Below, one piece after another: positions 1 through 64,000 of a DNA stretch of 64,000 nt (within the stretch, counting starts at the first letter, position 1; every line of letters starts with the position of its first letter). The DNA is from Patescibacteria group bacterium (GTDB taxonomy: Bacteria; Patescibacteriota; Patescibacteriia; CAIXNZ01), in the NCBI GenBank assembly GCA_028714455.1, contig JAQTMG010000002.1, positions 38,047-102,046 on the forward strand. Direction: 5' to 3'. The position numbers and the translations under genes were made by a program. The notes beneath the pieces were generated by a model. That model searched no databases and was not told the origin of the DNA. It saw only the letters and a program-made list of their open reading frames with translations.

Positions 1-138
1 GCGGATTTTCGCCGGAGGAAATTAATTTGGCCTTGAGAAATAGTTTGGTTTCGGTAAGTTTGGGTAAAAGAATTTTAAGAGCTGAAACCGCGGCTATAGT
101 AAGTTGTGGAATAATCGGGAATTTTTATTATTAATTTT

Positions 139-693
139 TTGTGTATGAGATTTACGATAGGAGATTTTGACTCGTTAATTTCAAAAGATAAAATAAAAAT
201 TAGAAAAGTTGACGATAAACTTAAAAGTTTAATTAAAGAAATCTCTAAAGGATTAGATTATTTTTACGGTGTATATAAATATAAGAATCGATATTCTGGA
301 TTTTTTTCGAAGACTAGGGATAGAAAAATATTTTTTAATCTCCAAATTAACAGTGAGGACTTGAGTTTAGAGTTTCAAGTTGAAAGTAAGCCATTAATTT
401 TGAAATTTATAAAAAATGTAAAGATAGAAACAATAAAAAATCTTAAAGAAATAGGAGACTGCGAGATTGTCGTTTGGGATAATGGCAAAAAAGTAATTAA
501 ATTATATCCGGAATACCTAGATGATTTAACAATAAAATTTTTGATAAATAAAATTAAAACAACAAAAAATCCGATTATTAAGATTAGAAAGATTTATTCA
601 AGAGAAAATCAAGTCTTGAGATCAGATAAATTAGCAGATAGTATTTTGAAAGATATAAAGCAAATGGAAGATTTTTATAGTAAAATGTTTTAA
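139..693 (+). CDS. hypothetical protein (Lys/Ile-rich, no recognisable motif)
   Basis: Intact 184-aa ORF in an AT-rich context; no signature seen. Confidence 0.4.
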   Translation: MCMRFTIGDFDSLISKDKIKIRKVDDKLKSLIKEISKGLDYFYGVYKYKNRYSGFFSKTRDRKIFFNLQINSEDLSLEFQVESKPLILKFIKNVKIETIKNLKEIGDCEIVVWDNGKKVIKLYPEYLDDLTIKFLINKIKTTKNPIIKIRKIYSRENQVLRSDKLADSILKDIKQMEDFYSKMF

Positions 694-735
694 ACGACTA
701 TTCGTATATTAGTAATTATTCGTAATTCGTATCAC

Positions 736-990
736 ATGCATGATTTACACGAGGCGGATAAAATTTTAAAAGTAATTTTAGATTACGGCCAAAAGAATAA
801 TTTAAGAAAAATTACAAAAGCAGTGATTGATTTAGGCAGTATGGTTGAACACGGAGAAGAGCTTTTACCAGCTAATGTTGAATTTAATATCAAAATGCTG
901 GCGCAGGGCACGATTGCCGAAAATTTGGAAACTATTATAAACAAAACTCATGGCGATAGCTGGGTTCTGAAAGAGATAGAAGGGGAATAG
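736..990 (+). CDS. small protein resembling the HypA N-terminal (MHE) domain but lacking the C-terminal Cys4 zinc finger
   Basis: Starts MHDLHEADKIL, then an AVIDLGSM...VEFNIKMLAQGTIAE pattern like the HypA metallochaperone N-domain; no Cys present. Confidence 0.3.
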   Translation: MHDLHEADKILKVILDYGQKNNLRKITKAVIDLGSMVEHGEELLPANVEFNIKMLAQGTIAENLETIINKTHGDSWVLKEIEGE

Positions 991-1084
991 GTGATAAATT
1001 CCAAAACACAAATTCCAAATTCCAAAAAATTTGATTGCGAATTATTTGATATAATTATTATTTAATTTTTGCTATAATTAATAT

Positions 1085-2278
1085 ATGCAATTAAAAAGCA
1101 TTGAACAGATTAAAAACCTTAAAAATAAACGCGTTTTAGTGCGCGTTGATTATAATGTTGACATTGAAAAGGGAAAAGTAACTGAACCAGAAAGAATTAT
1201 CCGAAGTTTTCCGACAATAAATTTTTTAGTGAAAAATAAGGCCAAGGTGATTTTAATGTCGCACCTGGGTCGGCCTGATGGCAAGAAGAATTTAAAGTAC
1301 ACCTTAAAACCGGTTGCGATTTTTTTGGATCATCAGACGAAAAAGCCTGTCCATTTTGCCCACGACTGCATAGGTAATAGTGTTAAGGAGAGGATAGATA
1401 AAATGTTGCCCGGGCAAATTTTGCTTTTAGAAAATTTACGATTTTATAGCGGGGAAGAAAAAAATGACGCAAAATTTGCCCGCGAACTCGCTTCACTGGC
1501 TGACATTTACGTCAATGACGCTTTTGCGGTTTGTCACCGAGCCCACGCCTCGGTTGCGGCGATTACAAAATATTTGCCCTCTTACGCCGGCTATAATTTA
1601 ATTGATGAGGTGGAAAATTTGAGTAAAGTTCTCAAAGGGTATAACAGGCCGGCCGTAGCCGTGATTGGCGGCGTCAAGATTTCCACCAAAATTAAAGTCT
1701 TGGAGAATTTTTTGAAAAATTACGACAAAGTGTTAATTGGTGGCGCTCTGGCCAATAATTTTTTCGCCGCGCTCAAATATAAAATTGGCAGATCGGTTTA
1801 TGAACCGGATTACGTTAATTTTTCCAAGAGCTTGCTGGATAGATACAAGGGGAAGATAGTTTTGCCCCAGGATTTAATTATAACCAGTAAATTAGATAAA
1901 AATAGCAAAACAGAAAAAGTCAAAGTGTCAGAATTAAATAAATTGAAGAAAAAGAATTTTATAATCGCTGACATCGGCAATAGAACGGAACTTTATTTCG
2001 AGAGTTTCATTAAATCAGCCGAAACTTTTGTCTGGAATGGCGCCATGGGCGTTTTTGAAATTCCGCAATTTTCCCACGGCAGTGATTATTTGGCCAAGAT
2101 TATGGCCATGCAGGCGAGAGGCGATGCTTTTGGTGTGGTCGGCGGAGGTGAAACAATCATGTTAATTAAAAGAAATCATCTGGAATCCTGGTTTGATTTT
2201 GTTTCCACTGGCGGGGGAGCAATGCTGGAGTTTCTGGAAGGGAAGGTGCTTCCTGGTATTAAACCCCTGCTAAAATAA
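1085..2278 (+). CDS. pgk: phosphoglycerate kinase
   Basis: N-terminal KRVLVRVDYNVD, the MSHLGRP motif and GGGA near the C-terminus are typical of Pgk; 397 aa. Confidence 0.93.
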   Translation: MQLKSIEQIKNLKNKRVLVRVDYNVDIEKGKVTEPERIIRSFPTINFLVKNKAKVILMSHLGRPDGKKNLKYTLKPVAIFLDHQTKKPVHFAHDCIGNSVKERIDKMLPGQILLLENLRFYSGEEKNDAKFARELASLADIYVNDAFAVCHRAHASVAAITKYLPSYAGYNLIDEVENLSKVLKGYNRPAVAVIGGVKISTKIKVLENFLKNYDKVLIGGALANNFFAALKYKIGRSVYEPDYVNFSKSLLDRYKGKIVLPQDLIITSKLDKNSKTEKVKVSELNKLKKKNFIIADIGNRTELYFESFIKSAETFVWNGAMGVFEIPQFSHGSDYLAKIMAMQARGDAFGVVGGGETIMLIKRNHLESWFDFVSTGGGAMLEFLEGKVLPGIKPLLK

Positions 2279-2319
2279 GAGATGCGGAACCACTAATTTA
2301 TTTTCACTAATAACACGAA

Positions 2320-2694
2320 TTGATGGGGGAAATATTTTATAAAGATTTAAGTTACAGAATAATTGGATTAGTTTTTGAGGTATTTAATAATTTAGGATTT
2401 GGTTACAGAGAAAAGTATTATCAGCGGGCATTAGCTGAAGAATTAAAGAATTCAAAAATTAATTATAAAAAGGAGGTTCCCGTAAGACTTTTTTATAAAA
2501 ATAGATTGATTGGCAAATATATTATTGATTTCGTTATTGAAGATAAAATAATACTTGAAATTAAGATAGCGAAAGAATTTTACACTAAAGATATTAAACA
2601 GCTACTCGGATATCTTAAAGCGAAAAATTTAAAATTAGGGATGTTGATAATATTTACCAAAGATGGAATAAAATATCGAAGAATTGTCAATTGA
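2320..2694 (+). CDS. GxxExxY family protein (PD-(D/E)XK-like)
   Basis: GLVFEVFNNLGFGYREKYYQRAL is the hallmark N-terminal GxxExxY motif; 124 aa. Confidence 0.8.
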   Translation: MMGEIFYKDLSYRIIGLVFEVFNNLGFGYREKYYQRALAEELKNSKINYKKEVPVRLFYKNRLIGKYIIDFVIEDKIILEIKIAKEFYTKDIKQLLGYLKAKNLKLGMLIIFTKDGIKYRRIVN

Positions 2695-2746
2695 TGAGTA
2701 TATTAGTGTTATTCGTGATCTTGATTTGTGATCCATCAAACAATTT

Positions 2747-2971
2747 ATGGGCACAAGAAATTTAAAGGATCTCGAAAATATCGAAAAACATTTAGATCAC
2801 ATCAAGTCATTGTTAAATCCAGAAGATTCACCATATATTTGCGATACGATTGTTACAAATATTGGAGATGAGATGCTCGTTGATTTGATAATGGATATGC
2901 TGATTAATATGGGTTATAAGAATAAAATGATTTTAAAAGTAGCGAAAATAATAAAACAAATACAAGCTTAA
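2747..2971 (+). CDS. hypothetical small protein
   Basis: 74-aa ORF, no motif. Confidence 0.3.
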   Translation: MGTRNLKDLENIEKHLDHIKSLLNPEDSPYICDTIVTNIGDEMLVDLIMDMLINMGYKNKMILKVAKIIKQIQA

Positions 2972-3000
2972 TATTAAATTAAATAATTAATTAAAAAATT

Positions 3001-3777
3001 ATGAACACATGTTGCGTTAAATTTAAAGAGAATCCGGTTCTCTTTATCTTAATCACTGTTCTTCTAATTTGCGTGATCGCGGTTTTGATTTTTTGGGCCA
3101 TGAATCTGTACAAACAGAATTATTACATTGGCAAAAACCCCCAGATTGATCGCACCATTACAATCATGGGAGAGGGTAAGGTGACGGCGATTCCTGACAT
3201 AGCTAATGTCACGCTGGGAATGCAAAATACCAACCTAAATATTCAGGTTGCCCAGAAGAAAAATTCAGATACCATGAATGCTCTTATCGCGCAGTTGACC
3301 GCGCTTGGCATATCAAAAGATGATATTCAGACGACAAATTACAATATCTATCCGCAGTATGATTATTCAAGCTCCAGACAAACCTTAACCGGTTATACTG
3401 TCTCTCAAGATGTGACAGTTAAAATCAGACAAACTGATAAAGTTGACCAGGTTTTGAAAATCGCCGGCGATTTGAAGCTTAATCAAGTTGGTGGTTTGTC
3501 TTTTGCCATTGATAATCCCGAAACATACAGACAACAAGCCAGAATTTTGGCCCTGCAAAATGCCAAGGACAAGGCCGAAGCGCTTGCCAAAATTATGGGC
3601 GTGAATTTGGGTAAGGTAATTTCATTTGCAGAAAGTTCAAATGGCGTTACTCCTTATCCGATGATGGTTAGCGATAAAGCAGTTTCCGGAATTGGCGGAG
3701 GCGGGACAGCGCCGTCTGTTTCAGTTGGCAGCCAGGATATCATCATAGACGCTTCAATAGTTTACGAGTTAAATTAA
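3001..3777 (+). CDS. SIMPL-domain (DUF541/YggE-like) secreted protein
   Basis: N-terminal TM helix; TITIMGEGKVTAIPDIANVTLGM and a DVTVKIRQ pattern typical of DUF541. Confidence 0.7.
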   Translation: MNTCCVKFKENPVLFILITVLLICVIAVLIFWAMNLYKQNYYIGKNPQIDRTITIMGEGKVTAIPDIANVTLGMQNTNLNIQVAQKKNSDTMNALIAQLTALGISKDDIQTTNYNIYPQYDYSSSRQTLTGYTVSQDVTVKIRQTDKVDQVLKIAGDLKLNQVGGLSFAIDNPETYRQQARILALQNAKDKAEALAKIMGVNLGKVISFAESSNGVTPYPMMVSDKAVSGIGGGGTAPSVSVGSQDIIIDASIVYELN

Positions 3778-3782
3778 ACTGA

Positions 3783-5042
3783 ATGTTTAATAACAAAAGA
3801 ATAAAAAAAATTGAGGCACTGGAAATTTTGGATTCACGCGGCAATCCGACTCTTGAAGTTAAAGTTATTTTGAAAAATGGCTTGACAGGCACGGCCATGG
3901 TGCCTTCGGGCGCTTCAAAGGGCAGTCATGAGGCGATAGAATTGCGCGACAATGATAAGAAACGATATGGCGGTCAGGGCGTGCTAAAAGCGATCAAGCA
4001 CGTGAATGTCGAACTTAACGCTTTATTGAAAAATACTGACGTGACTGATCAACAAGATATTGACCGCCTGATGATTCATCTGGATGATACGGAGAATAAG
4101 GCAAATATCGGCGCTAACGCCATGCTTGGCGTTTCTCTGGCCTGTGCCAAGGCAGGTGCCAATTCAGAAAATATGCCGCTTTATAAATATCTGCGACACG
4201 TTTATAAAATCCATTACAAATCATTTCATTTACCCAGACCAATGATGAATGTGCTTAATGGCGGTAAGCACGCTGATTGGGCGACTGATGTTCAGGAATT
4301 CATGATTATACTCAAGGCCAATTCAATGGCCAAGAGGGTTCAGATCGGCAGCGAGATATTTCATTCTCTGGCTGGTATTCTCAAGGAGAAGGGGTATGAA
4401 AATTTAGTGGGTGACGAGGGCGGCTTTGCTCCCAAATTGAAAAAGAATGAGATGGCTTTGGATTTTTTGGTCGCGGCTATAAAGAAAGCAGGATATAAAC
4501 TGGGCAAGGAAGTTGATCTGGGCATTGATTGCGCGGCCTCTGAATTTTACACGCCGTCAAAAAAAATCTATAAGTTGAATGGCAAAAAGTTTACCTCAAC
4601 CCGACTCGTTAATTTGTATAGAAAATGGGTCAAGAAATATAAACTGATTTCGATCGAAGACGGACTTGCCGAAGATGATTGGCAATCGTGGCGAGTGCTC
4701 ACAAAAAAGCTGGGCGGAAAATGTATGTTAATCGGTGATGACCTTTTTGTGACAGACAGCGAGCGTCTGCAAAAGGGGATTAATATTCAGGCCGCCAACG
4801 CAATTTTGATAAAGCCGAACCAGATCGGTACCCTGACCGAGACAGTCGCGACTATTTACACCGCCAAGATGAATAATTATAAAGTTATTATTTCTCACCG
4901 AAGCGGCGAGACCTGCGACAGTTTTATTTCGGATTTAGCCGTGGCAGTTAATGCTGAATTTATAAAGGCGGGTTCATTGAGCCGAGGAGAAAGGGTAGCG
5001 AAATATAACCGGCTTTTGGAAATCGAGAAAGAATTAGCTTAA
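3783..5042 (+). CDS. eno: enolase
   Basis: ALEILDSRGNPTLEV, SGASKG..EA.ELRD and the IKPNQIGTLTET signature. Confidence 0.95.
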   Translation: MFNNKRIKKIEALEILDSRGNPTLEVKVILKNGLTGTAMVPSGASKGSHEAIELRDNDKKRYGGQGVLKAIKHVNVELNALLKNTDVTDQQDIDRLMIHLDDTENKANIGANAMLGVSLACAKAGANSENMPLYKYLRHVYKIHYKSFHLPRPMMNVLNGGKHADWATDVQEFMIILKANSMAKRVQIGSEIFHSLAGILKEKGYENLVGDEGGFAPKLKKNEMALDFLVAAIKKAGYKLGKEVDLGIDCAASEFYTPSKKIYKLNGKKFTSTRLVNLYRKWVKKYKLISIEDGLAEDDWQSWRVLTKKLGGKCMLIGDDLFVTDSERLQKGINIQAANAILIKPNQIGTLTETVATIYTAKMNNYKVIISHRSGETCDSFISDLAVAVNAEFIKAGSLSRGERVAKYNRLLEIEKELA

Positions 5043-5088
5043 TCAAATAGTAAAAAAGTCTGCCGTAAAAGCGGGCTTTTTTATTTAC

Positions 5089-5175
5089 GCCCATTGTCAT
5101 TCCGAATGTAATGAGGAATCTATAACATGTAGTGGATTCTTCGCTCCGCTCTGAATGACGGAGAGGGCAATGGGC
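5089..5175. repeat. palindromic repeat element family A, copy 1 (core GTCATTCCGAATGTAATGAGGAATCT ... GATTCTTCGCTCCGCTCTGAATGAC with variable outer stem GCCCATTG/CAATGGGC)
   Basis: Near-identical cores at 24041-24129 and 48335-48420; long imperfect hairpin. Confidence 0.8.
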
Positions 5176-5183
5176 TTGTCCTG

Positions 5184-5212
5184 TTGACAAAATCATATTT
5201 TTGCCCTATACT
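5184..5212 (+). promoter_or_regulatory. sigma70-like promoter TTGACAAAA-N17-TATACT
   Basis: TTGACA at 5184, TATACT at 5207, spacer 17; upstream of the 63-aa ORF. Confidence 0.55.
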
Positions 5213-5387
5213 GTAAAATCATGAACCTTAAAAATATCTCTTGAAAAAGGACAAGGGATTAGAAATATTGACCTCCGGTTATTGTTATTCCCAAACCCAA
5301 GTCGCCAAAAAAAAGAAGAGGCGAGAAAAGAAAGATGGGGAACGGGAACAATAACTCAAACCGGCATTAATTTGCCAAGGAGGTCTC

Positions 5388-5579
5388 ATGCTGAGATATT
5401 CCAAGCTAAGCAAAGAGGAGCTTAGGGAGTTGAAGGCTAAGTCGATGTCAGAAGAGGATGTAAAGAGAATGCGCAAACTTGATGAAGAGACTAGCTGGAT
5501 CCTTTCTATGCATCAAATCAGTGAAGTACACGGCGAAGAACGAGCGTCCGGTAAAGCGAAGCTAAAACGCAAGAGATAA
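5388..5579 (+). CDS. small highly charged hypothetical protein (63 aa)
   Basis: Strong SD (CCAAGGAGGTCTCATG), own promoter and terminator; ~180 nt structured leader. Confidence 0.45.
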   Translation: MLRYSKLSKEELRELKAKSMSEEDVKRMRKLDEETSWILSMHQISEVHGEERASGKAKLKRKR

Positions 5580-5592
5580 CTTTTGCGCTCAA

Positions 5593-5625
5593 GGCCTGCT
5601 GTAAAAAGCGGGCCTTTTTTATTTG
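5593..5625 (+). terminator. intrinsic terminator hairpin GGCCTGCTGTAAAAAGCGGGCC + T-run
   Basis: Stem-loop followed by TTTTTTATTT; near-identical 30-mer also at 5058-5088 after eno. Confidence 0.6.
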
Positions 5626-5865
5626 TGAAAATAGGAACTGTAGGAACTACAGGAGCTAAGGGTAGAAAAGGGCTATAAGAGCTGTATGAACTAAAGGCCA
5701 AAATGAGCTAAATGTTGATAGGTTAACAGGTCCTTTTGAACCTTTTAACCTATAGTTCCTATTATCATATAGCTCCCTTTTTCTTTTGGTTCCTATAGTT
5801 CCTATTACCCCTATTTCCATATAGTTCTTTTAGCTCATATAATCAAATGGGTTATTTGAAAATAT
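5625..5865. repeat. array of ~9-10 bp TAGGAACTA / TATAGCTCC motifs arranged as a long imperfect palindrome
   Basis: Left arm ATAGGAACTGTAGGAACTACAGGAGCT...; right arm CCTATAGTTCCTAT...GGTTCCTATAGTTCCTAT; central IR GATAGGTTAA/TTAACCTATAG; same motif vocabulary at 58890-58965. Confidence 0.6.
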
Positions 5866-5892
5866 GGGCAATTTGAGGTAAAATAAATACAT

Positions 5893-7464
5893 ATGAATAA
5901 GACAGAAAAAGTAAAAAATCTGCCTTTTGTTTTGGTTATTTTGGACGGCTGGGGTATTGCGCCAGCCAGCCCAAGTAATTCTATTTCCTTGGCTAAAAAG
6001 CCCAACGTGGACTATTTTTTGAAGCACTACCCAAATACGCAGCTCATCGCTTCGGGAGAAAAAGTCGGTCTTAAGAAAAATGAAGATGGAAATTCAGAAG
6101 CTGGGCATATGAATATCGGTGCTGGCAGAATTGTGAAGCAAGATCAGATCATGATTTCGGCAATGATAAAAAATAAAAGTTTCTTCAAAAATCCTGCTTT
6201 ACTTGAAGCGGTTAAGCATGCCCGCAAATTCAAATCAAACATTCATATAATGGGGCTTTTATCAAATGGCGAAAGCGCCCATTCTGATCCGGAACATCTT
6301 TTTGCGCTCCTGGAATTTTTACACAAACAAAAATTTCACAAGATTTATTTGCACATTTTTACTGACGGCCGCGATTCGCCGCCGCATGCGGCTGCGCGCC
6401 TGATGAACAAGCTGATTAATAATTTTAAAAATAGCGAGACCATTTCCACTGTCATGGGCCGATTTTACGCCATGGATCGCATTAAAAAATGGAATAGGAC
6501 AGAAGCAGCTTATAACGCCATGGTCATGGGTGACGGTTTGGTTTCTGATAATCCTTATAAAGCAGTTTCCGAAGCCTATAATCGTGGTGAGACAGATGAA
6601 TTCATTATTCCCACAATAATCAGAAATCCGAAAAAGAACCCGAAATTTATTAGTAATAATGATTCGGTTATATTTTTCAACCTGCGGTCTGATCGAGCGC
6701 GCCAAATCACCAAGCCATTTGTCCAGAAAAATTTTGAGAATGAAAATCCGGGCGCTTTCAAAAGGCATAAAGTTTTAAAAAATCTTAAATTCGTGGCGCT
6801 AACTAATTTCGGGCCAGACCTCGATGATATAAAAAATGTTTATGAGGGCCAGGAACTTGTTAATACTTTACCTTTCGCGCTAAAAGATATTAGGCAGGAA
6901 TACCTGGCCGAGCGCGAAAAATACGCACACGTAACTTACTTTTTTAATGGCGGCCATAATAGGCCTGTTAATGGCGAAATTTGGAGGCAAGTAAAATCAG
7001 AAGGCGCTCAAAATTACGAGACCTTTCCACAGATGTCAATTGTGACTTTGACTGATATAGTTTGCCAGGATGTTAAATCAAATGATTTTGATTTTATTAC
7101 AGTAAATTTTGCCAACGCCGACATGCTTGGTCATACTGGTAATATTGCGGCAGCTATTAAGGCGGTTGAATATATTGACAGTTGCTTGGGAAAAATTTAT
7201 AAAGCTTTAGAGAAAAAGAAAGGCACGCTAATGATTACGGCTGATCATGGCAATGCCGAAGAGATGATGAATATTAAAACACACGAGAAAGATACGGAAC
7301 ATAGTACAAATCCCGTGCCGCTGATAATTATTCATCCAGGTTTAACCAAGAAAAAATTAAAATTAAGAAAAGGTATATTGGGTGATGTGGCGCCAACAAT
7401 TTTGGCGTTGATGGGCCTAAAAGAGCCAAAGGAAATGACCGGGCGATCGCTGATTGTTAGTTGA
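5893..7464 (+). CDS. gpmI: 2,3-bisphosphoglycerate-independent phosphoglycerate mutase
   Basis: VLVILDGWGIAP, GNSEAGHMNIGAGR (catalytic Ser), ITADHGNAEEM. Confidence 0.9.
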   Translation: MNKTEKVKNLPFVLVILDGWGIAPASPSNSISLAKKPNVDYFLKHYPNTQLIASGEKVGLKKNEDGNSEAGHMNIGAGRIVKQDQIMISAMIKNKSFFKNPALLEAVKHARKFKSNIHIMGLLSNGESAHSDPEHLFALLEFLHKQKFHKIYLHIFTDGRDSPPHAAARLMNKLINNFKNSETISTVMGRFYAMDRIKKWNRTEAAYNAMVMGDGLVSDNPYKAVSEAYNRGETDEFIIPTIIRNPKKNPKFISNNDSVIFFNLRSDRARQITKPFVQKNFENENPGAFKRHKVLKNLKFVALTNFGPDLDDIKNVYEGQELVNTLPFALKDIRQEYLAEREKYAHVTYFFNGGHNRPVNGEIWRQVKSEGAQNYETFPQMSIVTLTDIVCQDVKSNDFDFITVNFANADMLGHTGNIAAAIKAVEYIDSCLGKIYKALEKKKGTLMITADHGNAEEMMNIKTHEKDTEHSTNPVPLIIIHPGLTKKKLKLRKGILGDVAPTILALMGLKEPKEMTGRSLIVS

Positions 7465-7541
7465 TTAGTTTATTGGTTTAATGGTAAAATTCGGACCAAT
7501 TTCCTAATTAACAAATAAACCAGTAAACAATTCGTTAAATT

Positions 7542-9131
7542 ATGACTAAACTAAAAAATAAACCCGTAGCGCTCTTAATACTTGATGGTTTTGGCATTGC
7601 GCCGCCAGCTCCGGGCAACGCCATTAGCCAGGCCAAAAAACCAAATATTGATAAATACATAGCCACCTATCCTTCAATGGCGCTGGTTGCTTCTGGCGAT
7701 TCGGTCGGTCTTTCCTGGGGGGAGATGGGCACTTCAGAAATCGGTCATCAAAATATAGGTTCAGGCATGATTGTCTATCAGTGGTTGCCCAGAATCAATA
7801 AAGCGATTTCTGACGGCACGTTTTTAAAAAACGAAGCATTTTTAAAAGCCGCGGCGCACGTTAAGAAAAATAAATCAAAGCTGCACCTCTTCGGCTTGGT
7901 CTCATCGGGCGGAGTTCATTCGCACATTGATCATTTATATTCTTTACTGCAATTTGCCAGCCGGCAAAAAATAAATGAAGTTTACATTCACGTGATTCTC
8001 GACGGCCGTGATAGCATTTACAACACGGGCAAAGGTTTTGTTGAAGAACTGTTAAATAAAATTAAAGAATTAAGAGTTAACGCGAAAATCGCCGACATAT
8101 CAGGCCGTTTTTACGCCATGGACCGCGATAATCATTGGGAAAGAACCGAAAAAGCCTTTAACGCCATGGTTAAGGGGGAGAGCGATGAAAAATTTGAAGA
8201 TCCGATTAAAGCCGTAGAGAGTTCTTACAAAAAAAAGGTTTACGATGAAGAATTTGTGCCGGCGGTAATTACAAAAAAAGGCAAACCAGTCGGTTTGATT
8301 GAAGATAAAGACGCCGTGATTTTTTTCAATTTCCGCGCCGATCGAGCCAGACAGATTTCCGAGGCGTTTATACTGCCGGAATTTGATAAATTTCCTCGTC
8401 CTGATTTTTCCAAATTGTTTTTTGTGGGCATGACGCAATACGATAAAGATTTACCACTTGACGCCTTTGCTTTCGCGCCGATTGAAATAAAAAAACCTTT
8501 GGCTAAAATTTTGAGCGACGCGGGTCTGAAGCAGTTGCATATAGCTGAAACAGAAAAATACGCTCACGTGACCTATTTTTTCAATGGCGGCGTGGAAGAG
8601 CCATTTCCTGGCGAGGATCGCATTGTTATTCCTTCGCCGCGCGTGCCCTCTTTTGATCAAAAACCCGAGATGTCCGCTTATAAAGTTACGGACGAAATCG
8701 TGAAAGCTGTTTCAGAAAACAAATATGATTTTATCGTGGCCAATTTTGCCAATACCGATATTGTGGCCCACACCGGTAACCTGAAAGCGACAATTGAGGC
8801 CGCCGAAGTGGTTGATAAATGCGTGGGCAAAATAATAAATTTGATTTTAAGCAAAAACGGCGTTGTTTTTTTGACTGCCGATCACGGCAATGGCGAAGAA
8901 TTACAAAACATCAAAACAGGGGAAATGGATAAGGAACACAGTACTAATCCCGTGCCGTTTATAATCATTGGTCATCAGTGGGAAGGCAAAAACCTTGGCC
9001 TGCCAGACAGCGTAGGCGGCGATTTAAGCTTAGTTACGCCTTCCGGTGTCTTAGCCGATGTAGCGCCCACGATTTTGAAGGTAATGGGCTTTAAACCCTC
9101 GAGTGAAATGACAGGAACGCCATTGATTTAG
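7542..9131 (+). CDS. gpmI: 2,3-bisphosphoglycerate-independent phosphoglycerate mutase, divergent tandem paralog
   Basis: LLILDGFGIAP, GTSEIGHQNIGSG, LTADHGNGEEL; roughly 40% identical by eye to the upstream copy. Confidence 0.88.
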   Translation: MTKLKNKPVALLILDGFGIAPPAPGNAISQAKKPNIDKYIATYPSMALVASGDSVGLSWGEMGTSEIGHQNIGSGMIVYQWLPRINKAISDGTFLKNEAFLKAAAHVKKNKSKLHLFGLVSSGGVHSHIDHLYSLLQFASRQKINEVYIHVILDGRDSIYNTGKGFVEELLNKIKELRVNAKIADISGRFYAMDRDNHWERTEKAFNAMVKGESDEKFEDPIKAVESSYKKKVYDEEFVPAVITKKGKPVGLIEDKDAVIFFNFRADRARQISEAFILPEFDKFPRPDFSKLFFVGMTQYDKDLPLDAFAFAPIEIKKPLAKILSDAGLKQLHIAETEKYAHVTYFFNGGVEEPFPGEDRIVIPSPRVPSFDQKPEMSAYKVTDEIVKAVSENKYDFIVANFANTDIVAHTGNLKATIEAAEVVDKCVGKIINLILSKNGVVFLTADHGNGEELQNIKTGEMDKEHSTNPVPFIIIGHQWEGKNLGLPDSVGGDLSLVTPSGVLADVAPTILKVMGFKPSSEMTGTPLI

Positions 9132-9165
9132 AAATAGGAAATATGAAATACGAAATACGGAAAAG
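9131..9165. repeat. heptamer tandem repeat (GAAATAN)x5, left inverted repeat of the four-helix-bundle gene
   Basis: GAAATAG GAAATAT GAAATAC GAAATAC GGAAAAG; reverse-complement array at 9551-9578. Confidence 0.7.
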
Positions 9166-9167
9166 GT

Positions 9168-9539
9168 ATGAATAATTATATAAAATTCGAAGATTTGGAT
9201 GTTTATAAAATATCAAGAGAACTTTCGGGGGTTTCATGGGAAATTTTTCAAGCGTTAAATTCAGAGCAAAAATATATATTCGGCAAGCAATTTGTTACGG
9301 CAGTTGATTCGATAGGGGCAAACATTGCCGAAGGTTATGGTAGATATCATTATTTGGACAAAATAAGATTTTATTACAATGCCAGAGCATCTCTTTTTGA
9401 ATCTAAACATTGGGTAGATTTATTGCATGAAAGAAAAGTGATAGATGTTTCGAATCATAATTTACTTTTAGAAAAATTTAATTTACTGAATGCTAAATTG
9501 AATAATTTCATTAAAGCTACTTTGGAAAAATCCAAATAA
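9168..9539 (+). CDS. four-helix-bundle protein (23S rRNA intervening-sequence protein family)
   Basis: IGANIAEGYGRY signature; 123 aa; flanked by inverted heptamer arrays. Confidence 0.8.
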   Translation: MNNYIKFEDLDVYKISRELSGVSWEIFQALNSEQKYIFGKQFVTAVDSIGANIAEGYGRYHYLDKIRFYYNARASLFESKHWVDLLHERKVIDVSNHNLLLEKFNLLNAKLNNFIKATLEKSK

Positions 9540-9550
9540 ATTATTCCATT

Positions 9551-9578
9551 CACTTATTTCTAATTTCGTATTTCATCG
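9551..9578. repeat. heptamer tandem repeat, reverse-complement partner (GATGAAA TACGAAA TTAGAAA TAAGTGA on the minus strand)
   Basis: Inverted relative to 9131-9165. Confidence 0.65.
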
Positions 9579-9580
9579 TT

Positions 9581-10444
9581 ATGCCAGAGCTGCCAGAGGT
9601 AGAAACAATAAAACGCGGTTTAGCAAAAAACATAGTGGGCAAAACCATAGCTGATTTTGATTGTGATTGGAAAAAAATGTTAAATAGACCACTTTCTGAA
9701 TATAAAAAGGTTTTGAAAAGTTTGAAAGTTGAAAATGTAAAAAGACGCGCCAAGTTAACAATCATAAATTTATCAAGGGACTGGAATATCTTGGTTCATT
9801 TGAAATTAACCGGCCAATTGGTTTTTGGCAGTAAGACTAGATGTGTGGTCGGCGGCCATCCGATCAAAGAAGGTTTTGATTGTCTGCCTAATAAATTTAC
9901 GCACGCCAATTTTACTTTTAGCGATAAAAGCCATTTATATTTTAATGATATTCGTAAATTCGGCTGGCTTCACCTTTTGACTGATACTGAATTGGAAAAA
10001 GAAATTGAAAAAATGAAGCTGGGCATTGAGCCATTTGATAAAAACTTTACTTTGGGATATTTGAAAATTTTATTAAAAAGAAGGCCGAATATGAAAATTA
10101 AGCAATTTTTACTTGACCAGTCATTGATTTCCGGGCTTGGCAATATTTATAGCGATGAAGTTGATTTTTACGCGCATGTGCGGCCCATGAGGCAGGTAAA
10201 AACTTTAAGTGAAAAAGAAATTAGTTTGATTTACGCGGGTATCAAAAAGATTTTAGCTGCTTCTATAAAAGCCCAGGGCACGACTTTTAGCAATTATCGC
10301 AATGCCAACGGGGAAGCGGGTGCTTATTCTAAGCAACTTAAGGTTTATGGCAAATATGGCGAGCCCTGCCCAGGCGGCGGCAAGATTGTGCGGGTGCGTA
10401 TAGCTGGTCGCTCCGCCTCATATTGCCCTAAGTGTCAGAAATAA
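9581..10444 (+). CDS. mutM: formamidopyrimidine-DNA glycosylase
   Basis: N-terminal MPELPEVE; C-terminal zinc finger CPGGGKIVRVRIAGRSASYCPKCQ. Confidence 0.9.
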   Translation: MPELPEVETIKRGLAKNIVGKTIADFDCDWKKMLNRPLSEYKKVLKSLKVENVKRRAKLTIINLSRDWNILVHLKLTGQLVFGSKTRCVVGGHPIKEGFDCLPNKFTHANFTFSDKSHLYFNDIRKFGWLHLLTDTELEKEIEKMKLGIEPFDKNFTLGYLKILLKRRPNMKIKQFLLDQSLISGLGNIYSDEVDFYAHVRPMRQVKTLSEKEISLIYAGIKKILAASIKAQGTTFSNYRNANGEAGAYSKQLKVYGKYGEPCPGGGKIVRVRIAGRSASYCPKCQK

Positions 10445-10496
10445 TTGTTTAAAATTAGCCAAATATTGTTGTTAACCTTGTGTTTTTGGTTAACAT

Positions 10497-10781
10497 ATGT
10501 TAACCTTTATCTATATGGAAAAGAATAATAAAAAACTATATTATACAACCGCGGAAGTGGCAAATTTGTTGGGCGTAAGCCGCATAGCGGTATTTAAAAA
10601 GATTAAGTCGGGTAAGATCAAGGCCTCTAAAATGGGTCGAAATTATTTAATTTCGAAAGATCAGCTTCCGGAAATTTTTGGAGAGAAACTTACCGATAGG
10701 CAGAAGCACTTAATAACCGAAGCTGTTTCAAAGACAGTCAAGGATTATGGAGAAACTTTAAGATTATTAGGTCAAGAATAA
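10497..10781 (+). CDS. HTH DNA-binding protein, putative antitoxin of a Doc/Fic module
   Basis: YYTTAEVANLLGVSRIAVFKKIKSGKI helix-turn-helix; 2-bp gap to the toxin gene. Confidence 0.55.
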   Translation: MLTFIYMEKNNKKLYYTTAEVANLLGVSRIAVFKKIKSGKIKASKMGRNYLISKDQLPEIFGEKLTDRQKHLITEAVSKTVKDYGETLRLLGQE

Positions 10782-10782
10782 T

Positions 10783-11211
10783 ATGATAATGCTCGATGTC
10801 GCAACGGTAGAATTTATGGCCTTTCGCCTGGCGAGAGAAATTATGAAATATAATGAGCCTATCCCAGATTTCGGCACTCGATTTCCTAATATTTTAGAGA
10901 GTTGTCTTGTTACGCCATTCCAAACTTTCGACGGAAAAGATCTATATGAAGGCTTGATCGGGAAATCAAGCTTTTTATTTTATTTAATGATTAAGAATCA
11001 TCCTTTTCAGAATGGCAACAAGAGAATCGCGATAACCACACTTTTAACTTTTTTATATTTAAACAGTAAGTGGATTGAGGTGGATAGCAAAGAATTATAT
11101 AATTTTGCAAGATGGGTGGCGGAAAGCAATCCGAAATTAAAAAATGAAACTGTTAAAGCGGTAGAAAAATTTATCGAGACATATTTAGTTGATTTTAGTT
11201 TGGCAAAATAA
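10783..11211 (+). CDS. doc: Doc/Fic-family toxin (death-on-curing)
   Basis: HPFQNGNKRIA matches the Doc variant of the Fic motif HxFx(D/N)GNKR. Confidence 0.75.
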   Translation: MIMLDVATVEFMAFRLAREIMKYNEPIPDFGTRFPNILESCLVTPFQTFDGKDLYEGLIGKSSFLFYLMIKNHPFQNGNKRIAITTLLTFLYLNSKWIEVDSKELYNFARWVAESNPKLKNETVKAVEKFIETYLVDFSLAK

Positions 11212-11215
11212 AAAT

Positions 11216-11608
11216 ATGCCTAAAATAAAAAAAACCGAAGAAGAGTGGAAAAAGAGTTTAACGCCGCAGCAATATCATGTTTTGCGCGAGTCAGGCACAG
11301 AGCCGCCGTTTACTGGCAAGTATGTAAAAACAAACGACAAGGGAATGTATATTTGCGCGGCTTGCGGCAATGAATTATTTCCCTCAAGCACAAAATTTGA
11401 ATCAGAGTGCGGTTGGCCCAGTTTTTATGAAGCGGTAGATAACAAAAAAATAATTTTACGCCCAGATACCAGTCATGGCATGAATAGAATGGAAGTTTTG
11501 TGCGCCAATTGCGGTAGCCATTTGGGTCATCTTTTTGAAGGCGAAAATACACCGACAGGGAAAAGATATTGCATTAATTCACTGGCGTTGGATTTTAAGA
11601 AAAAGTAA
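11216..11608 (+). CDS. msrB: peptide methionine-R-sulfoxide reductase
   Basis: CAACGNELF...GWPSF...CANCGSHLGHLFEGE; SD upstream of the MPKIKK start. Confidence 0.9.
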   Translation: MPKIKKTEEEWKKSLTPQQYHVLRESGTEPPFTGKYVKTNDKGMYICAACGNELFPSSTKFESECGWPSFYEAVDNKKIILRPDTSHGMNRMEVLCANCGSHLGHLFEGENTPTGKRYCINSLALDFKKK

Positions 11609-11632
11609 TTTTATTAATAATTAAATATATTT

Positions 11633-12250
11633 ATGAAAAAAATTATTTTCGTGCTCTGCCTTAGTTTGCTTTTAGCTGGCTGCGCAAATAACGGGTCCCA
11701 GACCAGTGCTCAAGGTCAGCCAGTTTCTGGCTCGATTGAGGATTTAATTAAATTGGGCAAAAATTACAGATGCGAGCTCCAATTTAAAGAAGGTGATCAG
11801 ATAACATCCGGCACTACCTATCTGTCAGGCAGTTCCGCCCGAACTGATTATCAGATGAAATCAGGCACCCAAACTATTAATAGCCACGCTATTATGACTA
11901 GTACAACCATTTATTCTTGGGTAGATGAAATGCCTGCTCAGGCGCTCAAAATCAGTCAAGCCGACTTAAAGCAGTTCCAGAGCCAGGCTCAAACAACCTC
12001 GCCGAGCGTCAGCAGCTATCAGAATAAATATGATTATAAATGCTATTCATGGACTCCCGATCAGTCCAAATTTACGCCGCCAGCCGGAATTAAATTTACT
12101 GATTATTCTGCTTTCCTCAAACAGCTTCAGGGTCAGCTGCCAAATTTAAATGTCAGCACACCAGGTACTTCTAATCTTTGCGCGAGTTGTAACGCTATCA
12201 CTGATACAAATACAAAAGCAATGTGTAAACAACAGTTAGGCTGTAAATAA
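11633..12250 (+). CDS. lipoprotein, hypothetical
   Basis: Lipobox LLLAGCANN after the signal peptide. Confidence 0.5.
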   Translation: MKKIIFVLCLSLLLAGCANNGSQTSAQGQPVSGSIEDLIKLGKNYRCELQFKEGDQITSGTTYLSGSSARTDYQMKSGTQTINSHAIMTSTTIYSWVDEMPAQALKISQADLKQFQSQAQTTSPSVSSYQNKYDYKCYSWTPDQSKFTPPAGIKFTDYSAFLKQLQGQLPNLNVSTPGTSNLCASCNAITDTNTKAMCKQQLGCK

Positions 12251-12261
12251 AAAACTGCCAA

Positions 12262-12300
12262 AATAAAAAGACCGCTGTCAATCAGCGGCCTTTTTTATTT
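12262..12300. terminator. bidirectional intrinsic terminator (CCGCTGTCAATCAGCGG hairpin flanked by A- and T-runs)
   Basis: Between convergent genes. Confidence 0.65.
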
Positions 12301-12305
12301 GTAAA

Positions 12306-12722
12306 CTAAATTATGAGCGCAATAATTATGCCGATTAGAATTCCAGCCAAGGCTTGCATGTAAGTATGGCCCAGCCGTTCTTCTAGATGAGGATATTTAT
12401 CTTCCTCATAATCTGGCAAATCTTTAATTAGCATATTCAGAACCTTGCCGTGGTTGCCTAAATATCTGCGCAAACCAACAGCGTCTCTGATGGTTATAAA
12501 AGCAAAAATTAAGGCAAGGGCAAAAGCGGCTGAAAGCCAGCCAGTTTGCAGGCCGACTTCTGTCGCCAAAGCCGCCACGATAGCTGAATGAGAAGAAGGC
12601 ATACCGCCATAAGAATTGAAATTGCTCCAGGAAAATTCGCCCTTAGCAGAATCAATAATCACTTTGATTAATTGGGCGATGATGAGGGCGAGAATTGGTG
12701 CGAGGAGAAGTTTGTAGGACAT
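12306..12722 (-). CDS. DUF212/YuiD-like membrane protein (acid phosphatase/haloperoxidase-related)
   Basis: GGMPSSHSA motif; 3-4 TM helices. Confidence 0.75.
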   Translation of the reverse strand: MSYKLLLAPILALIIAQLIKVIIDSAKGEFSWSNFNSYGGMPSSHSAIVAALATEVGLQTGWLSAAFALALIFAFITIRDAVGLRRYLGNHGKVLNMLIKDLPDYEEDKYPHLEERLGHTYMQALAGILIGIIIALII

Positions 12723-12729
12723 AGAATTA

Positions 12730-12764
12730 GAAATATGAAATATGAATTATGAAATATGGAATTG
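12730..12764. repeat. heptamer tandem repeat (GAAATAT)x5
   Basis: GAAATAT GAAATAT GAATTAT GAAATAT GGAATTG. Confidence 0.7.
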
Positions 12765-12860
12765 GATGGGCGAAAATGGCCATCCTGCGCCGTATCGCAG
12801 GATTGTAGAGACGCGGTGCACCGCGTCTCTACGGCGTTTTACGCCAGCCATTTTCGCCCT
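12764..12860. repeat. REP-like composite palindrome family B, copy 1 (outer IR GGGCGAAAATGGC/GCCATTTTCGCCC; inner GTAGAGACGCGGTGCACCGCGTCTCTAC)
   Basis: Perfect 28-bp GC-rich palindrome inside nested hairpins; related copies at 32085-32203 and 59968-59995. Confidence 0.8.
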
Positions 12861-12916
12861 TTTTGTTTGGATAAATTTATGATATTATGATTTCATTATA
12901 GCAAATATAATTTTAT

Positions 12917-13957
12917 ATGAAAAAATTTATAATTTTGTTAATTTTGGCGATTTTAGTGGCGGTCATTTTATGGACGCTTAAGATTACTTTCATTTCGCAA
13001 AGCGGTAGTGGTATAGTCAAACAATTTGATATTAAAGAAGGGGTAGGCGTGCATCAAATCAGTCATGACTTAAAAAAGGCCAAACTGATTGACAGCTCTT
13101 TTGTTTTTGAAACCTATCTGTGGTTTATTCACGGCGGCAATAAAATTTTGGCTGGCCAGCACTCAATTAATGATAAATGGAGCGCTAGAACATTGTGCCG
13201 AGCTTTAATTACGGGCAGCGATTTGGAAAATGAAACAACTATAAAAATTCTTGAGGGCTGGGATTTACGCGATATCGCTGACTATTTTGAAAAGCAAGGC
13301 ATTGCTAAACAAGAAGATTTTTATGATATTGTGGGAACACCAACAATAAATTATGATTTGAATAAAAGTTTGGAAAAGCCAGTTGATTTTTCAACAACTT
13401 ATCCGATTCTTTCGGCTAAGCCGAAAAATTATAGCTATGAGGGATTTTTGTTTCCCGATACTTATCGGATTTTCAAAAACTCCAGCGTAAAAGTAGTCGT
13501 GGAAAAAATGATCAGCAATTTTCAGAAAAAAATAAGTAGCCAGATGATTTCAGACATGAATGCGGCTGGCAGAAATCTTTATGATGTAATTACCTTGGCC
13601 TCAATAATTGAAAAAGAAGAAAAGTCGCTTGAAGATAAAAAAATAGTGGCTGGCATTTATTATAATCGTCTGAAAATCGGCATGGCATTACAAGCCGATC
13701 CGACAGTGAATTATATTACTGGCAAGCAAAGCGGCGGACCCAGCCAGGTTGATTTAGAAAGCAAAAATTTATATAACACTTACAAATACCGCGGTTTACC
13801 GCCCGGACCGATTTGTAATCCCGGCCTTGATTCGATTATGGCCGCCATTTATCCGACTAAAAGCAGCTATTTATATTTTTACAACGGACCAGACGGCAAG
13901 CTTTATTCGGCCAAGACGCTCGAGGAACACAATAATAACATCTGGCTTCATCATTAA
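12917..13957 (+). CDS. mltG: endolytic murein transglycosylase MltG (YceG-like)
   Basis: N-terminal TM; ADPTVNY, YNTYKYRGLPPGPICNPG. Confidence 0.85.
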   Translation: MKKFIILLILAILVAVILWTLKITFISQSGSGIVKQFDIKEGVGVHQISHDLKKAKLIDSSFVFETYLWFIHGGNKILAGQHSINDKWSARTLCRALITGSDLENETTIKILEGWDLRDIADYFEKQGIAKQEDFYDIVGTPTINYDLNKSLEKPVDFSTTYPILSAKPKNYSYEGFLFPDTYRIFKNSSVKVVVEKMISNFQKKISSQMISDMNAAGRNLYDVITLASIIEKEEKSLEDKKIVAGIYYNRLKIGMALQADPTVNYITGKQSGGPSQVDLESKNLYNTYKYRGLPPGPICNPGLDSIMAAIYPTKSSYLYFYNGPDGKLYSAKTLEEHNNNIWLHH

Positions 13958-13971
13958 TTTAATTTACAAAT

Positions 13972-14550
13972 ATGATTGATAAAAAATTTTTCACCAAATT
14001 AAAAAAAGAATACGATTCTTATGACATTGGCCGCCGCATAATCATACGACACTCCAATGATATCTTGAAATTTGCCAAGCAGGCGATTTTCGCCCTGCAT
14101 CGGGAAAATCTGAAAGAGGCCGACAAAACTTTAGCCGAAGCCGAAAAACTTTTTGAGTATTTGCAGACGAAAATTGACGAGGAGGAGGGTTTAAAATATG
14201 AGGGCGCTTATTTAGCGGCAGTCGAAGAATTTATTGAGGCTAAACTTTTTGAGCAATATATTAAGACCGGGAAAATTGGCGAGATTAAGGGTTATAAATT
14301 TGAAGCCGAAAGTTATCTGGGCGGCGTTTGCGATTTCACGGGCGAAGTTGTGCGCCGAGCCATATTTTTAGCTACTCATCGCCGTTATAAAGAAGTTGAG
14401 AAGTGCCAGCAAGTCATTGATGAGGTTATTCACGAATTGATTCAATTTAATTTGATCGGCAGTTTAAGGCCGAAGTATGATCAGGCCAAAAATAATTTGA
14501 GGAAAATTGAGGAGATTATGTACGATCTGGAAATAAAGAAAAGAAATTAG
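13972..14550 (+). CDS. translin-family protein (tentative)
   Basis: YLGGVCDFTGEVVRR resembles the translin C-terminal motif YLxGxADxTGELxR; 192 aa. Confidence 0.45.
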   Translation: MIDKKFFTKLKKEYDSYDIGRRIIIRHSNDILKFAKQAIFALHRENLKEADKTLAEAEKLFEYLQTKIDEEEGLKYEGAYLAAVEEFIEAKLFEQYIKTGKIGEIKGYKFEAESYLGGVCDFTGEVVRRAIFLATHRRYKEVEKCQQVIDEVIHELIQFNLIGSLRPKYDQAKNNLRKIEEIMYDLEIKKRN

Positions 14551-14610
14551 CCCTTCGACTTAGCTTAAGGCAGGATTAAGCACGGAAATTAGGTAGAAAA
14601 AATATAGAAA

Positions 14611-14640
14611 AAGGGCTCGACGATTGCGTCGAGCCCTTTG
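14611..14640. terminator. strong hairpin AAGGGCTCGACGATTGCGTCGAGCCCTT with flanking A/T runs (bidirectional)
   Basis: 12-bp perfect stem. Confidence 0.7.
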
Positions 14641-14643
14641 AGT

Positions 14644-15804
14644 TTATCTGGCAGTACAGATGGCCTTTTGGTGATCGTTGATGACGGCCAGGTCACCGCC
14701 CATTGCTGTCTGCAGAGCGTTCAGGGCGCCGTAGATAACGCCGATTTTGATATTGGCGTCATTCTGCTTATCCCTCCAGTTGTATTTCTTGCCATAGATC
14801 TTGATCAGATCGCAGATCAGGTGGTAGAAGGTGTTCAGCTTGTTCGGGCCAGTGCAGTAGACCTTTTTCAGCTTGGCCAGTTCTTCCTTAACTTTGGCGC
14901 GCAGTTCTTCATTCGATTTGAAACGGGGGATAAGCGCTTCTAGCCATTCGCAAAGACCCTCGGTTGTGAATTGAATTTTTTGCGATTCCGCAACCGGTTT
15001 TTGAATCTCAACGAGTTTTTGTTTGGCTTCGGCGCTGTTGGTCACTGATGCTTCGGCGGGTTGTTTGATAACTACTTCTTTGACCTCGACAGTTTCAATA
15101 ACTTTTTGCGTGGGCAAATCGGGCAGTGAAAGGACTTCCAGCTCAACCTTTTCCCCAAGGTCGAATTCTTTTGGCGTTATCTCTTGAAGTTTTCGAGCGA
15201 AGTGGGTATCAATTAGCGTGAGTAGGTAGGACGGCAGTTTGCTCATGCTCTGATGAATGTGATTTTTGAGTTCATCGGCCGAGCATTTGATTTGCCGTTC
15301 GATGAGCAGATTTACCACTGCCTGAAGCTCCTGATAAAAAACAAATTCAAGACGATCTGTTCTGCTAAAGTCCTGCATTTCCCGAGAGTCAGACATAAAC
15401 TCATCGATGAAAGCGCGAATGACCATGCCCCTATCTATTTCTTTCCTGGATTCCGCATCTGATGACTCCCTCTCTTTAATTAACTGATCTAGGGTGTTTA
15501 TCTGACCCCACATATAAAGGTCCTGGTCATCCTCAAACACGCTGGTAAATATGTCGGGGTTGGTGATGTTGTAGCCCTTTAGTAAAATTCCCGCGAGCTC
15601 AAGCGCCTCCCACATAGTCACCCAGCCGCCGTAATTGATAAGGTCTTGCTTAACCTTATCCCAGACGCGCCTGAAAGTATAAATAGCGAGCTTCTGGTCA
15701 TCATATTGTAGATCATTGAGGATTCTAGCGGCGTCACCATCTTCCATCCTGTCGCTGAAAAACTGTCCGAAAAGTTCGCGTCTGCTTCTATTGGTAAGTG
15801 CCAT
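14644..15804 (-). CDS. hypothetical protein, high-GC orphan (386 aa)
   Basis: GC visibly ~50% against an AT-rich background; conserved TTGACA-N17-TAAATT promoter at 15907-15912 (minus) and a ~70-nt leader with AAGGAGG. Confidence 0.5.
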   Translation of the reverse strand: MALTNRSRRELFGQFFSDRMEDGDAARILNDLQYDDQKLAIYTFRRVWDKVKQDLINYGGWVTMWEALELAGILLKGYNITNPDIFTSVFEDDQDLYMWGQINTLDQLIKERESSDAESRKEIDRGMVIRAFIDEFMSDSREMQDFSRTDRLEFVFYQELQAVVNLLIERQIKCSADELKNHIHQSMSKLPSYLLTLIDTHFARKLQEITPKEFDLGEKVELEVLSLPDLPTQKVIETVEVKEVVIKQPAEASVTNSAEAKQKLVEIQKPVAESQKIQFTTEGLCEWLEALIPRFKSNEELRAKVKEELAKLKKVYCTGPNKLNTFYHLICDLIKIYGKKYNWRDKQNDANIKIGVIYGALNALQTAMGGDLAVINDHQKAICTAR

Positions 15805-15999
15805 TTTCGCCTCCTTATGCAGCTAGGGTTTATGAACTATTAACTTTTATATTTTAAGGAACTCTTTTGATTCCTGATATACAAATTTATCACAAAATTT
15901 AAGTATTGTCAATAATGCAGATTGTTTGGAAAAAACGGCGGGATTGTGTTTTTTGCCCGATATTTGGTAAAATGTTGATATAATAAATAACGCAAATTT

Positions 16000-16347
16000 A
16001 TGGCAGAATTAACAAAAATAAGTCCCGACAGGATCGCTGGCGTAGACAAAGAAAAACTAATTATCTTGGAAGACATTTCAGATGACATAAGGAAGGTGCT
16101 GTTGAGCGCAGAGGCATTGGAAAAAGCGCAACTACTAGAGGTTGATAATCCGTTAAAGAGAAGAGAGGTGCTTGGTGACTGTCTAGTTAAATATCAGAAA
16201 GGTCTAGATATGATTAGGGAGCAAATTCGAAATAACACAAGATGGAAACTGCCTAAAGAGAGTTTAGCCAACGAAGAAATATATATCACGGAACGCATGG
16301 ATTACCTTGAGGGGATTTTGCACAAATTGCCAAAGCAGGTGCATTAA
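16000..16347 (+). CDS. hypothetical protein (115 aa)
   Basis: Intact ORF, first gene of the rSAM neighbourhood. Confidence 0.4.
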   Translation: MAELTKISPDRIAGVDKEKLIILEDISDDIRKVLLSAEALEKAQLLEVDNPLKRREVLGDCLVKYQKGLDMIREQIRNNTRWKLPKESLANEEIYITERMDYLEGILHKLPKQVH

Positions 16348-16361
16348 TAATTTAAGCTGAT

Positions 16362-16922
16362 TTGATGGACGAGAGGATAGAAAAATTACTTTTGGGGCTC
16401 GAAGAATTAAATAAAGCCGGCGGCCAGTGGAATATTTCTCACACGACTGGCCAGTTTTTGTATGATTTGATTATCGATAAAAAACCAGAAGTAATTGTTG
16501 AAGTCGGCGCTTCCAACGGCTATTCCACTATCTGGTTGGCTGTGGCTGCCAGAAAAATTAATGCCAAAGTCATAACCTTTGAATTCGTGCCAGAAAAAGT
16601 TCGTGATTTGGTTTCTAATTTGCAAAAAGCAGGACTCATTCAATACGTACAAACAGTTCCGGATGATGCCAATAAAAGATTGGGGGAGTTGGAAGAAAAA
16701 ATTGATTTTGTTTTTTTAGATGGCAGAAAAAATGAATATCTGCAACAACTAAAAATGCTTGAACCAAAATTAAATTCAGGTGCGATAATTGCTGCTGATA
16801 ATGTGATTTCACATAAACACGCGCTAGAAGATTATCTTTATTATGTTACCAATGAAAATAAATATCGGAGCGAGCTAAAAGATATCGGGACTGGACTGGA
16901 AATTAGTTATTTATTATCTTGA
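16362..16922 (+). CDS. class I SAM-dependent O-methyltransferase (family 3, COG4122-like)
   Basis: VIVEVGASNGYST, IDFVFLDGRKNEY, AADNV. Confidence 0.75.
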   Translation: MMDERIEKLLLGLEELNKAGGQWNISHTTGQFLYDLIIDKKPEVIVEVGASNGYSTIWLAVAARKINAKVITFEFVPEKVRDLVSNLQKAGLIQYVQTVPDDANKRLGELEEKIDFVFLDGRKNEYLQQLKMLEPKLNSGAIIAADNVISHKHALEDYLYYVTNENKYRSELKDIGTGLEISYLLS

Positions 16923-16980
16923 CACACTTCAATATAGTTGTTAACTTTAAGTTAATGAGTCACATAAAAAGGAGGGAAAA

Positions 16981-17313
16981 ATGGGAGAGCAAAAGAAAGA
17001 ACCGACTATTGAAGAGCTCATGAAAATCATTGAGGATCAAGGAGAGCAGCTCAAAGCACTTAGGGAAGAAGTGGAAAAACTTAAAAATCGGCCTCCCCGG
17101 ATTGAGGAGCATCACCATCACAACGAAGGAGGCGGAGGAGACCTAGTAATTGAGTATGGTCTGCCCAATGCGCCACGTAAACATCTGATTATTTTCAAAA
17201 ACGGCACCGTGTCCATCTGTGACGGTGAGGAACTAGCTTCAAATCGCATCAAGCAAGCCAAGCCAGGTGAAATTGAAAGCGTTTGGGAAATGAAAAAGCG
17301 GACAGTAAAATAA
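16981..17313 (+). CDS. small protein, candidate precursor/partner of the adjacent rSAM-SPASM enzyme
   Basis: Strong SD GGAGGGAAAAATG; coiled-coil N-terminus, then EEHHHHNEGGGG; own terminator at 17324-17351. Confidence 0.45.
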   Translation: MGEQKKEPTIEELMKIIEDQGEQLKALREEVEKLKNRPPRIEEHHHHNEGGGGDLVIEYGLPNAPRKHLIIFKNGTVSICDGEELASNRIKQAKPGEIESVWEMKKRTVK

Positions 17314-17323
17314 TTGCTATGAA

Positions 17324-17351
17324 GGGCTCGAATTAACCGAGCCCTTTTTCT
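17324..17351 (+). terminator. hairpin GGGCTCGAATTAACCGAGCCC + TTTTTC
   Basis: Perfect 7-bp stem. Confidence 0.65.
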
Positions 17352-17412
17352 TTACAAAAAATTTATTATATGTTAAGTTAGGATATAAATTTGTTCCTTG
17401 AAAGGAGAAAAA

Positions 17413-18396
17413 ATGGAAAGATATATTCCAAAGCATTGCGTTTGGGAAACGACGTTAAGATGTAATTTGAAATGCTTGCATTGCGGTTCAAGAGCAGGCA
17501 AATGTCGCGATCAAGAGCTAAATCATGACGAAGCCATCTTGTTGATCAATGACTTGAAAGAACTTGGTTGCGAGAGAATTATTCTTGGCGGCGGCGAGCC
17601 GCTACTGCGCAAAGATTTTGCCAATTTGGTTTGGCATATTAAAGAAATGGGTATGAGACCCTGCTTGATTTCGAATGGTTTGATTTTGCCCCAGAAAATT
17701 AAATTGCTGGCAAGTTTGCCGCTTTATGCCGTAGCCATTAGCTTAGACGGTTTAGAAAAAACGCATAATTATTTGCGGCAGAATCAAAAAAGTTTTAGCC
17801 AGGTCATTAAGTCGTTTCACTCTCTATCTAATTTGTTTATTGATGTTTATGCCATTAGCCAGATTAATCGTTTCAATTTTTCAGAACTGGAAGATCTTTA
17901 TGAACTTATTTCGCATTTGCATATTGATGGCTGGCAAATCCAATTGACCAATGACATGGGCAGGGCCGAGGATTTAAAGGATTTTAGGCTTAGTCGCAAA
18001 CAGCTCGTTAAATTGGTTGATTTCATTGTCAGGTACAAAAATGGTCCGCTGAAGATTTATCCTGGCGATGACATTGGCTATTATTGCCGCGGCCAATTTC
18101 AATTCCAAGGTTGTCAGGGTGGAATTCAAGTTATTGGCGTTGAGGCCAATGGCAATGTCAAGCCATGTTTAAGCATGCAAAAAGACAACCGATTTGTCGG
18201 CGGAAACATTCGCGAAAAAAGTCTGAAAGAAATTTGGCACGATCCCAATTTCGCGGCCATCAATCGTAAAGCACACAAGCTCGCTGGTAAATGCGCTTCT
18301 TGCGCACATGCCCGCCAATGTCGGGGTGGTTGCGTGGGCACGGTCATGTCATTTGATTCTTTGGGAACTTATCCATTTTGCATAAGGACAAGGTAA
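17413..18396 (+). CDS. radical SAM / SPASM-domain protein (peptide- or cofactor-modifying maturase family)
   Basis: CNLKCLHC (Cx3Cx2C); C-terminal CQGG...KPC...CASCAHARQCRGGC SPASM cysteines; likely start at the MERYIPK ATG, 6 nt after AGGAG. Confidence 0.8.
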   Translation: MERYIPKHCVWETTLRCNLKCLHCGSRAGKCRDQELNHDEAILLINDLKELGCERIILGGGEPLLRKDFANLVWHIKEMGMRPCLISNGLILPQKIKLLASLPLYAVAISLDGLEKTHNYLRQNQKSFSQVIKSFHSLSNLFIDVYAISQINRFNFSELEDLYELISHLHIDGWQIQLTNDMGRAEDLKDFRLSRKQLVKLVDFIVRYKNGPLKIYPGDDIGYYCRGQFQFQGCQGGIQVIGVEANGNVKPCLSMQKDNRFVGGNIREKSLKEIWHDPNFAAINRKAHKLAGKCASCAHARQCRGGCVGTVMSFDSLGTYPFCIRTR

Positions 18397-18416
18397 AATC
18401 TTGTCCTTTTTTATTT
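18385..18416 (+). terminator. hairpin AGGACAAGGTAAAATCTTGTCCT + T-run
   Basis: Overlaps the stop codon. Confidence 0.65.
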
Positions 18417-18435
18417 AAACAAGTATGATTAAAGT

Positions 18436-18903
18436 ATGAAAATAAAAATAATTGCCATTTCCAAAGATAAATTTGATTACATTAATGACGGTGTAATCGA
18501 TTATGTGGCGCGCCTGAAAAAGTATGCTGATGTGGACATTTTGAATTTGAAAGAAGAAGCGATAAAGAGTCAGCCAATTGATGATATTTTAGAAAAAGAA
18601 GGCGAAAAGATTTTAGCCAAATTAGATGATGAATATTATAATATCGCTTTGCACAGAATGGGCCAGGGAAAAACCAGTTTTGAATTTGCCAAATTAATTG
18701 AAGATGTGCGCGATTTTAAGGGCGGCAAGATTTGTTTTATTATCGGCGGTCCGCTCGGACTTTCACAAAAAGTTTTGGCGAGCGTTGATTTGACCCTTTC
18801 ATTATCAAGAATGACGCTTACTCATCAGATGACGCGGCTGGTACTTTTAGAACAAATCTATCGTGGGTTTGAAATTTTGGCTGGCACTGAATATAATAAA
18901 TAA
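18436..18903 (+). CDS. rlmH: 23S rRNA (pseudouridine1915-N3)-methyltransferase
   Basis: SPOUT fold; IIGGPLGLS; 155 aa. Confidence 0.85.
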   Translation: MKIKIIAISKDKFDYINDGVIDYVARLKKYADVDILNLKEEAIKSQPIDDILEKEGEKILAKLDDEYYNIALHRMGQGKTSFEFAKLIEDVRDFKGGKICFIIGGPLGLSQKVLASVDLTLSLSRMTLTHQMTRLVLLEQIYRGFEILAGTEYNK

Positions 18904-18917
18904 ATTCTTCATATTTT

Positions 18918-19499
18918 ATGGCTATTAATAATATCGAAATTGAAATACAAGTTAATATTGGAAATATCAAACCACTATTGAATTTTCTTGAGTTAAGGGC
19001 GATTTTTCAGGCCGAAAAAAGACAGATTGATGAATATTTTTCCCCAATCCATGATGATTTTTTAGCAGTCAGGCCAGTTAGGGAATGGCTACGTTTGCGC
19101 GATGCCAACGGCAAATGTTCATTAAATTATAAAAATTGGCATTTTGATGCTAGCGGAAAAAGCAACTATTGCGATGAATTTGAAACCGGAATTGACAAAT
19201 TTGAGCCGGTTAAGAAGATGTTGAATGTTCTCAATTTTAAATCAATCATTACGGTTGAAAAGTTGAGAAAAATTTGGACTTTTAAGGACTATGAAATTGC
19301 CATAGATTCCGTTAAGAATTTGGGTGATTTTGTGGAGATTGAATATATTGGGAATGATGATCGTGTTGAACCGCAAAAAATAACAGATGAAATGATTAAC
19401 TTTTTGAAAAATTTAGAATGCGGAAAAATTACTAGAAACTATGTTGGGTATCCTTTTCAATTGCTTTTTCCTGATGAAGTAAAATACGATATTTTATGA
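18918..19499 (+). CDS. CYTH-domain protein (CyaB / thiamine-triphosphatase-like)
   Basis: N-terminal EIEIQ beta-strand pattern; 193 aa. Confidence 0.6.
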   Translation: MAINNIEIEIQVNIGNIKPLLNFLELRAIFQAEKRQIDEYFSPIHDDFLAVRPVREWLRLRDANGKCSLNYKNWHFDASGKSNYCDEFETGIDKFEPVKKMLNVLNFKSIITVEKLRKIWTFKDYEIAIDSVKNLGDFVEIEYIGNDDRVEPQKITDEMINFLKNLECGKITRNYVGYPFQLLFPDEVKYDIL

Positions 19500-20188
19500 G
19501 AAAATTTAACCAGACAATTGTAATTTCAGTTGGCGGATCATTAATTTGTCCCGAGAGTATTGATGTGGATTTTTTAAAAGATTTTAAAAAGGTTATTTTA
19601 GATTACATCAAAGAAGATAATCGGGTGATTTTGGTTGCCGGTGGAGGAAAAATTTGCCGAAAATATAATGAGGCAGTCAAACAATTAGAAGATAATTTAT
19701 TAGCCGAACAACTCGATGCCATGGGAATTAGAGCCACAAAATTAAATGCCGAGCTGGTCAGATTGGCTTTTGGCGAATTAGCTTATAATAAAATTTTAGA
19801 TGCACCAGATGAAAAAGTTATTAGCGATAAACAAGTTATTGTGGCTGGCGGCTGGAAACCTGGCGCCTCTTCAGACAATATGGCCGTGAATTTGGCTAAA
19901 TTTTTTGGCGCTAAAAAAGTCATTAACTTGAGCAATATAGATTATGTTTATGACAAAAATCCCAAAGAGTTTAAAGACGCCAAGCCGATTCCGAAAATGA
20001 CTTGGCCTGAATTTTTTCAACTAGTGGGTGAAGATTGGAAACCTGGCATGAACGCGCCATTTGATCCGATTGCCAGCAAATTAGCGCAAGAATTAAAATT
20101 GGAAGTGGCTGTTTTAAACGGAAAGAATACTAATAATCTTATGAGTTATTTGAAAGAGGAAAAATTTATAGGAACGATAATATCTTAA
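19496..20188 (+). CDS. pyrH: amino-acid-kinase family protein, probably UMP kinase
   Basis: VISVGGSLI, ILVAGGG, LDAMGIRAT, NIDYVYDKNP. Confidence 0.55.
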   Translation: MRKFNQTIVISVGGSLICPESIDVDFLKDFKKVILDYIKEDNRVILVAGGGKICRKYNEAVKQLEDNLLAEQLDAMGIRATKLNAELVRLAFGELAYNKILDAPDEKVISDKQVIVAGGWKPGASSDNMAVNLAKFFGAKKVINLSNIDYVYDKNPKEFKDAKPIPKMTWPEFFQLVGEDWKPGMNAPFDPIASKLAQELKLEVAVLNGKNTNNLMSYLKEEKFIGTIIS

Positions 20189-20196
20189 GAAAAAAT

Positions 20197-21078
20197 TTAT
20201 AACAATGAGTTAGCATCAAATTTCGGCGTGTAATTTTTGTCAGCCGATTCCAGTTCCTGAAAGTAACCGCCAGCAAATTTTAAATCTTCATAATATTTTT
20301 TAATCTCATTATATTCTACGGATGAGATTTTTTTATTTAGTTCAGGATATTGATCGGCTAAATACATCGGGTAGTATTGGCTCATTAAACTAACCCAAAC
20401 TTTATCGCCAAAATTTTCCTTGATTGATTTCAGAATCCGTTTGGAATCTTCAATCTGGTCCGGCAAAATTAAGTGTCTGATGATAACGCCTTTTTTGATT
20501 AAGCCGTTTGAACCTAGTTTAACCTCGCCAATCTGATTTACCATCTCGGTAATGGCGTTAAGGGCGGTTTTAAGGTAGTTTGGGGCCTTGGAATAGCGAA
20601 TGGCTAATTCATTATTATAATATTTAAAATCAGGCAAATAAATGTCGACCAAACCGTTTAGTTGTTTTAAGGTTTCAACTTTTTCATAAGCATTGGAATT
20701 CCAAACGATTGGCAATTTTGTCTTGGCTTTTATTTCAGGTAGTAGCTTAATTAGCAGATGAGAATAGGGTGTCGGGGTGACAAAGTTTAAATTATGAGCG
20801 CCCTGTTTTTTTAATTTTAAACAAAGATCGATAAAATCATTCTCGCTAACTATTTTTCCTTGTCCCAATTGGGAAATTTGGTAATTTTGGCAATAAACAC
20901 ACTTGAGGTTGCAATGGGAAAAGAAAATCGCGCCAGAACCAATAGCGCCGGAAATGCATGGTTCTTCCCATTTATGAAGCTGAATATGGGCAATTTTAAA
21001 ATCAGCCGGGGCCTGGCAGACACCGAAAGAGTTTATTCTATCGGCACTACAGTTGTGCGGGCAAAGGTTACATTTCAT
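20197..21078 (-). CDS. radical SAM protein, PflX-like (COG1313)
   Basis: N-terminal CNLCPHNC...GVC plus CNLKCVYC. Confidence 0.7.
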   Translation of the reverse strand: MKCNLCPHNCSADRINSFGVCQAPADFKIAHIQLHKWEEPCISGAIGSGAIFFSHCNLKCVYCQNYQISQLGQGKIVSENDFIDLCLKLKKQGAHNLNFVTPTPYSHLLIKLLPEIKAKTKLPIVWNSNAYEKVETLKQLNGLVDIYLPDFKYYNNELAIRYSKAPNYLKTALNAITEMVNQIGEVKLGSNGLIKKGVIIRHLILPDQIEDSKRILKSIKENFGDKVWVSLMSQYYPMYLADQYPELNKKISSVEYNEIKKYYEDLKFAGGYFQELESADKNYTPKFDANSLL

Positions 21079-21117
21079 ATTTATTTAGTATAAAGCTTTA
21101 AATATTTTTGTAAACTT

Positions 21118-21146
21118 GCCAAAATAATTAAAAAGCCTTAAGATTA
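21118..21146 (+). promoter_or_regulatory. promoter TTGCCAAAA-N-TAAGAT, member of the conserved motif family
   Basis: Spacer 17. Confidence 0.5.
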
Positions 21147-21219
21147 AGGCGCCGAAAGGCTTGATAATAAAGAATTCCAGTTCGGACCTTGAAAATAAAA
21201 TAATAAAAAGGAGGAAGTA

Positions 21220-22722
21220 ATGGGAAAAGGAAGTAGGGGTAATAGAGGGAGAGGAAAGTTCAGTCTGCCGCCTTCGTTGAGAGCTCTTCCGCCCAGATTT
21301 GACAGAAAGCCAGATCTTGTTTTGGTAAGTGAACCTAAGTCGAGGATATTCAAACCGCTGAAGATAGACAGTTCGCCAAAAAAAGTTTTTATTTTGGATA
21401 CCTCGGTTCTTATCCACGATCCTGAATCAATCGAATATCTGGCCGGTAACGGCAATCTGGTGGTGGTCTTGTCCTGCGTTATTCAGGAGCTGGATCATTT
21501 AAAGATGTCGGAGAATGATGCCGTGGCGCGGGCATCTCGGGAAGCGACCCGAAAAATGGAAAAATATCAGTTGAGAGGTAATTGCCGGCGCGGCGTAAAA
21601 GCCGACAGAGGCGGTTACATCATTTTCGTGGAAGCCGATTTGGATAATCTTTTTGTGGCCGATTCGATCTTGATTGAATACGCCCGATCGCAAGTCATCA
21701 AGGAATTAAGGGCGCAGTCGGTCATCATCGTCAGTAAAGACACCAACTTGCGCTTGGCGGCCAGAACCAAGGGCGTAACCGCGGAAGATTACAACACTGA
21801 CAAGGTATCGAATCCCGAGAGCTTGTTGCCCGGCTTCTCTGAATTTAAAGTTCCCCTGAATGAGGTAGAGTTTAAAAAAGGAGAATGCGGTCGTGAAAAA
21901 GAAAGGAAATTTGTCTTGATGCTGGACGACAGTATCCTCGCGCAGCACATTGACGTGAACAAGCTCAAGGAAAATAACTGCTGTAAAATAATTCTGGCCA
22001 ATGGAAATGTATTGTATACGATTTTCAAGAAAAGCCTGGGCGCCTTTTCGCTTTTTCACAGAGATTTCAAAAGGATAAAGCCGAAAAATGACGAACAGAC
22101 ATTTGCTCTGGCCCTGCTTTTCGACCCGACCATAGAGCTGGTGGCTTTGCCGGGTCCAGCCGGCACGGGCAAAACTTTACTGTCGCTTTTGGCGGGCTAT
22201 GTACAGCTTGACGATCTTTATCGCAAAATACTAGTGCTTCGCCCGATTGAGACAGTGGGCCGAGATCTCGGTTCTTTGCCCGGCGACCAGAGTGAAAAAT
22301 TCGCGCCTTGGCAGCTGCCGATTATTGACAATTTTAATTTAATTCTGGGCGTGAATGAGAATGAAAGGCCGAGGAAGGGTAGAGAAACCAGGAGTGATGA
22401 TTTTGAGCAATACAACCAGCTGGAGATTTCGCCCTACATCTATATCAGGGGCAGAAGCATAAAGGGTGAATTCATGATCGTTGACGAGGCTCAAAATATT
22501 CCGCCCAAAGATCTTAAGACAATCGTGTCCCGAGCCGGACAGAACACCAAGGTCGTGGTTATCGGTGACCCGGAACAAATCGATCACCATTATCTTGACC
22601 GGAGTTCCAACGGTTTGATCGTATTGATAAAGAAGATGATCGGCTTGCCGCTTTTTGGCTCGGTCACTTTGAAAACAAGCGAAAGGTCAGAGCTTTCTGG
22701 CCTGATAGCTAGCTTAATGTAA
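21220..22722 (+). CDS. PhoH2-type protein (N-terminal PIN domain fused to PhoH ATPase)
   Basis: VFILDTSVLIHD (PIN); GPAGTGKT Walker A; SD AAAGGAGGAAGTAATG; higher GC. Confidence 0.8.
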   Translation: MGKGSRGNRGRGKFSLPPSLRALPPRFDRKPDLVLVSEPKSRIFKPLKIDSSPKKVFILDTSVLIHDPESIEYLAGNGNLVVVLSCVIQELDHLKMSENDAVARASREATRKMEKYQLRGNCRRGVKADRGGYIIFVEADLDNLFVADSILIEYARSQVIKELRAQSVIIVSKDTNLRLAARTKGVTAEDYNTDKVSNPESLLPGFSEFKVPLNEVEFKKGECGREKERKFVLMLDDSILAQHIDVNKLKENNCCKIILANGNVLYTIFKKSLGAFSLFHRDFKRIKPKNDEQTFALALLFDPTIELVALPGPAGTGKTLLSLLAGYVQLDDLYRKILVLRPIETVGRDLGSLPGDQSEKFAPWQLPIIDNFNLILGVNENERPRKGRETRSDDFEQYNQLEISPYIYIRGRSIKGEFMIVDEAQNIPPKDLKTIVSRAGQNTKVVVIGDPEQIDHHYLDRSSNGLIVLIKKMIGLPLFGSVTLKTSERSELSGLIASLM

Positions 22723-22728
22723 TCATAA

Positions 22729-22758
22729 GCCCTTCCGCAAAAACGGAAGGGCTTTTTC
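22729..22758 (+). terminator. hairpin GCCCTTCCGCAAAAACGGAAGGGC + TTTTT
   Basis: 10-bp stem. Confidence 0.7.
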
Positions 22759-22790
22759 TATATCCGCAGCAGCTTTTGGCGCAGGCGGAT

Positions 22791-22819
22791 TTGACAAAAA
22801 TTATACTCCTGCTATACTG
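22791..22819 (+). promoter_or_regulatory. promoter TTGACAAAA-N17-TATACT for the rplJ-rplL operon
   Basis: Followed by a ~200-nt leader, a possible L10 autoregulatory leader. Confidence 0.55.
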
Positions 22820-22977
22820 TATTTATAACCGCAGACAATAGGTTTTCGCAAGATGTAAATCCTATCGAGGTTGTAAAATCAATAATTGATTTTTTATCGT
22901 ATTGTCTGTGGGAAACCGCAGATTTTTTTGTTTTAGATATTGGAGATTGGTGACTGGAGATTAGCGAAAGGAAAAAT

Positions 22978-23011
22978 CCATTCCCTAATCTCTAATCCCT
23001 AATAAACTAAT
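22978..23011. repeat. heptamer tandem repeat (CTAATCN-like)
   Basis: CCATTCC CTAATCT CTAATCC CTAATAA ACTAAT. Confidence 0.55.
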
Positions 23012-23022
23012 ATCAAATAAAT

Positions 23023-23547
23023 ATGCCAAAAACTAAAGTACAAAAGAAGGAAATATTAGACGAACTAGTGGAAAAGCTCGGCAAGTTTAAGGCCGCTGTT
23101 TTTACTGATTATAAGGGCCTAACCGTGGCCGAAGCCAAAGAAGTTCGTAAGATGGCCAAGAAACAAAATGCCGAATACATCGTGGCCAAAAAGACCCTGA
23201 TTCAAAAAGCATTAGAACAAGTAGGCATTAAGGATATTGATGTAAAGAAAATGCAGGGTAATGTTTCATTAATCATTGGTTTTGAAGATGAAATCGGACC
23301 AGCCAAGGTTGCGGCTGAATTTGGCAGAAAACACGAGAGCCTGAAAATGATCGGCGGTATCATGGAAAACAAGTTTATTGATTTGGATCAGGTAATCGCT
23401 TTATCAAAGATTCCGCCCAAGATGGAATTGCTGACTCAATTAGTTGGCAGTCTGCAATCGCCGATTCGTGGTTTTGCCACTGTCTTGGCAGGCAATCTGC
23501 GCGGACTTTTAACCGCTTTGAACGCGATTAAAGAACAAAAAGTTTAA
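23023..23547 (+). CDS. rplJ: 50S ribosomal protein L10
   Basis: KKEILDELVEKLGKFKAAVFTDYKGLTVAE. Confidence 0.9.
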   Translation: MPKTKVQKKEILDELVEKLGKFKAAVFTDYKGLTVAEAKEVRKMAKKQNAEYIVAKKTLIQKALEQVGIKDIDVKKMQGNVSLIIGFEDEIGPAKVAAEFGRKHESLKMIGGIMENKFIDLDQVIALSKIPPKMELLTQLVGSLQSPIRGFATVLAGNLRGLLTALNAIKEQKV

Positions 23548-23548
23548 A

Positions 23549-23594
23549 CGGCTTTGGGCTTAGAGCCTTGAGCTCGGTGCCCTTAGCTCGTAGC
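23549..23594. repeat. heptamer (GCTC-type) tandem repeat between rplJ and rplL
   Basis: CGGCTTT GGGCTTA GAGCCTT GAGCTCG GTGCCCT TAGCTCG TAGC, period 7. Confidence 0.6.
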
Positions 23595-23628
23595 ATTCAA
23601 TTATTATTAATAATTTATAAATAAAACT

Positions 23629-24027
23629 ATGGCAGAAAAAAAAGAAGTTACTGTCCCAGCTAAATTTAAATCTTTAGTTGAGGAAATCGAAAAAATGTCA
23701 GTGCTTGACCTCGCTGAATTAGTCAAAATTTTGGAAGACAAGTTCGGCGTTTCAGCCGCTGCGCCAATGGCAGTCATGGCCGGCCCGGCAGCCGCCGCTC
23801 CAGCCGCCGAAGCTAAATCAGAATTCAATGTTGAACTGGCTTCAGCCGGTGACAATAAGATCGGCGTGATTAAGGCCCTGAAAGACATTACCGGTCTTGG
23901 ACTGAAAGAGGCAAAAGATATGGTTGACGGCGCTCCAAAGATGATTAAGGAAAAGGTGAAGAAAGACGAGGCAGAAGCTATGAAGAAAAAGCTTGAAGAG
24001 GCTGGCGCTAGTGTTAATCTGAAATAA
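23629..24027 (+). CDS. rplL: 50S ribosomal protein L7/L12
   Basis: Ala-rich hinge AAAPAAEA; C-terminal [12 protein letters not shown]...LEEAGA. Confidence 0.95.
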
Positions 24028-24040
24028 AAAGTACAAAAAA

Positions 24041-24129
24041 CCACCCTGTCATTCCGAATGTAATGAGGAATCTAGAACTTAATAATAAAAGTAATAGATC
24101 CTTCGCTACGCTCTGGATGACAGGGTGGT
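24041..24129. repeat. palindromic repeat element family A, copy 2 (outer stem CCACCCTG/CAGGGTGG), doubling as the rplL terminator
   Basis: Followed by TTTTATTTT. Confidence 0.8.
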
Positions 24130-24130
24130 T

Positions 24131-26368
24131 TTATTTTATATGTGTGAGGTCGATTGAGTAGATTTGGTTGTTATTGACCAGATACATTTTTTTGTCTTTT
24201 TCTGACACATCAAAAGCTCGCAGGCCGTCAAATTTTGAACTGTAGTATTGGGTAATCAACTGGCCCTCTTTATCCAGCACGACAACTCTATTATTTTTCG
24301 GTTCCATGACGTAAATGTAATTTGTGCCATCGCTGGTTAAAAGCTGGGTTGGCGCTTCAAGGCCCGGGTCAAGGTTTTTTATGTCAAAAGTTTTTTGCGC
24401 GCCCTTGTTGAATTTATCAATCTTGCCCGTAGAATCAAGCAGCCAGATATTTGAATCAATGCCTAGCGACAAGATATTTTTCATGTCAAAAGGATTTTTT
24501 AGCCAGGTAGCGCCCGCGTCGTAGCCGGTTTCGCTCGAGGTGTATCTGTAAATTTGATTGTTAGACAAGTCAGCGGCATAGAGTCGGCCATTGTAAAAGG
24601 CAAAAGCAATAATTTTTCCTTTGGCCGGCAAGGTTAGGTCGATGGGCATGAAAGAACCGTTTTTGTGTTCCACAAAGCCGTTTTTATCCTGATAGGCGAG
24701 TATCTGATTGCCCGCGACTTTCACTTTAGTAATTTTGCCGATAGCTGACAAATTAGAAGTAAACGCATCTTGTTGTTTATTGGCTAAATTATATCGAAAG
24801 ACAGAGTTATTGTTGGAATCAAAGGCCAAGAGGAAGCCACTATAAAAAATTAGATTGGCGATGTTGGGTTTATTTTCCTCGCTCAAGTTAGCCAGTAGAG
24901 TCGGTTCTTCAATATCAACGATGTGGCGAAGTTTGGCAATGACCGCCTGGATTTCAGAATTTAAATTTTGATAGCTTTCTTTTTGCTTTTGCGAATTGAT
25001 GGGCAGGGTGGCCAGAATATTTTGCGCCTCCTCGATTTCGGTTCTGGCCTTGGCCTCGTCACCGATAATGATGTCTGACTCGGCCTGGGCCTTTTTTATC
25101 TCTATCTGGTCAACTATGCTTTGAAAAGCCGGATTATCAGTCGAATTATTTTTCACTTGTTTGAAATAAGCGGTTGAAAAAAGGAAGAGAATGACAAAAG
25201 CGATAACCACGGCTATGAGCAGTTTGGAAAAACGCGGTATTTTGGCCAATTGAGTTTTGAGATAAATAAGTTTTAAACGCAGCCAGAGCTTGGTTTTTTC
25301 CATTTTTTCGCCGTAGAAAGGAGTTCTCTGCAATGTTTTTCGAAACGACTTATTTAATTTCAGTTTGAGACTGCCCAGAGGCGCTTTGGTGGCTTCAAAG
25401 GCGCCGGTTTCGTCGTTCAAACTGGGCAGAGCCGGTTGCTTAGCAGCCATTTTACGCTCCTGCAGATTTTTTTCCATTGAATCCCACATTTTTTTGAGCG
25501 GAATCATGATGGCTCCGCCAAAACCCTTGGCAATCGACCAGAACGAGGGCGAGAGTAGTTTTTCGGTCGAGCTCTCTGTCTTGGTCAGATCGGAAATGGA
25601 AGTCACTGATTTTGGTATGGCTGATTGCGCTTCGTGTTCGCTGGAAGAATTTTTTACGATAATGGCCGCGAAGTTTTGGCCCTCGGTTTGGAGCAAAGAA
25701 TTTTTAAAATATTCAGCGGCCTTGTGAATGGGCAGGGAAGTGATGGTCTTTTGAATTCTTTCCAGCGTGACAAAATTCAGGAAACTGCTGTTGGAAAGAA
25801 ATAAATAGTCGGGCGGGTTTAATTCGCCTTCCATGAAATTGGAAAAGAGTTTGTGCGCGTTATCTGTTTTAATTTCATCGGAACTTTTTGTTTGCCTCAA
25901 GTCAATGGTCTTGTAATCCTGCTTGGTTTTATGAACCAGGTATAAAGAGATGTCATTGGAATAGGAAACGCAGAGCTTATTATGGTGCAGCACGCCCACG
26001 GCCAGATTTATTTTTTCCTTGATCGTGTTTTCATTCAAACTGCCGACCAGATAAAATTTCTTTTCCGCGATCAGCTGGTTAAATCTTTGGTTCACGCGTT
26101 CCAGGGCGCTCTCAAACGCGGCCGCGATGTCCTCACTATTTTCATCTGTCTCGCCGTAATACGATTCTTCCAGCGCGTCAATCAGCTGCGTGATAATGTA
26201 GGGGTTTTCCCGGCTGGGTACATTAATTTCAATAATGCCAAAAAGACGACCCATTTGGTCTTCCAGCGCCAGATTCGGCTCACTAATAAAAAGCTTGCAG
26301 GTCGAAGCCGCCCTGCTGCCGTAATAATTTATAAATATGTTGGCAAACTGACTGCTAAATTCAGGCAT
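24131..26368 (-). CDS. large hypothetical membrane-anchored protein (745 aa; single TM ~aa 380, beta-rich C-terminal domain)
   Basis: Intact ORF; LLIAVVIAFVILFLF TM helix; no enzymatic motif seen. Confidence 0.5.
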   Translation of the reverse strand: MPEFSSQFANIFINYYGSRAASTCKLFISEPNLALEDQMGRLFGIIEINVPSRENPYIITQLIDALEESYYGETDENSEDIAAAFESALERVNQRFNQLIAEKKFYLVGSLNENTIKEKINLAVGVLHHNKLCVSYSNDISLYLVHKTKQDYKTIDLRQTKSSDEIKTDNAHKLFSNFMEGELNPPDYLFLSNSSFLNFVTLERIQKTITSLPIHKAAEYFKNSLLQTEGQNFAAIIVKNSSSEHEAQSAIPKSVTSISDLTKTESSTEKLLSPSFWSIAKGFGGAIMIPLKKMWDSMEKNLQERKMAAKQPALPSLNDETGAFEATKAPLGSLKLKLNKSFRKTLQRTPFYGEKMEKTKLWLRLKLIYLKTQLAKIPRFSKLLIAVVIAFVILFLFSTAYFKQVKNNSTDNPAFQSIVDQIEIKKAQAESDIIIGDEAKARTEIEEAQNILATLPINSQKQKESYQNLNSEIQAVIAKLRHIVDIEEPTLLANLSEENKPNIANLIFYSGFLLAFDSNNNSVFRYNLANKQQDAFTSNLSAIGKITKVKVAGNQILAYQDKNGFVEHKNGSFMPIDLTLPAKGKIIAFAFYNGRLYAADLSNNQIYRYTSSETGYDAGATWLKNPFDMKNILSLGIDSNIWLLDSTGKIDKFNKGAQKTFDIKNLDPGLEAPTQLLTSDGTNYIYVMEPKNNRVVVLDKEGQLITQYYSSKFDGLRAFDVSEKDKKMYLVNNNQIYSIDLTHIK

Positions 26369-26484
26369 ACTATAATAATTGACTTGTTTTTTATAAATGT
26401 ATTATACTAAAGATAGGGAAAATTTGAAAGGGTTTTACGCCTTTTCCGCCCATAATCATTGGCGCGGTAAAAAGACCTCAAAAT

Positions 26485-27075
26485 ATGCTTGAACAATTAT
26501 TTGGTTCACAATCTCGAGTCCGGCTCTTACAGATATTTTTGGCTAATCCGGATGAGAAATATTTTGTCAGAGAGCTGACCCGTTCTTTGAATTCCCAGAT
26601 AAACGCTGTCCGAAGGGAGCTGGAAAATCTGGAAGATTTAGGCGTGATTAAAATTTCTGAAGAAATTGAGGAAAAAAAGAATCAAAAAAAGAAATATTAT
26701 AAGGTGAACACTGATTTTATACTTTATCATGAATTGAAATCTATTTTTCAAAAGGCCCAATTTTTATTGGAAAAGAGATTCGCCAAATCAGTGCGCAAAA
26801 TCGGCAAGGTTTACTTTTTGGCCCTCACTGGCTCATTTGTGGGCAAAAAAGATGTGCCTATTGATATCATCGCCGTAGGTAGTCTGGGCAAGAAGAAATT
26901 TGAAAAGATAATTAGGAGTTTTCAAAAAGATCTGAAGAGGGAACTAAACTACACGCTTTTGGACAGGGAAGAATTTGATTACCGCCGCAGCGTGGCCGAC
27001 AGATTTTTGTACAACATTTTAGACAGCGACAAGATTGTTTTGATTGATGAGATTTTTAACCCGACTGAAGAATAA
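26485..27075 (+). CDS. hypothetical protein with N-terminal winged-helix-like region
   Basis: RVRLLQIFLANPDEKYFVRELTRSL pattern. Confidence 0.4.
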   Translation: MLEQLFGSQSRVRLLQIFLANPDEKYFVRELTRSLNSQINAVRRELENLEDLGVIKISEEIEEKKNQKKKYYKVNTDFILYHELKSIFQKAQFLLEKRFAKSVRKIGKVYFLALTGSFVGKKDVPIDIIAVGSLGKKKFEKIIRSFQKDLKRELNYTLLDREEFDYRRSVADRFLYNILDSDKIVLIDEIFNPTEE

Positions 27076-27079
27076 AGCC

Positions 27080-27493
27080 ATGGTTTTATTTATCAATGCC
27101 GCCAAGGAAAAAGAACTTTCAGTTTATTTAATTGATAGGACTAAGATAAAAAATCGCCTCAAGCAAAAAGGCGATTTTAAAGTTTCAGAATATCTTTTGC
27201 TTTTGGTTGATAAACTGCTTAAGAAAAATAAAATTGGTTTTGGCGATCTAACTGGCATCATCACAGTCAGCGGCCCAGGACCTTTTACTTCAGTCAGAAT
27301 TGCAGTGGCAGTTGCCAACACTTTATCGTATTCGTTAAAAATTCCAGTTGTTGGTATAGAGTTTAAAAAACGTCAAAGCGAAGAGCAAATTATTAAGCAG
27401 GGTTTATCAGCACTTAAAAAAACCAAAATTGGTTCATATATAAAACCGGTTTACGGGGGAGAGGCAAACATAACCAGACCAAAGAAAAGATAA
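27080..27493 (+). CDS. tsaB: tRNA threonylcarbamoyladenosine biosynthesis protein TsaB (short form)
   Basis: GIITVSGPGPFTSVRIAVAVAN motif; start moved to the internal ATG (MVLFINA). Confidence 0.65.
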   Translation: MVLFINAAKEKELSVYLIDRTKIKNRLKQKGDFKVSEYLLLLVDKLLKKNKIGFGDLTGIITVSGPGPFTSVRIAVAVANTLSYSLKIPVVGIEFKKRQSEEQIIKQGLSALKKTKIGSYIKPVYGGEANITRPKKR

Positions 27494-27503
27494 GGAGGTA
27501 CTA

Positions 27504-27692
27504 ATGGCGATTGAGATCGATTGTGATTGCGGTAAAAGCTATTTAGTCGGACCACAAATGCTGACCGTTGAGAAAACAAAAGATGGTCCAATAGTCACAT
27601 TTACTTGTCCGCATTGTAGGGAAAAGCAGATGGCCCTCGCTAGAGAGATCAAGGAAAAGGAGGAATATAAAAATGGCAAGAAAAAGACCTGA
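27504..27692 (+). CDS. small zinc-ribbon protein
   Basis: Perfect SD TAAGGAGGTACTAATG; CDCG...CPHC. Confidence 0.5.
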   Translation: MAIEIDCDCGKSYLVGPQMLTVEKTKDGPIVTFTCPHCREKQMALAREIKEKEEYKNGKKKT

Positions 27693-27915
27693 TCAAACAG
27701 CGAGTTCATTATTGAAAGGCAGACAGAGAATAAAAGACATACTTCTGAAGGCAGGAAAAGAGAGGAGGGTCGTTGATGCATCTGAGCTTTTTCCCGATTG
27801 CGGAGCTGATCGGGATAATGACATTTTAAGAACAGAAGTTCCACCAAAAATTCCATGCTGCATCGGTGTTAATGGGCCGCCATATAAACGCCTATTCCCA
27901 AAGCCAAGTTGTTAA
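27673..27915 (+). CDS. small hypothetical protein
   Basis: SD AGGAGGAATATAAAAATG. Confidence 0.4.
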   Translation: MARKRPDQTASSLLKGRQRIKDILLKAGKERRVVDASELFPDCGADRDNDILRTEVPPKIPCCIGVNGPPYKRLFPKPSC

Positions 27916-27935
27916 CAGCTTGGCTTTTTTATTTG
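27901..27935 (+). terminator. hairpin AAGCCAAGTTGTTAACAGCTTGGCTT + T-run
   Basis: Perfect 10-bp stem. Confidence 0.7.
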
Positions 27936-27968
27936 ATTCCAAGTTAATTTTGCCTGTGGATAGAGTGG

Positions 27969-27997
27969 TTGACGCGTATATTGCGGTGGGGTATAAT
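27969..27997 (+). promoter_or_regulatory. mraZ promoter TTGACG-N17-TATAAT
   Basis: Canonical -10. Confidence 0.65.
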
Positions 27998-28015
27998 GTA
28001 ATCAATGAGGGGAAA

Positions 28016-28056
28016 AGTGGATAAATGTGGGGATAACCCCGAAGAAGTGTGGATAA
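28016..28056 (+). promoter_or_regulatory. putative MraZ operator: GTGG(A/G) direct repeats at 10-11 bp spacing, including a perfect DnaA-box-like 9-mer TGTGGATAA
   Basis: AGTGGATAAATGTGGGGATAA...GTGTGGATAAG lies between the -10 and mraZ, as for MraZ-binding repeats. Confidence 0.45.
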
Positions 28057-28078
28057 GTCACTTTAGCTTAAAATCTTT

Positions 28079-28510
28079 ATGTTTATCGGCGAATATCAGC
28101 ACAATTTGGACGAGAAGGGACGACTGGCAGTACCAGCCAAGTTTCGCGCAACATTGGCTAAAGGCGCCGTGGTGACCAGGGGATTGGATAACTGTTTATT
28201 TGTCTACACTGCTTCTGAATGGGAAAAGCTGGCCGTTAAATTGGCTGCTTTGCCAATTAATAAAGCTAACACCCGCGCTTTTGCCCGCTTCATGCTAGCC
28301 AGCGCCATGGACGTACAGTTGGATAAACAGGGCAGAATAATTTTGCCAGAGTATTTGAGGCAGTACGCTTATCTCCGAAAAAAATCAATTGTGGCCGGTT
28401 TATATAATCATCTGGAAATCTGGGACGAAGATACTTGGAATAAATATAAGAAGGGAACTGAAAAGCAGAGTGGCAAGATCGCTGAAGCACTGGACGGACT
28501 GGGTGTTTAA
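28079..28510 (+). CDS. mraZ: transcriptional regulator MraZ
   Basis: MFIGEYQHNLDEKGRLAVPAKFR plus a second DxxGR repeat. Confidence 0.9.
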   Translation: MFIGEYQHNLDEKGRLAVPAKFRATLAKGAVVTRGLDNCLFVYTASEWEKLAVKLAALPINKANTRAFARFMLASAMDVQLDKQGRIILPEYLRQYAYLRKKSIVAGLYNHLEIWDEDTWNKYKKGTEKQSGKIAEALDGLGV

Positions 28511-28725
28511 TTTCTTTACAAATTATTGCAGTCGCGGAATATTCTATTTTTCGCTCCGCGCTGAATAAATATAATGTTTGTTTACGGCATTCATTATAGG
28601 CATCATTTCGATGTCTTAACAAAGTAATAATTTGCCAAAAACAAGCAGGGTTTTATCCAGGAGAGAAATGGCTATGCTTATCCTATTTCTCTCCTGTAAA
28701 AGCTTTTGTAAATTTTAGGAAAACA

Positions 28726-29655
28726 ATGTCTTTAAACCACACGCCGGTTTTACTCGAAGAAGCAATAAGGTATCTTGACCCCAAACCGGGTGAAAATTTT
28801 ATTGATGGCACTCTGGGCGCCGGCGGACACGCGCGAGCGATTTTAGAACACACAACGCCAGGCGGCAAACTTTTGGCCATTGATCTAGATATCAAAGCGA
28901 TTGAGCTGGCTAAAAATAATTTAACAGAATTCGCGGACAGAGTTTTATATACCAATGACAACTTTAAAAATTTAGAGAAGATAGCCAATGAATCTGAAAT
29001 TTCTGAATTTGACGGCATCTTGCTGGACCTCGGCTTATCAAGTATGGAACTCAATGACGAGAAAAGGGGATTTTCTTTCTCTAAAGATTCATTTCTGGAC
29101 ATGCGCTTTGGCAGCGGCGGTTTAACCGCGGCTGATGTCATTAATAAATATTCCGAGAATGAATTGATTAGAATTTTCAAGACTTACGGCGAAGAGAGGC
29201 ATGCCAAATTGATTGCGGCTGAAATCGTCAGACAGAGAAAAATCGGAAAAATTACCACCACGAATCAGCTAGTTAACATAATTGAAAAAGTTTATCAGGG
29301 AAAAGCCCGTCCGAAAATAAACGTGGCGACCAAAGTTTTTCAGGCCTTGAGAATAGAAGTGAACGGAGAACTAGAGAATTTGAAGCAAGTCTTACCCGTA
29401 GCTCTGAAGATTTTAAAAAAGGGCGGACGACTCGGCGTGATTTCCTTTCACTCGCTTGAAGACAGAATTGTCAAAGAATTTTTCAAAAAAGAAGCAAAAG
29501 ATTGTCTTTGTCCGCCGCAGGTTCCGGTTTGCGTCTGCGGTCACAAAGTAAGTTTGAAAATTTTAACCAAGAAAGTAATTATTCCATCAAACAAGGAATT
29601 AATAAATAATCCCAGAAGCAGAAGCGCCAAATTGCGCGCGGCCATTAAGCTCTAA
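28726..29655 (+). CDS. rsmH: 16S rRNA (cytosine1402-N4)-methyltransferase
   Basis: HTPVLLEE...DGTLGAGGHA. Confidence 0.95.
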   Translation: MSLNHTPVLLEEAIRYLDPKPGENFIDGTLGAGGHARAILEHTTPGGKLLAIDLDIKAIELAKNNLTEFADRVLYTNDNFKNLEKIANESEISEFDGILLDLGLSSMELNDEKRGFSFSKDSFLDMRFGSGGLTAADVINKYSENELIRIFKTYGEERHAKLIAAEIVRQRKIGKITTTNQLVNIIEKVYQGKARPKINVATKVFQALRIEVNGELENLKQVLPVALKILKKGGRLGVISFHSLEDRIVKEFFKKEAKDCLCPPQVPVCVCGHKVSLKILTKKVIIPSNKELINNPRSRSAKLRAAIKL

Positions 29656-29659
29656 ATCT

Positions 29660-30019
29660 ATGACGAAATTTATGCTGGGCGGCAGATTTTCACATCTGGA
29701 TCGCACTACCAAAACTAGCGTGTTTAGCGAACAGGTACACAACAAGATGATTTTAGTTTTGCTCGTGGCCGCGATTTTTATGTGCTTTTTTGTTTATCTC
29801 TGGCAGGTTAATGGCATGGCTACCAAGGGTTATAAGATAAAAGATCTACAGACGAGAGTCTATGATTTGAAAGACCAGAATAAAAAATTAGAATTGCAAG
29901 TCGCTGATTTGCGCTCCAGCGCCAGAATTTCGGAGAAAATTAAGGAAATGAATTTAGTAGAAGTGGTCAGAATTGAATATCTTATTGATAATAGCGGTTC
30001 AGTGGCGGTTAATCGATAA
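29660..30019 (+). CDS. ftsL: cell division protein FtsL-like
   Basis: dcw position; single TM followed by a coiled coil. Confidence 0.55.
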   Translation: MTKFMLGGRFSHLDRTTKTSVFSEQVHNKMILVLLVAAIFMCFFVYLWQVNGMATKGYKIKDLQTRVYDLKDQNKKLELQVADLRSSARISEKIKEMNLVEVVRIEYLIDNSGSVAVNR

Positions 30020-30039
30020 ATTAAATACTCAAATAAAAA

Positions 30040-30068
30040 TCGCCGAGAAAATCGGCGGTTTTTTTTGT
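30040..30068 (+). terminator. hairpin TCGCCGAGAAAATCGGCGG + T8
   Basis: Immediately after ftsL. Confidence 0.7.
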
Positions 30069-30090
30069 CATCAAGTGATGGAATTGAATT

Positions 30091-30395
30091 GTTTTGAGCT
30101 TTTAATATACTTTTTGCTAAATATTGTTCGTACTGATTATCTGTTCTTTTTGTAACCAAAAAGAACCAAAAAGTTTTGGGGTCGCAAATGCGCTAGTGCA
30201 TATAGCTCGTTTTATCGCGACGCCCGTGACGCTTAGTTGCGCCCCCAAACCCCAGGGAGCTTTTAACAACTTTCTTTCGACAAAATTATTATTAGCTTGT
30301 ACTGAGCGAATAAAAAGCGCCGAAGGGCTCCCCAGACCCCTCCGGAGCTTTTAATACGTTTTCACGGGGCTTTATTTTATGCAAAAATAAAAAAT
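30091..30395 (+). ncRNA. candidate structured non-coding RNA (class unknown), bounded by a promoter-like TTGAAT-N16-TATACT and terminators
   Basis: ~300 nt with no credible ORF and GC well above its flanks; repeated motif CCCCAAACCCCAGGGAGCTTTTAA / CCCCAGACCCCTCCGGAGCTTTTAA; strand uncertain. Confidence 0.3.
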
Positions 30396-30431
30396 ACCGC
30401 CGGTTGTTAGCCAGCGGTATTGTTTTTATTT
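30394..30431 (+). terminator. hairpin ATACCGCCGGTTGTTAGCCAGCGGTAT + T-run
   Basis: 7-bp stem. Confidence 0.6.
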
Positions 30432-30473
30432 CATCCCAATGTAATAATGGTAACGAAACTTTTTTATAATTAA

Positions 30474-31589
30474 ATGCTGACTAACTTAAAAAAATCAAAT
30501 AAATCAGGCGCGCGCCTCGGCAGATTAAAAACAGCTCACGGCCCCATCAAGACGCCATTTTTTATGCCCATCGCCACCAAGGCTGCCGTGAAGAATCTGT
30601 CAGTCGAGGATTTAAATTGCCTCGGCGCGCCAATCATCTTGGCCAACACTTATCATCTGTATCTGCAGCCAGGCGAAAAGCTGATTAAAAAGGCTGGTGG
30701 CCTGCACAAGTTCATGAATTGGCCGCATCCGATTTTAACCGACTCCGGCGGTTATCAGGTTTTTTCTTTGTCAAAAATAAATAAAATTAAAGCCGACGGC
30801 GTGGAATTCCAGTCGCATCTGGACGGCTCGAAACATTTTTTAACGCCAGAAAAATCAATTCAGATTCAGCAGGATTTGGGCTCTGACATCATGATGGCTT
30901 TTGACGTTTGTCCGGCTGGCGAGGCCAAACAAAAAATAATCAGCGAAGCCTGTGCCACAACTTTTGACTGGGCCAAGCGCTGTTTTAAAACCTGGCAAAA
31001 AACAAAAAAGAAGCAGCAACTTTTTGGCATAATTCAGGGCGGGATTTATAAAAAGTTGCGCGATCAAAGTTTAAAACAAATAACCGGCTTGGATTTTTCC
31101 GGCTTTGCCATTGGCGGTTTGGCCGTGGGCGAAGAGAGAAAGGATATGTATAAAATTTTGGAATATATCGCGCCAAAATTGCCTGAAAATAAACCGCGCT
31201 ATCTGATGGGCCTGGGTCGGCCAGAAGAAATTGTTTTCGCGGTCAAGCAGGGGATTGACATGTTTGATTGCGTTATCCCGACTCGCGAAGCGCGCCATGG
31301 CCGGCTCTACCAATTTTGTTCGCTAAAACAAAAAGGCGCCATCAAACTTTTCGACAACCTGGCTTATCAGACATTGAATATAAAGAATGAAAAATATAAA
31401 ATGGAATTTTCCCCGATTGATAAAAATTCTAAAAATGAGTTACTTAGAAAATACTCCAAATCATATTTGCACCATTTATTTAAAACACAAGAGGGCTTGG
31501 GCTTGAGATTGGCTACGTTGAATAATCTGGAATTTTATTTGCGTCTAATGGATCAAGTCCAAGGGGCAATAAAAAATGACAGGCTTTAA
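30474..31589 (+). CDS. tgt: queuine tRNA-ribosyltransferase
   Basis: TPFFMPIATKAAVK, LTDSGGYQVFSL, CVIPTR. Confidence 0.9.
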   Translation: MLTNLKKSNKSGARLGRLKTAHGPIKTPFFMPIATKAAVKNLSVEDLNCLGAPIILANTYHLYLQPGEKLIKKAGGLHKFMNWPHPILTDSGGYQVFSLSKINKIKADGVEFQSHLDGSKHFLTPEKSIQIQQDLGSDIMMAFDVCPAGEAKQKIISEACATTFDWAKRCFKTWQKTKKKQQLFGIIQGGIYKKLRDQSLKQITGLDFSGFAIGGLAVGEERKDMYKILEYIAPKLPENKPRYLMGLGRPEEIVFAVKQGIDMFDCVIPTREARHGRLYQFCSLKQKGAIKLFDNLAYQTLNIKNEKYKMEFSPIDKNSKNELLRKYSKSYLHHLFKTQEGLGLRLATLNNLEFYLRLMDQVQGAIKNDRL

Positions 31590-31591
31590 TA

Positions 31592-31620
31592 TTGACAAAA
31601 AAATATTTTATTGCTAAGTT
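31592..31620 (+). promoter_or_regulatory. conserved promoter TTGACAAAA-N-TAAGTT
   Basis: Spacer 17; drives the 31652 gene. Confidence 0.5.
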
Positions 31621-31651
31621 GAAGTCAAACTTCAAAAAGGAGGAGCTTAAA

Positions 31652-32026
31652 ATGAATGGAGAAGAAGGATTGAAATTGCAATTACTTTGTGCGCTGAAGC
31701 ACATCAGAACTTTAAAAGCGAGAACGGACGATGGGGAATCGTACAAAACTGGCGACATGACTAGAGTGGCTAACACCATCGGAATTGTCGTTGAAGATGT
31801 GGGCCCGAACGAAGATTTCGTGCTTGTTTACATGGCCAAAAAAATTGTCGCGCCCAAAATTTCCGGTTCGGGAACCAATTTTGTCCCGGGAGAAAACGTT
31901 TACTACGATTCGCAGGCGCACAAAGTGACGACTTCGAGCTCGGGCAACGTTCTCTGCGGCAAAGCCCTGGAGTCAGCCAGTGATTCGGCAAGCGAAGTTC
32001 TGATCGAGCTCATCGTGTTTGCGTAG
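31652..32026 (+). CDS. small protein, DUF2190-like (tentative; two-lobed Gly/Val-rich beta pattern)
   Basis: SD AAAAAGGAGGAGCTTAAAATG; GIVVEDVGPNEDFVLV ... SGNVLCGKALESASDSASEVLIEL; higher GC. Confidence 0.4.
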   Translation: MNGEEGLKLQLLCALKHIRTLKARTDDGESYKTGDMTRVANTIGIVVEDVGPNEDFVLVYMAKKIVAPKISGSGTNFVPGENVYYDSQAHKVTTSSSGNVLCGKALESASDSASEVLIELIVFA

Positions 32027-32084
32027 AATCGCAATTTATCAAACCAAGGCGGAGCAGAAATGCTTCGCCTTTTAATTTTAGGAG

Positions 32085-32203
32085 AGGCGAAAACGGCCCA
32101 TTACGTAGAGACGCGACATGCCGCGTCTCTACAACGGTTTTTTTGCACGCCGTAGAGACACGGCGCGCCGTGTCTCTACAACGGTCGTGGGCCGTTTTCG
32201 CGA
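32085..32203. repeat. REP-like composite palindrome family B, copy 2 (outer IR CGAAAACGGCCCA/TGGGCCGTTTTCG; two inner palindromes GTAGAGACGCGACATGCCGCGTCTCTAC and GTAGAGACACGGCGCGCCGTGTCTCTAC)
   Basis: Perfect 28-bp palindromes at 32105-32132 and 32152-32179. Confidence 0.85.
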
Positions 32204-32212
32204 ATCGATTAT

Positions 32213-32245
32213 TGACTTTTTTTATTTTTTGAATTATGCTAAGTT
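32213..32245 (+). promoter_or_regulatory. promoter-like TTGACT ... TATGCT/TAAGTT
   Basis: Upstream of the 32307 gene. Confidence 0.4.
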
Positions 32246-32306
32246 ATTAAGATGTTCTCTAATAAAAGTCCCATCCAGGGGCAATAAAAAAGGGGGTGAT
32301 AATTTG

Positions 32307-32747
32307 GTGAATGAAAAGTTGAAGTTGAGACAGCAGGCTTTGTTTTTGGTGGGCGGTTCGTATAAGGGAGAAAACGCTAAATTGATTTTGGCAAAGATCA
32401 GACAAGCGCTGGAAGATGGCTCGATTCATATTGAAGAGTTGGGCGTAACGCTGGAACAACTCAAGGAAGCCGAAGAGAAAATCAAAAAAGAGACTCTGCC
32501 CCGCGTTCAGGAAATGTCAGAAGCAGAGGCTAAGGATTTGGCCAGTGGTTTTGGCAAGTTGTGGCAGCAATATCAAACCGAAGCGGACGCGGATCAGAAA
32601 AAAGAGATTTTGGCTCTAATGAAAACCATGTGGCCACGCCTGGTTCATGGGGTTAAGGCTCGCCTGATTGTTTACGCCGATCTTGGCCTCGAAGACGCCG
32701 GAGAATATTTCGTAATTTCAGACGTCATGCACCAAGGCGGAAAATAA
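32307..32747 (+). CDS. hypothetical protein (~146 aa, GTG start 7 nt after AGGGGGTGA)
   Basis: The track ORF from 32118 begins inside the REP element; the SD-supported start is the in-frame GTG at 32307; higher GC. Confidence 0.45.
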   Translation: MNEKLKLRQQALFLVGGSYKGENAKLILAKIRQALEDGSIHIEELGVTLEQLKEAEEKIKKETLPRVQEMSEAEAKDLASGFGKLWQQYQTEADADQKKEILALMKTMWPRLVHGVKARLIVYADLGLEDAGEYFVISDVMHQGGK

Positions 32748-32777
32748 AGTCCTCTTAATCTTGAGAGGACTTTTTAT
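32748..32777 (+). terminator. hairpin AAGTCCTCTTAATCTTGAGAGGACTT + T-run
   Basis: 10-bp stem. Confidence 0.7.
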
Positions 32778-32778
32778 A

Positions 32779-32807
32779 TTGACAAAAATAGAATAATTTG
32801 TTAAGTT
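32779..32807 (+). promoter_or_regulatory. conserved promoter TTGACAAAA-N-TAAGTT
   Basis: Spacer 17. Confidence 0.5.
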
Positions 32808-32829
32808 TTTGTTATCAAGGGAGGTCAAA

Positions 32830-33009
32830 ATGGTACACGAAAAAGATCTTATTCTGGCGATCAAGCAAGTTGTCGGGTTGGATCGGCGAGAAATCCTTTT
32901 GAGCAGGCTGAAGGGCATCCATCCGGTTGATGACAAATTTTCCGGAGAACAGCTTGACAAAATCTTCGACGGTATGCCCGATTTAAGAAAGATTTTTCGC
33001 GAAGGATAA
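32830..33009 (+). CDS. small hypothetical protein (59 aa)
   Basis: SD AAGGGAGGTCAAAATG; own promoter and terminator (33009-33038). Confidence 0.4.
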   Translation: MVHEKDLILAIKQVVGLDRREILLSRLKGIHPVDDKFSGEQLDKIFDGMPDLRKIFREG

Positions 33010-33065
33010 GTTCCCGGTTTTACTGGGAACTTTTTTTATTGCCTGAAATTTGATAAAATTAAGCC

Positions 33066-33428
33066 ATGGCAAAGGAGTCGATTTTTAAACTTATTGGCCT
33101 GCTTTTACTCGACGAGTTAAAAGCGATTTTGTATTTTCCGCTCTGGTGGTATTCAAGGGGTTTTTTAAATTTAATCAAAGCGGGCGGCAGCTGGATAATA
33201 AATTTTGACAAGACGCTGGGTTTCACCATCTGGCTGAAAAATCTGTTTGTGCCTATGTTTGGCCAGCGCGACCTCGCGGGCCGTCTCATCAGCTTTCTAC
33301 TGCGTCTGGTGCAGATTATTTTCAGGGGGATTTTATTGTTGATATTTATCATGATCGTTATCATTATATTTATCTTGTGGCTGGCTTTGCCGTTTTTTAT
33401 TATCTATGAAATAATTCTTCAGCTCTAA
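33066..33428 (+). CDS. small integral membrane protein
   Basis: Three hydrophobic helices. Confidence 0.4.
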   Translation: MAKESIFKLIGLLLLDELKAILYFPLWWYSRGFLNLIKAGGSWIINFDKTLGFTIWLKNLFVPMFGQRDLAGRLISFLLRLVQIIFRGILLLIFIMIVIIIFILWLALPFFIIYEIILQL

Positions 33429-36166
33429 TGCCAAACAACGAAGAAAATTTAAAGTTTCTAAGCTGCGGTCAGTGCGGAGGCTTAGGCGTTTATAACGGCA
33501 AAAAATGCCACCTCTGCATGAGCCGGGGAATTGTCGCTTATCTGGACGGCTATATTTTGTACTGGGGCGAGAAAATAGATTCTGGCTTTTTAGCGCTTTA
33601 TAAAGTTGAACGGTTTATCACCAAAGCCGTTTACGTTATTTTATTCGCGCTGGCTTTGCTCGGGATTTTGTCACTAGTCTCTGCCGTCTACTCTGTCGGC
33701 TATCTAAATATTTTGAGCCTTATTTTCTGGGAAAGCAGAAGCGTTTACTTGCTTTACTTTTGGCTTTCTCTGCTGGTTGATTTTTATCTTATTTATTATT
33801 TTTCGCTGGGGAGAGAGAGTAGGGACAAGATTAAACCTAAAAAATTTAAAGAATCAAAAGAAGCTTTTGGTCCGCTCATTTTAGATTGGAGCGAGATAGC
33901 GAAGATGAATAAAAGATTTTTGATTGACGTATCCAAATCAATGAGTGAGGAGGCCATGAGCGTGGTTGAAAAATCTTTTGAACTGGCCAGAAAGTACAGG
34001 GCCAAAGAGGTGCAGCCGATTCATTTTTTGATTGCCTGCCTGGTCGTTTCCGACGAGGCGCAGAAAATGTTTGTGCGCCTGGGCGTAGATTTTCCCGCTC
34101 TCTCGCAAAAGCTCGGCGCGGTCGCTTCGGCCGAAGCTCACGAACAAGGGCAAGCGATTTTTTCACCTAATTCGGAGAAAGTGCTTTTACGCTCATACAG
34201 ACGCGCCTATTTTTATGGTGGAGCGGAAGTGTCTGTGCGTGATATCGCGGTGGAAGCGATTTTTGCCGACCAGCTGATCGCGGACGCTCTTTCTGACCTG
34301 AACGTGACGGCGCAAAAAGTGGAAAACGTTTCACTCTGGTTTGCCATGAACAAGGAGCTGAAAAAGCAGTGGTTTATTTATCGCGCTTCCAGCCGTTTGA
34401 AATCCAAGGCGGGCATTGACAGGGCCATGACCGCTTTACAAACCCCACTTCTTAATCGTTTTTCGGAAGATTTAACCAGACTGGCCAAAATGGCCTATCT
34501 ACCTTTGTGCGTTGACCGCGAGAAAGAGTTTAATAGTATTTTCCAGGTGCTTGAAGGCAGTTCGCAAAAAGGCATCATTTTAGTCGGCGAGGCGGGCGTG
34601 GGCAAAACCGCCATGATCGAGGGCTTGGCCCAGAGAATGATTGCCGACGACGTGCCTAAATTTTTGGCTGACAAAAGACTGGTTAGTTTGAGCGTGTCCA
34701 GAATTTTAGCCGGCGCTTCCTTGAGTCAAGCGCAGGAGCGCATGTATCTGTGCCTGAATCAGATTATCAGAGCGCGCAACGTGGTTTTATTTATCGACAA
34801 CATTCACGAATTAGTGCCCGAGCTGATCGAAATTTTAGCCGAAGCCATTTCTAAGAATTTATTTATTTGTCTGGCCAGCACCAATCCGCTGGATTATAAA
34901 AGGGTGATCGAGCCAACCGGACTTGGGCATTTTTTGAAAAAAATCCAGATCAATGAGCCGGAAGAAAACGTGGCCATCCAGATTTTGGAAGGCAGAGTGG
35001 GCTATGTCGAAGCGAAAAATAACGTCTTTTTTTCTTATGACGCGATTGAACAGGCTGTGAAGCTTACTGACCGATACGAGCACGATCAATTTTTGCCTTT
35101 TAAGGCGTTAAATTTAATTGAGGAGGCTGGAGTTTGGGCTAAAAATAATAAAGGCGCTAACGCTATGGTGACTGGCAATGACGTGGCCACCTTGATTTCC
35201 GATAAGCTCGGAGTTAAGGCGGCCGAAATAACCCAGAGCGAGGGCGAGAGATTGGAGCGTCTCGAACAAGTCATTCATGAAAGAATTGTGGGCCAGGCTG
35301 AAGCCGTGAACGCCGTGGCCAACAGTTTGCGCCGAGCCAGGGCAGAACTGCGCGAGGTGAACAGGCCGATTGCCAATCTTTTATTTTTGGGTCCCACTGG
35401 CACGGGCAAGACAGAACTCGCCAAAACTATTGCCGAGGTTTATTTTGGCAATGAAGATAATATGATTCGCCTGGATATGTCAGAGTATCAGGAACAAAGC
35501 GGCTTAAACCGTTTAATCGGCGCGCCGCCCGGCTATGAGGGCGCCGCTTCTGGCGGTCAACTGACCGAAGCCGTGCGGCAAAAACCTTTTAGCATCGTGC
35601 TCTTGGATGAATTGGAAAAAGCGCATCCTGACATTTTAAATTTGTTTTTGCAGGTGATGGAAGACGGCCGCCTGACTGATGCCAGTGGCAAAACAATTGA
35701 TTTTACTAATGTAATTTTAATCGCCACTTCTAACGCTCAAACTTCATTTATCCAGGAAAAAATAAAAGAGGGCGTTTCACTCGAAGAAATTAAAAAAGAG
35801 CTTTTGGAATCGGAATTAAAAAAATATTTTAAACCCGAATTCATCAACAGATTTGACAATATCATCGTGTTTAAGCCGCTGGATATTGATGATGTTAAGC
35901 AGGTAGCCAGGCTCATGCTGGCCAAGGTGGCCAAACAACTTGAGGCCAAGGGCATTAATTTTAGCGTGACCGAAGTGGGGATTAGCGAACTAGCCCGGGC
36001 CGGTTTTGATCCGCAATACGGCGCTAGACCGCTGCGCCGCGCTATCTCGGAAAAAGTCGACAATGCCTTGGCAAGCTATCTGATTGCTGGTAAAATCGGA
36101 AAAAGAGATAACGTGATTTATGACCAGGGGGGAATAATTCGGGTGGAGAAAGCCAGAGAAATATAA
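33428..36166 (+). CDS. clpC: ClpC/ClpB-like AAA+ chaperone with an unusual N-terminal extension (CxxC...CxxC zinc-ribbon-like plus two TM helices)
   Basis: Clp_N-like region from ~aa 160; two AAA modules (GEAGVGKTA; LFLGPTGTGKTELAK); N-terminus CGQCGG...CHLC then hydrophobic helices. Confidence 0.8.
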   Translation: MPNNEENLKFLSCGQCGGLGVYNGKKCHLCMSRGIVAYLDGYILYWGEKIDSGFLALYKVERFITKAVYVILFALALLGILSLVSAVYSVGYLNILSLIFWESRSVYLLYFWLSLLVDFYLIYYFSLGRESRDKIKPKKFKESKEAFGPLILDWSEIAKMNKRFLIDVSKSMSEEAMSVVEKSFELARKYRAKEVQPIHFLIACLVVSDEAQKMFVRLGVDFPALSQKLGAVASAEAHEQGQAIFSPNSEKVLLRSYRRAYFYGGAEVSVRDIAVEAIFADQLIADALSDLNVTAQKVENVSLWFAMNKELKKQWFIYRASSRLKSKAGIDRAMTALQTPLLNRFSEDLTRLAKMAYLPLCVDREKEFNSIFQVLEGSSQKGIILVGEAGVGKTAMIEGLAQRMIADDVPKFLADKRLVSLSVSRILAGASLSQAQERMYLCLNQIIRARNVVLFIDNIHELVPELIEILAEAISKNLFICLASTNPLDYKRVIEPTGLGHFLKKIQINEPEENVAIQILEGRVGYVEAKNNVFFSYDAIEQAVKLTDRYEHDQFLPFKALNLIEEAGVWAKNNKGANAMVTGNDVATLISDKLGVKAAEITQSEGERLERLEQVIHERIVGQAEAVNAVANSLRRARAELREVNRPIANLLFLGPTGTGKTELAKTIAEVYFGNEDNMIRLDMSEYQEQSGLNRLIGAPPGYEGAASGGQLTEAVRQKPFSIVLLDELEKAHPDILNLFLQVMEDGRLTDASGKTIDFTNVILIATSNAQTSFIQEKIKEGVSLEEIKKELLESELKKYFKPEFINRFDNIIVFKPLDIDDVKQVARLMLAKVAKQLEAKGINFSVTEVGISELARAGFDPQYGARPLRRAISEKVDNALASYLIAGKIGKRDNVIYDQGGIIRVEKAREI

Positions 36167-36167
36167 T

Positions 36168-37751
36168 ATGTCATACGCCATAGGATTTATAGCCGCTTTT
36201 ATTCTGTCGATAGCTTTTACTCTTTTAGTAAAAAAAATAGCGCTCAAAATAAAGCTGATAGATTTTCCCGACTTCAAAAGGAAAATTCACAAAACCCCGA
36301 TTCCGCTTCTGGGCGGGCTGGCGGTTTTTTTTAGTTTCGCGCTCATTTTAGTCTACTACGCTTTTTTTACAGATTTGATTTTATTTGATTTTATCGTGCC
36401 CAAATACGTGCTGGGCATAATCTTGGCCGGTCTGGTTGTCATAGCCGGGGGAATTTTAGATGATAAATTTAATTTAAAACCAAGATACCAAATCATTTTT
36501 CCGATTGTCGCCACGCTAATAATAATCGGGAGCGGAATCGGCATCTCGCACATCAGAAATCCGTTTGGTGGCATCATCAGTTTTAACAACTGGCAATTGA
36601 TTTTGTTCTGGCTGCATGGCACGCCGTATAAAATTACTCTCCTGGCCGATCTTTTCACTTTTATCTGGCTTTTGGGCATGATGTACACCACCAAACTCTT
36701 GGACGGTCTTGACGGTTTGGTTTCCGGAGTCACGGTTATCGGTTGCCTGGTGATTGCTTTTGTGGCCTTGAGCAAAACCGTCGCTCAACCCAATACGGCT
36801 TTAATCGCGTTAATTCTGGCGGGGGCGTTCGCGGGTTTTTTACTTTTTAATTTTAATCCGGCCAAGATATTTTTAGGCGAAGGCGGCAGTTTGTTTGCCG
36901 GCCTGATGCTCGGCACCCTGGCCATCATCTCCGGTTCCAAAGTCGCCACCACTCTTTTAATTCTCGGCGTGCCGATTCTGGATGTGATCTGGGTAATTTT
37001 GAGAAGAATTTTTTATCACCGACCAATCAGTTTTGCCGATAAAACACATCTGCACTTCCGCCTGCTGGACATTGGTTTTTCCCAGCGCCAGGCCGTCATA
37101 TTTATTTACGTCCTGACCGCTTTATTTGGCGGCGCATCTCTGTTCTTGCAATCCTTTGGGAAAATGATAGAATTAATTATACTCTCGGTGTTCATGCTGG
37201 TTTTAGCCGTTACTTTAGTTGTGATTTATAAAAATAAGAATAATAATCTCGGGCCTGTCTCGAAAAGCAAGTCCGTAACTTTAAGAAAAAATATGAATAA
37301 AAAAAATTTAAAAATCCTGGTTCCAGTTGCCGTTGTTTTGATTTTTATCGCGCTGGTCGCGTGCGTCTATTTTTATTATGTCCAATCGGCCATGGCCACG
37401 GTTACGATTCGGGGACACGTGATAAAGGCGCAGGTAGCTGACAGTCCCGAAGAGCAAGCGCTAGGATTGTCCGGTAAGAAAAACTTGGGCGACAATAGCG
37501 GCTTGCTTTTTGTTTATTCGGACAGTCGCTACAGGACTTTCTGGATGAAAGACATGAAATTCCCCATAGACATAATTTGGATTAACGACAATAAAATTGT
37601 CTACATCGAAAAAAATGCTCCGGTCCCGGCCGATCCTGAAAACCCAGCTATTTTTACCAAGGGCGAGGTGAATAGGGTTCTCGAAGTCAAGGCCGGCTGG
37701 ACTGATAAAAATAACATTCAGGTCGGCGATGAGGTTGGTATAAAGTTTTAA
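36168..37751 (+). CDS. polyprenyl-phosphate N-acetylhexosamine-1-phosphate transferase (MraY/WecA family) fused to a C-terminal DUF192 domain
   Basis: LDDKFNL and LLDGLDGLVSG motifs; C-terminal FPIDIIWI...LEVKAGWTDKN typical of DUF192. Confidence 0.7.
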   Translation: MSYAIGFIAAFILSIAFTLLVKKIALKIKLIDFPDFKRKIHKTPIPLLGGLAVFFSFALILVYYAFFTDLILFDFIVPKYVLGIILAGLVVIAGGILDDKFNLKPRYQIIFPIVATLIIIGSGIGISHIRNPFGGIISFNNWQLILFWLHGTPYKITLLADLFTFIWLLGMMYTTKLLDGLDGLVSGVTVIGCLVIAFVALSKTVAQPNTALIALILAGAFAGFLLFNFNPAKIFLGEGGSLFAGLMLGTLAIISGSKVATTLLILGVPILDVIWVILRRIFYHRPISFADKTHLHFRLLDIGFSQRQAVIFIYVLTALFGGASLFLQSFGKMIELIILSVFMLVLAVTLVVIYKNKNNNLGPVSKSKSVTLRKNMNKKNLKILVPVAVVLIFIALVACVYFYYVQSAMATVTIRGHVIKAQVADSPEEQALGLSGKKNLGDNSGLLFVYSDSRYRTFWMKDMKFPIDIIWINDNKIVYIEKNAPVPADPENPAIFTKGEVNRVLEVKAGWTDKNNIQVGDEVGIKF

Positions 37752-37763
37752 AAATAAACAGAA

Positions 37764-37792
37764 AAGGCCGCTCGATATCGGGCGGTTTTTTT
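37764..37792 (+). terminator. hairpin + T-run after the transferase gene
   Basis: GCCGCTCGATATCGGGCGG TTTTTTT. Confidence 0.5.
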
Positions 37793-37860
37793 ATCCGCCG
37801 AAGCTTTCTCGTACGCCGTAGCTTTAGCAAAGGCGTAAGCGGAGGCGGAATTTGACAATT
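37790..37860. repeat. 70-bp direct repeat, copy A (TTTATCCGCCGAAGCTTTCTCGTACGCCGTAGCTTTAGCAAAGGCGTAAGCGGAGGCGGAATTTGACAATT), ending in a -35 TTGACA
   Basis: ~95% identical to 39190-39258; internal palindrome TACGCC..GGCGTA. Confidence 0.85.
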
Positions 37861-37880
37861 ATTGTAATTTTTGATATATT
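37852..37880 (+). promoter_or_regulatory. promoter TTGACA-N17-TATATT (extended TGATATATT), with the -35 supplied by repeat copy A
   Basis: Drives the 37919 gene. Confidence 0.5.
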
Positions 37881-37918
37881 TTGCCATTGGTTATTAAAAA
37901 CAAAAAAGGAGGAAGAAA

Positions 37919-38545
37919 ATGAATGTCATCGCCTTCTTGGTTCTGCTTTTGTTCTACGTTCTCATCTTCGCGCGGCTCGAGGCGGAGATTGAGGGAGAAT
38001 TTGGCTGGGCAGCCAAACTGCCGACGGCCAGATATCGCCTGAAAGGCGAGGCGCTCGAATATCGCGCGTTTGCGTCGGCTGACACCAGCTGGGTTGAGAT
38101 TGACAGATCCACGATGCGGGGCAAATTCTTTTCAGCTTATATCGGATTCCTTGGCGGCAAGGATTTTACCTGGTATCACCGAGTCGTCGATCTACTTCAG
38201 CTCTTTGTCGCCCACCTGATTATTTATCTGTGCTTTGGTTCTGAACCCAAGTGGGTCTTGGAAGTCCGCGCCGTGGCCACGCTTTTTCTGATCTGGAGTT
38301 TGGAAGATACGTTCTATTTCTTTGTGAACCCGAGGTTTGGGTTTAAGAAGTACAATCCGGAAAGCATCGGATGGCATAAAGATTGGCTGACCATCGGCGG
38401 AATCAGGATTGGAGACAAAGGCATGATGGGTTTGCTGGCTGGCGGCGCCATCCTATTTGTTCTTTCCCTTTTCCTCCACTGGCTTGTCGTCAACGTCATG
38501 CCGGCCGCCCTGTATATTAATGAGGCGGTGAAAAATATTTTTTGA
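37919..38545 (+). CDS. hypothetical membrane protein (208 aa), high GC
   Basis: SD AAAAGGAGGAAGAAAATG; several TM helices. Confidence 0.45.
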   Translation: MNVIAFLVLLLFYVLIFARLEAEIEGEFGWAAKLPTARYRLKGEALEYRAFASADTSWVEIDRSTMRGKFFSAYIGFLGGKDFTWYHRVVDLLQLFVAHLIIYLCFGSEPKWVLEVRAVATLFLIWSLEDTFYFFVNPRFGFKKYNPESIGWHKDWLTIGGIRIGDKGMMGLLAGGAILFVLSLFLHWLVVNVMPAALYINEAVKNIF

Positions 38546-38586
38546 TCGCGCTTGATAAACCGTTCGAACCTTCGGGCGGTTTTTTA

Positions 38587-38615
38587 TTGACAAAAATGGA
38601 AATTTAAGTTAAGTT
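38587..38615 (+). promoter_or_regulatory. conserved promoter TTGACAAAA-N-TAAGTT
   Basis: Spacer 17; ~100-nt leader. Confidence 0.5.
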
Positions 38616-38714
38616 GTTTTTATATAAACAGGGGCTTTTTCCGCGTGGCGGAAGAAGAAACAATGGCTCTTTAAAACATTCAGACCCGGACGGGTCAAAG
38701 AACGGAGGTTCAGA

Positions 38715-39149
38715 ATGGACAAGAAGGCGAAGGCGTTGAAGAGGATTTTAAGCGAGTTTCCCTGGCTTTGGGCGCTAAGCAACGTTTGGTCCGCAAAACA
38801 CGATAGTGTCACGGTTTATCGTGGCGGAAACCCAGGCGAAGAAAAGTTTCGCAGATTTATCTTTGAAATGTTTTTCTTCTGCCAGGAAGAACATAAAAAT
38901 CTTGTCTCCGAATTCAAAATCTTCATCAAATACGACGGTTGTAGCGAGAGCTTTGTTATGATTACTCCGACCCAGGGAATGCCGTTGTTTTTGGGTTATT
39001 ACGATTCTTTTTTTGCAAGAGCCTCTGTACCGGGTGCGCATTGCGTATGTATTACATACAAAGATGGAAACGAGAGAAAATATATGCTATTCCTGCTTCC
39101 CGAAAATTGGCGGGGAATCGCTAAAGCCGCCTGCGAAGTTTGCTGCTAG
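38715..39149 (+). CDS. hypothetical Cys-containing protein (144 aa), high GC
   Basis: SD GGAGGTTCAGAATG. Confidence 0.4.
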   Translation: MDKKAKALKRILSEFPWLWALSNVWSAKHDSVTVYRGGNPGEEKFRRFIFEMFFFCQEEHKNLVSEFKIFIKYDGCSESFVMITPTQGMPLFLGYYDSFFARASVPGAHCVCITYKDGNERKYMLFLLPENWRGIAKAACEVCC

Positions 39150-39189
39150 AATTTATAAACCGCTTGGCTTATGCTGGGCGGTTTTTTCT

Positions 39190-39258
39190 TTATCCGCCGT
39201 AGCTTTCTCGTACGCCTTAGCTTTAGCAAAGGCGTAAGCGGAGGCGGAATTTGACATT
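39190..39258. repeat. 70-bp direct repeat, copy B
   Basis: TTTATCCGCCGTAGCTTTCTCGTACGCCTTAGCTTTAGCAAAGGCGTAAGCGGAGGCGGAATTTGACATT. Confidence 0.85.
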
Positions 39259-39279
39259 ATTTTTAAAATACGCTATCAT
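39251..39279 (+). promoter_or_regulatory. promoter TTGACA-N17-TATCAT for rplU, with the -35 supplied by repeat copy B
   Basis: Spacer 17. Confidence 0.5.
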
Positions 39280-39332
39280 ATTTTCATAAGATTTAGCTCG
39301 GTACTAATCTTTTTTATTTTTAATTTAAGGTT

Positions 39333-39653
39333 ATGTCTAGAATAGCTGTGATTAAAACAGGCGGCAAACAATACAAGGTGAAAGAAGGCGATAAATTTGA
39401 TATTGAAAAACTTATTGGCAAGGAGGGCGATAAAGTCAGCTTTGACCAGATTTTATTGATTGCTGATGAAGATGGCAAAAGCGTTGAACTCGGTAAGCCA
39501 TTTTTAAGCGGCAAAAAAGTTGAAGCCAAAATTGAAAAACAATTTAAAGATGACAAAGTAATGGTGATAAAGTTTAAGAATAAGACCAGATACCGCAGAA
39601 AAAAAGGTCATCGCCAAAATAAAACCCTGATTACGATAAGCAAGATCTCGTAA
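39333..39653 (+). CDS. rplU: 50S ribosomal protein L21
   Basis: MSRIAVIKTGGKQYKVKEGD. Confidence 0.95.
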   Translation: MSRIAVIKTGGKQYKVKEGDKFDIEKLIGKEGDKVSFDQILLIADEDGKSVELGKPFLSGKKVEAKIEKQFKDDKVMVIKFKNKTRYRRKKGHRQNKTLITISKIS

Positions 39654-39654
39654 A

Positions 39655-39686
39655 AAAACGCCCCGCTCCGCGGGGTGTTTTTATTT
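39655..39686. terminator. bidirectional hairpin CCCCGCTCCGCGGGG flanked by A/T runs
   Basis: Between convergent rplU and recR. Confidence 0.7.
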
Positions 39687-40284
39687 ACATTTCTTTTCTA
39701 TTTTTAATGGCGCTGGAAAGGGTGATTTCGTCTGTATATTCCAGATCAGAGCCGACTGGCATACCGCGCGCCAGGCGGGTTATTTTTACTTTAAACGATT
39801 TTAAAAGATTATTCAGATAAATCATGGTGGCTTCGCCCTCCATATCGGGATTAAACGCCAAAATAATTTCAGCCACCTTGTTTTTTTGCAGTTTGGCCAA
39901 TAAGTCATCAAATTTTAGGCGGTCAGGTGTCATGCCCGAGAGCGGATCAAGCACGCCGCCCAAGACATGATAAACGCCCTTGAATTCTCCAGTATTTTCC
40001 ACGGCCGCCAGATCATGCGGCTCGGCTATGATGCAGATTAACTTATGGTCCCGATTTTTGTCAGCACAAATAGCGCAAGGATCTTTTTCCGAGATATTAT
40101 GGCAGATCGAACATTTAACAACAGAATTATTAATCTGGTTTAGAGAAAGAGCAAATTCGTCAATCTCATTTTTATTTTGTTTCAGCAAAAAATAAACCAG
40201 GCGCTCGGCTGTCTTGGGTCCGATGCCAGGCAGTTTGCAAAACTGATCGATTAAATCTTGAATTGGTTTGGGAAACTTGATCAT
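39685..40284 (-). CDS. recR: recombination protein RecR
   Basis: LPGIGPKTAERL helix-hairpin-helix; CxxC..CxxC; Toprim. Confidence 0.95.
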   Translation of the reverse strand: MIKFPKPIQDLIDQFCKLPGIGPKTAERLVYFLLKQNKNEIDEFALSLNQINNSVVKCSICHNISEKDPCAICADKNRDHKLICIIAEPHDLAAVENTGEFKGVYHVLGGVLDPLSGMTPDRLKFDDLLAKLQKNKVAEIILAFNPDMEGEATMIYLNNLLKSFKVKITRLARGMPVGSDLEYTDEITLSSAIKNRKEM

Positions 40285-40650
40285 GGTTGAGGGTTAATGG
40301 TGGAGAGTAGAGAGTTTGGTTGAGAGTGATTGGTTGAGCGAACCCAATATCTAATAACCAATTACTCAACGCCTCACGCTCCACTCTGTACGCTCTACTA
40401 TTTCATTATTTTATCTGAAAAAAATCATTTTTACAAGCTGGTCCTTGATATATTTTTAATTATTTGATAATATTTGAGACATAAAATCAAAACGAGGGGG
40501 TTTAAAATGAAGTACGCACTTATTGGTTTGTTTGGTGGGAGCGCACTCGTCATCATTTTCTTTATTGCCAGGCGCATCAAAGAGAGCGGCAAATATAATG
40601 ACCTGGTAAAATGAACCCGCGGCTCTGGGCTTAGCCCAGAGCTTTTCTTA

Positions 40651-40679
40651 TTGACAAAATTATTTATCTGTGATACATT
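40651..40679 (+). promoter_or_regulatory. promoter TTGACAAAA-N-TGATACATT
   Basis: Upstream of the 40749 gene. Confidence 0.45.
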
Positions 40680-40748
40680 TTTATATTCAGTTTTTTAAAA
40701 GAAAGAATAATAATTTTAAACCGCCCAAAAGGGCAAAGGAGGCATTCG

Positions 40749-41198
40749 ATGACCCTGGTTTTGTTGATGGTTTTCGCAATCGGCTTGGTTACGCTGATGG
40801 TGGTCACTCGCAAAAAGCGCGGCATCAACCAGGTCAGCGGGTTTTCCGCGACCAATCTTTACCGCGCGGTGGTTGACCCGGCCGAGCTCAAAGAGCGGGC
40901 CCGGACCATCAAAATCATGAACAAACGCCTGCGCTGGGCCAGACATCGGTTGGAACAGCCGCACCTGTGCAAAAAGGCCAAGCTGAAACGCGCCCTTCGG
41001 TATATCCAGGAAGCGCATCGGCATGAATTGTCCGAGATCCGATCCTGCGCTCGCACGCTGGTGAACCTGTTTGGCCGGTATGCCGATGCCAAGATCAGGC
41101 ACCAGCTGGACATGACGCTGAAACCGTCCGCACCCGCCCCGCTGACCAGCAAAAGCAAAGTCGAGGAACTCATCGTTTCCCTGGCCAACGCGGCCTAA
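40749..41198 (+). CDS. hypothetical protein with N-terminal TM helix, Arg/Lys-rich, high GC
   Basis: SD AAAGGAGGCATTCGATG. Confidence 0.4.
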   Translation: MTLVLLMVFAIGLVTLMVVTRKKRGINQVSGFSATNLYRAVVDPAELKERARTIKIMNKRLRWARHRLEQPHLCKKAKLKRALRYIQEAHRHELSEIRSCARTLVNLFGRYADAKIRHQLDMTLKPSAPAPLTSKSKVEELIVSLANAA

Positions 41199-41208
41199 TC
41201 TCAACGTA

Positions 41209-41241
41209 AAGAGGGTTGAATCTTCAACCCTCTTTTTTTGT
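41209..41241. terminator. bidirectional hairpin AAGAGGGTTGAATCTTCAACCCTCTT + T-run
   Basis: 11-bp stem. Confidence 0.7.
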
Positions 41242-42645
41242 TTAAAATTGTATTTCCGGAGCAAAGTTCGGCGGCGGCGAGTTAAAGCTTTTGTGCTCCA
41301 AATCGCGGAAGCTGACTTTTTGCTCATCAAAGAATAATTTTATAATGCCAGTCGGGCCGTTTCGGTGTTTGGCAATATGAATCTCGGCCACATTTTTTCT
41401 GTCTAGCTCTAGGTCGGGTTTATAAACTGATTCGCGGTAAATAAACATGACAATGTCAGCGTCTTGTTCAATTGAGCCAGATTCTCGCAGATCAGATAAT
41501 TTTGGGATAGGCGGATTTCTTGATTCCACGCCTCGATTTAACTGCGAGAGCGCTAGAACAGGCACGTTTAATTCCTTGGCGATCTGTTTTAAGCCGCGGG
41601 AAATTTCAGAAATTTCCTGGACTCGATTATCTGTTCTAAAGGCGCCTTCCATTAATTGCAAATAATCAATGACAATTAAGCCCAGACCGTGTTCCATTTG
41701 CAAACGTCGAGCCTTGGTTCGGATATCCATAATCGTGGCTACGGCCGTGTCATCAATATAAATAGGGGATTCTGACAAAACGCCCATGGCGTGTCCGATT
41801 CTGGGAAAATCATCATCTTCATCTCGGTCAGAAAGCTTGCCAGTTCTCATTTTCCATAAATCAACGTTGGCTTCGGCGCAAAGCAAGCGGTCAACCAGCT
41901 GCTCCTTGGACATTTCCAGTGAAAATAAGCCGACTGGCACTTTATGTTTGGTCGCCACGCCTCGGGCGATATCCAGGGCTAAAGAAGTTTTACCGACAGA
42001 AGGTCTGGCTGCCAAAATAATCAAATCGGATTTTTGCAAGCCGGCCAGATGATTGTCTAGATCCTTGAAGCCGGTGGGAATACCGCGCAACTTGCCTCTC
42101 TCTTTGTGCAGTTCGTCGATTCTTTCAAATGTTTCATTTAAAATATTTGTAATCGGCACAAACATCTGTTTCTGATGACTTTGGGAAACGGAAAATATTT
42201 TCTGCTCGGCTTTATCCAAAATATTTCTAACCTCGTCTTCTTCGTTATAGCCCATCTCCGCCATCTCGCTGGCCGCTTTGATCAAGTTGCGCAAGGTGGC
42301 TTTTTTTTGAACTATCTCGGCGTAATTAACCACGTGGCTTGAGGTCGGCACGGCATTGCTCAAAGAAATCAAATAGGTTCGACCGCCGATTTCTTCCAGC
42401 TTGCCTTTTTCTTCCAAGCGATTGGCCAGAGTCAATAAATCAATGGGTTCGCGTTTAGCATACAAATCAATCATGGCCTCAAAAATTATTCTGTGTTTGT
42501 CAAAATAAAAATCTTCAGCCTCAACAATGTCAGCCACTCTGATGATGGCGTCTTTATCAATTAAAAGCGAGCCGATTAATGATTGCTCGGCTTCACCGTT
42601 TTGAGGCGGTAATTTTTGGAGTATTTCCTGGTCTTTCTTGGACAT
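41242..42645 (-). CDS. dnaB: replicative DNA helicase DnaB
   Basis: N-terminal PPQNGEAEQSLIGSLL; Walker A ARPSVGKTS. Confidence 0.95.
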   Translation of the reverse strand: MSKKDQEILQKLPPQNGEAEQSLIGSLLIDKDAIIRVADIVEAEDFYFDKHRIIFEAMIDLYAKREPIDLLTLANRLEEKGKLEEIGGRTYLISLSNAVPTSSHVVNYAEIVQKKATLRNLIKAASEMAEMGYNEEDEVRNILDKAEQKIFSVSQSHQKQMFVPITNILNETFERIDELHKERGKLRGIPTGFKDLDNHLAGLQKSDLIILAARPSVGKTSLALDIARGVATKHKVPVGLFSLEMSKEQLVDRLLCAEANVDLWKMRTGKLSDRDEDDDFPRIGHAMGVLSESPIYIDDTAVATIMDIRTKARRLQMEHGLGLIVIDYLQLMEGAFRTDNRVQEISEISRGLKQIAKELNVPVLALSQLNRGVESRNPPIPKLSDLRESGSIEQDADIVMFIYRESVYKPDLELDRKNVAEIHIAKHRNGPTGIIKLFFDEQKVSFRDLEHKSFNSPPPNFAPEIQF

Positions 42646-42792
42646 AAGATATGGATAACCACGAAATTTTATTCACGAAAAACACTAAATTTTCGTGAGT
42701 TTTTGTGTAATATTTTCGTGGTTCATCTTTCAGCTATTTTATCTTAACCATTTTAGCAAACTTTGACAAGTAATTAAATGTTTAGAAGTTGT

Positions 42793-42821
42793 TGACAAAA
42801 ATGTGGATTTTGGATAAGCTT
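42793..42821 (+). promoter_or_regulatory. conserved promoter TTGACAAAA-N-TAAGCT
   Basis: Spacer 16-17. Confidence 0.45.
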
Positions 42822-42850
42822 TTTTTATCAATAAAGTATAAGGAGGACAG

Positions 42851-43240
42851 ATGAGTGAATGTCAGAATTTGGCCTTGAATTTAAGCCAGGAAGTGTTACT
42901 CGAGAAGCAAAGAGAGGCAAGGAAGCGACAGGAAAAGGTCGGTAAGCTCTTTGAGAAGGCGACGAAAATTCTGCGTAAGGCCGGATACGATGGCAAAACG
43001 GCGCGGGAATTGGTGTTATTCATCACGAACCTGATTGTTCACCTTGGAATATCCAGAAGCAGTTTTGAAAAGGCTCATTTCAAGTTGAGTGATCAGGGCG
43101 CAACGCGCATGGGAAAAAAAATTATTTTCCAGATACTTGATTTGATCGAGGAAGGGAAAAAAAATGGGAAGCTTCTTGAGAAGCTCGAGGTGGAGATCGA
43201 TGAGCTGAAAGCGGTAATCGAAAAATTAGGGCAGATGTAA
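42851..43240 (+). CDS. hypothetical helical protein (129 aa)
   Basis: SD AAGGAGGACAGATG; terminator at 43229-43257. Confidence 0.4.
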   Translation: MSECQNLALNLSQEVLLEKQREARKRQEKVGKLFEKATKILRKAGYDGKTARELVLFITNLIVHLGISRSSFEKAHFKLSDQGATRMGKKIIFQILDLIEEGKKNGKLLEKLEVEIDELKAVIEKLGQM

Positions 43241-43255
43241 TTCTGCCCTTTTCAT

Positions 43256-43284
43256 TTGACAAAAATGACATTTTTAGATAAGAT
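43256..43284 (+). promoter_or_regulatory. conserved promoter TTGACAAAA-N-TAAGAT
   Basis: Spacer 17; drives purB. Confidence 0.5.
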
Positions 43285-43322
43285 TTTTCTAGCTCTTTTA
43301 AAAAAAGAAAAAAGGAGGAAAG

Positions 43323-44807
43323 ATGATTAAAAGGTATGTTAACAAAAAAATCGAGGAAATCTGGGCACTTGGGAAAAAGTATGAGCTGTGGCTCATGCTT
43401 GAGCTGACTGTTATCAGGATCAGGTGCGCAATGGGTATGTTTCCAAAATATACCCATGAAAAAATTTGTGACGCCTTAGGTGAGATTGAATTTGGTGACA
43501 AGCAAATCGCCGAAATTGCAGAGATTGAGAAAAAGACAAAGCATGACCTCAATGCTTTTATCGAGTGGATAAAAGCACGTCTGCCCGTTGATCTTCGCAT
43601 GTACATACATTGGAAGATGACATCATATGATACTGAAGAAGCGCCGTTTAGCCTGATGCTGCTCGAATCCTTTGATCTTGTAATTCAGCAATGTGATCAT
43701 CTTTGCGACGTGCTTCATGAAATGGTCTATAAATACCGCTATGTGCCCATGCTTGGACGCACGCACGGTCAGGAAGCCAAACTCCAGTCCTTTGGTCTGC
43801 GCGCTCTGCGCTGGTACCTTGCGCTGGATGAAGCACGACAGCAGCTTCTTGATTCGCAGAAAGAAATTAAGCTTTCAAAGCTAAGCGGTGCGATCGGCAA
43901 CTACCAGGGGATCACTCCAGAAGAAGAGGACGCAGTGCTGCGTTCGCTCGGACTCAAGCCTTTTGTTGGCGCATCACAGATTATGCCTCGTATTTTGCAC
44001 CAACCTCTTGTCAATGCCTTGCTTATGATCGTGGGCAGTTTGACTCAGATTGCCGAAGATATCAGAATCGCGGCGCGCAGCGGACTGCCGCTCATGCAGG
44101 AATTTTTTGACAAGGGCCAGATGGGATCATCGGCCATGCCCCACAAAAAAAATACCATCACCTGTGAAAATCAAATCGGCACGTGGCGCATGGCCAAAGG
44201 CTATGGCAATATGCTAAGAGATTGCATGTTAACTTGGGAAGAGCGTGCTATTGAGCAATCCTGTGTCGAGCGTGTTGCCTGGCCAGATCTTTTCCATGTA
44301 GTTATGCAGTCTTTCAAAAACATGGCAAGCGTGCTCGAACGCCTGCAGGTTTTCCCAGATCATATGATGCTGGAAATCGACAACTCGCACGGCTGCTATG
44401 CCTCGGAAGAAGCAAAAGAGCTGCTCAAGGAATTTGGCCTGATCGATGAGGCTTACAAAATTGTGCAGCTCGCCGCGGCCAATGTCCATGAGCATGGCCA
44501 GGTTCTGAGCGATTACAGAAAGCAGCTGCAGGCCAGTTCGGTCGAAGGATATCCGGATATCGATGATGCTGTGCTGCTCGGCAAGCATTACCGAAGTGAA
44601 GAAGTCGACTCGATCAATCGAGTGATCTCGCAGGGCGATCTGCGCCCCGCAGAGGCGCTTGGGCACAGCGAAGAGACAGTCAGCGCCTGGAATAAAAAAC
44701 TCAAGGAAATCTTTGCTGACCCGAAAAAGCTGGAAAAGTGGAACGAGGTTTTTACCATCACCTTCCAGCTGCGTAACGAATCATTTATTTTTGAAACGCA
44801 CAAGTAA
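43323..44807 (+). CDS. purB: adenylosuccinate lyase
   Basis: N-terminal RY...IW...KYELWLMLE; fumarate-lyase signature GSSAMPHKKN; GC ~50%. Confidence 0.85.
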   Translation: MIKRYVNKKIEEIWALGKKYELWLMLELTVIRIRCAMGMFPKYTHEKICDALGEIEFGDKQIAEIAEIEKKTKHDLNAFIEWIKARLPVDLRMYIHWKMTSYDTEEAPFSLMLLESFDLVIQQCDHLCDVLHEMVYKYRYVPMLGRTHGQEAKLQSFGLRALRWYLALDEARQQLLDSQKEIKLSKLSGAIGNYQGITPEEEDAVLRSLGLKPFVGASQIMPRILHQPLVNALLMIVGSLTQIAEDIRIAARSGLPLMQEFFDKGQMGSSAMPHKKNTITCENQIGTWRMAKGYGNMLRDCMLTWEERAIEQSCVERVAWPDLFHVVMQSFKNMASVLERLQVFPDHMMLEIDNSHGCYASEEAKELLKEFGLIDEAYKIVQLAAANVHEHGQVLSDYRKQLQASSVEGYPDIDDAVLLGKHYRSEEVDSINRVISQGDLRPAEALGHSEETVSAWNKKLKEIFADPKKLEKWNEVFTITFQLRNESFIFETHK

Positions 44808-44819
44808 AAAATAAGCCCC

Positions 44820-44855
44820 CGTACCAAGTGGTAGGGGGCTTTTTAGTTTGTTCAG
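44820..44855. terminator. bidirectional hairpin AGCCCCCGTACCAAGTGGTAGGGGGCT + T-run
   Basis: Between convergent purB and purH. Confidence 0.7.
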
Positions 44856-46627
44856 TGTTTGGCAAAACCGCGGTTGATTTTGTCGACAAAGATGACTGAA
44901 AGTCCTGTCTGGCCAAAGAGCTCGATGACTTTGGGAAGTTCTTTCCCGTCAGCCACCACCACTCCGCCTTTGCAGCCCGCGTCAATCAGCAGCTCCGTGC
45001 CTTCGCGGTTGTCATATTTGGCAATAAAGAGGCTCAAACCTCCCAGCGTAGCCAATACTCCTTTCGGTTTGCCAACTTTCTGACAATAGTATGCGTATTC
45101 GATGAATTCCCCGTCTGCATTATCAATGAAATCAGACATATCTTCCAGGTTTGGTTCCGGGCTGCTTGCGTATGGGAAAAACGCATCAGAGGCAAACATG
45201 GAACCGTCCGTGTCATGTCCTGCTCGGGTCGCTCTTTCCAGGCAGAGGCGCACGCAAGTGATTCTATCCTGTTGGCCGCAACCGAGCGCGATGAGCGCGC
45301 TGTCCTTGGCCAGGGCTACGGTGTTGGAACTCGCGTTCCAACAGATTGCCCAGGCGATGAGCAGGTTTTCGAGGTCAGCAGCTTCGACGGCTGGTCCGAC
45401 AGATGTCTCGTATGAATCCATGGTTAGGACGTAAGGATAGACTCTCTGGCGCAGGAACCCGCCACGTACCGGCTTATACATCCAGGCGTCGTTCGGCAGA
45501 GTCGGGTTGATCAAGGCCGGGTTGGAAAGTAGGCGCCTTTTTTTGGCTTTCATGAGTTCGCAGGTGTTTGCGGAAAATTCAGGCGCGATGATCAGGTCAA
45601 GACCCCAACGCTCGCGGCCGAGATTGAAATCGGCCGGCGGCTTGTGCAGGGCCTTGCCGAGTTCGTCACTGATAGGGAAGTTGGTGATGACCTCGCCGCC
45701 CATGACAGCGACTTTGTCGCCGATGAGCGCTTTGAAAATGGCTCGTGCCGGATCATGCCAGTCGATGGCCGCACCACATGGGTTGCCGTGTTTGCCGGCA
45801 ATGACGATGTAGGGCACTTTGCCGAAATTCCGGCGAAATGCCTCGACCAACACGCACATAATCTGGAGTACGCCGTTGCCGTCGGCCATGGCAATGTAGC
45901 TGGGATCACCGACCTCGACTTTGAATTTGTCCAGAGCCAGCGGATCGTCATTGCCAAAGGAAAAAAGCGTGGCCGGATTTTGGCATTTGTTCTCGCCATA
46001 GGCCAGATCGAGCGCTTTTTTGCCCACATTTCCGTCGATATCACCGTCGCTGTGATAGCGCGCCGAATCCAGGCAATATTTGGCGACTTCGCCTTCTGCC
46101 TTGGCGCGCAGGCGCTGAATGCTTTCGGGCTTGAGTTCGTTGTTGTTGGCCCGAAGTTCGTCCAGCACCCAGCCTCTGTCCGCCGGGTCGCAGATGACGA
46201 TGCGACCGCCTTTGGCAGCCGAACGCACCATGGTCGGCCCGCCGATGTCAGTCATCTCAATGACCGATTCAATGGTTGCATCTGGCTTGGCGATGGCGTT
46301 AGCCAGCGGATAAAAATCGCAGCAGACCAGATCGATGTAGGGCAGCCCGAGATTTTCCATTTCTTCCAGGTCAATATTATAACGTGCCAGCAGACTGGCA
46401 TGGAGTTCTCGCGAGAGCGTGACCACACGGTGACCCAGGATTGCTTTGCCACCGACTAATTCGGCCACATCAGTGACTTTGAGACCAGCTTCTTTTAGAA
46501 CCTTGGCCGTGCCGCCCGAAGAAAGAATTCTCCAGCCCATTATGCTTAGATCTTGGGCAAACCCCTTAATTCCGGCTTTGTTGAAAACCGAGATCAAAGC
46601 AAACTTATCTCCTTTTTCAAAAATCAT
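44852..46627 (-). CDS. purH: bifunctional AICAR transformylase / IMP cyclohydrolase
   Basis: N-terminal MGS-like ALISVFNKAGI...LSSGGTAK...GHRVVTLS; 591 aa; high GC. Confidence 0.85.
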   Translation of the reverse strand: MIFEKGDKFALISVFNKAGIKGFAQDLSIMGWRILSSGGTAKVLKEAGLKVTDVAELVGGKAILGHRVVTLSRELHASLLARYNIDLEEMENLGLPYIDLVCCDFYPLANAIAKPDATIESVIEMTDIGGPTMVRSAAKGGRIVICDPADRGWVLDELRANNNELKPESIQRLRAKAEGEVAKYCLDSARYHSDGDIDGNVGKKALDLAYGENKCQNPATLFSFGNDDPLALDKFKVEVGDPSYIAMADGNGVLQIMCVLVEAFRRNFGKVPYIVIAGKHGNPCGAAIDWHDPARAIFKALIGDKVAVMGGEVITNFPISDELGKALHKPPADFNLGRERWGLDLIIAPEFSANTCELMKAKKRRLLSNPALINPTLPNDAWMYKPVRGGFLRQRVYPYVLTMDSYETSVGPAVEAADLENLLIAWAICWNASSNTVALAKDSALIALGCGQQDRITCVRLCLERATRAGHDTDGSMFASDAFFPYASSPEPNLEDMSDFIDNADGEFIEYAYYCQKVGKPKGVLATLGGLSLFIAKYDNREGTELLIDAGCKGGVVVADGKELPKVIELFGQTGLSVIFVDKINRGFAKH

Positions 46628-46755
46628 TGTCCCTCCTTTTGGTTTTGATTTAGTTTTCCAAACACTTTATATTTTAACTTTAGTTTTTAGCTAAAGATTG
46701 TAAAGAACCGATGGCTGTACCTTAAACAAAATTTTGATAAATGTCAATGTTTATA

Positions 46756-46784
46756 TTGACAAAACACATTAGAGTTGGTAAGGT
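46756..46784 (+). promoter_or_regulatory. conserved promoter TTGACAAAA-N-TAAGGT
   Basis: Spacer 17. Confidence 0.5.
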
Positions 46785-46831
46785 CATTTCAGATTTTGTT
46801 CTATAAAAAAAGGAAAAAAGGAGGAAAAAGA

Positions 46832-48289
46832 ATGGCAAAGATCCCAAAGGGGCTTGAGTCCCCGGAATTCGGTGGTCTAAAATTGATTTCAGACGGTAAG
46901 GTCAGGGGCACGTATGTTTTTAAGGATCAACATCCAAGCCCTTTAGTGCAATTGGCGACTGACCGCATTAGCATTTTTAATTTCATCCTCAACGCCAAAG
47001 TGCCACAAAAGGGAGAGATTCTGACGGCTATGACTATTTTCTGGCTGGAAAAGGTGCTGAAAAATTTCAAATCGCATCTTGATTTTTTTGGATCGTCTTG
47101 CGGAATTATGCTGCCTGTCGGCGCATATCGTGAGGATCCCGACTTGTGGAAAAGGGTCTTGATAATCCAAAATTTGATTCTGCCGCCGATTGAGGCCATT
47201 GTCCGCGGTTATTTGACCGGCTCTGGCTGGAAATCGTACCAAAAGTCAGGTGAATGCTACGGCCACAAGTTGCCCGAGGGACTCTGGGATGGAGCTAAAT
47301 TGCCATTTCCCATTTTTACGCCCACGGAAAAATCCGAGGACGATGCGCCAATCAGCCATGAAGAAGTGGTCAAGCGGTTTGGCGGCACCATGGAAAGAGT
47401 GTCCATGCAGGCCTACTGGCAGGCATTGGACTTCGCCATTTCGCGTGGCATTATCCTGGCCGATACTAAATTCGAGATGACCAACGATGGCATCATCGGC
47501 GATGAGGTAATCACACCTGATTCCAGCCGCTTCTGGGATTTGAAGGAGTGGCAGAAACTCGTCGCGGAAAAGAAATCGCCGACCTCATTGGACAAAGAGT
47601 TTGTCCGGAAGTGGGGCAAGAGCGTGGGCATTCATGAGCTTGATCCCAAAAGCCTGGAACACATCGCTCGGGTGGAATCAATCCTTGTACCCACGGACGT
47701 CATTGAGAACACCAGGCGCATCTATCGCTACATTTTCTGGCGCTTGACTGGCAAAAAATTGGAAGTCTTCCAGAGCGAAGTGATGAACATTCCCGACGTC
47801 AGTATGCCCAGGGTCAAGATCGCTATCGTCATCGGCAGCCAATCAGATCTTCTTCAGTGCCAACCAGGCAGGGATTTTCTGCTCGGCCAAATGCAGAGGG
47901 GAAATTGCAACGTTGATTTCAATATCATCAGCTGCCACAGAAATCCAAAAGAGCTGCTCGGCTTTGTTCAAGAAGAGTCGACACCAGATGTTGTTATCGC
48001 CGGAGCTGGCATGGCCGCGGCTTTACCCGGTATCTTAAAATCTCTGTACGTCTCTGGAGGAAAGGCTGTGCCAGTCATCGGTGTAGCCTTTGAAGGCAAG
48101 AATAATGCCGAAACATTGGCAGCCCAACTCTCAATCGAAAAGCTGCCCGGCAGTCCAGTAATTCTCGGTCCGGATGGAGTATTTACCGGAGGGGAAGGAT
48201 TTATGGCTGCTTGCAAGTACGCGCTGGAAAGTGAATTTCAGCCCGAGGCGCCGAAAGAACAGAAGAAGGCATGCCTTCACATGAAATAA
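46832..48289 (+). CDS. purCE: PAICS-like bifunctional SAICAR synthetase (N-terminal PurC) / N5-CAIR mutase-type PurE (C-terminal) fusion
   Basis: N-terminal GKVRGTY...TDRISIFNF...PQKGEIL (PurC); C-terminal KIAIVIGSQSDL...SCHRNP...AGMAAALPG (PurE); start at MAKIPKG after AAAGGAGGAAAAAGAATG. Confidence 0.8.
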   Translation: MAKIPKGLESPEFGGLKLISDGKVRGTYVFKDQHPSPLVQLATDRISIFNFILNAKVPQKGEILTAMTIFWLEKVLKNFKSHLDFFGSSCGIMLPVGAYREDPDLWKRVLIIQNLILPPIEAIVRGYLTGSGWKSYQKSGECYGHKLPEGLWDGAKLPFPIFTPTEKSEDDAPISHEEVVKRFGGTMERVSMQAYWQALDFAISRGIILADTKFEMTNDGIIGDEVITPDSSRFWDLKEWQKLVAEKKSPTSLDKEFVRKWGKSVGIHELDPKSLEHIARVESILVPTDVIENTRRIYRYIFWRLTGKKLEVFQSEVMNIPDVSMPRVKIAIVIGSQSDLLQCQPGRDFLLGQMQRGNCNVDFNIISCHRNPKELLGFVQEESTPDVVIAGAGMAAALPGILKSLYVSGGKAVPVIGVAFEGKNNAETLAAQLSIEKLPGSPVILGPDGVFTGGEGFMAACKYALESEFQPEAPKEQKKACLHMK

Positions 48290-48297
48290 AGAATCTT

Positions 48298-48333
48298 AAA
48301 ACGGCGATCATCTGGTCGCCGTTTTTTCTTTTT
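48298..48333 (+). terminator. hairpin AAACGGCGATCATCTGGTCGCCGTTT + T-run
   Basis: Perfect 8-bp stem. Confidence 0.7.
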
Positions 48334-48334
48334 G

Positions 48335-48420
48335 CGCGCTCCGTCATTCCGAATGTGATGAGGAATCTATTACTCCAAAAAGTCATAGATCCTTCGCTTC
48401 GCTCTGGATGACGGAGCGCG
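48335..48420. repeat. palindromic repeat element family A, copy 3 (outer stem GCGCGCTCC/GGAGCGCG)
   Basis: Core GTCATTCCGAATGTGATGAGGAATCT...GATCCTTCGCTTCGCTCTGGATGAC. Confidence 0.8.
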
Positions 48421-48440
48421 TTTCTGTTAAAATAAAGTTC

Positions 48441-50519
48441 ATGAAAGAATATAAACTCAAAAAAGAAAATACTTGCCCGCTTAATTCCAAAATTGATTAT
48501 AAAAATGAATTAAATGAGGAACAATTAAATGTAGTTTTGAATGGGGAAGGGCCATGTTTGGTTTTGGCTGGGGCTGGCAGTGGCAAGACCAGAACCCTGG
48601 TTTATCGCGTGGCCTATCTGGTTGAAAAGGGGATTGACCCGAAAAATATTTTGTTGGTTACTTTTACCAATAAAGCGGCTCGGGAAATGCTTAATCGCGT
48701 GGAAACTCTTTTGAAATGCCAGCCCAAGGGACTCTGGGGCGGGACTTTTCATCACATCGGCAACATGATTTTGCGTCGTTATGCCAAGATTTTGGGTTAT
48801 GCTAATAATTTTAATATCTTAGACGAAGAAGATTCTAAGAATTTGCTCAAAGCCGTGATGGGTGAGATGCAGATTAATTACAAAGAAAAATATTTTCCCA
48901 AAGCCGATTTGATTTTAAACATTATTTCTTTTGCTTCTAATTCCCAGAAACCAATTTTGGATGTGATTACTGACAAATATAATTATCTGGACCCAAAGTT
49001 AATTCCGGTTATCGAAGCTATTGAAAGAGAATACCAGAAAAAGAAGCTCAAAAGTAATGTCATGGATTTTGATGATTTACTGACCAACTGGCTTAAGCTT
49101 TTGAAAAAAGATAAAAACGCCAAGGAAAAATTGTCAGCCCAATTCAAATATATTTTGGTCGATGAATATCAGGATACCAATAAAATCCAGAGCGAAATTA
49201 TTTATGAACTTTCGTCCGCTCACAATAATGTTTTAGTGGTGGGTGATGATTGTCAGAGTATTTATTCTTTCCGCGCCGCTGATATAAATAATATCTTGGA
49301 TTTTCCAAATAGATTACCGAAAACAAAGATTTTCAAATTAGTAACTAATTATCGTAGCTCGCACCAGATTTTGGATTTGGCTAATCACAGCATCGGTAAC
49401 AATTTAAACCAGTACAAAAAAGAATTGCAGACAATCAGAGAGGGCGCGGTTAAACCGGCGCTGGTGCCAACCAAAGATTCTTATCAGCAGGCGGATTTTA
49501 TTTGCCAACGAATTTTAGAACTTCAAGAAGAGGGTGAGTCGCTTAATGACATGGCGATTTTGTTCCGCTCCTCGTTTCAAGTCATGGAAATGGAATTGGA
49601 ATTAAATAAAAGAAATATACCTTATGTCATGCGCGGCGGCATCAGGTTTTTTGAACAGGCGCATATTAAGGATGTGGTGGCCTATTTAAAGATCTTTGCC
49701 AATTTTAAGGATGAACTCTCCTGGAAACGCGTTTTATTGCTTTATGAAGGTATTGGGCCGTCAAATGCCGAGAGAATCTGGCAGGAAGTCATTAAGTACA
49801 GTGATTTGAAAAAAGCCGTGGCCGAACTTCTAAACTTACCGTTTTCAGTCAAAGTCACGCGCAGTTTAGAGCAATTAAATTTTCTTTTGGAAATTTTGCT
49901 CAAGCAGGAAAAAGATTTTATTGCCACAGCCATTAGGCAGATTTTGAAAAATAATTACGAAGATTACATTAAGAATAATTTTGAAAATGCCAAAGATAGA
50001 ATTGAGGACCTGGTCCAACTGGCCAATTTTGCTTTGACTTATGAAAAACTGGAGGACTTTTTGTCTGATGTCACGCTGTCTGAAAGTTTTAAGGGCGAGA
50101 CAGTGGAAAATTATGGAGAGGGTCCCGATGAACAAATTGTTTTGAGTACAATTCACCAGGCCAAGGGTTTGGAATGGAAGCATGTTTTTATTCTGGGCTT
50201 GGTTGAGGGACAATTTCCGCATTACAAAATTTATGATCGGCCGCAGGAGATTGAAGAGGAGCGCAGATTATTTTATGTGGCTGTCACGAGAGCCAAGGAT
50301 GAACTTTATTTAACTTATCCGATTATTTCCACTTCGTATTTAACTGGCACAAATATAAACCGACCTTCAATTTTTGTGACAGAATTAGATTCAAAATTAT
50401 TTGAGGAATGGCGGGTGGATGATGATAACGATTATACCGATGACGATATTGATTATGACGCGGAAAATCCGTTTTCAGGACACGAGTTTCTGAAAACAAT
50501 TAGATATGATGATAAATAA
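48441..50519 (+). CDS. pcrA: ATP-dependent DNA helicase PcrA/UvrD
   Basis: LVLAGAGSGKTRTL, DEYQDTN, VTNYRSS; start moved past the repeat to MKEYKL. Confidence 0.9.
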   Translation: MKEYKLKKENTCPLNSKIDYKNELNEEQLNVVLNGEGPCLVLAGAGSGKTRTLVYRVAYLVEKGIDPKNILLVTFTNKAAREMLNRVETLLKCQPKGLWGGTFHHIGNMILRRYAKILGYANNFNILDEEDSKNLLKAVMGEMQINYKEKYFPKADLILNIISFASNSQKPILDVITDKYNYLDPKLIPVIEAIEREYQKKKLKSNVMDFDDLLTNWLKLLKKDKNAKEKLSAQFKYILVDEYQDTNKIQSEIIYELSSAHNNVLVVGDDCQSIYSFRAADINNILDFPNRLPKTKIFKLVTNYRSSHQILDLANHSIGNNLNQYKKELQTIREGAVKPALVPTKDSYQQADFICQRILELQEEGESLNDMAILFRSSFQVMEMELELNKRNIPYVMRGGIRFFEQAHIKDVVAYLKIFANFKDELSWKRVLLLYEGIGPSNAERIWQEVIKYSDLKKAVAELLNLPFSVKVTRSLEQLNFLLEILLKQEKDFIATAIRQILKNNYEDYIKNNFENAKDRIEDLVQLANFALTYEKLEDFLSDVTLSESFKGETVENYGEGPDEQIVLSTIHQAKGLEWKHVFILGLVEGQFPHYKIYDRPQEIEEERRLFYVAVTRAKDELYLTYPIISTSYLTGTNINRPSIFVTELDSKLFEEWRVDDDNDYTDDDIDYDAENPFSGHEFLKTIRYDDK

Positions 50520-50557
50520 AAACCCGCCTTTGCAATTAAGCATTGGCGGGCATTTGC

Positions 50558-51247
50558 TTATTCAGGTTTTGGAATATGAACGGGGACTTCGGAGAGCATT
50601 TCGGAAAGCATCCAGCCGGCCACGGCTTCCTTATCTTCATGCGAAACACCCCATGTGCCGAGGAATCCATGAAAGCAAGCTCTTTGGCTGACCTGAACAT
50701 TTTCATCTGGGTTTTTGAATTTCCAATTACTGATATTGCCTCCGCAATAAAAGAGCTTCATGGCATATTCGGTCCAGGGGTTCCTGTGCCTAAACTCGTC
50801 AGGACAGGCTCTGGTCAGAGCAACTTCGTTGGTCAGGCCGCCGAGCGGCTGTGGCACACCTTCAAAAAGCATTTTTTTGTTTTGTTCCACGATTTCTTTC
50901 TCTCGTAGCTCCGCTCTCTTCAGTGCCTCGCCATCGGCCAGGCCGTTTTCTCTTGCATAGTTGATGAAATCAAGGCCGGCGACTTCGAGCAGCTTGTCGA
51001 TTTTGACCAGAAAGATTCGTCTTTTGCGGTTATCTCTCATGGACGTCACGGCATTAAGCTCGTCTTTGTTCACTGCAATAAAAGCAATGGGCGAAACTTG
51101 ATTTGTAACCAGCACGACAGGGAAGAATCCTTGGGGAACGCTTTCCCAGTCCAGCTTGAGGTCAAAAGGTGAGGCAAGCGCTTCTTTTTGGAGCCACTGT
51201 TCAACTGTTTGGTCTGATGGTCCGATCACAAAGTCCTTCATTTTCAA
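50558..51247 (-). CDS. hypothetical protein (229 aa), high GC
   Basis: SD AAAAAGGAGGAGATTGAAAATG; TTGACA promoter on the minus strand. Confidence 0.45.
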   Translation of the reverse strand: MKMKDFVIGPSDQTVEQWLQKEALASPFDLKLDWESVPQGFFPVVLVTNQVSPIAFIAVNKDELNAVTSMRDNRKRRIFLVKIDKLLEVAGLDFINYARENGLADGEALKRAELREKEIVEQNKKMLFEGVPQPLGGLTNEVALTRACPDEFRHRNPWTEYAMKLFYCGGNISNWKFKNPDENVQVSQRACFHGFLGTWGVSHEDKEAVAGWMLSEMLSEVPVHIPKPE

Positions 51248-51304
51248 TCTCCTCCTTTTTTATTTTGATTTTAAATACTAACATAATATAATTGCAATGT
51301 CAAT

Positions 51305-51772
51305 ATGGCTCTAGAAAAATATAAGCAAAAAAGAAAATTCAAATCCACGCCAGAACCAAAGGGCAAAGCACTCAAAAAGCTTCAGCAACGTTTTGTGATT
51401 CATGAACATCATGCCAGCCATTTGCATTATGATTTTCGCCTGGAAATGGAATCAAAAATTGACAGCGGCGAGATTGTCTTGAAATCCTGGGCCGTGCCCA
51501 AGAATTTGCCGGAAAAGGTAGGGGAGAGGCGCTTGGCTGTTGAAGTTGAAGATCATCCAGTTGATTACATAAATTTTTATGGAGTAATACCTGAAGGTAA
51601 TTATGGCGCTGGCACTGTTAAAATTTGGGACAATGGTAAATATGATTTGATTCGGCGGACAGAAAAAGAAATTGAATTTATTTTGCATGGCAAAAAACTT
51701 AATGGGCCTTATGTTTTGGTCAAAACGCATTTTAGCAAAAATTCCTGGTTGATAATCAAATTGAAAGAATAA
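51305..51772 (+). CDS. stand-alone LigD-type 3'-phosphoesterase domain protein
   Basis: FVIHEHHASHLHYDFRLE...SWAVPKNLP...VEDHPVDY...GVIPEGNYGAGTVKIWDNGKY matches the LigD-PE His/Asp/Tyr core. Confidence 0.8.
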   Translation: MALEKYKQKRKFKSTPEPKGKALKKLQQRFVIHEHHASHLHYDFRLEMESKIDSGEIVLKSWAVPKNLPEKVGERRLAVEVEDHPVDYINFYGVIPEGNYGAGTVKIWDNGKYDLIRRTEKEIEFILHGKKLNGPYVLVKTHFSKNSWLIIKLKE

Positions 51773-51934
51773 AAAAATTGTCACCCTGAGCTTAGTCGAA
51801 GGGCGACAATTTTTATTGCCAGATTGATGCTTTAGTTCGGCTACGCTCACTATAAACTTTTAGGCTTGTCCTGAACATGCCGAGGACTTCAGCATGACAA
51901 TCTGGGCAGAAATTAGTATAATATAGATATAAAT

Positions 51935-51970
51935 TCATAATTTCATATTTCTTATTTCATAATTTATATT
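51935..51970. repeat. heptamer tandem repeat (TTTCATA-type)
   Basis: TTCATAA TTTCATA TTTCTTA TTTCATA ATTTATA. Confidence 0.55.
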
Positions 51971-51971
51971 T

Positions 51972-52472
51972 ATGCTCAATATTGAAATCCAACACGGCAA
52001 TTTAATTAAAGTTCAAGCCGATGCCATTGTCAATCCAACCAATTCTTTCGGCTGGATGGGCGGAGGTTCGGCCAGTGCTATTAAGAAAGCAGAGGGAAAT
52101 AAAATTGAGGACGAGATTAAGGCCCAAGCGCCGCTGGAAATCGGCACGGCCATTGCCACGCCAGCCGGCGAATTGCCTTACAAAGCGATTATTCACTCGC
52201 CAGTTGTTGTTTCGCCGACTGATACGGCTAAGCCTTATGATGTGGCCATGGCGGTTTCTGGCGCTTTACTTTTAGCCGATGACAAAGGTTTTAAAACCAT
52301 TGCCATGCCGGGCATGGGCACCGGTGTGGGCAATTTTCCGATTAAAGACGCGGCCAAAGTCATGATCGCTGAAATAAAAAAGTTTAAGCCGATTAATTTA
52401 GAAAAAATAATTTTGATTGATGAAAATGACGAATTGGCCAAGGCCTGGAAAGATGAACTGGAGAAAAAATAA
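51972..52472 (+). CDS. macro-domain protein (ADP-ribose binding / hydrolase)
   Basis: ADAIVNPTNSFGWMGGGSASAIKKAEG. Confidence 0.8.
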   Translation: MLNIEIQHGNLIKVQADAIVNPTNSFGWMGGGSASAIKKAEGNKIEDEIKAQAPLEIGTAIATPAGELPYKAIIHSPVVVSPTDTAKPYDVAMAVSGALLLADDKGFKTIAMPGMGTGVGNFPIKDAAKVMIAEIKKFKPINLEKIILIDENDELAKAWKDELEKK

Positions 52473-52487
52473 AATTTTACAAATAAA

Positions 52488-52517
52488 AAGCGGGTGCCTA
52501 GCGTCCGCTTTTTTATT
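52488..52517. terminator. bidirectional hairpin AGCGGGTGCCTAGCGTCCGCT flanked by A/T runs
   Basis: Between convergent genes. Confidence 0.55.
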
Positions 52518-53049
52518 ATTTATATGATAATTTTTTTCCTCTAATTACCGCGCACTCGCTATATTTATGTAAGCTTTTACGCTTTTGATTTTGAATATGA
52601 ATAACTTTATAGCCAAGTGATTTTAATTTATCAGAAAGCAGCATACGATGGCAATTCCAGTATAATAATTCGGCGCACATAATGGCCGCGTTGCCTCCTT
52701 TAACTTCTTTTAGCAATTTTTTGAAGCCGTTTTGAAATCCCTTGGTTTGCATGTAAATTGCGTAATTGCGGAACCAGCTGGAGCGCCAGCAAGCGCCTTG
52801 TTTATTTTTTACTTTGGCTAATTCTTTTTTGGCGCGATAGCCACCCAATTCTTGGCCGAGCCAGAGATATTTTATTTCATTTTTTTTCAGAGTTCGTTTG
52901 AGAATGTACTGGTTGAATTGGGGGTTATAAGCTGAACCAGGGAATCGGCGCACGTCAATCAATTCTGAAATTTTATATGCCTTAAGAATGTCAATGAATT
53001 CTTTCATCGGATGGGTTGAGTGACCGATTGTGAAAACCGTTTTTGTCAT
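52516..53049 (-). CDS. DUF488-family protein
   Basis: VFTIGHSTHPMKEFIDILK; 177 aa; TTGACA promoter on the minus strand (-35 at 53070-53075; -10 TAAGTT would sit at a short 14-bp spacing, 17-18 bp to GTTATG/TTATGA). Confidence 0.7.
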   Translation of the reverse strand: MTKTVFTIGHSTHPMKEFIDILKAYKISELIDVRRFPGSAYNPQFNQYILKRTLKKNEIKYLWLGQELGGYRAKKELAKVKNKQGACWRSSWFRNYAIYMQTKGFQNGFKKLLKEVKGGNAAIMCAELLYWNCHRMLLSDKLKSLGYKVIHIQNQKRKSLHKYSECAVIRGKKLSYK

Positions 53050-53071
53050 AACTTAATTTTAACATAATTTG

Positions 53072-53103
53072 TCAAAGAAAAAAGTCCCGCGGAGCGGGAC
53101 TTT
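53072..53103 (-). terminator. hairpin AGTCCCGCTCCGCGGGACT + T-run on the minus strand
   Basis: 7-bp stem. Confidence 0.65.
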
Positions 53104-53111
53104 GAATTTGG

Positions 53112-53567
53112 CTACATCGCTCGATAAGCCTTAGCGAACTTGCGAAGCCTTTTCAGTCTTTTCTCGATGTTTCTGGCATCTGCCCTGTTCATTTTTAGAG
53201 CGGCTTTGAGTGCCTGTATTTCACCGTACAGAGAATCCGCCTTTTCTTTCAGCGCTATTGCCCAGGCTTCTTTTTCAGTCAGCAGGTCTTTTGCCTGGCA
53301 GTAGTACTTGATATTCTGCCAGTATTCTTTGATTACCTTTTTGTGGTAATCGTATTTCACCATCCTTATTTCCAATTCATAATACCAAACCTTGTTTTCC
53401 CACATCTTGCCGATGATCTTTCCCATCTTGAAGGCGTCGCCCAATTGTTTAAGCGATAGCTCTTGGCGTATTAATCCGATAGATGGGTCGTCGTAGTCAT
53501 AGCCTTTTTGAAAAATCGCCCTGTCTCCGATTTTGAATTGCCGCCTCTTAGCCTTCTTACTCGCCAA
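53112..53567 (-). CDS. hypothetical protein (151 aa, TTG start)
   Basis: SD GGAGGTGTAAATTG; minus-strand promoter TTGACA-N16-TATACT at 53594-53621. Confidence 0.4.
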   Translation of the reverse strand: MASKKAKRRQFKIGDRAIFQKGYDYDDPSIGLIRQELSLKQLGDAFKMGKIIGKMWENKVWYYELEIRMVKYDYHKKVIKEYWQNIKYYCQAKDLLTEKEAWAIALKEKADSLYGEIQALKAALKMNRADARNIEKRLKRLRKFAKAYRAM

Positions 53568-53619
53568 TTTACACCTCCTTTAATTTTTTCTTTAGTATAT
53601 CATTTGAAAAATTATTGTC

Positions 53620-53652
53620 AAAAGAAAAAAAGCGTCCCGATGAGCGGGGCGC
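53620..53652 (-). terminator. hairpin GCGCCCCGCTCATCGGGACGCT + T-run on the minus strand
   Basis: Downstream of the 53662 gene. Confidence 0.5.
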
Positions 53653-53661
53653 TTTTTGATT

Positions 53662-54000
53662 TTACGCTTCATGCCTTTTTAATTCCTTGAGCCTGCCTTT
53701 AGCCAGAATTTTCAGTTCATCGGTCGGGGCATGAATGATCCAGTATTGGAGACGAATCGGGTCGTCTGCGGCGGAAATTGCCTTTTGCGCGGCTTGCTCT
53801 TGCAATTTTTGGTCGCACGAGATCATGCCCACCAAAATAGCTTCTTCATAAAACCGAGCAAGCGCCAGAGCTTTTTTAAGCGCTTCCTCTCTCTGCGGAC
53901 CAGTAACACCCTCGGTCAGTTCGATACACTTGGTAAAATTATCAGCCTGTTCGAGTATGTTATGAAAAGCGGCTATCTCCGGACTTATCTCCGATCCCAT
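53662..54000 (-). CDS. hypothetical protein (113 aa)
   Basis: SD AAAGGAGGGCAAAATG; minus-strand conserved promoter TTGACAAAA-N-TAAGGT at ~54027-54061. Confidence 0.4.
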   Translation of the reverse strand: MGSEISPEIAAFHNILEQADNFTKCIELTEGVTGPQREEALKKALALARFYEEAILVGMISCDQKLQEQAAQKAISAADDPIRLQYWIIHAPTDELKILAKGRLKELKRHEA

Positions 54001-54110
54001 TTTGCCCTCCTTTGTTTTAAAATCTATATCACACCTTAGCAAAAATAGAGATTTTGTCAAGTGAGTTTTTGCAAAAGAAAAACCCCCGCGAGATCGCGAG
54101 GGTTGGGGGA

Positions 54111-54686
54111 TTAAAGTTTGGGAAGCTGTTTTGGCACTGGTTCGCCAATTTGGGCCCAGATCCGTTCCTCTGCTTCTAGCGCGAGAGGCGTTAAACTCGC
54201 CGGAGCATGTTTCACTGCCCCGCGAATCTGCCTTGCGTTTCCCGCTGCCGCTGCCAGCTCGATGAACTTTTTCCAGTAGATTTCGGGAGTGGACAGCATG
54301 TAAAGAGAGTCGTCAAGCTTTTCCATGCTCGGCGCTCTCTTGACGCACTCATCCGCCGCCCGGCGCCTTTTCTCCGCCGCTTTAAAATAATCGTGTTCGG
54401 GGACGTCCTGTCCCGGCAGCATTTGAACCAGCCAATGCCAGAATTCAAATCCAAGATCCGGTTCTTCGTAGTTTTCGAGCAGGGAAAGACATTTTTGCCT
54501 GGCCATAAACTGCATTTTGTCGGTTACGTAATGGCGCTTTGTTTGCTCGTACGCCCAGCGCGCTTCGAGCGGAGTGGTCGCGGCATTGATGCACGCCCAC
54601 AGAGCATTGATATAGGTCGCCTCGAGCTGCAATTTTCTTTCCTCCAGGTTAAGAATCTCTTGCTTCAGCTCATCGAAATTCGACAT
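54111..54686 (-). CDS. hypothetical protein (191 aa), high GC
   Basis: SD AAAAGGAGGATAAAAATG; minus-strand conserved promoter TTGACAAAAC-N-TAAGTT at 54725-54753. Confidence 0.45.
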   Translation of the reverse strand: MSNFDELKQEILNLEERKLQLEATYINALWACINAATTPLEARWAYEQTKRHYVTDKMQFMARQKCLSLLENYEEPDLGFEFWHWLVQMLPGQDVPEHDYFKAAEKRRRAADECVKRAPSMEKLDDSLYMLSTPEIYWKKFIELAAAAGNARQIRGAVKHAPASLTPLALEAEERIWAQIGEPVPKQLPKL

Positions 54687-54749
54687 TTTTATCCTCCTTT
54701 TATTTTAGGAACAATTGATTTAATAACTTATCAGAAAATTTTCGTTTTG

Positions 54750-55550
54750 TCAACCGCGCGCCATTTTATAGACGTTGGCCAGCAGCATGGCGATGGTCAT
54801 GGGTCCGACGCCGCCGGGGACAGGGGAACGATAGGCGACAACCTTATCAACTTCCGGATCAACGTCACCCACGGTTTTACCAGCGATTTTATTAATGCCA
54901 ACATCGATGATTGTCGAATTTTTCTTGACCATGTCGGTTTTGATAGATTTTGGTTTGCCTACGGCGACGATGAGAATATCGGCACTTGAGCTCTGAGCTT
55001 TGAGCTCTGAGCTCGAAGCTTTGGGCGAAAGGTAAGAAACATTACATTCGCGCATTAACGGTTTAAACGGTTCAGCGAATTTTTCAGAGTTTGATAAAAT
55101 CACAACTTTTTTATTTTTCAAATTTTCACCAGTACTTTTAATCAGTTCAATAATGCCCGAAACCGTCGGTGAAATAATTTTTGACTGCGGTTGAAAGCCA
55201 TCCACGTCTTTTTCCGGCGAAATCCTGGCTATTATTTTATCAGTGTCAAAGTTTTTGGGCAGAGGCAGCTGAATCAAGATGCCGGTAATCTGCTCATCCT
55301 TATTTAAAAAATCAATGACTTCAAATATTTTTTCTTCGCCGCAATCCTCTGACAAAAAATAACTGGAAAATTCAATGCCAACCTCAAGGCAGGCTTTGGC
55401 TTTTAATTTTATATAAAGTTCAGATGAGGGATCATTGCCAATTAAAATAGAAGCCAGAGCTGGTTTTTTGTCCATTTGAATTATTTTGCCGCGAAGTTCT
55501 AATTTAATTTTTTCGGCCAGAATTTTGCCGTCAATGAGTTTGGCTGACAT
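54750..55550 (-). CDS. folD: bifunctional methylenetetrahydrofolate dehydrogenase / methenyl-THF cyclohydrolase
   Basis: AKLIDGKILAEKIK...; GVGPMTIAML; start at the internal MSAKL; contains an in-frame heptamer-repeat insertion (54988-55026) encoding ...KASSSELKAQSSSAD... Confidence 0.88.
   Translation of the reverse strand: MSAKLIDGKILAEKIKLELRGKIIQMDKKPALASILIGNDPSSELYIKLKAKACLEVGIEFSSYFLSEDCGEEKIFEVIDFLNKDEQITGILIQLPLPKNFDTDKIIARISPEKDVDGFQPQSKIISPTVSGIIELIKSTGENLKNKKVVILSNSEKFAEPFKPLMRECNVSYLSPKASSSELKAQSSSADILIVAVGKPKSIKTDMVKKNSTIIDVGINKIAGKTVGDVDPEVDKVVAYRSPVPGGVGPMTIAMLLANVYKMARG
54988..55026. repeat. heptamer GAGCTCN tandem repeat inside the folD coding sequence
   Basis: GAGCTCT GAGCTTT GAGCTCT GAGCTCG AAGCTTT GGGC. 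Confidence 0.65.
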
Positions 55551-55551
55551 A

Positions 55552-55607
55552 GGGCTTTTGGCTTTGGGCTCTGGGCAAAAAGCTCTATGCTCTATGCTCG
55601 TGGCCCA
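55552..55607. repeat. heptamer GGGCTNT tandem repeat array (8 units) in the glyA-folD spacer
   Basis: GGGCTTT TGGCTTT GGGCTCT GGGCAAA AAGCTCT ATGCTCT ATGCTCG TGGCCCA. Confidence 0.65.
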
Positions 55608-55612
55608 TGGCA

Positions 55613-56857
55613 TTAATATTTTAAATCCTTATAGATAGGGAATTGGTGCGTGAGTTGTGCCACCTGTTTTTTGGCTTTTTCCTGAATTATCGCATCTTCA
55701 TGATTTTTTAGAAGTTCAGAGATTAAATTTCCGATTATCTTCATCTCTTTTTCTTTCATGCCTCGCGTGGTCAGAGCTGGCGTGCCCAGGCGCAGACCAG
55801 AGGGGTCGGCGGCTTTTCTCGCGTCAAAAGGAATCAGATTTTTATTAGTGTAAATGCCGACTCGAGCCAGAATTTCCTCGGCCTGCTGTCCGCCAAGACG
55901 CAGATTTGTCAGTTTTAGCAAAATCAGATGCGTGTCTGTGCCGCCCGAAACAAGTTCAAAGCCGTTATTAATCAGAGTGGCGGCCAAAACACTGGCATTT
56001 TTTATGACCTGCTGTTGATATTTTTTAAAGGTCGGTTTCATGGCCTCCGCAAAACAAACGGCTTTAGCCGCGATAATATTTTCCAGCGGACCGCCCTGAA
56101 TACCAGGAAAAACGGCCTTGTCTATTTTTTCAGCCAAATATTTTTTGCACAAGATAAATCCGCCGCGCGGACCGGCCAGCGTTTTGTGCGTGGTGCTGGT
56201 AATAACATCGGCGTAGGGAATAGGATCGGGATGAAGTTTGGCCACGACCAGTCCGGCAAAATGCGCCATGTCAACCATTAATTTGGCGTTGACCGCGTCA
56301 GCTATTTTTTTAAATTTTTCAAAATCAATCTGGCGCGCGTAAGCGGAACCGCCGGCGATGATCAGCTTTGGCGCCTCGCGCTGGGCGATTTCCAAAACAT
56401 TACCATAGTTTATTTCTTCGGTGTTTTTATCAACGCCATAAAAAGCAACTTTGTAGATTTTGCCTGAAAAATTTAAATGCGAGCCGTGGGAAAGATGGCC
56501 GCCTTGCGCCAGATTCATGGCCAAAATCTTGTCGCCTGGATTTAAGAGCGCCAGATAAACCGCCATATTGGCCTGACTGCCAGAATGCGGCTGAACATTG
56601 ACATGCTCGGCGCCAAAAAGTTTTTTGGCTCGTTCGATAGCCAAACTCTCGGCTTCATCAATGAATTGATTGCCGCTGTAATATCTTTTGCCGATTTGTC
56701 CCTCTGAATATTTATTCATCAAAACACTGCCGCTCGCTTCTAAAACCGCTTGCGAGGCGTAGTTTTCAGAGGCGATCATTTCCAGCCCGTCTTTTTGGCG
56801 AGCCAGCTCTTTTTGAACCGCGGCGTAAACCTGTTTGTCTGTTTTTAGATATTTCAT
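55613..56857 (-). CDS. glyA: serine hydroxymethyltransferase
   Basis: [14 protein letters not shown] (PLP lysine region); 414 aa. Confidence 0.95.
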
Positions 56858-56879
56858 AATTTTTAAAATTATATCCTAA

Positions 56880-57245
56880 AATTAGGCAAAATAAAAGGGG
56901 CATCACGATGATGCCCCGGGAGACGAGGAACCCTATATTGATCAACCAGCTTAGCTGGCTTATTTCGGGGAGGGTGTGGTCGCACCCTCCTCACCAAAAA
57001 GAAGAACGAGTACAGGGAGGTGAACGAACCTATTTTAACCAGCTTTGGCTGGCTTGTTTTCGGGAGGGTGGTTTGGTTCACCCTCCCGCCTTTGAAGAGA
57101 GACTGAAAAAGACCGAACTTATTCGAACCTGCATTCGCAGGATTGCTTTCGGCCCGAACTGGCGTTCGGGCCAGATACCCGAGAGGCAAGAGCTAACCAA
57201 GTCACCACCCAGGACCGGATAGCTTTATTATAGCAAAAGTTTATC
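56880..57245 (-). ncRNA. candidate structured RNA / tandem ~80-nt repeat element upstream of glyA (class unknown), ending in the hairpin GGGGCATCATCGTGATGCCCC + T-run on the minus strand
   Basis: GC-rich and ORF-free; two tandem units each with GAGGGTG..CACCCTC and AACCAGCT..AGCTGGTT hairpins; terminator-like hairpin at 56885-56915. Confidence 0.35.
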
Positions 57246-57250
57246 CACAG

Positions 57251-58825
57251 CTACAAGCTTTTCATCATGTATGTATTTTGTCGGCGATAACCAAGCTTCT
57301 TGTAATATTGTCGCACACCAATGCCAGAAATGACAGCGATTTTTTTAAAGCCTGCTTTTTTGGCGATTTTTTCCGCAGCAGCGATCAATTGGCGTCCTAA
57401 ACCAGCGTGTTGAACCGCGTGCCCTTTGCTTTTTAGCGGAATCAGTTCGCCATAGGTGTGAACTTCACGAATTAAGGCAACGTCTTTTAATTCGGGCAAC
57501 GCGTCTGATAATTTTTCATCAACATTTTTTGGCAATCTTAAACGCAGGAAAGCGAATAATGTTTTTTTATCTTTTGATTCGCAGCTCAAAAAATATTCCA
57601 GACCCTCGGAAGCTTTGTACTTCTTAATTCTATATTCTATATTCTTTATTCTAAATTCTTTATTTCTCGCTTCGCGGCAACGAATGCATTGGCAGAATTC
57701 GCCTGTTTTTTGAAAGCGTTCGTTAATGAGCTGGCGCAGATTGGAAATTTTATTGCCAGCCACAATGCTCTCGGAAGGAATGTCGCGGATAATTCTGCTT
57801 AGGCGCACATAAGGCGGAATTATTTTTTTTATCTTAACTAAAAGATTTAAAAGTTGTTTGTCAGAATAAGGCTTGAATTTGCCGGCTTTGTACCATTTAT
57901 AAATCTTGGCAGTATCAGTCACGACGCAAGGATAAATTTTTAACATGTCTGGCTGATAATTTTGGTCACGAAATAATTGATTGAACATTTTGAAATCTTT
58001 GGCAGGAGTTGAAGTCGGCAAATTTGGCATCATGTGGTAAGAAATTTTAAAACCCGCATCCTTGAGTAATTTTGTCGCCTCAATTATTTCTTTGGTTAAA
58101 TGACCGCGTTTTGTTAATTTTAATATTTTATCGTCAATGGTTTGCACACCCAATTCCACTCTGGTGGCGCCCAGTTCGCGCATTCTTTTGATTTCGGGAA
58201 TGGAAATATAATCAGGCCGAGTTTCCAGAGTTATGCCAATAACTCGAAACTTCGCCGTTTCATTCAATTTTTGGGCTGAAGCTAGGTTTTTGGCAGTTCT
58301 CTGGTTAAAAGCCTCAAAACATCTCTTAATAAACCAAGTCTGATATTTATGCGGCAAATAAGTCCAGGTGCCGCCCATGATAATTAATTCGCATTTGTCA
58401 GTATCATGCCCGGTCATGGCTAAAGCTCTTAAACGCATTTGCACCTGCTTGAAAGGATCGAATCGGCATAAAATTGCCCTCATAACTGCTGGTTCATTAG
58501 ATAAATAAGATTTAGGCATTTTCTTTTCATTGGGGCAAAAAACACATTCGCCCGGGCACTTGTAGGGTTTGGTTAAAATGGCCACGACTGCCACGCCAGA
58601 AAGTGTGCGTATTTCGCGCTTTTTAAGCAGCTTTTTCAGGGCTAAATGCCCATTTCCAGATTTGACTAATTTGTGATAAGCTGAAAGGAGTTTGATGCGC
58701 TTTGGCGAGGGGATTTTAAAGCCACTTGCTAGTTTTTTAACTAAATAATTTAACTCCCGCTGGGTGGTGGGTCTGGATTTGATTAACTGCTGAACAATAA
58801 TTTTTTCTATATTGGATTGTTTCAT
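57251..58825 (-). CDS. elp3: Elp3-family radical SAM + GNAT acetyltransferase (tRNA wobble-uridine modification homolog)
   Basis: CPGECVFC radical SAM motif; C-terminal GNAT HAGLGRQLIAAAEKIAKKAGFKKIAVISGIGVRQYY; in-frame heptamer repeat at 57622-57668. Confidence 0.85.
   Translation of the reverse strand: MKQSNIEKIIVQQLIKSRPTTQRELNYLVKKLASGFKIPSPKRIKLLSAYHKLVKSGNGHLALKKLLKKREIRTLSGVAVVAILTKPYKCPGECVFCPNEKKMPKSYLSNEPAVMRAILCRFDPFKQVQMRLRALAMTGHDTDKCELIIMGGTWTYLPHKYQTWFIKRCFEAFNQRTAKNLASAQKLNETAKFRVIGITLETRPDYISIPEIKRMRELGATRVELGVQTIDDKILKLTKRGHLTKEIIEATKLLKDAGFKISYHMMPNLPTSTPAKDFKMFNQLFRDQNYQPDMLKIYPCVVTDTAKIYKWYKAGKFKPYSDKQLLNLLVKIKKIIPPYVRLSRIIRDIPSESIVAGNKISNLRQLINERFQKTGEFCQCIRCREARNKEFRIKNIEYRIKKYKASEGLEYFLSCESKDKKTLFAFLRLRLPKNVDEKLSDALPELKDVALIREVHTYGELIPLKSKGHAVQHAGLGRQLIAAAEKIAKKAGFKKIAVISGIGVRQYYKKLGYRRQNTYMMKSL
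57622..57668. repeat. heptamer TATTCTN tandem repeat inside the elp3 coding sequence
   Basis: AATTCTA TATTCTA TATTCTT TATTCTA AATTCTT TATTTCT; encodes NKEFRIKNIEYRIKKY. Confidence 0.6.
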
Positions 58826-58889
58826 AATTAAGATGAGCTATTTTAGAAGAGCTAAAAGAGCTAAATGTCGAGAAGAGCTATAGGTTTAA

Positions 58890-58965
58890 AGGTTAATAGG
58901 CAAGAATAAACCTTTTAGCCTATCACCATATAGTTCCTATAATCCTATAGCTCCTGTAGCTCCTA
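58890..58965. repeat. 9-mer TATAGYTCC tandem repeat array
   Basis: TATAGTTCC TATAATCC TATAGCTCC TGTAGCTCC TATAAACGC; same vocabulary as 5625-5865. Confidence 0.6.
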
Positions 58966-58972
58966 TAAACGC

Positions 58973-59674
58973 ATGAAGGAAGAAATCGCGTTAAAAATTT
59001 TAGCCAAGAACAAGGAGCTTTATAATGATATCGCTTCTGATTTTTCGCGCACGCGCGGCGCGGTCTGGCCTGAATTTGAGTATTTTAAAGGATATATCGC
59101 TAACGGTCAAGATATTCTGGATCTGGGTTGCGGCAATGGCCGGCTCTTGGAACTGCTTAAAGAATATCAGATTAATTATTTGGGTATTGATTACAGTCAG
59201 AAACTAATCGGTCAGGCCCAGCGTCTCTGGCCCGATAGCAAATTTTTAGTGGCGGATATTTTGAATCTGCCGCCGCTTAAGAAAAAGTTTGATTTGATTT
59301 TTTGCGTGGCGGTCTTGCACCACATTCCCTCAAAAAAATTTCGTTTGCAGGTTTTGAAAGAGATGAAAAATCTTTTGAAACCGGGCGGGAAATTGCTCAT
59401 GATCAATTGGAATTTATGGCAGACGCGCTACCTGAAATATATCATCAAATACACGCTTTTAAAAATGACTGACCCGCTCAATGAGGCAAACGGAATTAAA
59501 CACATGAATTTGGATTTGGGCGATGTTTTCATTCCCTGGCAGAAAAAACATTTGCGCTATGTCCATGCTTTTACCGAAATGGAAGTTGAATCGTTATTGA
59601 AAAAATCTGGGTTTGAAATTATAAAAAATGTTTCCAATAACAGAAACATAATTACGGTGGCGAAAGTAAAATAG
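58973..59674 (+). CDS. class I SAM-dependent methyltransferase
   Basis: ILDLGCGNGRLLE motif I. Confidence 0.7.
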   Translation: MKEEIALKILAKNKELYNDIASDFSRTRGAVWPEFEYFKGYIANGQDILDLGCGNGRLLELLKEYQINYLGIDYSQKLIGQAQRLWPDSKFLVADILNLPPLKKKFDLIFCVAVLHHIPSKKFRLQVLKEMKNLLKPGGKLLMINWNLWQTRYLKYIIKYTLLKMTDPLNEANGIKHMNLDLGDVFIPWQKKHLRYVHAFTEMEVESLLKKSGFEIIKNVSNNRNIITVAKVK

Positions 59675-59680
59675 AAAACA

Positions 59681-60247
59681 ATGGGGGATGAGTATTTTAA
59701 AAATAAATATCGTGTGCCATCAACACGTTTGGGTCATTGGAATTACGCGGATGGGGGATTTTATTATGTCACCATTTGCACAAAGGATAGGAAATGTTGT
59801 TTAGGCGAAATAAGAGGTAATAATGTTTATTTATCAAAAATTGGAGAGATTGTTTTGGATGAATGGTTGAAAACACAAAAATTAAGGCCAAATGTGGTTT
59901 TGGATGATTTTATTATCATGCCAAACCATATTCACGGAATTATTGTAATTAAAAATAACCAAACCGCCGTAGAGACGCATTGCAATGCGTCTCTACAACG
60001 AACGGAACAGAGACAAAACGCATTTGGCCCGCAAAGAAATAATTTGTCGTCAATTACTCGCGGCTTTAAAGGTTCTGTGGTGAGAAATTGTCGCGAGAAT
60101 AATTTTGATTTTGAATGGCAACCGCGATATTACGAACACATTATCAAAAACGACGAGGATTACGCTCGGATAAAAGGATATATTGCCAATAATCCGGTGA
60201 ATTGGGAATTTGATCGTGATAATCCCAAAACCTTTAAAATATCTTGA
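59681..60247 (+). mobile_element. REP-associated tyrosine transposase (RAYT, IS200/IS605 TnpA-like) with a family-B REP palindrome embedded in-frame
   Basis: HUH motif PNHIHGIIV, catalytic Tyr region RYYEHIIKN; GTAGAGACGCATTGCAATGCGTCTCTAC at 59968-59995 encodes ...AVETHCNASLQRT... Confidence 0.8.
59968..59995. repeat. REP family B palindrome, copy 3 (inside the RAYT ORF)
   Basis: Perfect 28-bp palindrome with the same GTAGAGACGC arms as 12806-12833 and 32105-32179. Confidence 0.85.
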
Positions 60248-60267
60248 ATTTTTGCTAAAATTAACAC

Positions 60268-61707
60268 ATGGAACTCAATAAAATCAAAAAAGTCCACATC
60301 ATCGGCATAGGCGGCATTGGTATTTCAGCTGTGGCCAAATTGCTTTTAAGTTTGGGTAAAAAAGTCAGCGGTTCTGATTTGGTTTCTTCTGACATTACTA
60401 GCACCCTAAAGAATTTTGGCGCTAATATCGTTATTGGGCCGCATAAAGCCATAAATGTGCCCAAAGATGTTGATTTGGTGTTATTTAGTGATGCTGTTCC
60501 ACTAGAAAACCCGGAACGAGCTCGGGGCTCGGGGCTCAAAGCTCAAAGCCTAAGTTATTTTCAATTTTTAGGCGAATTTAGTAAAGATAAATACACCATT
60601 GCCATTTCCGGTTGTCACGGCAAAACCACAACCACAGCTTTAGTTGGTTTGCTTTTGGAAGCAGGCGGTTTGGATCCGACCGTGATTGTGGGCAGTAAAG
60701 TGAAAAATTGGGATGGCAATTTGCGCCTTGGCGCCAGTAAATATTTTGTGGTTGAGGCCGATGAATACAAGGCCCATATGCTGCAACTAAATCCCAAAGC
60801 GATTATTTTAAACAACATTGAATTTGACCATCCGGATTTTTATAAGGACTTAAATCAATATATTGACGCTTTTAACCATTTCGTTTATAAACTGCCCGAG
60901 GATGGAATTTTTATTTACAACGCTGATGACCATAATATCGTTGACCAGATTGAAAAACCCGCCTGCGAGGTCCTGACTTTTGGTCTAGAAAATCCCTCGG
61001 TTGATTTAACCGTGAAAAGTATTAAGGTGGACCATGGCCGCCAGATTTTTAAACCGCTCTATAAAAATCAGGAACTGCGTGATTATAATTTGCAAGTGCC
61101 TGGCCGATTCAATATTTTGAACGCGCTTGGCGCAACCCTGTTAGCCCTGGAACTTGGCGTTAATCCTGACGTGATTAAAGATACCTTATCCAGATACACT
61201 GGCGCCTGGCGCAGATTTGAAGTAGTTGGCACAATTGATAATCTGACTGATGATAAAAACGGCGCCATTGTTATTTCTGATTATGCTCATCACCCGACTG
61301 AAATTGCCAAGACCATCAAAGCCACCAAAGAATTTTATCCAGACAGAAGACTGCTGGTTGCTTTCCAACCCCACCAGATTCAGCGAACAAAAGCTTTGTT
61401 CAATGAGTTTATTAAAACCTTTGCCCAAAGTCCGGCTGACATTGTTATTCTTTCGGAGATCTATGATGTGAGGGGTAGGGAAGAAAAAGATGTGACCAAA
61501 AGAGTCAGTTCGCAAGATCTTTTGGAAAAAATCGTTTTGGCTGAATCAAAAAAGCTCGTTGAAGGCGTCAAGGTTTCAGAATACTATTATGCCGCTGATT
61601 TAGTTGAAACCAAGGCCAAGATTTTGGAACTCGTGCAATCCAATGATGTGGTTTTGGTTTTGGGCGCTGGTGACATTGATAAAGTTGCCAGGGAACTTAT
61701 AAAATAA
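60268..61707 (+). CDS. murC: UDP-N-acetylmuramate--L-alanine ligase
   Basis: VHIIGIGGIGISAVA, AISGCHGKTTTT; in-frame heptamer repeat at 60517-60550. Confidence 0.9.
   Translation: MELNKIKKVHIIGIGGIGISAVAKLLLSLGKKVSGSDLVSSDITSTLKNFGANIVIGPHKAINVPKDVDLVLFSDAVPLENPERARGSGLKAQSLSYFQFLGEFSKDKYTIAISGCHGKTTTTALVGLLLEAGGLDPTVIVGSKVKNWDGNLRLGASKYFVVEADEYKAHMLQLNPKAIILNNIEFDHPDFYKDLNQYIDAFNHFVYKLPEDGIFIYNADDHNIVDQIEKPACEVLTFGLENPSVDLTVKSIKVDHGRQIFKPLYKNQELRDYNLQVPGRFNILNALGATLLALELGVNPDVIKDTLSRYTGAWRRFEVVGTIDNLTDDKNGAIVISDYAHHPTEIAKTIKATKEFYPDRRLLVAFQPHQIQRTKALFNEFIKTFAQSPADIVILSEIYDVRGREEKDVTKRVSSQDLLEKIVLAESKKLVEGVKVSEYYYAADLVETKAKILELVQSNDVVLVLGAGDIDKVARELIK
60517..60550. repeat. heptamer GGGCTCN tandem repeat inside the murC coding sequence
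   Basis: GAGCTCG GGGCTCG GGGCTCA AAGCTCA AAGCCTA; encodes ...RARGSGLKAQSLS... Confidence 0.65.
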
Positions 61708-61713
61708 TTATTT

Positions 61714-62196
61714 ATGAAGGAAAAATTTGGACAAGAACCAAGATTTGTCAAAGATAAAGATAATCTTTTAATGCTACAAGAAGCTTTGAGATCTAAGAAT
61801 ATCGATAAAGATATTAAGCCCATTCTTGAGAAATTTTTTACTTTACCAATAACACCTCACCAAAGCTGCTATGGACATCCGGAAAAAGATAAAAGCCCAT
61901 ATTTAAGTTATGTCGAAGATGAAGCGCGAAATGAAAAAGATAAGCGTTTTCAGCAATTGCTTAAAGAAAAAATTTTAGAATTAACCAAGATAATCAATGG
62001 CAAAATCGGCGGAGAGGTTGTAAATATAGCCTTGGAAGAAGTTGATCATGGTGGTAGGGGCCCCAAAGATTATACGCTAAAGTTTGACGTCATTGATAAA
62101 AAGTTTTTTAAAGAAAACGGCAAGGAAATCCTGGACATTATTTGGCAAGAATTTTCAAAATATCTTGATAAAGCAGCGAGAGAATTAATTAAATAA
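61714..62196 (+). CDS. hypothetical protein (160 aa)
   Basis: Intact ORF; no motif. Confidence 0.4.
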   Translation: MKEKFGQEPRFVKDKDNLLMLQEALRSKNIDKDIKPILEKFFTLPITPHQSCYGHPEKDKSPYLSYVEDEARNEKDKRFQQLLKEKILELTKIINGKIGGEVVNIALEEVDHGGRGPKDYTLKFDVIDKKFFKENGKEILDIIWQEFSKYLDKAARELIK

Positions 62197-62219
62197 ATTA
62201 AATAATTTAATTCAAACTT

Positions 62220-62717
62220 ATGAAAACCAAATTACTTTTAGTCGCATTTGCCTGCGTGATTTTGGCTGGTTGCTCACTGATTCAGCCGGTCAATGTCAAT
62301 GTTAATGTGCCAGCCACTAACAATGTTGTCACCATTCCCAGTAACACTGTGCTGGATTTGAGCAATCAGGGTTTCACCAAAGTTCCGGATTATGTTTTTA
62401 ACATGACAAATTTGCAAGAGCTGAATATTTCCAATAATCAGATTACGGGTGCCATTCAATCTCAAATTGGACAACTTAAAAAACTTAAAATTCTTAATGC
62501 CAGCAACAATTTAATGACTGGCGTGCCAGCCGAAGTTGGCCAGCTCACAAATCTACAAATCCTAGATTTATCCAACAACCAGTTAACCGGTTTGCCCAAT
62601 GAACTTGGCAATTTGAAGAATTTGAAAACATTTAATATTTCAGGCAATAATTATTCTACTCAAGATCTGAATGGGATTATCCAGAAACTGCCAGCTAGCG
62701 TGAACATAATTAAATAA
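62220..62717 (+). CDS. leucine-rich-repeat lipoprotein
   Basis: Lipobox ILAGCS; LxxLxLSNNQLTG repeats. Confidence 0.6.
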   Translation: MKTKLLLVAFACVILAGCSLIQPVNVNVNVPATNNVVTIPSNTVLDLSNQGFTKVPDYVFNMTNLQELNISNNQITGAIQSQIGQLKKLKILNASNNLMTGVPAEVGQLTNLQILDLSNNQLTGLPNELGNLKNLKTFNISGNNYSTQDLNGIIQKLPASVNIIK

Positions 62718-62824
62718 AGTTTAATAATAAATAATCAAATTCCAGCCTTCGTTGGCTTGTGATTTGGTCATTATCGTTGAGTAAGTTAATTTTATTTTTT
62801 ATATAAATAACTAACAATCTTTTT

Positions 62825-63301
62825 ATGTCAGAGGATAGAAAAATGTTTAAGGCGGTTTGCACAGAATGCGGGCAAGCGTGCGAGGTGCCGTTTGAACCAA
62901 CAGGTGAAAAGCCGGTTTATTGCGCGGCTTGTTTTGCGAAAAGGCGAGGACAGCAACAAGGCCAGTCACAAGGCGGTCGCAAAATGTATTCTGCTGTTTG
63001 CGCTAAATGCGGCAAGCCCTGCCAGGTTTCATTTCAACCCACCCAAGGCAAACCAGTTTACTGCAGTCAGTGCTTTGGCCGAGGCAATGAAAGAGGCGGC
63101 GCAGGCAATCGTCCTGATCAATTGCAAATGATAAATTCCAAACTTGATAAAATCATCAATGCTTTGATTGTAGCCAAGATTATTAAGCCAGCTAAAGAAG
63201 TTAAGCCAGAAGTTAAGAAAGTGGAAGTGAAGAAATCAGCCAAAAAAGCGGCTAAGCCAGCGGCTAAAAAAATAGCTGCGAAAAAGAAAGGGAAGAAATA
63301 G
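62825..63301 (+). CDS. tandem CxxC-x17-CxxC zinc-ribbon protein with a Lys/Ala-rich basic tail
   Basis: CTECGQAC..PVYCAACF and CAKCGKPC..PVYCSQCF, then KKSAKKAAKPAAKKIAAKKKGKK. Confidence 0.5.
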   Translation: MSEDRKMFKAVCTECGQACEVPFEPTGEKPVYCAACFAKRRGQQQGQSQGGRKMYSAVCAKCGKPCQVSFQPTQGKPVYCSQCFGRGNERGGAGNRPDQLQMINSKLDKIINALIVAKIIKPAKEVKPEVKKVEVKKSAKKAAKPAAKKIAAKKKGKK

Positions 63302-63313
63302 GTTATTGTTAAT

Positions 63314-64000
63314 ATGAAAATAGGTAGATGTTTGAATACAACCAAAGAGGAAATAGAAGCTAAAAAATTCAATATATTTATTGGCATTTCGCTTGGTAAT
63401 AAATATTTTACTAGGGAGAATATAAAAGGATATATTGACTGGGCCTTGGCAAATACCAAAGAAAAGGTTGCTATTTTAATTCCCGACAAAATTCACTCGG
63501 TAAATTATGAAGTTAAATCTGGCTACAAAAAAGAGCGAGCGGAAAAACTTGCCCATAAAGAAGGGGATAAGGTTTTGAAAATAGTTGAAAGTATTCTTGG
63601 TGAATTTGATAAAGCCCGACGCGGAATTGTAGACATCTTGACTTGGGACAAAATAGAGACGGAAGAGTATAAAAGGATGGTTAATGTTTTGCGCCAAGAA
63701 TTTTCAATCGATGATAAATTTAGAAGTTTGATTTTGGAAATTGTAAAAGAAAATGTTAAATCTGATAAATTAACTGAATCAGATTACGAAAAATTAGCAT
63801 CTTATCCACTTGAAGAACTGCCTATGCTCATAAGCGGGTTTGAATATAATGGCGTTAAATATGATTTGTTGCCATATCCCGGAATCTCAAAAATTGATTA
63901 TTTAGTACTTGATCTGCAAGAGGGCAAGAGCTTCCCAGATATTACCAGGAAATTAAATATTAAAAACAGGCTGGGACTTATTGAGGCATATGCAGAATAA
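63314..64000 (+). CDS. putative tRNA-dependent cyclodipeptide synthase (CDPS, AlbC-like)
   Basis: IFIGISLGNKYFT matches the CDPS catalytic-serine region (AlbC ALIGISAGNSYFS, Ser37); 228 aa is CDPS-sized; a LEELP region lies at the position of the AlbC catalytic Glu; intact ORF ending exactly at the window edge. Confidence 0.55.
   Translation: MKIGRCLNTTKEEIEAKKFNIFIGISLGNKYFTRENIKGYIDWALANTKEKVAILIPDKIHSVNYEVKSGYKKERAEKLAHKEGDKVLKIVESILGEFDKARRGIVDILTWDKIETEEYKRMVNVLRQEFSIDDKFRSLILEIVKENVKSDKLTESDYEKLASYPLEELPMLISGFEYNGVKYDLLPYPGISKIDYLVLDLQEGKSFPDITRKLNIKNRLGLIEAYAE

What the first reader, a model, noticed from the sequence alone, without database searches (positions are those of the whole stretch)
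16000..18396. Radical SAM/SPASM enzyme with adjacent small proteins and an O-methyltransferase: candidate peptide- or cofactor-modification cluster
The ORF at 17413-18396 has Cx3Cx2C plus a C-terminal SPASM-type cysteine cluster, the architecture of RiPP maturases, anSME and PqqE. A 110-aa strongly translated ORF with its own terminator sits directly upstream; it has a coiled-coil N-terminus, then HHHH and GGGG, and a single Cys. Upstream of that are a family-3 O-methyltransferase and a 115-aa hypothetical, all co-directional. No annotated substrate is apparent, so the small proteins are the obvious candidates.
Basis: partly seen in the sequence, partly recalled or inferred. Interest (0 to 1): 0.6.

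Follow-up and report, generated by a model that had tools for sequence, protein, structure and literature searches.

The report
Rare radical-SAM enzyme and partner protein
A radical SAM/SPASM enzyme in this small-genome (Patescibacteria) bacterium is almost always encoded next to a small protein with a previously undescribed ~55-residue domain, which is probably the protein it modifies; the pair is very rare and uncharacterised.

Summary
Window 17413-18396 encodes a 327-aa radical SAM enzyme with CX3CX2C and a full seven-Cys SPASM domain. A well-translated 110-aa ORF with its own terminator sits just upstream, preceded by a class-I O-methyltransferase and a 115-aa ORF. The enzyme reaches no curated family cut-off; its nearest families and folds are peptide- or protein-modifying SPASM enzymes. 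The 110-aa ORF is the real partner. Its C-terminal ~55 residues (Y-G-L-P-x-A-P-R, a beta-beta-alpha-beta core, then W-E-M-K-K-R-T) form a domain with no Pfam, NCBIfam or PDB match. An exhaustive profile search of 1.84 billion proteins found only 11 clusters. In 9 checked loci, plus 2 inferred, the gene lies directly upstream of an enzyme of this clade (52-83% identical; outgroups at most 44%). This holds in Patescibacteria and in high-GC Elusimicrobiota-like contigs, where the two genes overlap by 4 bp. The N-terminal part varies (coiled coil, MshEN domain, membrane helices), and the gene is duplicated in tandem in three loci. The methyltransferase and the 115-aa ORF occur only in close relatives and are not core. 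Best reading (about 0.55): the small protein is the enzyme's substrate, modified inside the cell. The chemistry is unknown.

The parts
16981..17313 (+). Gene for the 110-aa small protein. It consists of an N-terminal coiled coil, a His4/Gly4 linker and the conserved C-terminal domain. It is the proposed substrate of the rSAM enzyme.
   Evidence: The ORF and its AAAGGAGGG ribosome-binding site are seen. Homologues lie directly upstream of the orthologous rSAM in L001, L003, L004/5, L006-9/L020, L011, L016, L017 and L018/19.
17128..17310 (+). The conserved ~55-60-aa domain: Y-G-L-P-x-A-P-R flank, beta-beta-alpha-beta core, W-E-M-K-K-R-T tail.
   Evidence: Alignments A3/A4 have invariant Y10, P13, A15, R17, W53 and R58. 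The AF2 model has mean pLDDT 81.7, a core above 90, and less ordered flanks. It matches nothing in Pfam, NCBIfam or PDB. Only 11 clusters were found in 1.84e9 proteins.
17321..17347 (+). Intrinsic terminator after the small-protein gene.
   Evidence: The scan reports 10 pairs, 6 of them GC, plus a T-run. An equivalent hairpin plus T-run follows the last small-protein gene in L001, L003/16/17, L004 and L011.
17351..17379 (+). Promoter-like element for the rSAM gene: TTTACA, a 17-nt spacer ending in TGT, then TAAGTT.
   Evidence: Read from the sequence. The pattern CTTtaCA-N14-ATGnTAAgTT recurs at the same place in L001, L003, L004 and L011. Function is inferred; the consensus scan did not list it.
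17413..18396 (+). Radical SAM/SPASM enzyme of 327 aa with three predicted Fe-S clusters and no RRE domain.
   Evidence: Pfam and NCBIfam scans. Invariant cysteines. The AF2 model has pLDDT 90.8, and its top folds are PqqE, SkfB, SuiB (TMq 0.80), CteB and anSME. It forms a tight clade at 52-83% identity, with outgroups at most 44%.
18384..18408 (+). Terminator after the rSAM gene.
16362..16922 (+). Class-I SAM-dependent (family-3-like) O-methyltransferase. It is a lineage-specific neighbour and not a core part.
   Evidence: Pfam hits. Found at 73-84% identity only in L001, L004/5 and L011. Absent from L003, L006, L018 and L002.
16000..16347 (+). 115-aa hypothetical ORF, a neighbour that is not a core part.
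   Evidence: No family hit. The only homologue is in L001, at 27% identity and E 1e-5.

Best explanation
The core system has two genes. The small protein is made in excess from its own transcription unit. Its N-terminal part differs between lineages: a coiled coil here, an MshEN domain or membrane helices elsewhere. This part probably sets oligomeric state, location or regulatory input. A flexible His/Gly-rich linker leads to the conserved C-terminal module.

The rSAM/SPASM enzyme has no peptide-recognition (RRE) domain of its own. I propose it docks on the small beta-beta-alpha-beta core and uses its CX3CX2C cluster to cleave SAM. The resulting 5'-deoxyadenosyl radical would remove a hydrogen from an sp3 carbon in one of the two invariant flanking motifs, Y-G-L-P-x-A-P-R or W-E-M-K-K-R-T. 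The two auxiliary SPASM clusters would take up the electron. The most likely outcome is an intramolecular crosslink to the invariant Tyr or Trp.

The modified protein stays in the cell, because no protease or exporter is present.

Shown: the anatomy, the conserved pairing, the fold class and the rarity. Inferred: the substrate role. Speculative: the site and the chemistry.
For: 1. Pairing. The small-domain gene lies immediately upstream of a clade rSAM in 9 verified loci: window, L001, L003, L004/5/15, L006-9/L020, L011, L016, L017 and L018/19. Two more pairs are inferred from shared contig sizes: P0130 with P0004, and P0125 with P0011.
2. The pairing survives transfer between phyla. The high-GC Elusimicrobiota-like enzymes are 62-69% identical to the window enzyme. 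Other Patescibacteria are only 54-58% identical, a level that tracks their housekeeping genes. In the high-GC loci the two genes overlap by 4 bp.
3. Substrate-like behaviour. There are tandem, diverged copies in L004, L011 and L001. A conserved terminator follows the small gene and a conserved promoter-like element precedes the rSAM gene. The small gene has a strong ribosome-binding site.
4. Four of the six invariant residues (Y10, P13, A15, R17) lie in the N-terminal flank, and the last (R58) lies in the C-terminal tail, both of which AF2 leaves less ordered. W53 sits in the last strand of the core.
5. Enzyme class. Its nearest NCBIfam families are peptide maturases: nif11-class 3, the GDL-peptide maturase, StsB and WgkB. 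Its nearest solved sequences and folds are SkfB, PqqE, SuiB, CteB and anSME.
6. The closest outgroup examined (P0015, 41% identity) sits in a typical peptide-modification operon with two tandem small Cys-rich ORFs, a second rSAM and an ABC exporter.
7. Published rSAM crosslinks join an aromatic side chain to an sp3 carbon within 3-5-residue motifs, including Lys-Trp, Arg-Tyr and Trp-Arg (PMC11851443).
Against: - No experiment or contact-level model links the two proteins.
- The layout is the reverse of classical precursors: the N-terminus varies and the C-terminus is a conserved, folded domain. Fusions to MshEN or membrane helices look more like a modular signalling or adaptor protein.
- Two exceptions exist. 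L002 has the enzyme without the domain within 13 kb, and an unrelated 71-aa Cys-rich ORF abuts its start codon. L010 (Elusimicrobiota) has the MshEN-domain protein without the enzyme within 8 kb on either side. These two may come from one genome, since both are from the same metagenome and both are deposited as Elusimicrobiota MAG sequence.
- L012's downstream gene is not an rSAM.
- The only Cys is not conserved, so thioether chemistry is excluded.
- No specific target residue can be named.
Confidence: 0.55

Rival explanations
1. The small protein is not the substrate. It is an accessory subunit: an adaptor, chaperone or regulator comparable to PqqD or MftB, or a sensor-coupled regulator. Its constant C-terminal domain binds the rSAM enzyme. 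Its variable N-terminal module (coiled coil, MshEN, membrane anchor) localises or controls the enzyme, which acts on a substrate encoded elsewhere.
For: - The architecture is modular, with one constant domain and swappable N-terminal modules that include MshEN (PF05157, E 1e-17 to 1e-20) and two membrane helices.
- The enzyme lacks its own recognition domain.
- In L002 the enzyme sits beside a GGDEF response regulator and a MotAB/FliG-kinase set. This hints at a cyclic-di-GMP theme that would fit MshEN.
- In L002 and L010 the genes can be unlinked.
Against: - Tandem, diverged duplicates (L004, L011, L001) are unusual for a chaperone.
- The terminator between the genes and the strong ribosome-binding site imply that the small protein is in excess over the enzyme.
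- No third conserved gene or small ORF accompanies the pair. In L006, L007 and L020 the pair is flanked by opposite-strand genes.
- The fold is not the winged-helix RRE fold.
- Invariant residues lie in flexible flanks rather than on a folded surface.
Confidence: 0.25
2. The 115-aa ORF, the O-methyltransferase, the 110-aa protein and the rSAM enzyme form one multi-step pathway, with O-methylation as a tailoring step.
For: All four genes are co-directional and closely spaced. The order methyltransferase, small protein, rSAM is kept in the window, L001, L004/5 and L011, with the methyltransferase 73-84% identical.
Against: - These loci also share YceG, Translin, RlmH and L10/L12 in the same order, so the synteny reflects relatedness.
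- The methyltransferase is missing in L003 (a NUDIX gene takes its place), L018 and all high-GC loci, yet the pair persists there.
- The 115-aa ORF is found only in L001, at 27% identity.
- A terminator and promoters split the region into separate transcription units.
Confidence: 0.12
3. The pair makes an exported peptide natural product, a classical RiPP. The C-terminal region would be cut off and secreted as an antibiotic or signal.
For: The nearest enzyme families and the Zixibacteria outgroup operon are RiPP-like. Precursor-like tandem copies are present.
Against: - No peptidase or ABC/MFS exporter is conserved near the pair in any locus.
- The conserved region is a predicted folded domain.
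- The region is highly conserved rather than hypervariable.
- MshEN and membrane-anchored versions are hard to reconcile with a leader peptide.
Confidence: 0.08
4. The enzyme is a housekeeping cofactor or haem enzyme (AhbD/NirJ-like), a sulfatase maturase (anSME) or another small-molecule enzyme. Its adjacency to the small ORF would then have no functional meaning.
For: There are moderate hits to NirJ2, AhbD and MoaA models, and fold similarity to anSME and BlsE. The locus sits among housekeeping genes.
Against: - Every such model scores far below its cut-off (142-144 against 500, and similar) and below the peptide-maturase models.
- The adjacency is kept across phyla with translational coupling.
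- The enzyme clade is as rare as the small domain, about a dozen clusters each. This does not fit a housekeeping role.
Confidence: 0.04

Closest known systems
NCBIfam TIGR04103 (nif11-class peptide radical SAM maturase 3) and TIGR03913 (GDL-motif peptide-associated radical SAM/SPASM maturase)
   Same: These are the best-scoring curated families (E 1e-62 and 3e-60), aligning over nearly the whole enzyme. They share the rSAM core plus full SPASM domain, lack an N-terminal RRE, and are encoded beside their peptide substrates.
   Different: The scores are 212 and 204 bits against cut-offs of 725 and 592. The window enzyme lacks the ~70-125-residue C-terminal extension of those models, since the match ends at model position 343/412 and 352/477. 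The partner has no Nif11 leader and matches no NCBIfam peptide model. A 'GDL' tripeptide occurs only in the window and L001 copies and is not conserved.
StrB/SuiB (streptide Lys-Trp crosslinking) and related rSAM cyclophane synthases (WgkB, RrrB, WprB)
   Same: SuiB is the best structural match by TM-score (TMq 0.80). It has three Fe-S clusters. Its chemistry joins an aromatic ring to an sp3 carbon in short motifs (PMC11851443). The partner here has invariant Tyr and Trp residues next to invariant or basic Arg/Lys.
   Different: Sequence identity is about 19-20%. The WgkB model scores 110 bits against a cut-off of 650. SuiB has an N-terminal RRE that is missing here. Its substrates are short, exported peptides controlled by quorum sensing, not a folded domain fused to coiled-coil, MshEN or membrane modules.
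Anaerobic sulfatase-maturating enzyme (anSME/AtsB)
   Same: It is a SPASM enzyme of similar size without an RRE. It modifies a protein rather than a leader-containing peptide, and its product stays a functional protein (PMC10114670). Fold match TMq is 0.73-0.75. From memory, the spacing of the invariant residues P13-x-A15-x-R17-x-x-L-L resembles the sulfatase motif (C/S)-x-(P/A)-x-R-x-x-L-L.
   Different: No anSME model appears among the 25 best of 76 NCBIfam hits that were shown. The target-position Cys/Ser is replaced by an invariant Pro. No sulfatase was seen among the genes examined near the locus.
PqqE/PqqD/PqqA and MftC/MftB/MftA (peptide-derived cofactor systems)
   Same: PqqE is the top Foldseek hit (E 8.5e-19). 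In these systems the rSAM/SPASM enzyme is encoded next to small partner genes, and Tyr-centred chemistry produces an intracellular product.
   Different: PqqE scores 91.5 bits against a cut-off of 381, and MftC 129 against 265. No PqqA/B/C/D or MftA/B/D/E/F genes are present. The partner is a single ~55-aa domain, not a 20-30-aa peptide plus a separate chaperone.
Uncharacterised Zixibacteria/Myxococcota rSAM/SPASM clade (P0012-P0120; example CP070756 locus L021)
   Same: These are the nearest sequence relatives outside the clade, at 36-44% identity. They have the same domain layout, also reach no NCBIfam cut-off, and lie downstream of tandem small ORFs.
   Different: They are about 30-50 aa longer. 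In L021 they are accompanied by a second rSAM and an ABC exporter, with short Cys-rich precursors. None carries the YGLP...WEMKKRT domain, and the profile search found no further members.

Membership tests
Radical SAM superfamily (PF04055) | A CX3CX2C motif for the SAM-binding [4Fe-4S] cluster, and a Pfam score above the gathering cut-off. | tested here: met
   C17-x3-C21-x2-C24 is invariant in 46 homologues. PF04055 scores 76.2 bits against a cut-off of 29.5.
SPASM-domain subfamily (PF13186 / TIGR04085-type) | A C-terminal seven-Cys motif for two auxiliary clusters, including CX2CX5CX3C. | tested here: met
   PF13186 scores 48.5 bits against a cut-off of 21.5. C234, C252, C294-x2-C297-x5-C303-x3-C307 and C323 are invariant. 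The fold matches SPASM enzymes. Cluster content itself cannot be tested here.
TIGR04103 nif11-class peptide rSAM maturase 3 | A whole-protein score of at least 725 bits. | tested here: not met
   211.9 bits.
TIGR04103 nif11-class peptide rSAM maturase 3 | An adjacent precursor with a Nif11-type leader. | tested here: not met
   The adjacent 110-aa protein matches no NCBIfam or Pfam family above threshold.
TIGR03913 GDL-motif peptide-associated maturase | A score of at least 591.75 bits, and an associated GDL-motif peptide. | tested here: not met
   203.7 bits. GDL is present in only 2 of 16 partner sequences and is not conserved.
Anaerobic sulfatase-maturating enzyme | Equivalog-level similarity and a sulfatase substrate with (C/S)-x-(P/A)-x-R. 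| tested here: not met
   No anSME model appears among the 25 best of 76 NCBIfam hits that were shown. The partner has Pro at the Cys/Ser position. The rest of the genome was not searched for sulfatases.
Haem / haem d1 rSAM enzymes (AhbC/AhbD/NirJ) | An equivalog cut-off of 500-650 bits. | tested here: not met
   122-144 bits.
PqqE / MftC | Equivalog cut-offs of 381 and 265 bits, plus PqqA/D or MftA/B neighbours. | tested here: not met
   91.5 and 129.1 bits. No such neighbours are present.
Classical RiPP biosynthetic cluster | A precursor gene adjacent to the modifying enzyme. | tested here: met
   Nine verified loci.
Classical RiPP biosynthetic cluster | A conserved leader with a variable core, plus a leader peptidase and/or exporter. 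| tested here: not met
   The N-terminus varies and the C-terminus is conserved. No peptidase or exporter is conserved in any locus.
Classical RiPP biosynthetic cluster | The precursor is covalently modified by the enzyme. | not testable with these tools
   This needs co-expression and mass spectrometry.
MshEN (PF05157) cyclic-di-GMP receptors (fused versions only: P0130, P0131, P0132, L010) | A Pfam hit above the cut-off. | tested here: met
   61.5-72.9 bits against a cut-off of 23.1. This does not apply to the window protein, which has a coiled coil instead.
MshEN (PF05157) cyclic-di-GMP receptors (fused versions only) | An intact c-di-GMP-binding motif and actual binding. | not tested
   The Pfam match covers residues 65-149, and the N-terminal motif region was inspected only by eye.

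The most novel reading that the evidence does not exclude
The pair is a new kind of radical-SAM protein-modification system. A small, portable ~55-residue domain receives an rSAM-installed crosslink or protein-derived cofactor and works inside the cell as the output end of modular proteins (coiled-coil, membrane-anchored, or MshEN / possibly c-di-GMP-sensing). This would be RiPP-type chemistry used to build a functional protein domain rather than a secreted natural product. It has been kept in reduced Patescibacteria genomes and exchanged with Elusimicrobiota.
Probability: 0.2. Interest if true: 0.75.

Novelty: new variant of a known kind. Interest (0 to 1): 0.55.

Why it matters
rSAM/SPASM enzymes are a major source of new peptide chemistry, but nearly all studied cases make exported peptides in cultivable bacteria. 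This clade has no curated family, and its partner is an undescribed domain. The pair is retained at a fixed chromosomal position in very small Patescibacteria genomes and was exchanged with another phylum.

If the small protein is the substrate, the system would be a compact two-gene route to a new post-translational modification of a protein domain. The natural His-run makes the substrate easy to purify, so this is directly testable by co-expression. It could also show what such chemistry does for an organism with a minimal genome. If the partner turns out to be a regulator, it would instead be a new way of controlling an rSAM enzyme.

Tried and rejected
- Word-based homologue search with the 110-aa protein alone found only itself. 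Homologues appeared only after reading the loci of enzyme relatives and searching with an alignment.
No interface prediction was possible, and model coordinates are not exposed.
- Foldseek against PDB with the small-domain model gave nothing significant. The best E-value was 0.86, with weak hits that are mostly beta-grasp-like.
- A profile of the domain against PDB sequences gave nothing, with best E 0.33.
- Pfam at E up to 1 gave only coiled-coil noise for the N-termini.
- The GTDB genome scan gave a single locus, the metagenome scan four and the viral scan none.
- PADLOC gave only generic viperin-core similarity (84 bits, rSAM core only) and no defence system. A defence reading was rejected.
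- L012 and L013 were too short or uninformative.
- Tetranucleotide comparison cannot tell whether L002 and L010 are one genome. All the high-GC loci correlate at 0.96-0.99.
- Literature searches for Patescibacteria + SPASM and for MshEN + radical SAM found no paper.
Full report
**Source and observation**

The window is part of a Patescibacteria (CPR) MAG. The enzyme and the 110-aa protein are 100% identical to NCBI MDD5341062.1 and MDD5341061.1, 'Patescibacteria group bacterium', on a 188,654-bp contig. G+C is about 0.39 around the locus.

- A 115-aa ORF at 16000-16347.
- A methyltransferase at 16362-16922, matching Methyltransf_24 at 7.8e-13 and Methyltransf_3 at 5.3e-12.
- A 110-aa ORF at 16981-17313, behind an AAAGGAGGG ribosome-binding site and followed by a GC-rich hairpin plus T-run at 17321-17347.
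- The rSAM gene at 17413-18396, with its own terminator at 18384-18408.

The enzyme has C17-x3-C21-x2-C24. Seven C-terminal cysteines, including C294-x2-C297-x5-C303-x3-C307, are invariant in 46 homologues. Pfam Radical_SAM and SPASM both score above their cut-offs.

**What the enzyme is**

No curated family claims it. The best NCBIfam models are peptide maturases:
- nif11-class 3: 212 bits against a cut-off of 725.
- GDL-peptide maturase: 204 against 592.
- TIGR04133: 170 against 425.

The housekeeping options score lower still: NirJ2 and AhbD 142-144 against 500, MftC 129 against 265, and PqqE 91.5 against 381.

The nearest solved sequences are SkfB (1e-21), the SPASM part of SuiB, and PqqE. 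An AlphaFold2 model with mean pLDDT 90.8 matches PqqE, SkfB, SuiB (TMq 0.80), CteB and anSME best. The radical SAM core starts at about residue 8, so there is no N-terminal peptide-recognition (RRE) domain.

In 5.8 billion clustered proteins, only about eleven clusters are at least 52% identical to the window enzyme. The next relatives, from Zixibacteria, Myxococcota and others, drop to at most 44% and also belong to no curated family. One of them (P0015, CP070756) lies in a typical peptide-modification operon. That operon has two tandem small Cys-rich ORFs sharing MVFLIDP...A.G, a second rSAM and an ABC exporter.

**The partner**

A word-based search with the 110-aa protein found only itself. 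Reading the loci of the enzyme's close relatives showed homologues directly upstream of the enzyme:
- L001 has two copies, one truncated and one frameshifted.
- L003 has a 178-aa protein.
- L004/L005 have two tandem copies, of 113 and 105 aa.

The shared part is the C-terminal ~55-60 residues: [IV]-x-Y-[GA]-[LM]-P-x-A-x-R-x-[HQ]-L-[LI]-x-F-x-x-G ... [VI]-W-[EQA]-[ML]-[KR]-[KQ]-R-[TS]. Y10, P13, A15, R17, W53 and R58 (domain numbering) are invariant in 16 sequences.

Searches with the alignment added more members. An exhaustive HMMER search of 1.84 billion representatives returned only 11 clusters, all at E below 1e-10. The domain has no Pfam, NCBIfam, PADLOC or PDB-sequence match.

AlphaFold2 predicts a confident small beta-beta-alpha-beta core, with 10-residue block pLDDT values of 96, 93 and 95. 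The Y-G-L-P-x-A-P-R flank and the K-K-R-T tail are less ordered. Foldseek finds no significant structural relative.

The N-terminal part varies:
- Coiled coil in the window, L003, L004 and P0134.
- An MshEN/T2SSE_N domain in P0130, P0131, P0132 and L010 (PF05157, 61-73 bits).
- Two membrane helices in P0133 and L018.
- Other sequence in P0129 and P0135.

A His-rich then Gly-rich linker recurs just before the YGLP motif in the Patescibacteria copies.

**Co-occurrence**

The domain gene lies immediately upstream of a clade enzyme in nine verified loci:
- The window, L001, L003, L004/5/15, L011 (two copies), L016, L017 and L018/19 (the membrane-helix version).
- The high-GC set L006-L009 and L020, where stop and start codons overlap by 4 bp.

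Two more pairs are inferred from identical contig sizes: P0130 with P0004 (2,375 bp) and P0125 with P0011 (2,469 bp).

There are three exceptions:
- L002 has the enzyme (68-69% identical to the window's) with no domain gene within 13 kb. An unrelated 71-aa Cys-rich ORF ends exactly where the enzyme starts (TAG ATG).
- L010, an Elusimicrobiota MAG, has an MshEN-domain protein with no enzyme within 8 kb on either side.
- L012's downstream gene is not an rSAM.

L002 and L010 come from the same JGI metagenome. The NCBI copy of the L002 enzyme is also labelled Elusimicrobiota, so they may be an unlinked pair in one genome. Tetranucleotide composition is compatible with this but does not discriminate.

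**Inheritance**

Among Patescibacteria loci the pair sits at a fixed place: YceG, Translin, [genes], small protein, rSAM, RlmH, then L10 and L7/L12 further on. Enzyme identity (76, 58, 57 and 55%) falls in step with RlmH, Translin and YceG. This points to vertical descent.

The high-GC enzymes are closer to the window enzyme (62-69%) than other Patescibacteria are, and their partner domains are also of the window type (KHL...SRI...). The pair therefore moved between phyla as a unit while the N-terminal module was swapped.

The methyltransferase occurs only in the window, L001, L004/5 and L011. The 115-aa ORF occurs only in the window and L001. Both are absent where the pair persists in L003, L018 and the high-GC loci. 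They are neighbours by descent and not core parts.

**Expression layout**

In every low-GC Patescibacteria locus checked (window, L001, L003, L004, L011, L016, L017) a canonical terminator follows the last small-protein gene. In the 44%-GC locus L018, whose taxon is unassigned, no such hairpin-plus-T-run or promoter-like element was evident. In five of these loci (window, L001, L003, L004, L011), a conserved promoter-like element (CTTtaCA-N14-ATGnTAAgTT; window 17351-17379) precedes the enzyme gene. With the strong ribosome-binding site, this predicts much more small protein than enzyme. That ratio is what a substrate would show, and it is unlike what a stoichiometric subunit would show.

**Mechanism**

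- Shown: a three-cluster SPASM enzyme of the peptide/protein-modifying fold class, and a tightly co-inherited small protein with a novel domain.
- Inferred (about 0.55): the small protein is the substrate, recognised through its mini-domain because the enzyme has no RRE, and modified in one of its invariant flanks.
- Speculative (about 0.25): the product is a crosslink between the invariant Tyr or Trp and a nearby sp3 carbon. This would resemble the Lys-Trp, Arg-Tyr and Trp-Arg links made by StrB, RrrB and WprB (PMC11851443). Both flanks begin with aromatic-x-[L/M] and end in an invariant Arg.
- A lead from memory only: the P-x-A-x-R-x-x-L-L spacing mirrors the sulfatase motif read by anSME, with Pro in place of Cys/Ser.
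- Thioether chemistry is excluded because the only Cys is not conserved.
- No peptidase or exporter is conserved nearby, so the product probably stays in the cell.

The main rival (about 0.25) is that the constant domain is an enzyme-binding adaptor, with the variable N-termini bringing localisation or regulatory input such as MshEN.

**Novelty and verdict**

The general kind, an rSAM/SPASM enzyme with an adjacent small-protein partner, is well known (PMC10114670). This enzyme clade and this partner domain appear in no library or paper that I could search.

The layout is also atypical. The conserved part is a folded C-terminal domain, the N-terminal modules are swappable, there is no processing or export gene, and the system resides in reduced genomes.

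I rate it a new variant of a known kind, with interest 0.55. The 110-aa ORF should be kept as the candidate substrate, and the methyltransferase and the 115-aa ORF should be dropped from the core.

Noticed in passing
L002:5746-5961 and surroundings (L002:737-8122): In the Elusimicrobiota-type locus the clade rSAM starts immediately after the stop codon (TAG ATG) of an unrelated 71-aa Cys-rich ORF with zinc-ribbon-like CPxxG...CPAC motifs. The flanking genes are a histidine kinase fused to FliG domains, MotA/MotB, and a response regulator with a GGDEF domain.
   Followed up: partly
L021:3141-3281 and 3360-3521 (CP070756, Zixibacteria): Two tandem small ORFs share MVFLIDP(H/N)xxxA(G/S)G and have Cys-rich tails. 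They lie upstream of a 448-aa rSAM, the 41%-identical rSAM/SPASM outgroup and an ABC exporter. This looks like an undescribed RiPP-type cluster.
   Followed up: partly
L001:5308-5903: The closest relative carries one copy of the small-protein gene that stops right after the YGMPPR motif (60 aa). A second copy is split by a frameshift into 40-aa and 70-aa ORFs. This could be gene decay, an assembly error, or a version that encodes only the C-terminal domain.
   Followed up: no
window 17107-17142, and the equivalent linkers in P0123, P0125, P0127, P0129 and L001 copy 1: A His-rich run followed by a Gly-rich run recurs just before the YGLP motif in the Patescibacteria copies (HHHH..GGGG, HHHHHHGGG, HHYDEGGGGG, HEHDH, HVH, HIH). 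It may be a metal-binding or flexible linker.
   Followed up: no
window 13972-14550: A Translin-family protein (PF01997, 3.6e-22) is encoded in a bacterium. It is kept at the same position, after YceG, in L001, L003, L004, L016 and L017.
   Followed up: partly
window 19496-20188: The UMP kinase is of the archaeal type (TIGR02076 at 193 bits, above its cut-off of 158). The bacterial PyrH model scores only 52 bits against a cut-off of 244.
   Followed up: no
window 18918-19499: A CYTH / class IV adenylate cyclase (CyaB) homologue scores above its cut-off (TIGR00318 at 84 bits, cut-off 58). It lies between RlmH and the UMP kinase.
   Followed up: no
window 20197-21078 (-): A second radical SAM protein of 293 aa has no SPASM domain. 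It is weakly similar to glycyl-radical activases and NrdG, and scores below every curated cut-off.
   Followed up: no
window 14610-14639: A perfect 13-bp GC-rich hairpin with T-runs on both strands sits between the convergent Translin gene and the 386-aa hypothetical gene. It looks like a bidirectional terminator.
   Followed up: no
window 14644-15804 (-): A 386-aa hypothetical protein with no family hit is conserved at 27-32% identity, divergently upstream of the locus, in L001 and L004/5.
   Followed up: partly
window 43323-48289: A block of purine-biosynthesis genes lies in a region of raised G+C (0.48-0.52, against about 0.39 nearby). The genes are a Lyase_1 (PurB-like) gene, AICARFT/IMPCHase, and a SAICAR synthetase fused to AIR carboxylase. 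The block may have been acquired horizontally.
   Followed up: no
window 22811-22939: An Rfam L10 leader (RF00557, 52.3 bits) lies upstream of the L10 and L7/L12 genes. It is the only Rfam hit in the window, and no tRNA genes were found in the 64 kb.
   Followed up: yes
window 10783-11211 and 21220-22722: A small Fic/DOC-family protein and a PIN-PhoH fusion protein flank the wider region.
   Followed up: no

Follow-up and report, generated by a model that had tools for sequence, protein, structure and literature searches.

The region from 31.6 to 33.0 kb of the window, by which we mean the whole 64-kb stretch of DNA analyzed here, contains three single-gene units back to back, together with one REP-like element. 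Its features are:

31592–31620, plus strand: predicted promoter TTGACAaaa-N17-(TGc)TAAGTT of the 124-aa Phage_cement_2-like gene, beginning 3 nt past the tgt stop codon
31652–32026, plus strand: 124-aa gene (PF09956, Phage_cement_2), AAGGAGG SD, GC3 0.56
32046–32071, plus strand: intrinsic terminator of the 124-aa gene
32085–32205, no strand: REP-like nested palindromes, GGCGAAAACGGCC ... 2x GTAGAGAC..GTCTCTAC ... GGCCGTTTTCGC
32212–32245, plus strand: predicted promoter TTGACT-N17-TATGCT of the 147-aa orphan, overlapped by TGCTAAGTT
32304–32747, plus strand: 147-aa orphan with a G-rich SD, followed by a terminator at 32746–32773
32779–32807, plus strand: predicted promoter TTGACAaaa-N17-(TGt)TAAGTT of the 59-aa orphan (32830–33009; terminator 33008–33032)

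An earlier note on this DNA had described the region as three TAAGNT single-gene units plus a REP composite. The units, each with an intrinsic terminator of its own, and the REP-like element were found as described, but the -10 box of the middle unit was not; that unit has TTGACT-N17-TATGCT, with an overlapping TAAGTT shifted 5 nt downstream, at 22 bp from the -35 box. The 147-aa orphan gave no match in Pfam or PHROG. Homologues of the 124-aa gene are of 51–59% identity, and the two that were looked up are both located within phage-like structural operons and have no promoter of their own. One motif gene is a phage structural gene present as a stand-alone copy, which supports the accessory nature proposed in the earlier note.

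The bipartite motif TTGACA-N16-18-TAAGNT has nine exact matches in the 64-kb window, versus 0.07 expected, and none of 100 shuffled windows contained more than one; its occurrence before many genes on both strands is therefore real. The exact sites start at 31592, 32779, 38587, 42792, 43256 and 46756 on the plus strand and at 46747, 54060 and 54753 on the minus strand. The seven outside the first region, three weaker copies and two control promoters, all predicted, are:

38587–38615, plus strand: TTGACAaaa-N17-TAAGTT, 144-aa orphan (38715–39149)
42792–42820, plus strand: TTGACAaaa-N17-TAAGCT, 129-aa orphan; the orthologous promoter in L199, one of the relatives' loci, has TAAGGT and drives a GAPDH gene
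43256–43284, plus strand: TTGACAaaa-N17-TAAGAT, purB
46719–46747, minus strand: TTGACA-N17-TAAGGT, purH, 91-nt leader; TAAGGT is kept in L195
46756–46784, plus strand: TTGACAaaa-N17-(TGg)TAAGGT, purC-purE fusion
54033–54060, minus strand: TTGACAaaa-N16-(TGc)TAAGGT, 112-aa orphan (53662–54000)
54725–54753, minus strand: TTGACAaaa-N17-(TGa)TAAGTT, 191-aa orphan (54111–54686)
21116–21144, plus strand: weaker copy TTGCCAaaa-N17-TAAGAT, phoH2 (PIN+PhoH)
17351–17379, plus strand: weaker copy TTTACAaaa-N17-(TGt)TAAGTT, radical SAM/SPASM gene
42741–42769, minus strand: weaker copy TTGTCA-N17-TAAGAT, dnaB upstream region, -10 box ambiguous
22791–22818, plus strand: control TTGACAaaa-N16-(TGc)TATACT, rplJ
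27969–27997, plus strand: control TTGACG-N17-TATAAT, mraZ

All nine exact sites are intergenic and aimed at a gene, with an SD and an ORF downstream within 135 nt, and most of them are located immediately past the terminator of the upstream gene. The conserved 17-bp spacing noted before was found in eight of the nine; the remaining site (54060, minus strand) has 16 bp. About four weaker copies exist, with one mismatch each in the -35 box. The earlier list of motif genes had overlooked purH (46747, minus strand), dnaB and the site at 17351 (plus strand). The -10 box of dnaB is ambiguous because TAAGAT is preceded by TAAAAT, at 3 nt in the window and 4 nt in relatives, and both boxes are kept in the window and four relatives. 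The variants TAAATT (15912, minus strand) and TACATT (40651, plus strand) are both present, and so are TATACT for rplJ and the small ORF (5184, plus strand) and TTGACG-N17-TATAAT for mraZ. For the DUF488 gene, TAAGTT at 14 bp (53075, minus strand) had been proposed; TGtTAAAAT, 6 nt before the ATG and of leaderless type, is likelier.

The -35 box is an exact TTGACA in nine sites and has one mismatch in four others. Within TAAGnT, T-12, A-11 and T-7 are all kept, and the middle bases depart from TATAAT. The rplJ and mraZ promoters share the -35 and spacing anatomy of the motif sites, but their -10 box is TATAnT. In the TAAGnT and TATAnT classes alike, about 8 of 10 sites have G-14. Between the two classes only hexamer positions 3–4 differ (AG versus TA), and these covary; the AAA extension after the -35 box is stronger in the TAAG class than in the TATA class. 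When the leaders behind the promoters were searched against Rfam, the L10 leader alone was found (22811–22939), which begins at the rplJ promoter. The -35 box, the 17 +/- 1 bp spacer, the -10 box and the gene placement all fit a sigma-70-type promoter, and we infer that the motif probably is one; this anatomy, together with the intergenic placement and the orientation, supports the promoter function suggested earlier.

Seventeen genes in the window possess a full AAGGAGG SD. Their GC3 is 0.557, compared to 0.404 in the rest (p = 1e-8), and 6 of the 17 have -10 boxes other than TAAGnT; the division of TAAG and TATA -10 boxes by SD class gave p = 0.018. About 50 core genes have no SD. Many of them look leaderless, with TATAAT or TAAAAT adjoining the ATG (3–12 nt before it), and these -35-less promoters never have TAAGnT in the window. 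Where relatives are comparable, the SD-positive genes fill gaps in a conserved backbone of genes, which in the relatives is contiguous and lacks them. The backbone genes of the relatives are also without SD, an SD-like motif being found in 42 of 635 ORFs of ABY1-like loci. No homologues of the accessory genes behind the motif were found in the syntenic loci of the relatives (2.26 Mb), and a PHROGs search of ten SD-positive orphans gave no matches. Taken together, these observations bear out the accessory nature of the genes and confirm that the motif mainly marks variable add-on genes with a strong SD, core genes being without both. The genes are functionally heterogeneous; several orphans carry the motif, as claimed, but it also precedes purB, purH, purC-E and phoH2. 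Comparison with core-gene promoters, as advised in the earlier note, gave TATAnT for rplJ and mraZ and TATAnT or TAAAAT for the leaderless-looking core genes, so the motif is not equally frequent in front of core genes.

Of 224 promoters of this anatomy in the relatives' 2.26 Mb, 9 have TAAGnT, versus 9 of 20 in the window. Among SD-followed promoters, A is the third -10 base in 14 of 18 in the window, 18 of 20 in the nearest relatives, 13 of 41 in other ABY1-like CPR loci and 24 of 71 in outgroups; the corresponding values for AG at positions 3–4 are 11/18, 8/20, 2/41 and 2/71. Numbers are small throughout, with a single 64-kb window and ~55 kb of sequence from its close relatives. The -10 boxes of the more distant ABY1-like relatives are varied, with TAAG in 2 of 41. 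TAAGnT is the local version of a TAA(G/T)nT -10 box shared by the nearest, Buchananbacteria-like relatives, and it is no CPR-wide consensus. The earlier suggestion that it is the real -10 consensus of the lineage thus holds for the leadered, SD-positive promoters of the nearest relatives, as TAA(G/T)nT, but not for CPR in general. A metagenome scan with DnaB gave a best match of 71% identity.

At purCE, no change is found among six genomes in TTGAC, G-14 or any base of TAAGGT, while the spacer has diverged. Across orthologues, the purH slot has TAAGGT versus TAAATT/TAAAAT, the purB slot has TAAGAT versus TAATTT, and the slot after dnaB has TACATT, TATGAT, TAAATT or TAAGCT; promoter class is therefore unstable at these three slots and stable at purCE. 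The swapping of TAAGnT with TAAATT, TAATTT and TATGAT at orthologous slots fits one sigma factor.

On balance, we favor the reading that the motif sites belong to the sigma-70 family of promoters, with the primary sigma as their most likely reader, and drive independently transcribed accessory genes in this Buchananbacteria-like Patescibacteria genome. To judge from their sequence, they would be functional promoters in which TAAGnT serves as a weaker or tuned -10 box leaning on the -35 box. RNA polymerase would be recruited chiefly through the perfect -35 box (TTGACA + AAA), the optimal 17-bp spacer and the extended -10 G at -14. The -10 hexamer would retain only T-12, A-11 and T-7, the positions read specifically by sigma-70, and its middle bases may represent a clade flavor, TAA(G/T)nT, that is mostly TAAGnT in this genome. 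Each unit would be a self-contained cassette of promoter, 15–100 nt leader, AAGGAGG SD, ORF and intrinsic terminator; such cassettes would occupy gaps in the conserved backbone, whose genes are without SD and often leaderless-looking. Against a single sigma factor, the optimum of the primary sigma seems unchanged, as the -35-less promoters use TATAAT or TAAAAT and never TAAGnT; the strong G bias at hexamer position 4 is then without mechanistic explanation, and the AG/TA covariation and the stronger AAA of the TAAG class would equally fit two recognition modes.

Such a second mode could be provided by a group-2-like sigma paralogue in the clade, which prefers TAAGnT or TAA(G/T)nT and makes the same -35 and TG contacts; the accessory genes would then form a separately controllable transcription class. 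The bimodal -10 box, the association of TAAG with SD-positive accessory genes, the clade-restricted distribution of TAAGnT, the strict conservation of the purCE hexamer with its middle bases included, and the lack of TAAG in the -35-less promoters of the same genome all point in this direction. However, the -35 box, spacer length and G-14 are identical between the classes, orthologous promoters swap their -10 boxes, the genes behind the motif are functionally unrelated, and the 64-kb window contains no sigma gene. We regard a second sigma as rather unlikely. The regulon of an alternative sigma or a regulator, as offered in the earlier note, is possible but not supported, the -35 box, spacing and G-14 being as in TATAnT promoters, orthologues switching their -10 boxes and the genes being heterogeneous.

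A quite improbable extension is a two-tier expression, in which the backbone uses -35-less TATAAT promoters and SD-less leaderless mRNAs, and the acquired or variable genes use fixed TTGACAaaa-TGn-TAAGnT slots with a dedicated sigma paralogue or modified holoenzyme and a perfect SD. If true, the accessory genome would be controllable as one block, and the -35 box may double as a payload-exchange junction.

The promoters may also descend from a single module that duplication or recombination has spread, with the TTGACAAAAAT box as a short-homology junction, or one resident slot with swapped payloads; their uniformity would then come from common descent and not from recognition. One repeat in the window bears on this point:

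37786–37867, plus strand: 82-nt direct repeat (hairpin + TTGACA), left copy; the right copy (39185–39266) is 91% identical

The two copies flank the inserted pair hyp208 + hyp144, and the repeat ends just past TTGACA. In the dnaB/hyp129 intergenic region, the window and L199 are ~95% identical up to TTGACAAAAATG (~81% over the full alignment, made up mostly of dnaB coding sequence) and then continue into hyp129 and GAPDH, respectively, both with TAAGsT. Moreover, the 44-nt promoter segments are 64–80% identical to one another. However, the flanks, 12 nt upstream and 15 nt downstream, have identities of 0.29 and 0.31, compared to a background of 0.27–0.30. The excess similarity is found only at functional positions (AAA after the -35 box, T-tract and G-14) and in unrelated genomes too, and the homology of the hyp149b cassette with L199 starts at its own -35 box. 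Spread of a module is thus very doubtful. Owing to the background identity of the flanks, a copy-paste origin or a promoter-bearing MITE/REP-like repeat was rejected.

It is highly unlikely that a transcription factor, for example one silencing or activating acquired genes, has its operator at TAAGnT (alone or together with the spacer's A/T tracts) over an ordinary promoter: at hexamer position 4, sigma-70 can dispense with the conserved G, and AAAAT...ATTTT inverted repeats occur in many spacers, but these repeats vary in spacing (0–5 nt) and position and occur in TATAnT promoters too, only ~5 specific bases exist beyond the standard promoter positions, and no fixed dyad or direct-repeat site (~14–20 bp) was found in the aligned sites, which share promoter positions and variable A/T tracts. 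A phage origin of the promoter was rejected, since an IMG/VR scan for TTGACAAAAAT-N12-TAAGTT returned 24 contigs with one match each, and 23 of the 24 have no second TAAG-type promoter, which is the chance level.

Extended -10 promoters (TGn or 'TRTG -16 region') of the housekeeping sigma-70/sigma-A are present in Bacillus subtilis and other Gram-positives. The motif sites are similar to these in TTGACA, 17-bp spacer, G-14, T-12/A-11/T-7, A/T-rich surroundings and strong AAGGAGG SD; different from them, the middle of the -10 box is AAG or AAT instead of TAA, and the sites belong to accessory genes of one small CPR clade. In E. coli, the -10 box is TATGTT in lac P1 and TATAAT in lacUV5, and the weak box depends on other elements. 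TAAGTT is one base from TATGTT, sharing G at the fourth hexamer position and TT at the fifth and sixth (hyp147 has TATGCT), and a non-consensus -10 box is offset by other promoter elements in both. Unlike in lac P1, the offset would come from a perfect -35 box plus TG, with no activator, and a dozen promoters have the variant, which is conserved from genome to genome. Lineage-specific -10 boxes of the primary sigma include TAnnTTTG at -7 (with TTTG at -33) for Bacteroidetes sigma-ABfr and TAGRRT for Streptomyces HrdB. These are also taxon-restricted deviations from TATAAT, but they extend over a whole phylum and its core genes, whereas here the clade is narrow and core genes keep TATAAT/TAAAAT. 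Group 2 sigma factors, such as RpoS and cyanobacterial SigB-E, have the -35/-10 geometry of the primary sigma, subtle -10 preferences and non-core genes, all of which the motif would match; unlike their promoters, orthologous motif promoters interconvert between classes.

Like integron cassettes, the motif units are small, variable, often orphan single-gene units crowded into hot spots; unlike them, they have their own promoter, SD and terminator and occur in both orientations. Beyond ordinary terminators, no attC-like or repeated 3' site was found in the window, and no integrase was found among 50 window ORFs scanned against Pfam. In Parcubacteria, just 48% of 16S rRNAs yielded an anti-SD motif (PMC9297842); the loci compared here contained no 16S 3' end. 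The SD-less backbone genes of the window and its relatives resemble this SD-poor state, but a minority with perfect AAGGAGG coexists with them, namely the accessory genes with -35-containing promoters.

Our literature search gave no account of a TAAGTT-type -10 box paired with TTGACA; the TAAGTT in a Synechocystis SigF promoter (PMC2532724) is group-3 and unrelated. A search for CPR promoter studies gave only the Nanosynbacter transcription start data (PMC12641261), where the TG/TRTG element is also summarized. Hardly any promoters or translation signals of CPR/Patescibacteria have been characterised, and here two sharply different expression architectures are found in one small genome, with a split that follows conserved backbone versus variable genes. 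TTGACAaaa-N17-TAA(G/T)nT plus AAGGAGG could be used as a signature to flag genes of these MAGs that are accessory or were gained recently, for improved start-codon placement and as strong native promoters for genetic tools. The architecture also raises the questions of how foreign genes are wired into streamlined symbiont genomes and whether the SD functions in a lineage reported to be often without anti-SD.

Three further observations were made. A single sigma-70 gene was seen in the relatives' loci, in the distant locus L003. The -35 box of the rplU promoter is provided by the right copy of the 82-nt repeat. Palindromic elements resembling the REP-like composite are also located at ~12730–12830 of the window and in L001.

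A motif consisting of a TTGACA -35 box and, about 17 bp further on, a TAAGnT -10 box is real and most likely a promoter. Over the 64 kb of the window, TTGACA-N16-18-TAAGNT has nine matches where 0.07 would be expected, and more than one match occurred in 0 of 100 shuffles. A broader scan, in which the -35 could carry a single mismatch and the -10 could be any TANNNT, recovered three weaker copies.

Motif sites, given by the start of the -35 box
31592, plus strand: exact
32779, plus strand: exact
38587, plus strand: exact
42792, plus strand: exact
43256, plus strand: exact
46756, plus strand: exact
46747, minus strand: exact, purH
54060, minus strand: exact
54753, minus strand: exact
21116, plus strand: weaker copy, phoH2, TTGCCA -35
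17351, plus strand: weaker copy, radical SAM/SPASM gene, TTTACA -35
42769, minus strand: weaker copy, dnaB, TTGTCA -35

The gene list of the earlier note had left out purH. The variants that it gave were found: TAAATT at 15912 (minus), TACATT at 40651 (plus) before the 40749 gene, TATACT at 22791 (plus) for rplJ and at 5184 (plus) for a small ORF, and TTGACG-N17-TATAAT at 27969 (plus) for mraZ. Two assignments had to be revised. The middle unit at 31.6–33.0 kb carries TTGACT-N17-TATGCT, overlapped by TAAGTT 5 nt further on; for the DUF488 gene (52516–53049), TGtTAAAAT 6 nt before the ATG is more plausible than the proposed TAAGTT. The three units described at 31592–33040 are each followed by a strong intrinsic terminator (32046–32071, 32746–32773 and 33008–33032), and the REP composite reported there corresponds to a REP-like nested palindrome at ∼32085–32205. 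Similar intergenic palindromes, of the pattern GGCGAAAA[C/T]GGCC ... GTAGAGACnnGnnnnnCnnGTCTCTAC ... GGCCnTTTTCGCC, lie at 12730–12830 and at ∼4060–4180 of L001, a relative's locus with 80% DnaB identity.

The sites were aligned on the -10 and tabulated column by column. In the TAAGnT sites, TTGACA is followed by AAA (9, 9 and 8 of 10 per position), the -10 is preceded by a T-rich stretch, and G is found at -14 in ∼8/10; no conserved sequence was seen upstream or downstream of the promoter. Where the -10 is TATAnT or another box, as in front of rplJ, mraZ, rplU, a wHTH gene and several orphans, the promoters have the same -35 and spacing, with G-14 in 8/10. Sigma-70 reads T-12, A-11 and T-7 base-specifically; the TAAGnT hexamer keeps all three, and its departures lie in the two positions that follow A-11. 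The sole Rfam match in the window is an L10 leader whose start, 22811, coincides with the rplJ promoter; it serves as an indirect positive control that this type of -35 marks real promoters. Upstream of dnaB (42741–42769, minus), a TAAAAT-N3/4-TAAGAT pair is kept in the window and four relatives (L196, L197, L198 and L199), so the role of TAAGAT at this site may not be that of a -10.

The TAAGnT sites are probably primary-sigma promoters driving self-contained accessory cassettes. The perfect -35, a spacer of 17 bp and the TG element would account for recruitment, and the -10 would retain only the essential bases, its middle being a clade-specific flavour. We class the motif as an ordinary sigma-70-type promoter in a form specific to the clade; a new regulon is not demonstrated.

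The use of Shine-Dalgarno (SD) sites is bimodal in the window (examples at 1085, 12917, 30474, 33066, 56857 on the minus strand and 60268): a complete SD of the AAGGAGG type is found before 17 genes and none before ∼50. Among the SD-less genes are pgk, enolase, both iPGM copies, rplJ/L/U, mraZ, rsmH, tgt, the ClpB-like ATPase, dnaB, uvrD, folD, glyA and the Mur ligase. In 18 SD-less genes TATAAT or TAAAAT stands 3–12 nt before the start codon, so these are probably leaderless. The ABY1-like relatives are SD-poor too (42/635 ORFs), in agreement with the lack of the anti-SD reported for many Parcubacteria (PMC9297842). TAAGnT is not the form of the core genes, and all nine exact sites precede SD-positive genes (TAAG versus TATA by SD class, p = 0.018). 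The earlier note's label of high-GC orphan genes stands for composition (mean GC3 0.557 in SD-positive genes, 0.404 in the rest, p = 1e-8) but not for orphans only, since Pfam-annotated genes (purB, purH, the purC-purE fusion, phoH2 and a Phage_cement_2-like gene) also carry TAAGnT; ∼8 proteins behind TAAGnT had no Pfam match, and six of these gave none in a PHROGs scan. More notable than the motif itself, the genome is organised in two architectures, one of SD-less, leaderless-looking backbone genes and one of accessory genes that have both a -35-containing promoter and an SD.

The proposed link to accessory genes proved correct. A backbone of mraZ-rsmH-(ftsL-like)-tgt-hyp120-ClpB-like-GT4-rplU on one side and recR-dnaB-folD-glyA on the other is common to six relatives' loci (L085, L009, L019, L081, L091 and L093), with intergenic gaps mostly of tens of bases. 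Within the part covered by DnaB-centred loci, which excludes hyp386, hyp110 and phoH2 (14.6–22.7 kb), all SD-positive genes sit in backbone gaps.

Backbone gaps and their contents
tgt/hyp120 (adjacent in L085): the three focal genes of 31.6–33.0 kb
GT4/rplU: hyp208 and hyp144
recR/dnaB: the orphan hyp149b
dnaB/folD: a 12-kb block

The SD-positive orphans gave zero tblastn matches in 2.26 Mb of relatives' loci. Among 5.8 billion proteins, hyp149b (40749–41198) has one homologue, 51% identical, in the recR-dnaB slot of L199; its GC3 is 0.76 compared to ∼0.40 typical of the genome, and a 204-aa antisense ORF overlaps it. The macro-uvrD-purCE-purH-purB block is present in closer Buchananbacteria-like genomes, but other small ORFs occupy its slots there. 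Despite 80–82% DnaB identity, purB (43323–44807) is only 30% identical to its syntenic copy in L196 (11535–12890) and 50% to that in L001 (2039–3550), and purH identity is 48–64%, a pattern that points to xenologous replacement in the pur block.

The first focal gene (31652–32026, 124 aa) is a homologue of a phage decoration ('cement') protein (PF09956/DUF2190; homologues 51–59% identical). It stands alone in a non-prophage context, with its own promoter and terminator. Two homologues looked up lie in phage-like structural operons of other bacteria, by capsid-like genes, and have their own AAAGGAGG SD and no promoter; thus, the SD can travel with the gene and the promoter be supplied in the recipient. 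A phage source of the motif itself was not supported, as an IMG/VR scan gave single matches only, at chance level.

By its DnaB the window belongs to Patescibacteria, among Uhrbacteria-, Magasanikbacteria- and Falkowbacteria-type MAGs (60–80% identity). The DnaB-centred loci of relatives and outgroups, 2.26 Mb in all, contain TTGACA-N16-18-TANNNT 224 times, with TAAG in 9 and TATA in 68; the window has 20, with TAAG in 9 and TATA in 4. The TAAG fraction is higher in the window (Fisher p = 8e-7), therefore TAAGnT is not a CPR-wide consensus. Nearest relatives were picked via PurH and one orphan (DnaB identity: L199 90%, L196 82%, L001 80%; PurH identity: L195 72%, L197 and L198, the latter Candidatus Buchananbacteria RBG_13_39_9, 63%), and the -10 bases were tallied for promoters with a downstream SD and ORF.

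A as third -10 base; AG at positions 3–4
Window: 14/18; 11/18
Nearest relatives: 18/20; 8/20
Other ABY1-like CPR loci: 13/41; 2/41
Outgroups: 24/71; 2/71

TAAGnT is the form that a clade-level flavour of the -10, TAA(G/T)nT, takes locally; the lineage consensus suggested earlier holds at that level but not CPR-wide.

The purC-purE promoter reads TTGAC(A/G)-N17-TAAGGT in 6/6 genomes, with TTGAC, G-14 and the entire hexamer invariant and the spacer diverged. TAAGGT of the purH promoter is also present in L195, and the divergent dnaB/hyp129 promoter region is ∼95% identical to L199, compared to ∼81% for the full aligned stretch, mostly dnaB coding. Judged by this conservation, all three regions are constrained non-coding elements. 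The -10 also changes between genomes: at purH to TAAATT or TAAAAT in L196–198, at purB from TAAGAT in the window to TAATTT in three relatives, and in the slot after dnaB among TACATT (window), TATGAT (L199), TAAATT (L001) and TAAGCT (L196). Such free interconversion at orthologous slots is what a single sigma factor would predict if it tolerated different bases in the middle of the hexamer. It argues, together with the geometry common to both promoter classes, against a clade-specific sigma paralogue reading TAAGnT, which we regard as unlikely even though the -10 is bimodal (AG/TA), TAAG is tied to gene class and it never occurs in -35-less promoters. For the same reasons the dedicated regulon of the earlier note is not demonstrated, while its accessory link is upheld by synteny. 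The purH leader (46628–46719, minus) has a hairpin CTTTAGCTAAAAACTAAAG common to L195 (775–870), and the purB leader 'TGGGGCAnGnnACnTTGAAAATAnTGGGAnTTnCCCAATA' is conserved on the minus strand of L196 (∼12890–12960), L197 (∼9445–9515) and L198 (∼13260–13330); neither has an Rfam match, and both could be RNA elements that respond to purines.

Less probable still is that a single promoter module has spread, or that payloads are exchanged at the -35 box. Two observations favour this. An 82-nt direct repeat (37786–37867 and 39185–39266, 91% identical), made of a 57-nt hairpin and a TTGACA -35 and ending just past TTGACA, brackets the 1.4-kb hyp208 and hyp144 insertion, and its right copy supplies the -35 of the rplU promoter. 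At the promoter of hyp129, homology between the window and L199 is highest up to TTGACAAAAATG and stops a few nt past the -10, with different genes beyond. However, promoter flanks have no excess similarity. A transcription-factor operator is very improbable, as the sites have no fixed dyad. Primary-sigma promoters are the preferred reading.

Several other features were observed. A ∼130-nt element (30137–30266) is 85% identical to 1655–1785 of the closest relative, L199, where the locus is another one. Its sequence is CTTTTTGTAACCAAAAAG...GGGGTCGCAAATGCGCTAGTGCATATAGC...TGACGCTTAGTTGCGCCCCCAAACCCC, which could fold into a long hairpin; Rfam gave no match at E<0.01, and the element may be a small RNA gene or mobile element. 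Tandem iPGM (cofactor-independent phosphoglycerate mutase) paralogues (5893–7464 and 7542–9131) adjoin pgk and a likely enolase. Several backbone genes have odd G-poor low-complexity tracts (for example 'catatttcataattcatatttcatatttctaattctATG', 'ctcaaccaatcactctcaaccaaactctctactctccaccattaaccctcaaccATG' and 'tataggagctacagg' units in repeats) directly against their ATG; these lie upstream of 12722 (minus), 51972 (plus), 9581 (plus), 40284 (minus), 58825 (minus)/58973 (plus) and 5893 (plus), and may be SD-independent translation leaders.

Follow-up and report, generated by a model that had tools for sequence, protein, structure and literature searches.

Nested palindromic repeats between terminators and promoters upstream of rplU in a Patescibacteria genome

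What does a direct repeat signify when each of its copies ends in the -35 box of the next gene? In the 64,000-nt stretch of a Patescibacteria genome analysed here (the window), two such copies flank a pair of small genes, orfA and orfB, just upstream of rplU. A first-pass annotation took the copies for the ends of a high-GC inserted cassette, or for a portable module, each donating a -35 to the gene that follows. The repeats themselves are real. A repeat search joined 37786-37867 and 39185-39266 as a single pair of 82 nt, 91% identical without gaps; at its core (37793-37857 against 39192-39256) 63 of 65 bases are identical, and the hairpin portion alone agrees at 56 of 58. A 46-nt core pattern allowing up to three mismatches matched only the two copies in the window and matched in none of 100 shuffles. 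Folding and scans also bore out that each copy is preceded by a terminator stem-loop with a T-tract and abuts a near-consensus promoter. The similarity between the copies stops at the -35. Over the 40 nt 3' of it their likeness does not exceed that of shuffled sequence, 345 of 2000 shuffles scoring at least as high, and homology of the orfA and rplU promoters beyond this point was rejected on that score. The upstream flanks of the two copies are alike, at a score that none of 2000 shuffles matched.

The repeated part is a hairpin, lying at both junctions exactly between the terminator T-tract and the -35 hexamer (Table 1). The promoter-like sites of orfA and rplU are the two best in a 5-kb scan, and the RNA fold of 37755-37860 reaches -44.7 kcal/mol (z -5.6). 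Each 58-nt composite is made of one unit within the loop of another in the same orientation, with CGCCG(A/T)AGCTTT present at two places 18 nt apart on one strand. The unit is about 29 nt long, with complementary arms of 5-7 bp flanking a conserved core, (G/A)(T/A)AGCTTTA(Y)GC(R)AA. The nested stem-loops have predicted energies of -25.6 and -28.4 kcal/mol as RNA (z -2.8 and -3.9) and -14.4 and -17.0 kcal/mol as DNA. They do not qualify as intrinsic (Rho-independent) terminators, since no U-tract lies directly 3' of the stem; both copies are followed by AAUUUGACA and are absent from the terminator scan output, in which the terminators upstream of them are present. The whole window matched Rfam 15 at the gathering threshold only at the L10 leader, leaving the hairpin unmatched, and a permissive scan of 37600-39400 gave only chance-level matches on terminators. 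Paralogy of the three local terminators was considered and dropped, CCGC...GCGG terminators being common across the window.

Table 1. Features around the repeat pair and at the third site of the unit (window coordinates)
Feature	Position	Strand	Details
rplJ-promoter unit (third member, single unit)	22762-22790	+	ATCCGCAGCAGCTTTTGGCGCAGGCGGAT; 35.4 bits with covariance model R1, as a training sequence
Fused GT4-DUF192 gene	36168-37751		upstream ORF; Pfam domains
Intrinsic terminator of fused GT4-DUF192 gene	37761-37792	+	stem-loop then T7; RNA fold
Hairpin element copy 1 (58 nt, nested)	37793-37850	+	outer arms ATCCGCC/GGCGGAAT enclosing second unit
Inner 29-nt unit of copy 1	37811-37839	+	GTACGCC GTAGCTTTAGCAAA GGCGTAAG; 37.7 bits with R1, as a training sequence
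orfA promoter-like site	37852-37880	+	TTGACA-17-TATATT, TG extension; promoter scan, 11/12
orfA	37919-38545	+	208-aa small membrane protein, uncharacterised family; homologues at same position in relatives
orfA terminator	38557-38582	+	terminator scan; directly adjoins orfB promoter
orfB promoter	38587-38592, 38610-38615	+	TTGACA, TAAGTT; part of window repeat families D1/D2
orfB	38715-39149	+	144-aa protein, conserved N-terminal FPWLWA motif; homologues in relatives
Intrinsic terminator of orfB	39157-39190	+	fold and terminator scan (scan entry 39157-39184)
Hairpin element copy 2 (58 nt, nested)	39192-39249	+	inner unit 39210-39238
rplU promoter-like site	39251-39279	+	TTGACA-17-TATCAT; promoter scan, 11/12
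rplU (ribosomal protein L21)	39333-39653	+	Pfam PF00829, E 2.8e-33

Related genomes show the same junctions without the hairpin. At the rplU promoters of six relatives (L005, L024, L028, L029, L034 and L001) it is missing, and the T-tract-ATTTGACA junction and the promoter downstream are kept; these six include the closest relative, L005 (rplU 91% identical in nucleotides). In alignment A1, copy 2 stands as a clean insertion relative to L005, L024, L028, L029 and L001, with the T-tract on one side and ATTTGACA on the other, and L005, L024, L028 and L025 conserve the orthologous rplU promoter downstream. The orfA promoter of L031 lacks the element and provides the matching empty site for copy 1, while the window is itself the empty site for a 27-nt reversed copy in the purB 5'UTR of L024. 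Hairpin-less relatives have an identical terminator-ATTTGACA junction at both promoters, that of rplU and that of orfA; the TTGACA -35 is therefore the resident promoter's and not the element's, and the proposal that each repeat donates a -35 falls. The flanks in these comparisons are a T-tract and (A)TTTGACA; complementary arms are present, with no clear duplicated target, and we found neither a target-site duplication nor a transposase flanking the element. For annotation, this means that an insertion need not be inferred from a direct repeat whose end is a -35 box: here the promoter came first.

Of the enclosed genes, orfA has 179 homologous representatives at E<=1e-3, no family match in Pfam, NCBIfam or PADLOC, and an AF2 model (pLDDT 78) with no PDB fold match; a structured leader, conserved in the leader alignment (about 38616-38714), lies ahead of orfB. 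Both are syntenic in L001, L002 and L006, and orfB alone in L005 and L028, at 50-65% amino-acid identity and with different junctions. The GC content of the whole 37861-39189 segment is 45.9% (orfA 50.6%, orfB 44.4%), about one standard deviation over the window mean (41.3%, sd 4.2% for 1.3-kb windows), and the neighbouring Clp gene and dnaB stand at 46.1% and 43.9%. orfA and orfB are not foreign: both occupy the same place in relatives and have unremarkable GC. No match to phages or plasmids was returned by blastn of 37752-39332, and no integrase was seen among the ORFs of 35-42 kb. A recently acquired islet or cassette was rejected on this composition, this synteny and the lack of a phage, plasmid or viral match, and, with no tRNA genes in the window, an att site derived from a tRNA or tmRNA was ruled out.

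The gene content of the DUF192-rplU interval does vary across the clade. An allele lacking both genes had been predicted among relatives, and L025 has that layout: DUF192 is followed directly by rplU, neither orf is present, and one short hairpin separates the terminator from the -35. L025 is, however, a different species-level lineage (rplU 82% identical in nucleotides) and not a strain variant. The changing set of single-gene transcription units in this interval is a small but clear-cut case of gene turnover within an otherwise conserved core-gene neighbourhood.

The unit is also found outside this interval. A third site in the window, 15 kb from the orfA/orfB repeats, is flanked by a terminator and by the TTGACA box of the promoter that precedes the L10 leader (22811-22939, Rfam match) and rplJ. 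Near purB, L024 has a unit at a promoter (5142-5170, here L024a) and the reversed one mentioned above (5564-5592, minus strand); L002 has two near-identical units (4136-4163 and 4732-4759), and its repeat pair brackets orfB only. In relatives other than L024, units lie at the rplU and orfB promoters. The unit at the L025 rplU promoter has 24 of 29 bases in common with L024a, at a different promoter, and 21 of 29 with the inner unit of copy 1. All clear members are intergenic, with no insertion into coding sequence seen, and six of the eight adjoin a TTGACA box. The members at 22762-22790 and in L024 contradict the idea that the repeats mark cassette boundaries. What stands of the first-pass interpretation is the repeats, terminators and promoters and the variable interval between the transferase/DUF192 gene and rplU, but not the donated -35, the foreign cassette or the boundary role.

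With filters off, the 64-kb window has three strong unit sites only. The strong R1 hits at 37811-37839 and 22762-22790 are training sequences and so circular, and the new matches, at 16-19 bits, are at noise level, as unrelated DNA reaches 18.5 bits; weak matches of this kind (window 50522, L029 5145) were not counted as members. Scanning a genome collection that does not include the source genome with GGCGTAAGCGGAGGCGGAA gave 14 single matches in unrelated taxa, about the chance expectation. The pattern ATCCRCCGWAGC-N(10-40)-GYGGA-N(0-1)-TTTGACA found, in JGI metagenomes, only the known relative L003 and two chance matches, both inside coding sequence of unrelated high-GC organisms, and had no match in viral contigs. 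Across seven units and nine pairs the arms covary: 87% of cells are paired, four pairs change on both sides, and the covariation score is 0.344 against 0.132 in shuffles (0 of 500 reach 0.344) and at most 0.106 with partners slid. This is not proof of selection, since template switching can give compensatory changes in a DNA palindrome.

Proteobacterial small palindromic repeats have been examined in depth, but there is scarcely any description of such repeats in streamlined Patescibacteria (Candidate Phyla Radiation) genomes, and our literature search for them in Patescibacteria found nothing. REP and REPIN elements and their RAYT transposases have been characterised by Bertels and Rainey (PMC3116915, PMC3337134; PMC5581495); a REPIN is two inverted REPs forming a long hairpin, and the cognate single-copy RAYT gene is repeat-flanked (PMC3337134). 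Like these, the elements here are imperfect palindromes, short, GC-rich and extragenic, whose single strands form hairpins; their arms keep pairing despite sequence drift, and they lie just after genes beside A/T tracts, nested or clustered, in a genome with a RAYT-like HUH gene. That ORF (59681-60247) matches NCBIfam REP_Tyr_transpos (E 1e-15, 57.7 bits, under the curated cut-off of 80) and scores 20.9 bits with Pfam Y1_Tnp, short of the threshold of 23. It differs from a RAYT gene in not being flanked by units: a gene lies close on either side of it, no member of the 29-nt family is nearby, and it has a different GTAG palindrome within its own coding sequence. REPs and REPINs also reach tens to hundreds of copies per genome, against the three strong sites in this window; the REPIN is an inverted doublet, whereas the two units here are nested in the same orientation; and GTAG is 5' of the palindrome in REPs but on the loop side of the core here.

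Bacterial MITEs, such as Correia, RUP and ERIC, are about 100-400 bp long. The element resembles them in being small, non-coding and intergenic, with terminal inverted repeats, often near promoters or terminators, and in its presence/absence polymorphism among related genomes; at 29-58 nt it is far below their size, with no clear target-site duplication and no parent insertion sequence. The attC sites of integrons have the core RYYYAAC/GTTRRRY, and integron cassettes are promoter-less with an integrase nearby. Both attC sites and our hairpins are imperfect palindromes that fold single-stranded and bound small, individually variable genes, but here RYYYAAC/GTTRRRY motifs are missing, no integrase was seen among the ORFs of 35-42 kb, every gene comes with a promoter-like site and a terminator of its own, and the hairpin is absent at one of three junctions, that of the orfA terminator and orfB promoter (38557-38615). 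Yeast mitochondrial GC clusters and Rickettsia palindromic elements are GC-rich palindromic clusters in AT-rich genomes. The likeness is of short GC-rich hairpins scattered in an AT-rich genome, inserted in A/T tracts and in one another; lineage and sequences differ, and this family was not seen in coding sequence.

On balance, we think the repeats are probably one palindromic element in two copies, small, non-coding and GC-rich, low in copy number and REP- or MITE-like, and not cassette ends. The low copy number in the window counts against a mobile element, and a near-identical pair only 1.4 kb apart also fits local copying or gene conversion. The hairpin might then be of local origin and non-mobile: a terminator-like stem-loop by the rplU promoter, duplicated or decayed, and later copied by gene conversion or replication template switching through the flanks GGGCGGTTTTTT on the left and ATTTGACA on the right. 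The spacing of the near-identical pairs (0.6 kb in L002), the similar flanks and the likeness of the orfB terminator loops (GCTTATGC) to the unit core agree with this, as would the 19 bits that a genuine terminator (50522-50551, minus strand) scores with the unit model, but for that score being at noise level. The units at unlinked junctions (rplJ, the purB region of L024), the reversed unit inside a 5'UTR and the bases common to L025 and L024a at non-orthologous sites make a local origin unlikely, if still worth keeping in mind. Less probable again is a selected cis-acting element of strong promoters, acting as a protein-binding palindrome or cruciform, or as a read-through RNA stem-loop that reinforces termination and insulates. 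Most clear members adjoin TTGACA, the rplU and rplJ promoters among them, and the arms covary with pairing kept; yet most relatives, the closest one among them, have no hairpin at the orthologous rplU promoter, the arm spacing (about 10 to 45 nt across members) is ill-suited to a dimeric DNA-binding site, and without a U-tract the stem is not scored as a terminator. The reversed member, the lost fold of L024a and the lack of an Rfam match weigh the same way.

The cassette model, in which the repeats are att-like junctions or a long target duplication of a recent two-gene cassette, or a portable terminator-promoter module supplying the -35, is largely refuted, and we consider it very improbable. 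Direct repeats do flank both genes, and the interval's gene content does differ among relatives, down to no genes and one hairpin in L025. Against this, the synteny of orfA and orfB extends to relatives as low as 50% in identity, where the junctions differ, empty sites have the -35, GC is ordinary, no integrase, phage or plasmid link emerged, the unit occurs at junctions unrelated to the interval, and the L002 pair encloses orfB alone. A bolder version of the mobile reading, which we hold to be rather a long shot, makes the units a Patescibacteria-specific hairpin class that homes to hairpin loops and terminator-promoter junctions. The RAYT-like HUH enzyme, whose gene is 20 kb distant, would mobilise the class in trans, and through paired copies the small single-gene units (Z, orfA, orfB) upstream of rplU would be repeatedly gained, lost and reshuffled in this clade.

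If the repeats are copies of a small palindromic element, it may spread as a REP/MITE-like non-autonomous element or, alternatively, by template switching between near-identical terminator-promoter junctions, and the second nested copy would have arisen recently in this lineage. Because terminators normally abut promoters in this compact genome, there is hardly anywhere but the gap between a terminator and the next -35 that can tolerate an insertion. The effect on expression is probably small, at most an extra read-through stem-loop insulating the downstream promoter. As a side effect, homologous recombination across the 65-nt direct repeat (97% identity) could delete the orfA-orfB segment. 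The locus suggests that such elements persist even in a streamlined genome, nested and confined to the gap between a terminator and the next -35.

The source genome carries several families of palindromic elements. GTAG palindromes at 12805, 32105 and 32152 and inverted-repeat elements of about 100 nt at 5077, 24029 and 48324 occupy the same kind of gap as the hairpin element.

The direct repeats on either side of orfA and orfB, upstream of rplU (the L21 gene), are real. A repeat search of the window, 64 kb from a Patescibacteria metagenome-assembled genome, paired 37786-37867 with 39185-39266 (82 nt, 91%), and the core (37793-37857 and 39192-39256) matches at 63 of 65 positions. When three or fewer mismatches were allowed, a 46-nt pattern from the core was found at these two window sites only and in none of 100 shuffles. 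As the first-pass annotation described, a stem-loop and T-tract lie immediately upstream of both copies and TTGACA ends each of them, within promoter-like sites (Table). The conserved part of the repeat is itself a stem-loop, with outer arms TCCGCC/GGCGGA around a second stem TACGCC/GGCGTA. Folded as RNA, the two copies reach -25.6 and -28.4 kcal/mol; the corresponding DNA values are -14.4 and -17.0 kcal/mol. The upstream terminators are similar, but far less so than the hairpins, and beyond the -35 the likeness of the two promoters is at shuffle level (345 of 2000 shuffles score as well). The 58-nt element (37793-37850 and 39192-39249) contains two same-strand copies of CGCCG(A/T)AGCTTT, spaced 18 nt apart. 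Removing its inner 29 nt leaves a hairpin of the same kind, so the element is one unit in the loop of another.

The annotation also held that each repeat donates a -35 box to the following gene. In our alignment of the region, the window rplU promoter (TTGACA TTATTTTTAAAATACGCTATCATATTTTCATAAGATTTAGC) has orthologues in the related contigs L025, L005, L024 and L028, and in L005, L024, L028, L029, L034 and L001 the junction reads terminator-TTTTT-ATTTGACA, with no intervening sequence. L005 is the closest relative (rplU 91% identical in nucleotides), and L031 shows the same empty-site arrangement at the orfA promoter. The box is thus present in the hairpin-less rplU junctions of six relatives and the orfA promoter of L031, and is resident rather than donated. 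As the empty-site junctions keep the -35, the hairpin is a 57-58-nt insert that separates the T-tract from a pre-existing box; the repeat seems to end in a -35 because both promoters already carried the consensus. A further hairpin with a U-tract (AAGATTTAGCTCGGTACTAATCTTTTTT) is conserved in the rplU 5'UTR (window 39291-39322; L001 6026-6060; also L002, L024, L025, L028, L029 and L035). It had no Rfam match and is a candidate attenuator or leader of the L21 operon.

Hairpin units, promoter-like sites and gene content upstream of rplU
Feature	Location	Description
Promoter-like site before orfA	37852-37880	11/12; TTGACA is the end of repeat copy 1
Promoter-like site before rplU	39251-39279	11/12; TTGACA is the end of repeat copy 2
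Third window unit	22762-22790	Between terminator and promoter of the L10-leader/rplJ operon
Single 29-nt unit	L025, rplU promoter	ATCAGCCGTAGCTTTACGCGAAGGCTAAT
Shorter relative of unit	L002, orfB and rplU promoters	ATCCACCGAAGCGCAAGCAAAGGTGGAT; 95% alike
L024 unit	L024 5142-5170	Other terminator-promoter junction; 24/29 bases common with the L025 unit
L024 unit, reverse orientation	L024 5564-5592	Within purB 5'UTR
Genes between DUF192 and rplU	Window, L001, L002	orfA - orfB
Genes between DUF192 and rplU	L028	orfB adjoins rplU
Genes between DUF192 and rplU	P0012 genome (L025; 36.6-kb contig listing)	None
Genes between DUF192 and rplU	L035	Argininosuccinate synthase gene upstream of rplU

Hairpin units of this family are dispersed over several loci. 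The rplU promoter of L024 is without a unit, and where the reversed L024 unit sits at purB, the orthologous promoter and leader of the window shows a clean gap of 27 nt (across the full length of the purB protein, the two share 50% identity). L005 has no promoter-side hairpin at rplU; its rplU 5'UTR carries two tandem mini-hairpins, TCCGCCGAAGGCGGA TCCGCCTCTGGCGGA (1925-1954), followed by a U-rich tract, which relatives are without. Across seven units the arms covary (window TCCGCC/GGCGGA, L002 TCCACC/GGTGGA, L025 TCAGCC/GGCTAA, second L024 unit CCCTCC/GGAGGG): 87% of cells are paired, four pairs have changed on both sides, and covariation scores 0.344, where shuffles give 0.132 (0 of 500 reach 0.344) and slid controls no more than 0.106. 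A covariance model from the seven units, run with filters off, matched strongly at only three window sites, although these matches are not independent of a model built from the units it scores. Weaker matches (16-19 bits) were not counted as members, since unrelated DNA scores equally.

The two genes that the repeats enclose do not form a recent cassette. The segment had been described as high in GC and possibly inserted, but its 45.9% (orfA 50.6%, orfB 44.4%) compares with a window mean of 41.3% (sd 4.2% in 1.3-kb windows), and the neighbouring Clp (46.1%) and dnaB (43.9%) genes are similar. Homologues of both genes (NCBI proteins PHC97_01455 and PHC97_01460; the L21 matches that of 'Patescibacteria group bacterium' on a 188,654-bp contig) lie at the same place in L001, L002-L004 and L006, with 50-61% identity, in the order Clp - GT4 - DUF192 - orfA - orfB - rplU - recR - dnaB; L005 (65%) and L028 have orfB there without orfA. 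The segment had no matches among phages, plasmids or viral contigs. Neither gene belongs to a Pfam, NCBIfam or PADLOC family. The product of orfA falls in a larger group of small membrane proteins, for which E<=1e-3 gave 179 representatives, none Pfam-annotated; the predicted structure of orfA itself (pLDDT 78) had no significant PDB fold match. The leader of orfB (38616-38714, ~100 nt) may be a cis-regulatory RNA: its first hairpin differs in sequence yet pairs in L005, L028, L006, L001 and L002, and an invariant CAGACCCGGACGGGTCAAAGAACGGAGG lies directly upstream of the start codon.

Among close relatives, found via L21, three unrelated small genes (orfA, orfB and Z, a 153-aa cysteine-rich protein) occur in differing combinations between DUF192 and rplU. 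Each is a separate transcription unit whose terminator abuts the next promoter. The notion of a variable module therefore has some support, but the differences are between species-level lineages (rplU 80-91% identical in nucleotides) and do not track the hairpin repeats. The direct repeats could mediate deletion of orfA-orfB, and the L025 layout, without either gene, indicates that the clade tolerates the deleted state; the L025 terminator, however, aligns best with orfB-type terminators of other relatives. In or beside this interval a 395-aa gene has a precomputed Pfam AcrVA2-like hit (L001 3425-4612, L035 132-1319, both minus strand); our own Pfam scan assigned the L001 copy to no family. 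Glycosyltransferase family 4 and DUF192 domains are fused in one 527-aa window ORF (36168-37751) and are separate, slightly overlapping genes in L001, L002, L025 and L031.

The best-supported reading is that of a low-copy, REP/MITE-like palindromic element. If the repeats were instead the boundaries of a cassette, the synteny and ordinary GC of orfA and orfB, the -35 resident at empty sites and the dispersal of the unit to other junctions would be hard to explain, and the L002 repeat pair encloses orfB only. A selected regulatory role for the hairpin fits poorly with its absence at orthologous promoters of the closest relatives, its varying arm spacing, the lack of a U-tract, and the presence of one reversed and one decayed copy among its members.

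The palindromic element would work like a REP or a very small MITE. It differs from REPIN/RAYT systems (REP and REPIN as defined in PMC3337134) in its low copy number within the window, in not being an inverted doublet and in not flanking the RAYT-like gene found here. The hallmarks of integron attC sites and of intrinsic terminators are all missing from it, as are those of any Rfam family. The nested form may have been copied recently to the neighbouring junction, by transposition or by template switching between near-identical junctions, to give the two 97% identical copies. How the element spreads and any transcriptional effect are inferred here. Our literature search turned up no account of elements of this type from Patescibacteria. 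At most of the window's promoter-like sites with a perfect TTGACA, a terminator directly abuts the -35, making the terminator-promoter gap an obvious permissive insertion site.

Other palindromic repeat families occur in the window, some of them in this setting. GTAG palindromes (GTAGAGACGCG...CGCGTCTCTAC) start at 12805, 32105, 32152 and 59969, the last a perfect 28-nt copy, GTAGAGACGCATTGCAATGCGTCTCTAC (59969-59996), within a coding sequence. The family, GTAGAGACRCG...CGYGTCTCTAC, shows compensatory stem changes (12805-12832, 32105-32132, 32152-32179; L035 12760-12787). Each of these four copies is enclosed by a larger outer stem within a terminator-promoter gap, with the 32105 and 32152 pair nested within one, and the L035 copy is identical to that at 59969. 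The ORF around the latter (59681-60247, plus strand, 188 aa) resembles REP-associated tyrosine transposases (NCBIfam E 1e-15, 57.7 bits, short of the cut-off of 80) and has HUH-like 'HIH' and 'YYEH' motifs; it is tightly packed with methyltransferase-like and murC-like neighbours, and flanking repeats are absent. A relative's contig, L030, encodes a 200-aa IS200-like Y1 transposase-domain protein (6817-7419, plus strand; Pfam Y1_Tnp 25.3 bits, above the cut-off of 23) with weak similarity to it (tblastn E 2e-4). Elements of ~100 nt with inverted termini (…CTGTCATTCCGAATGTAATGAGGAATC…GATCCTTCGCTxCGCTCTGGATGACAG…) occur at 5077-5183, 24029-24138 (after rplL) and 48324-48429. The first of these, beside a perfect TTGACA promoter, and the GTAG palindromes at 32084-32200 likewise occupy the gap from a terminator to the following -35.

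The GC-richest stretch near the repeats (40749-41198, plus strand, 54-58% GC) corresponds to a real gene of 149 aa that has homologues, 31-39% identical, in L024 and L028. This gene lies between recR and dnaB, where L001, L002 and L035 have ybaB. Downstream of rplU in L006, a 21-nt unit (GATTTTAGTGAGGAAACGTCA) is repeated five times in tandem (2409-2534) inside a 119-aa minus-strand ORF. Elsewhere in the window, coding stretches 1.64 kb apart (6457-7332 and 8103-8969; repeat families D6 and D8) are 75-77% identical and look like tandem paralogous genes.
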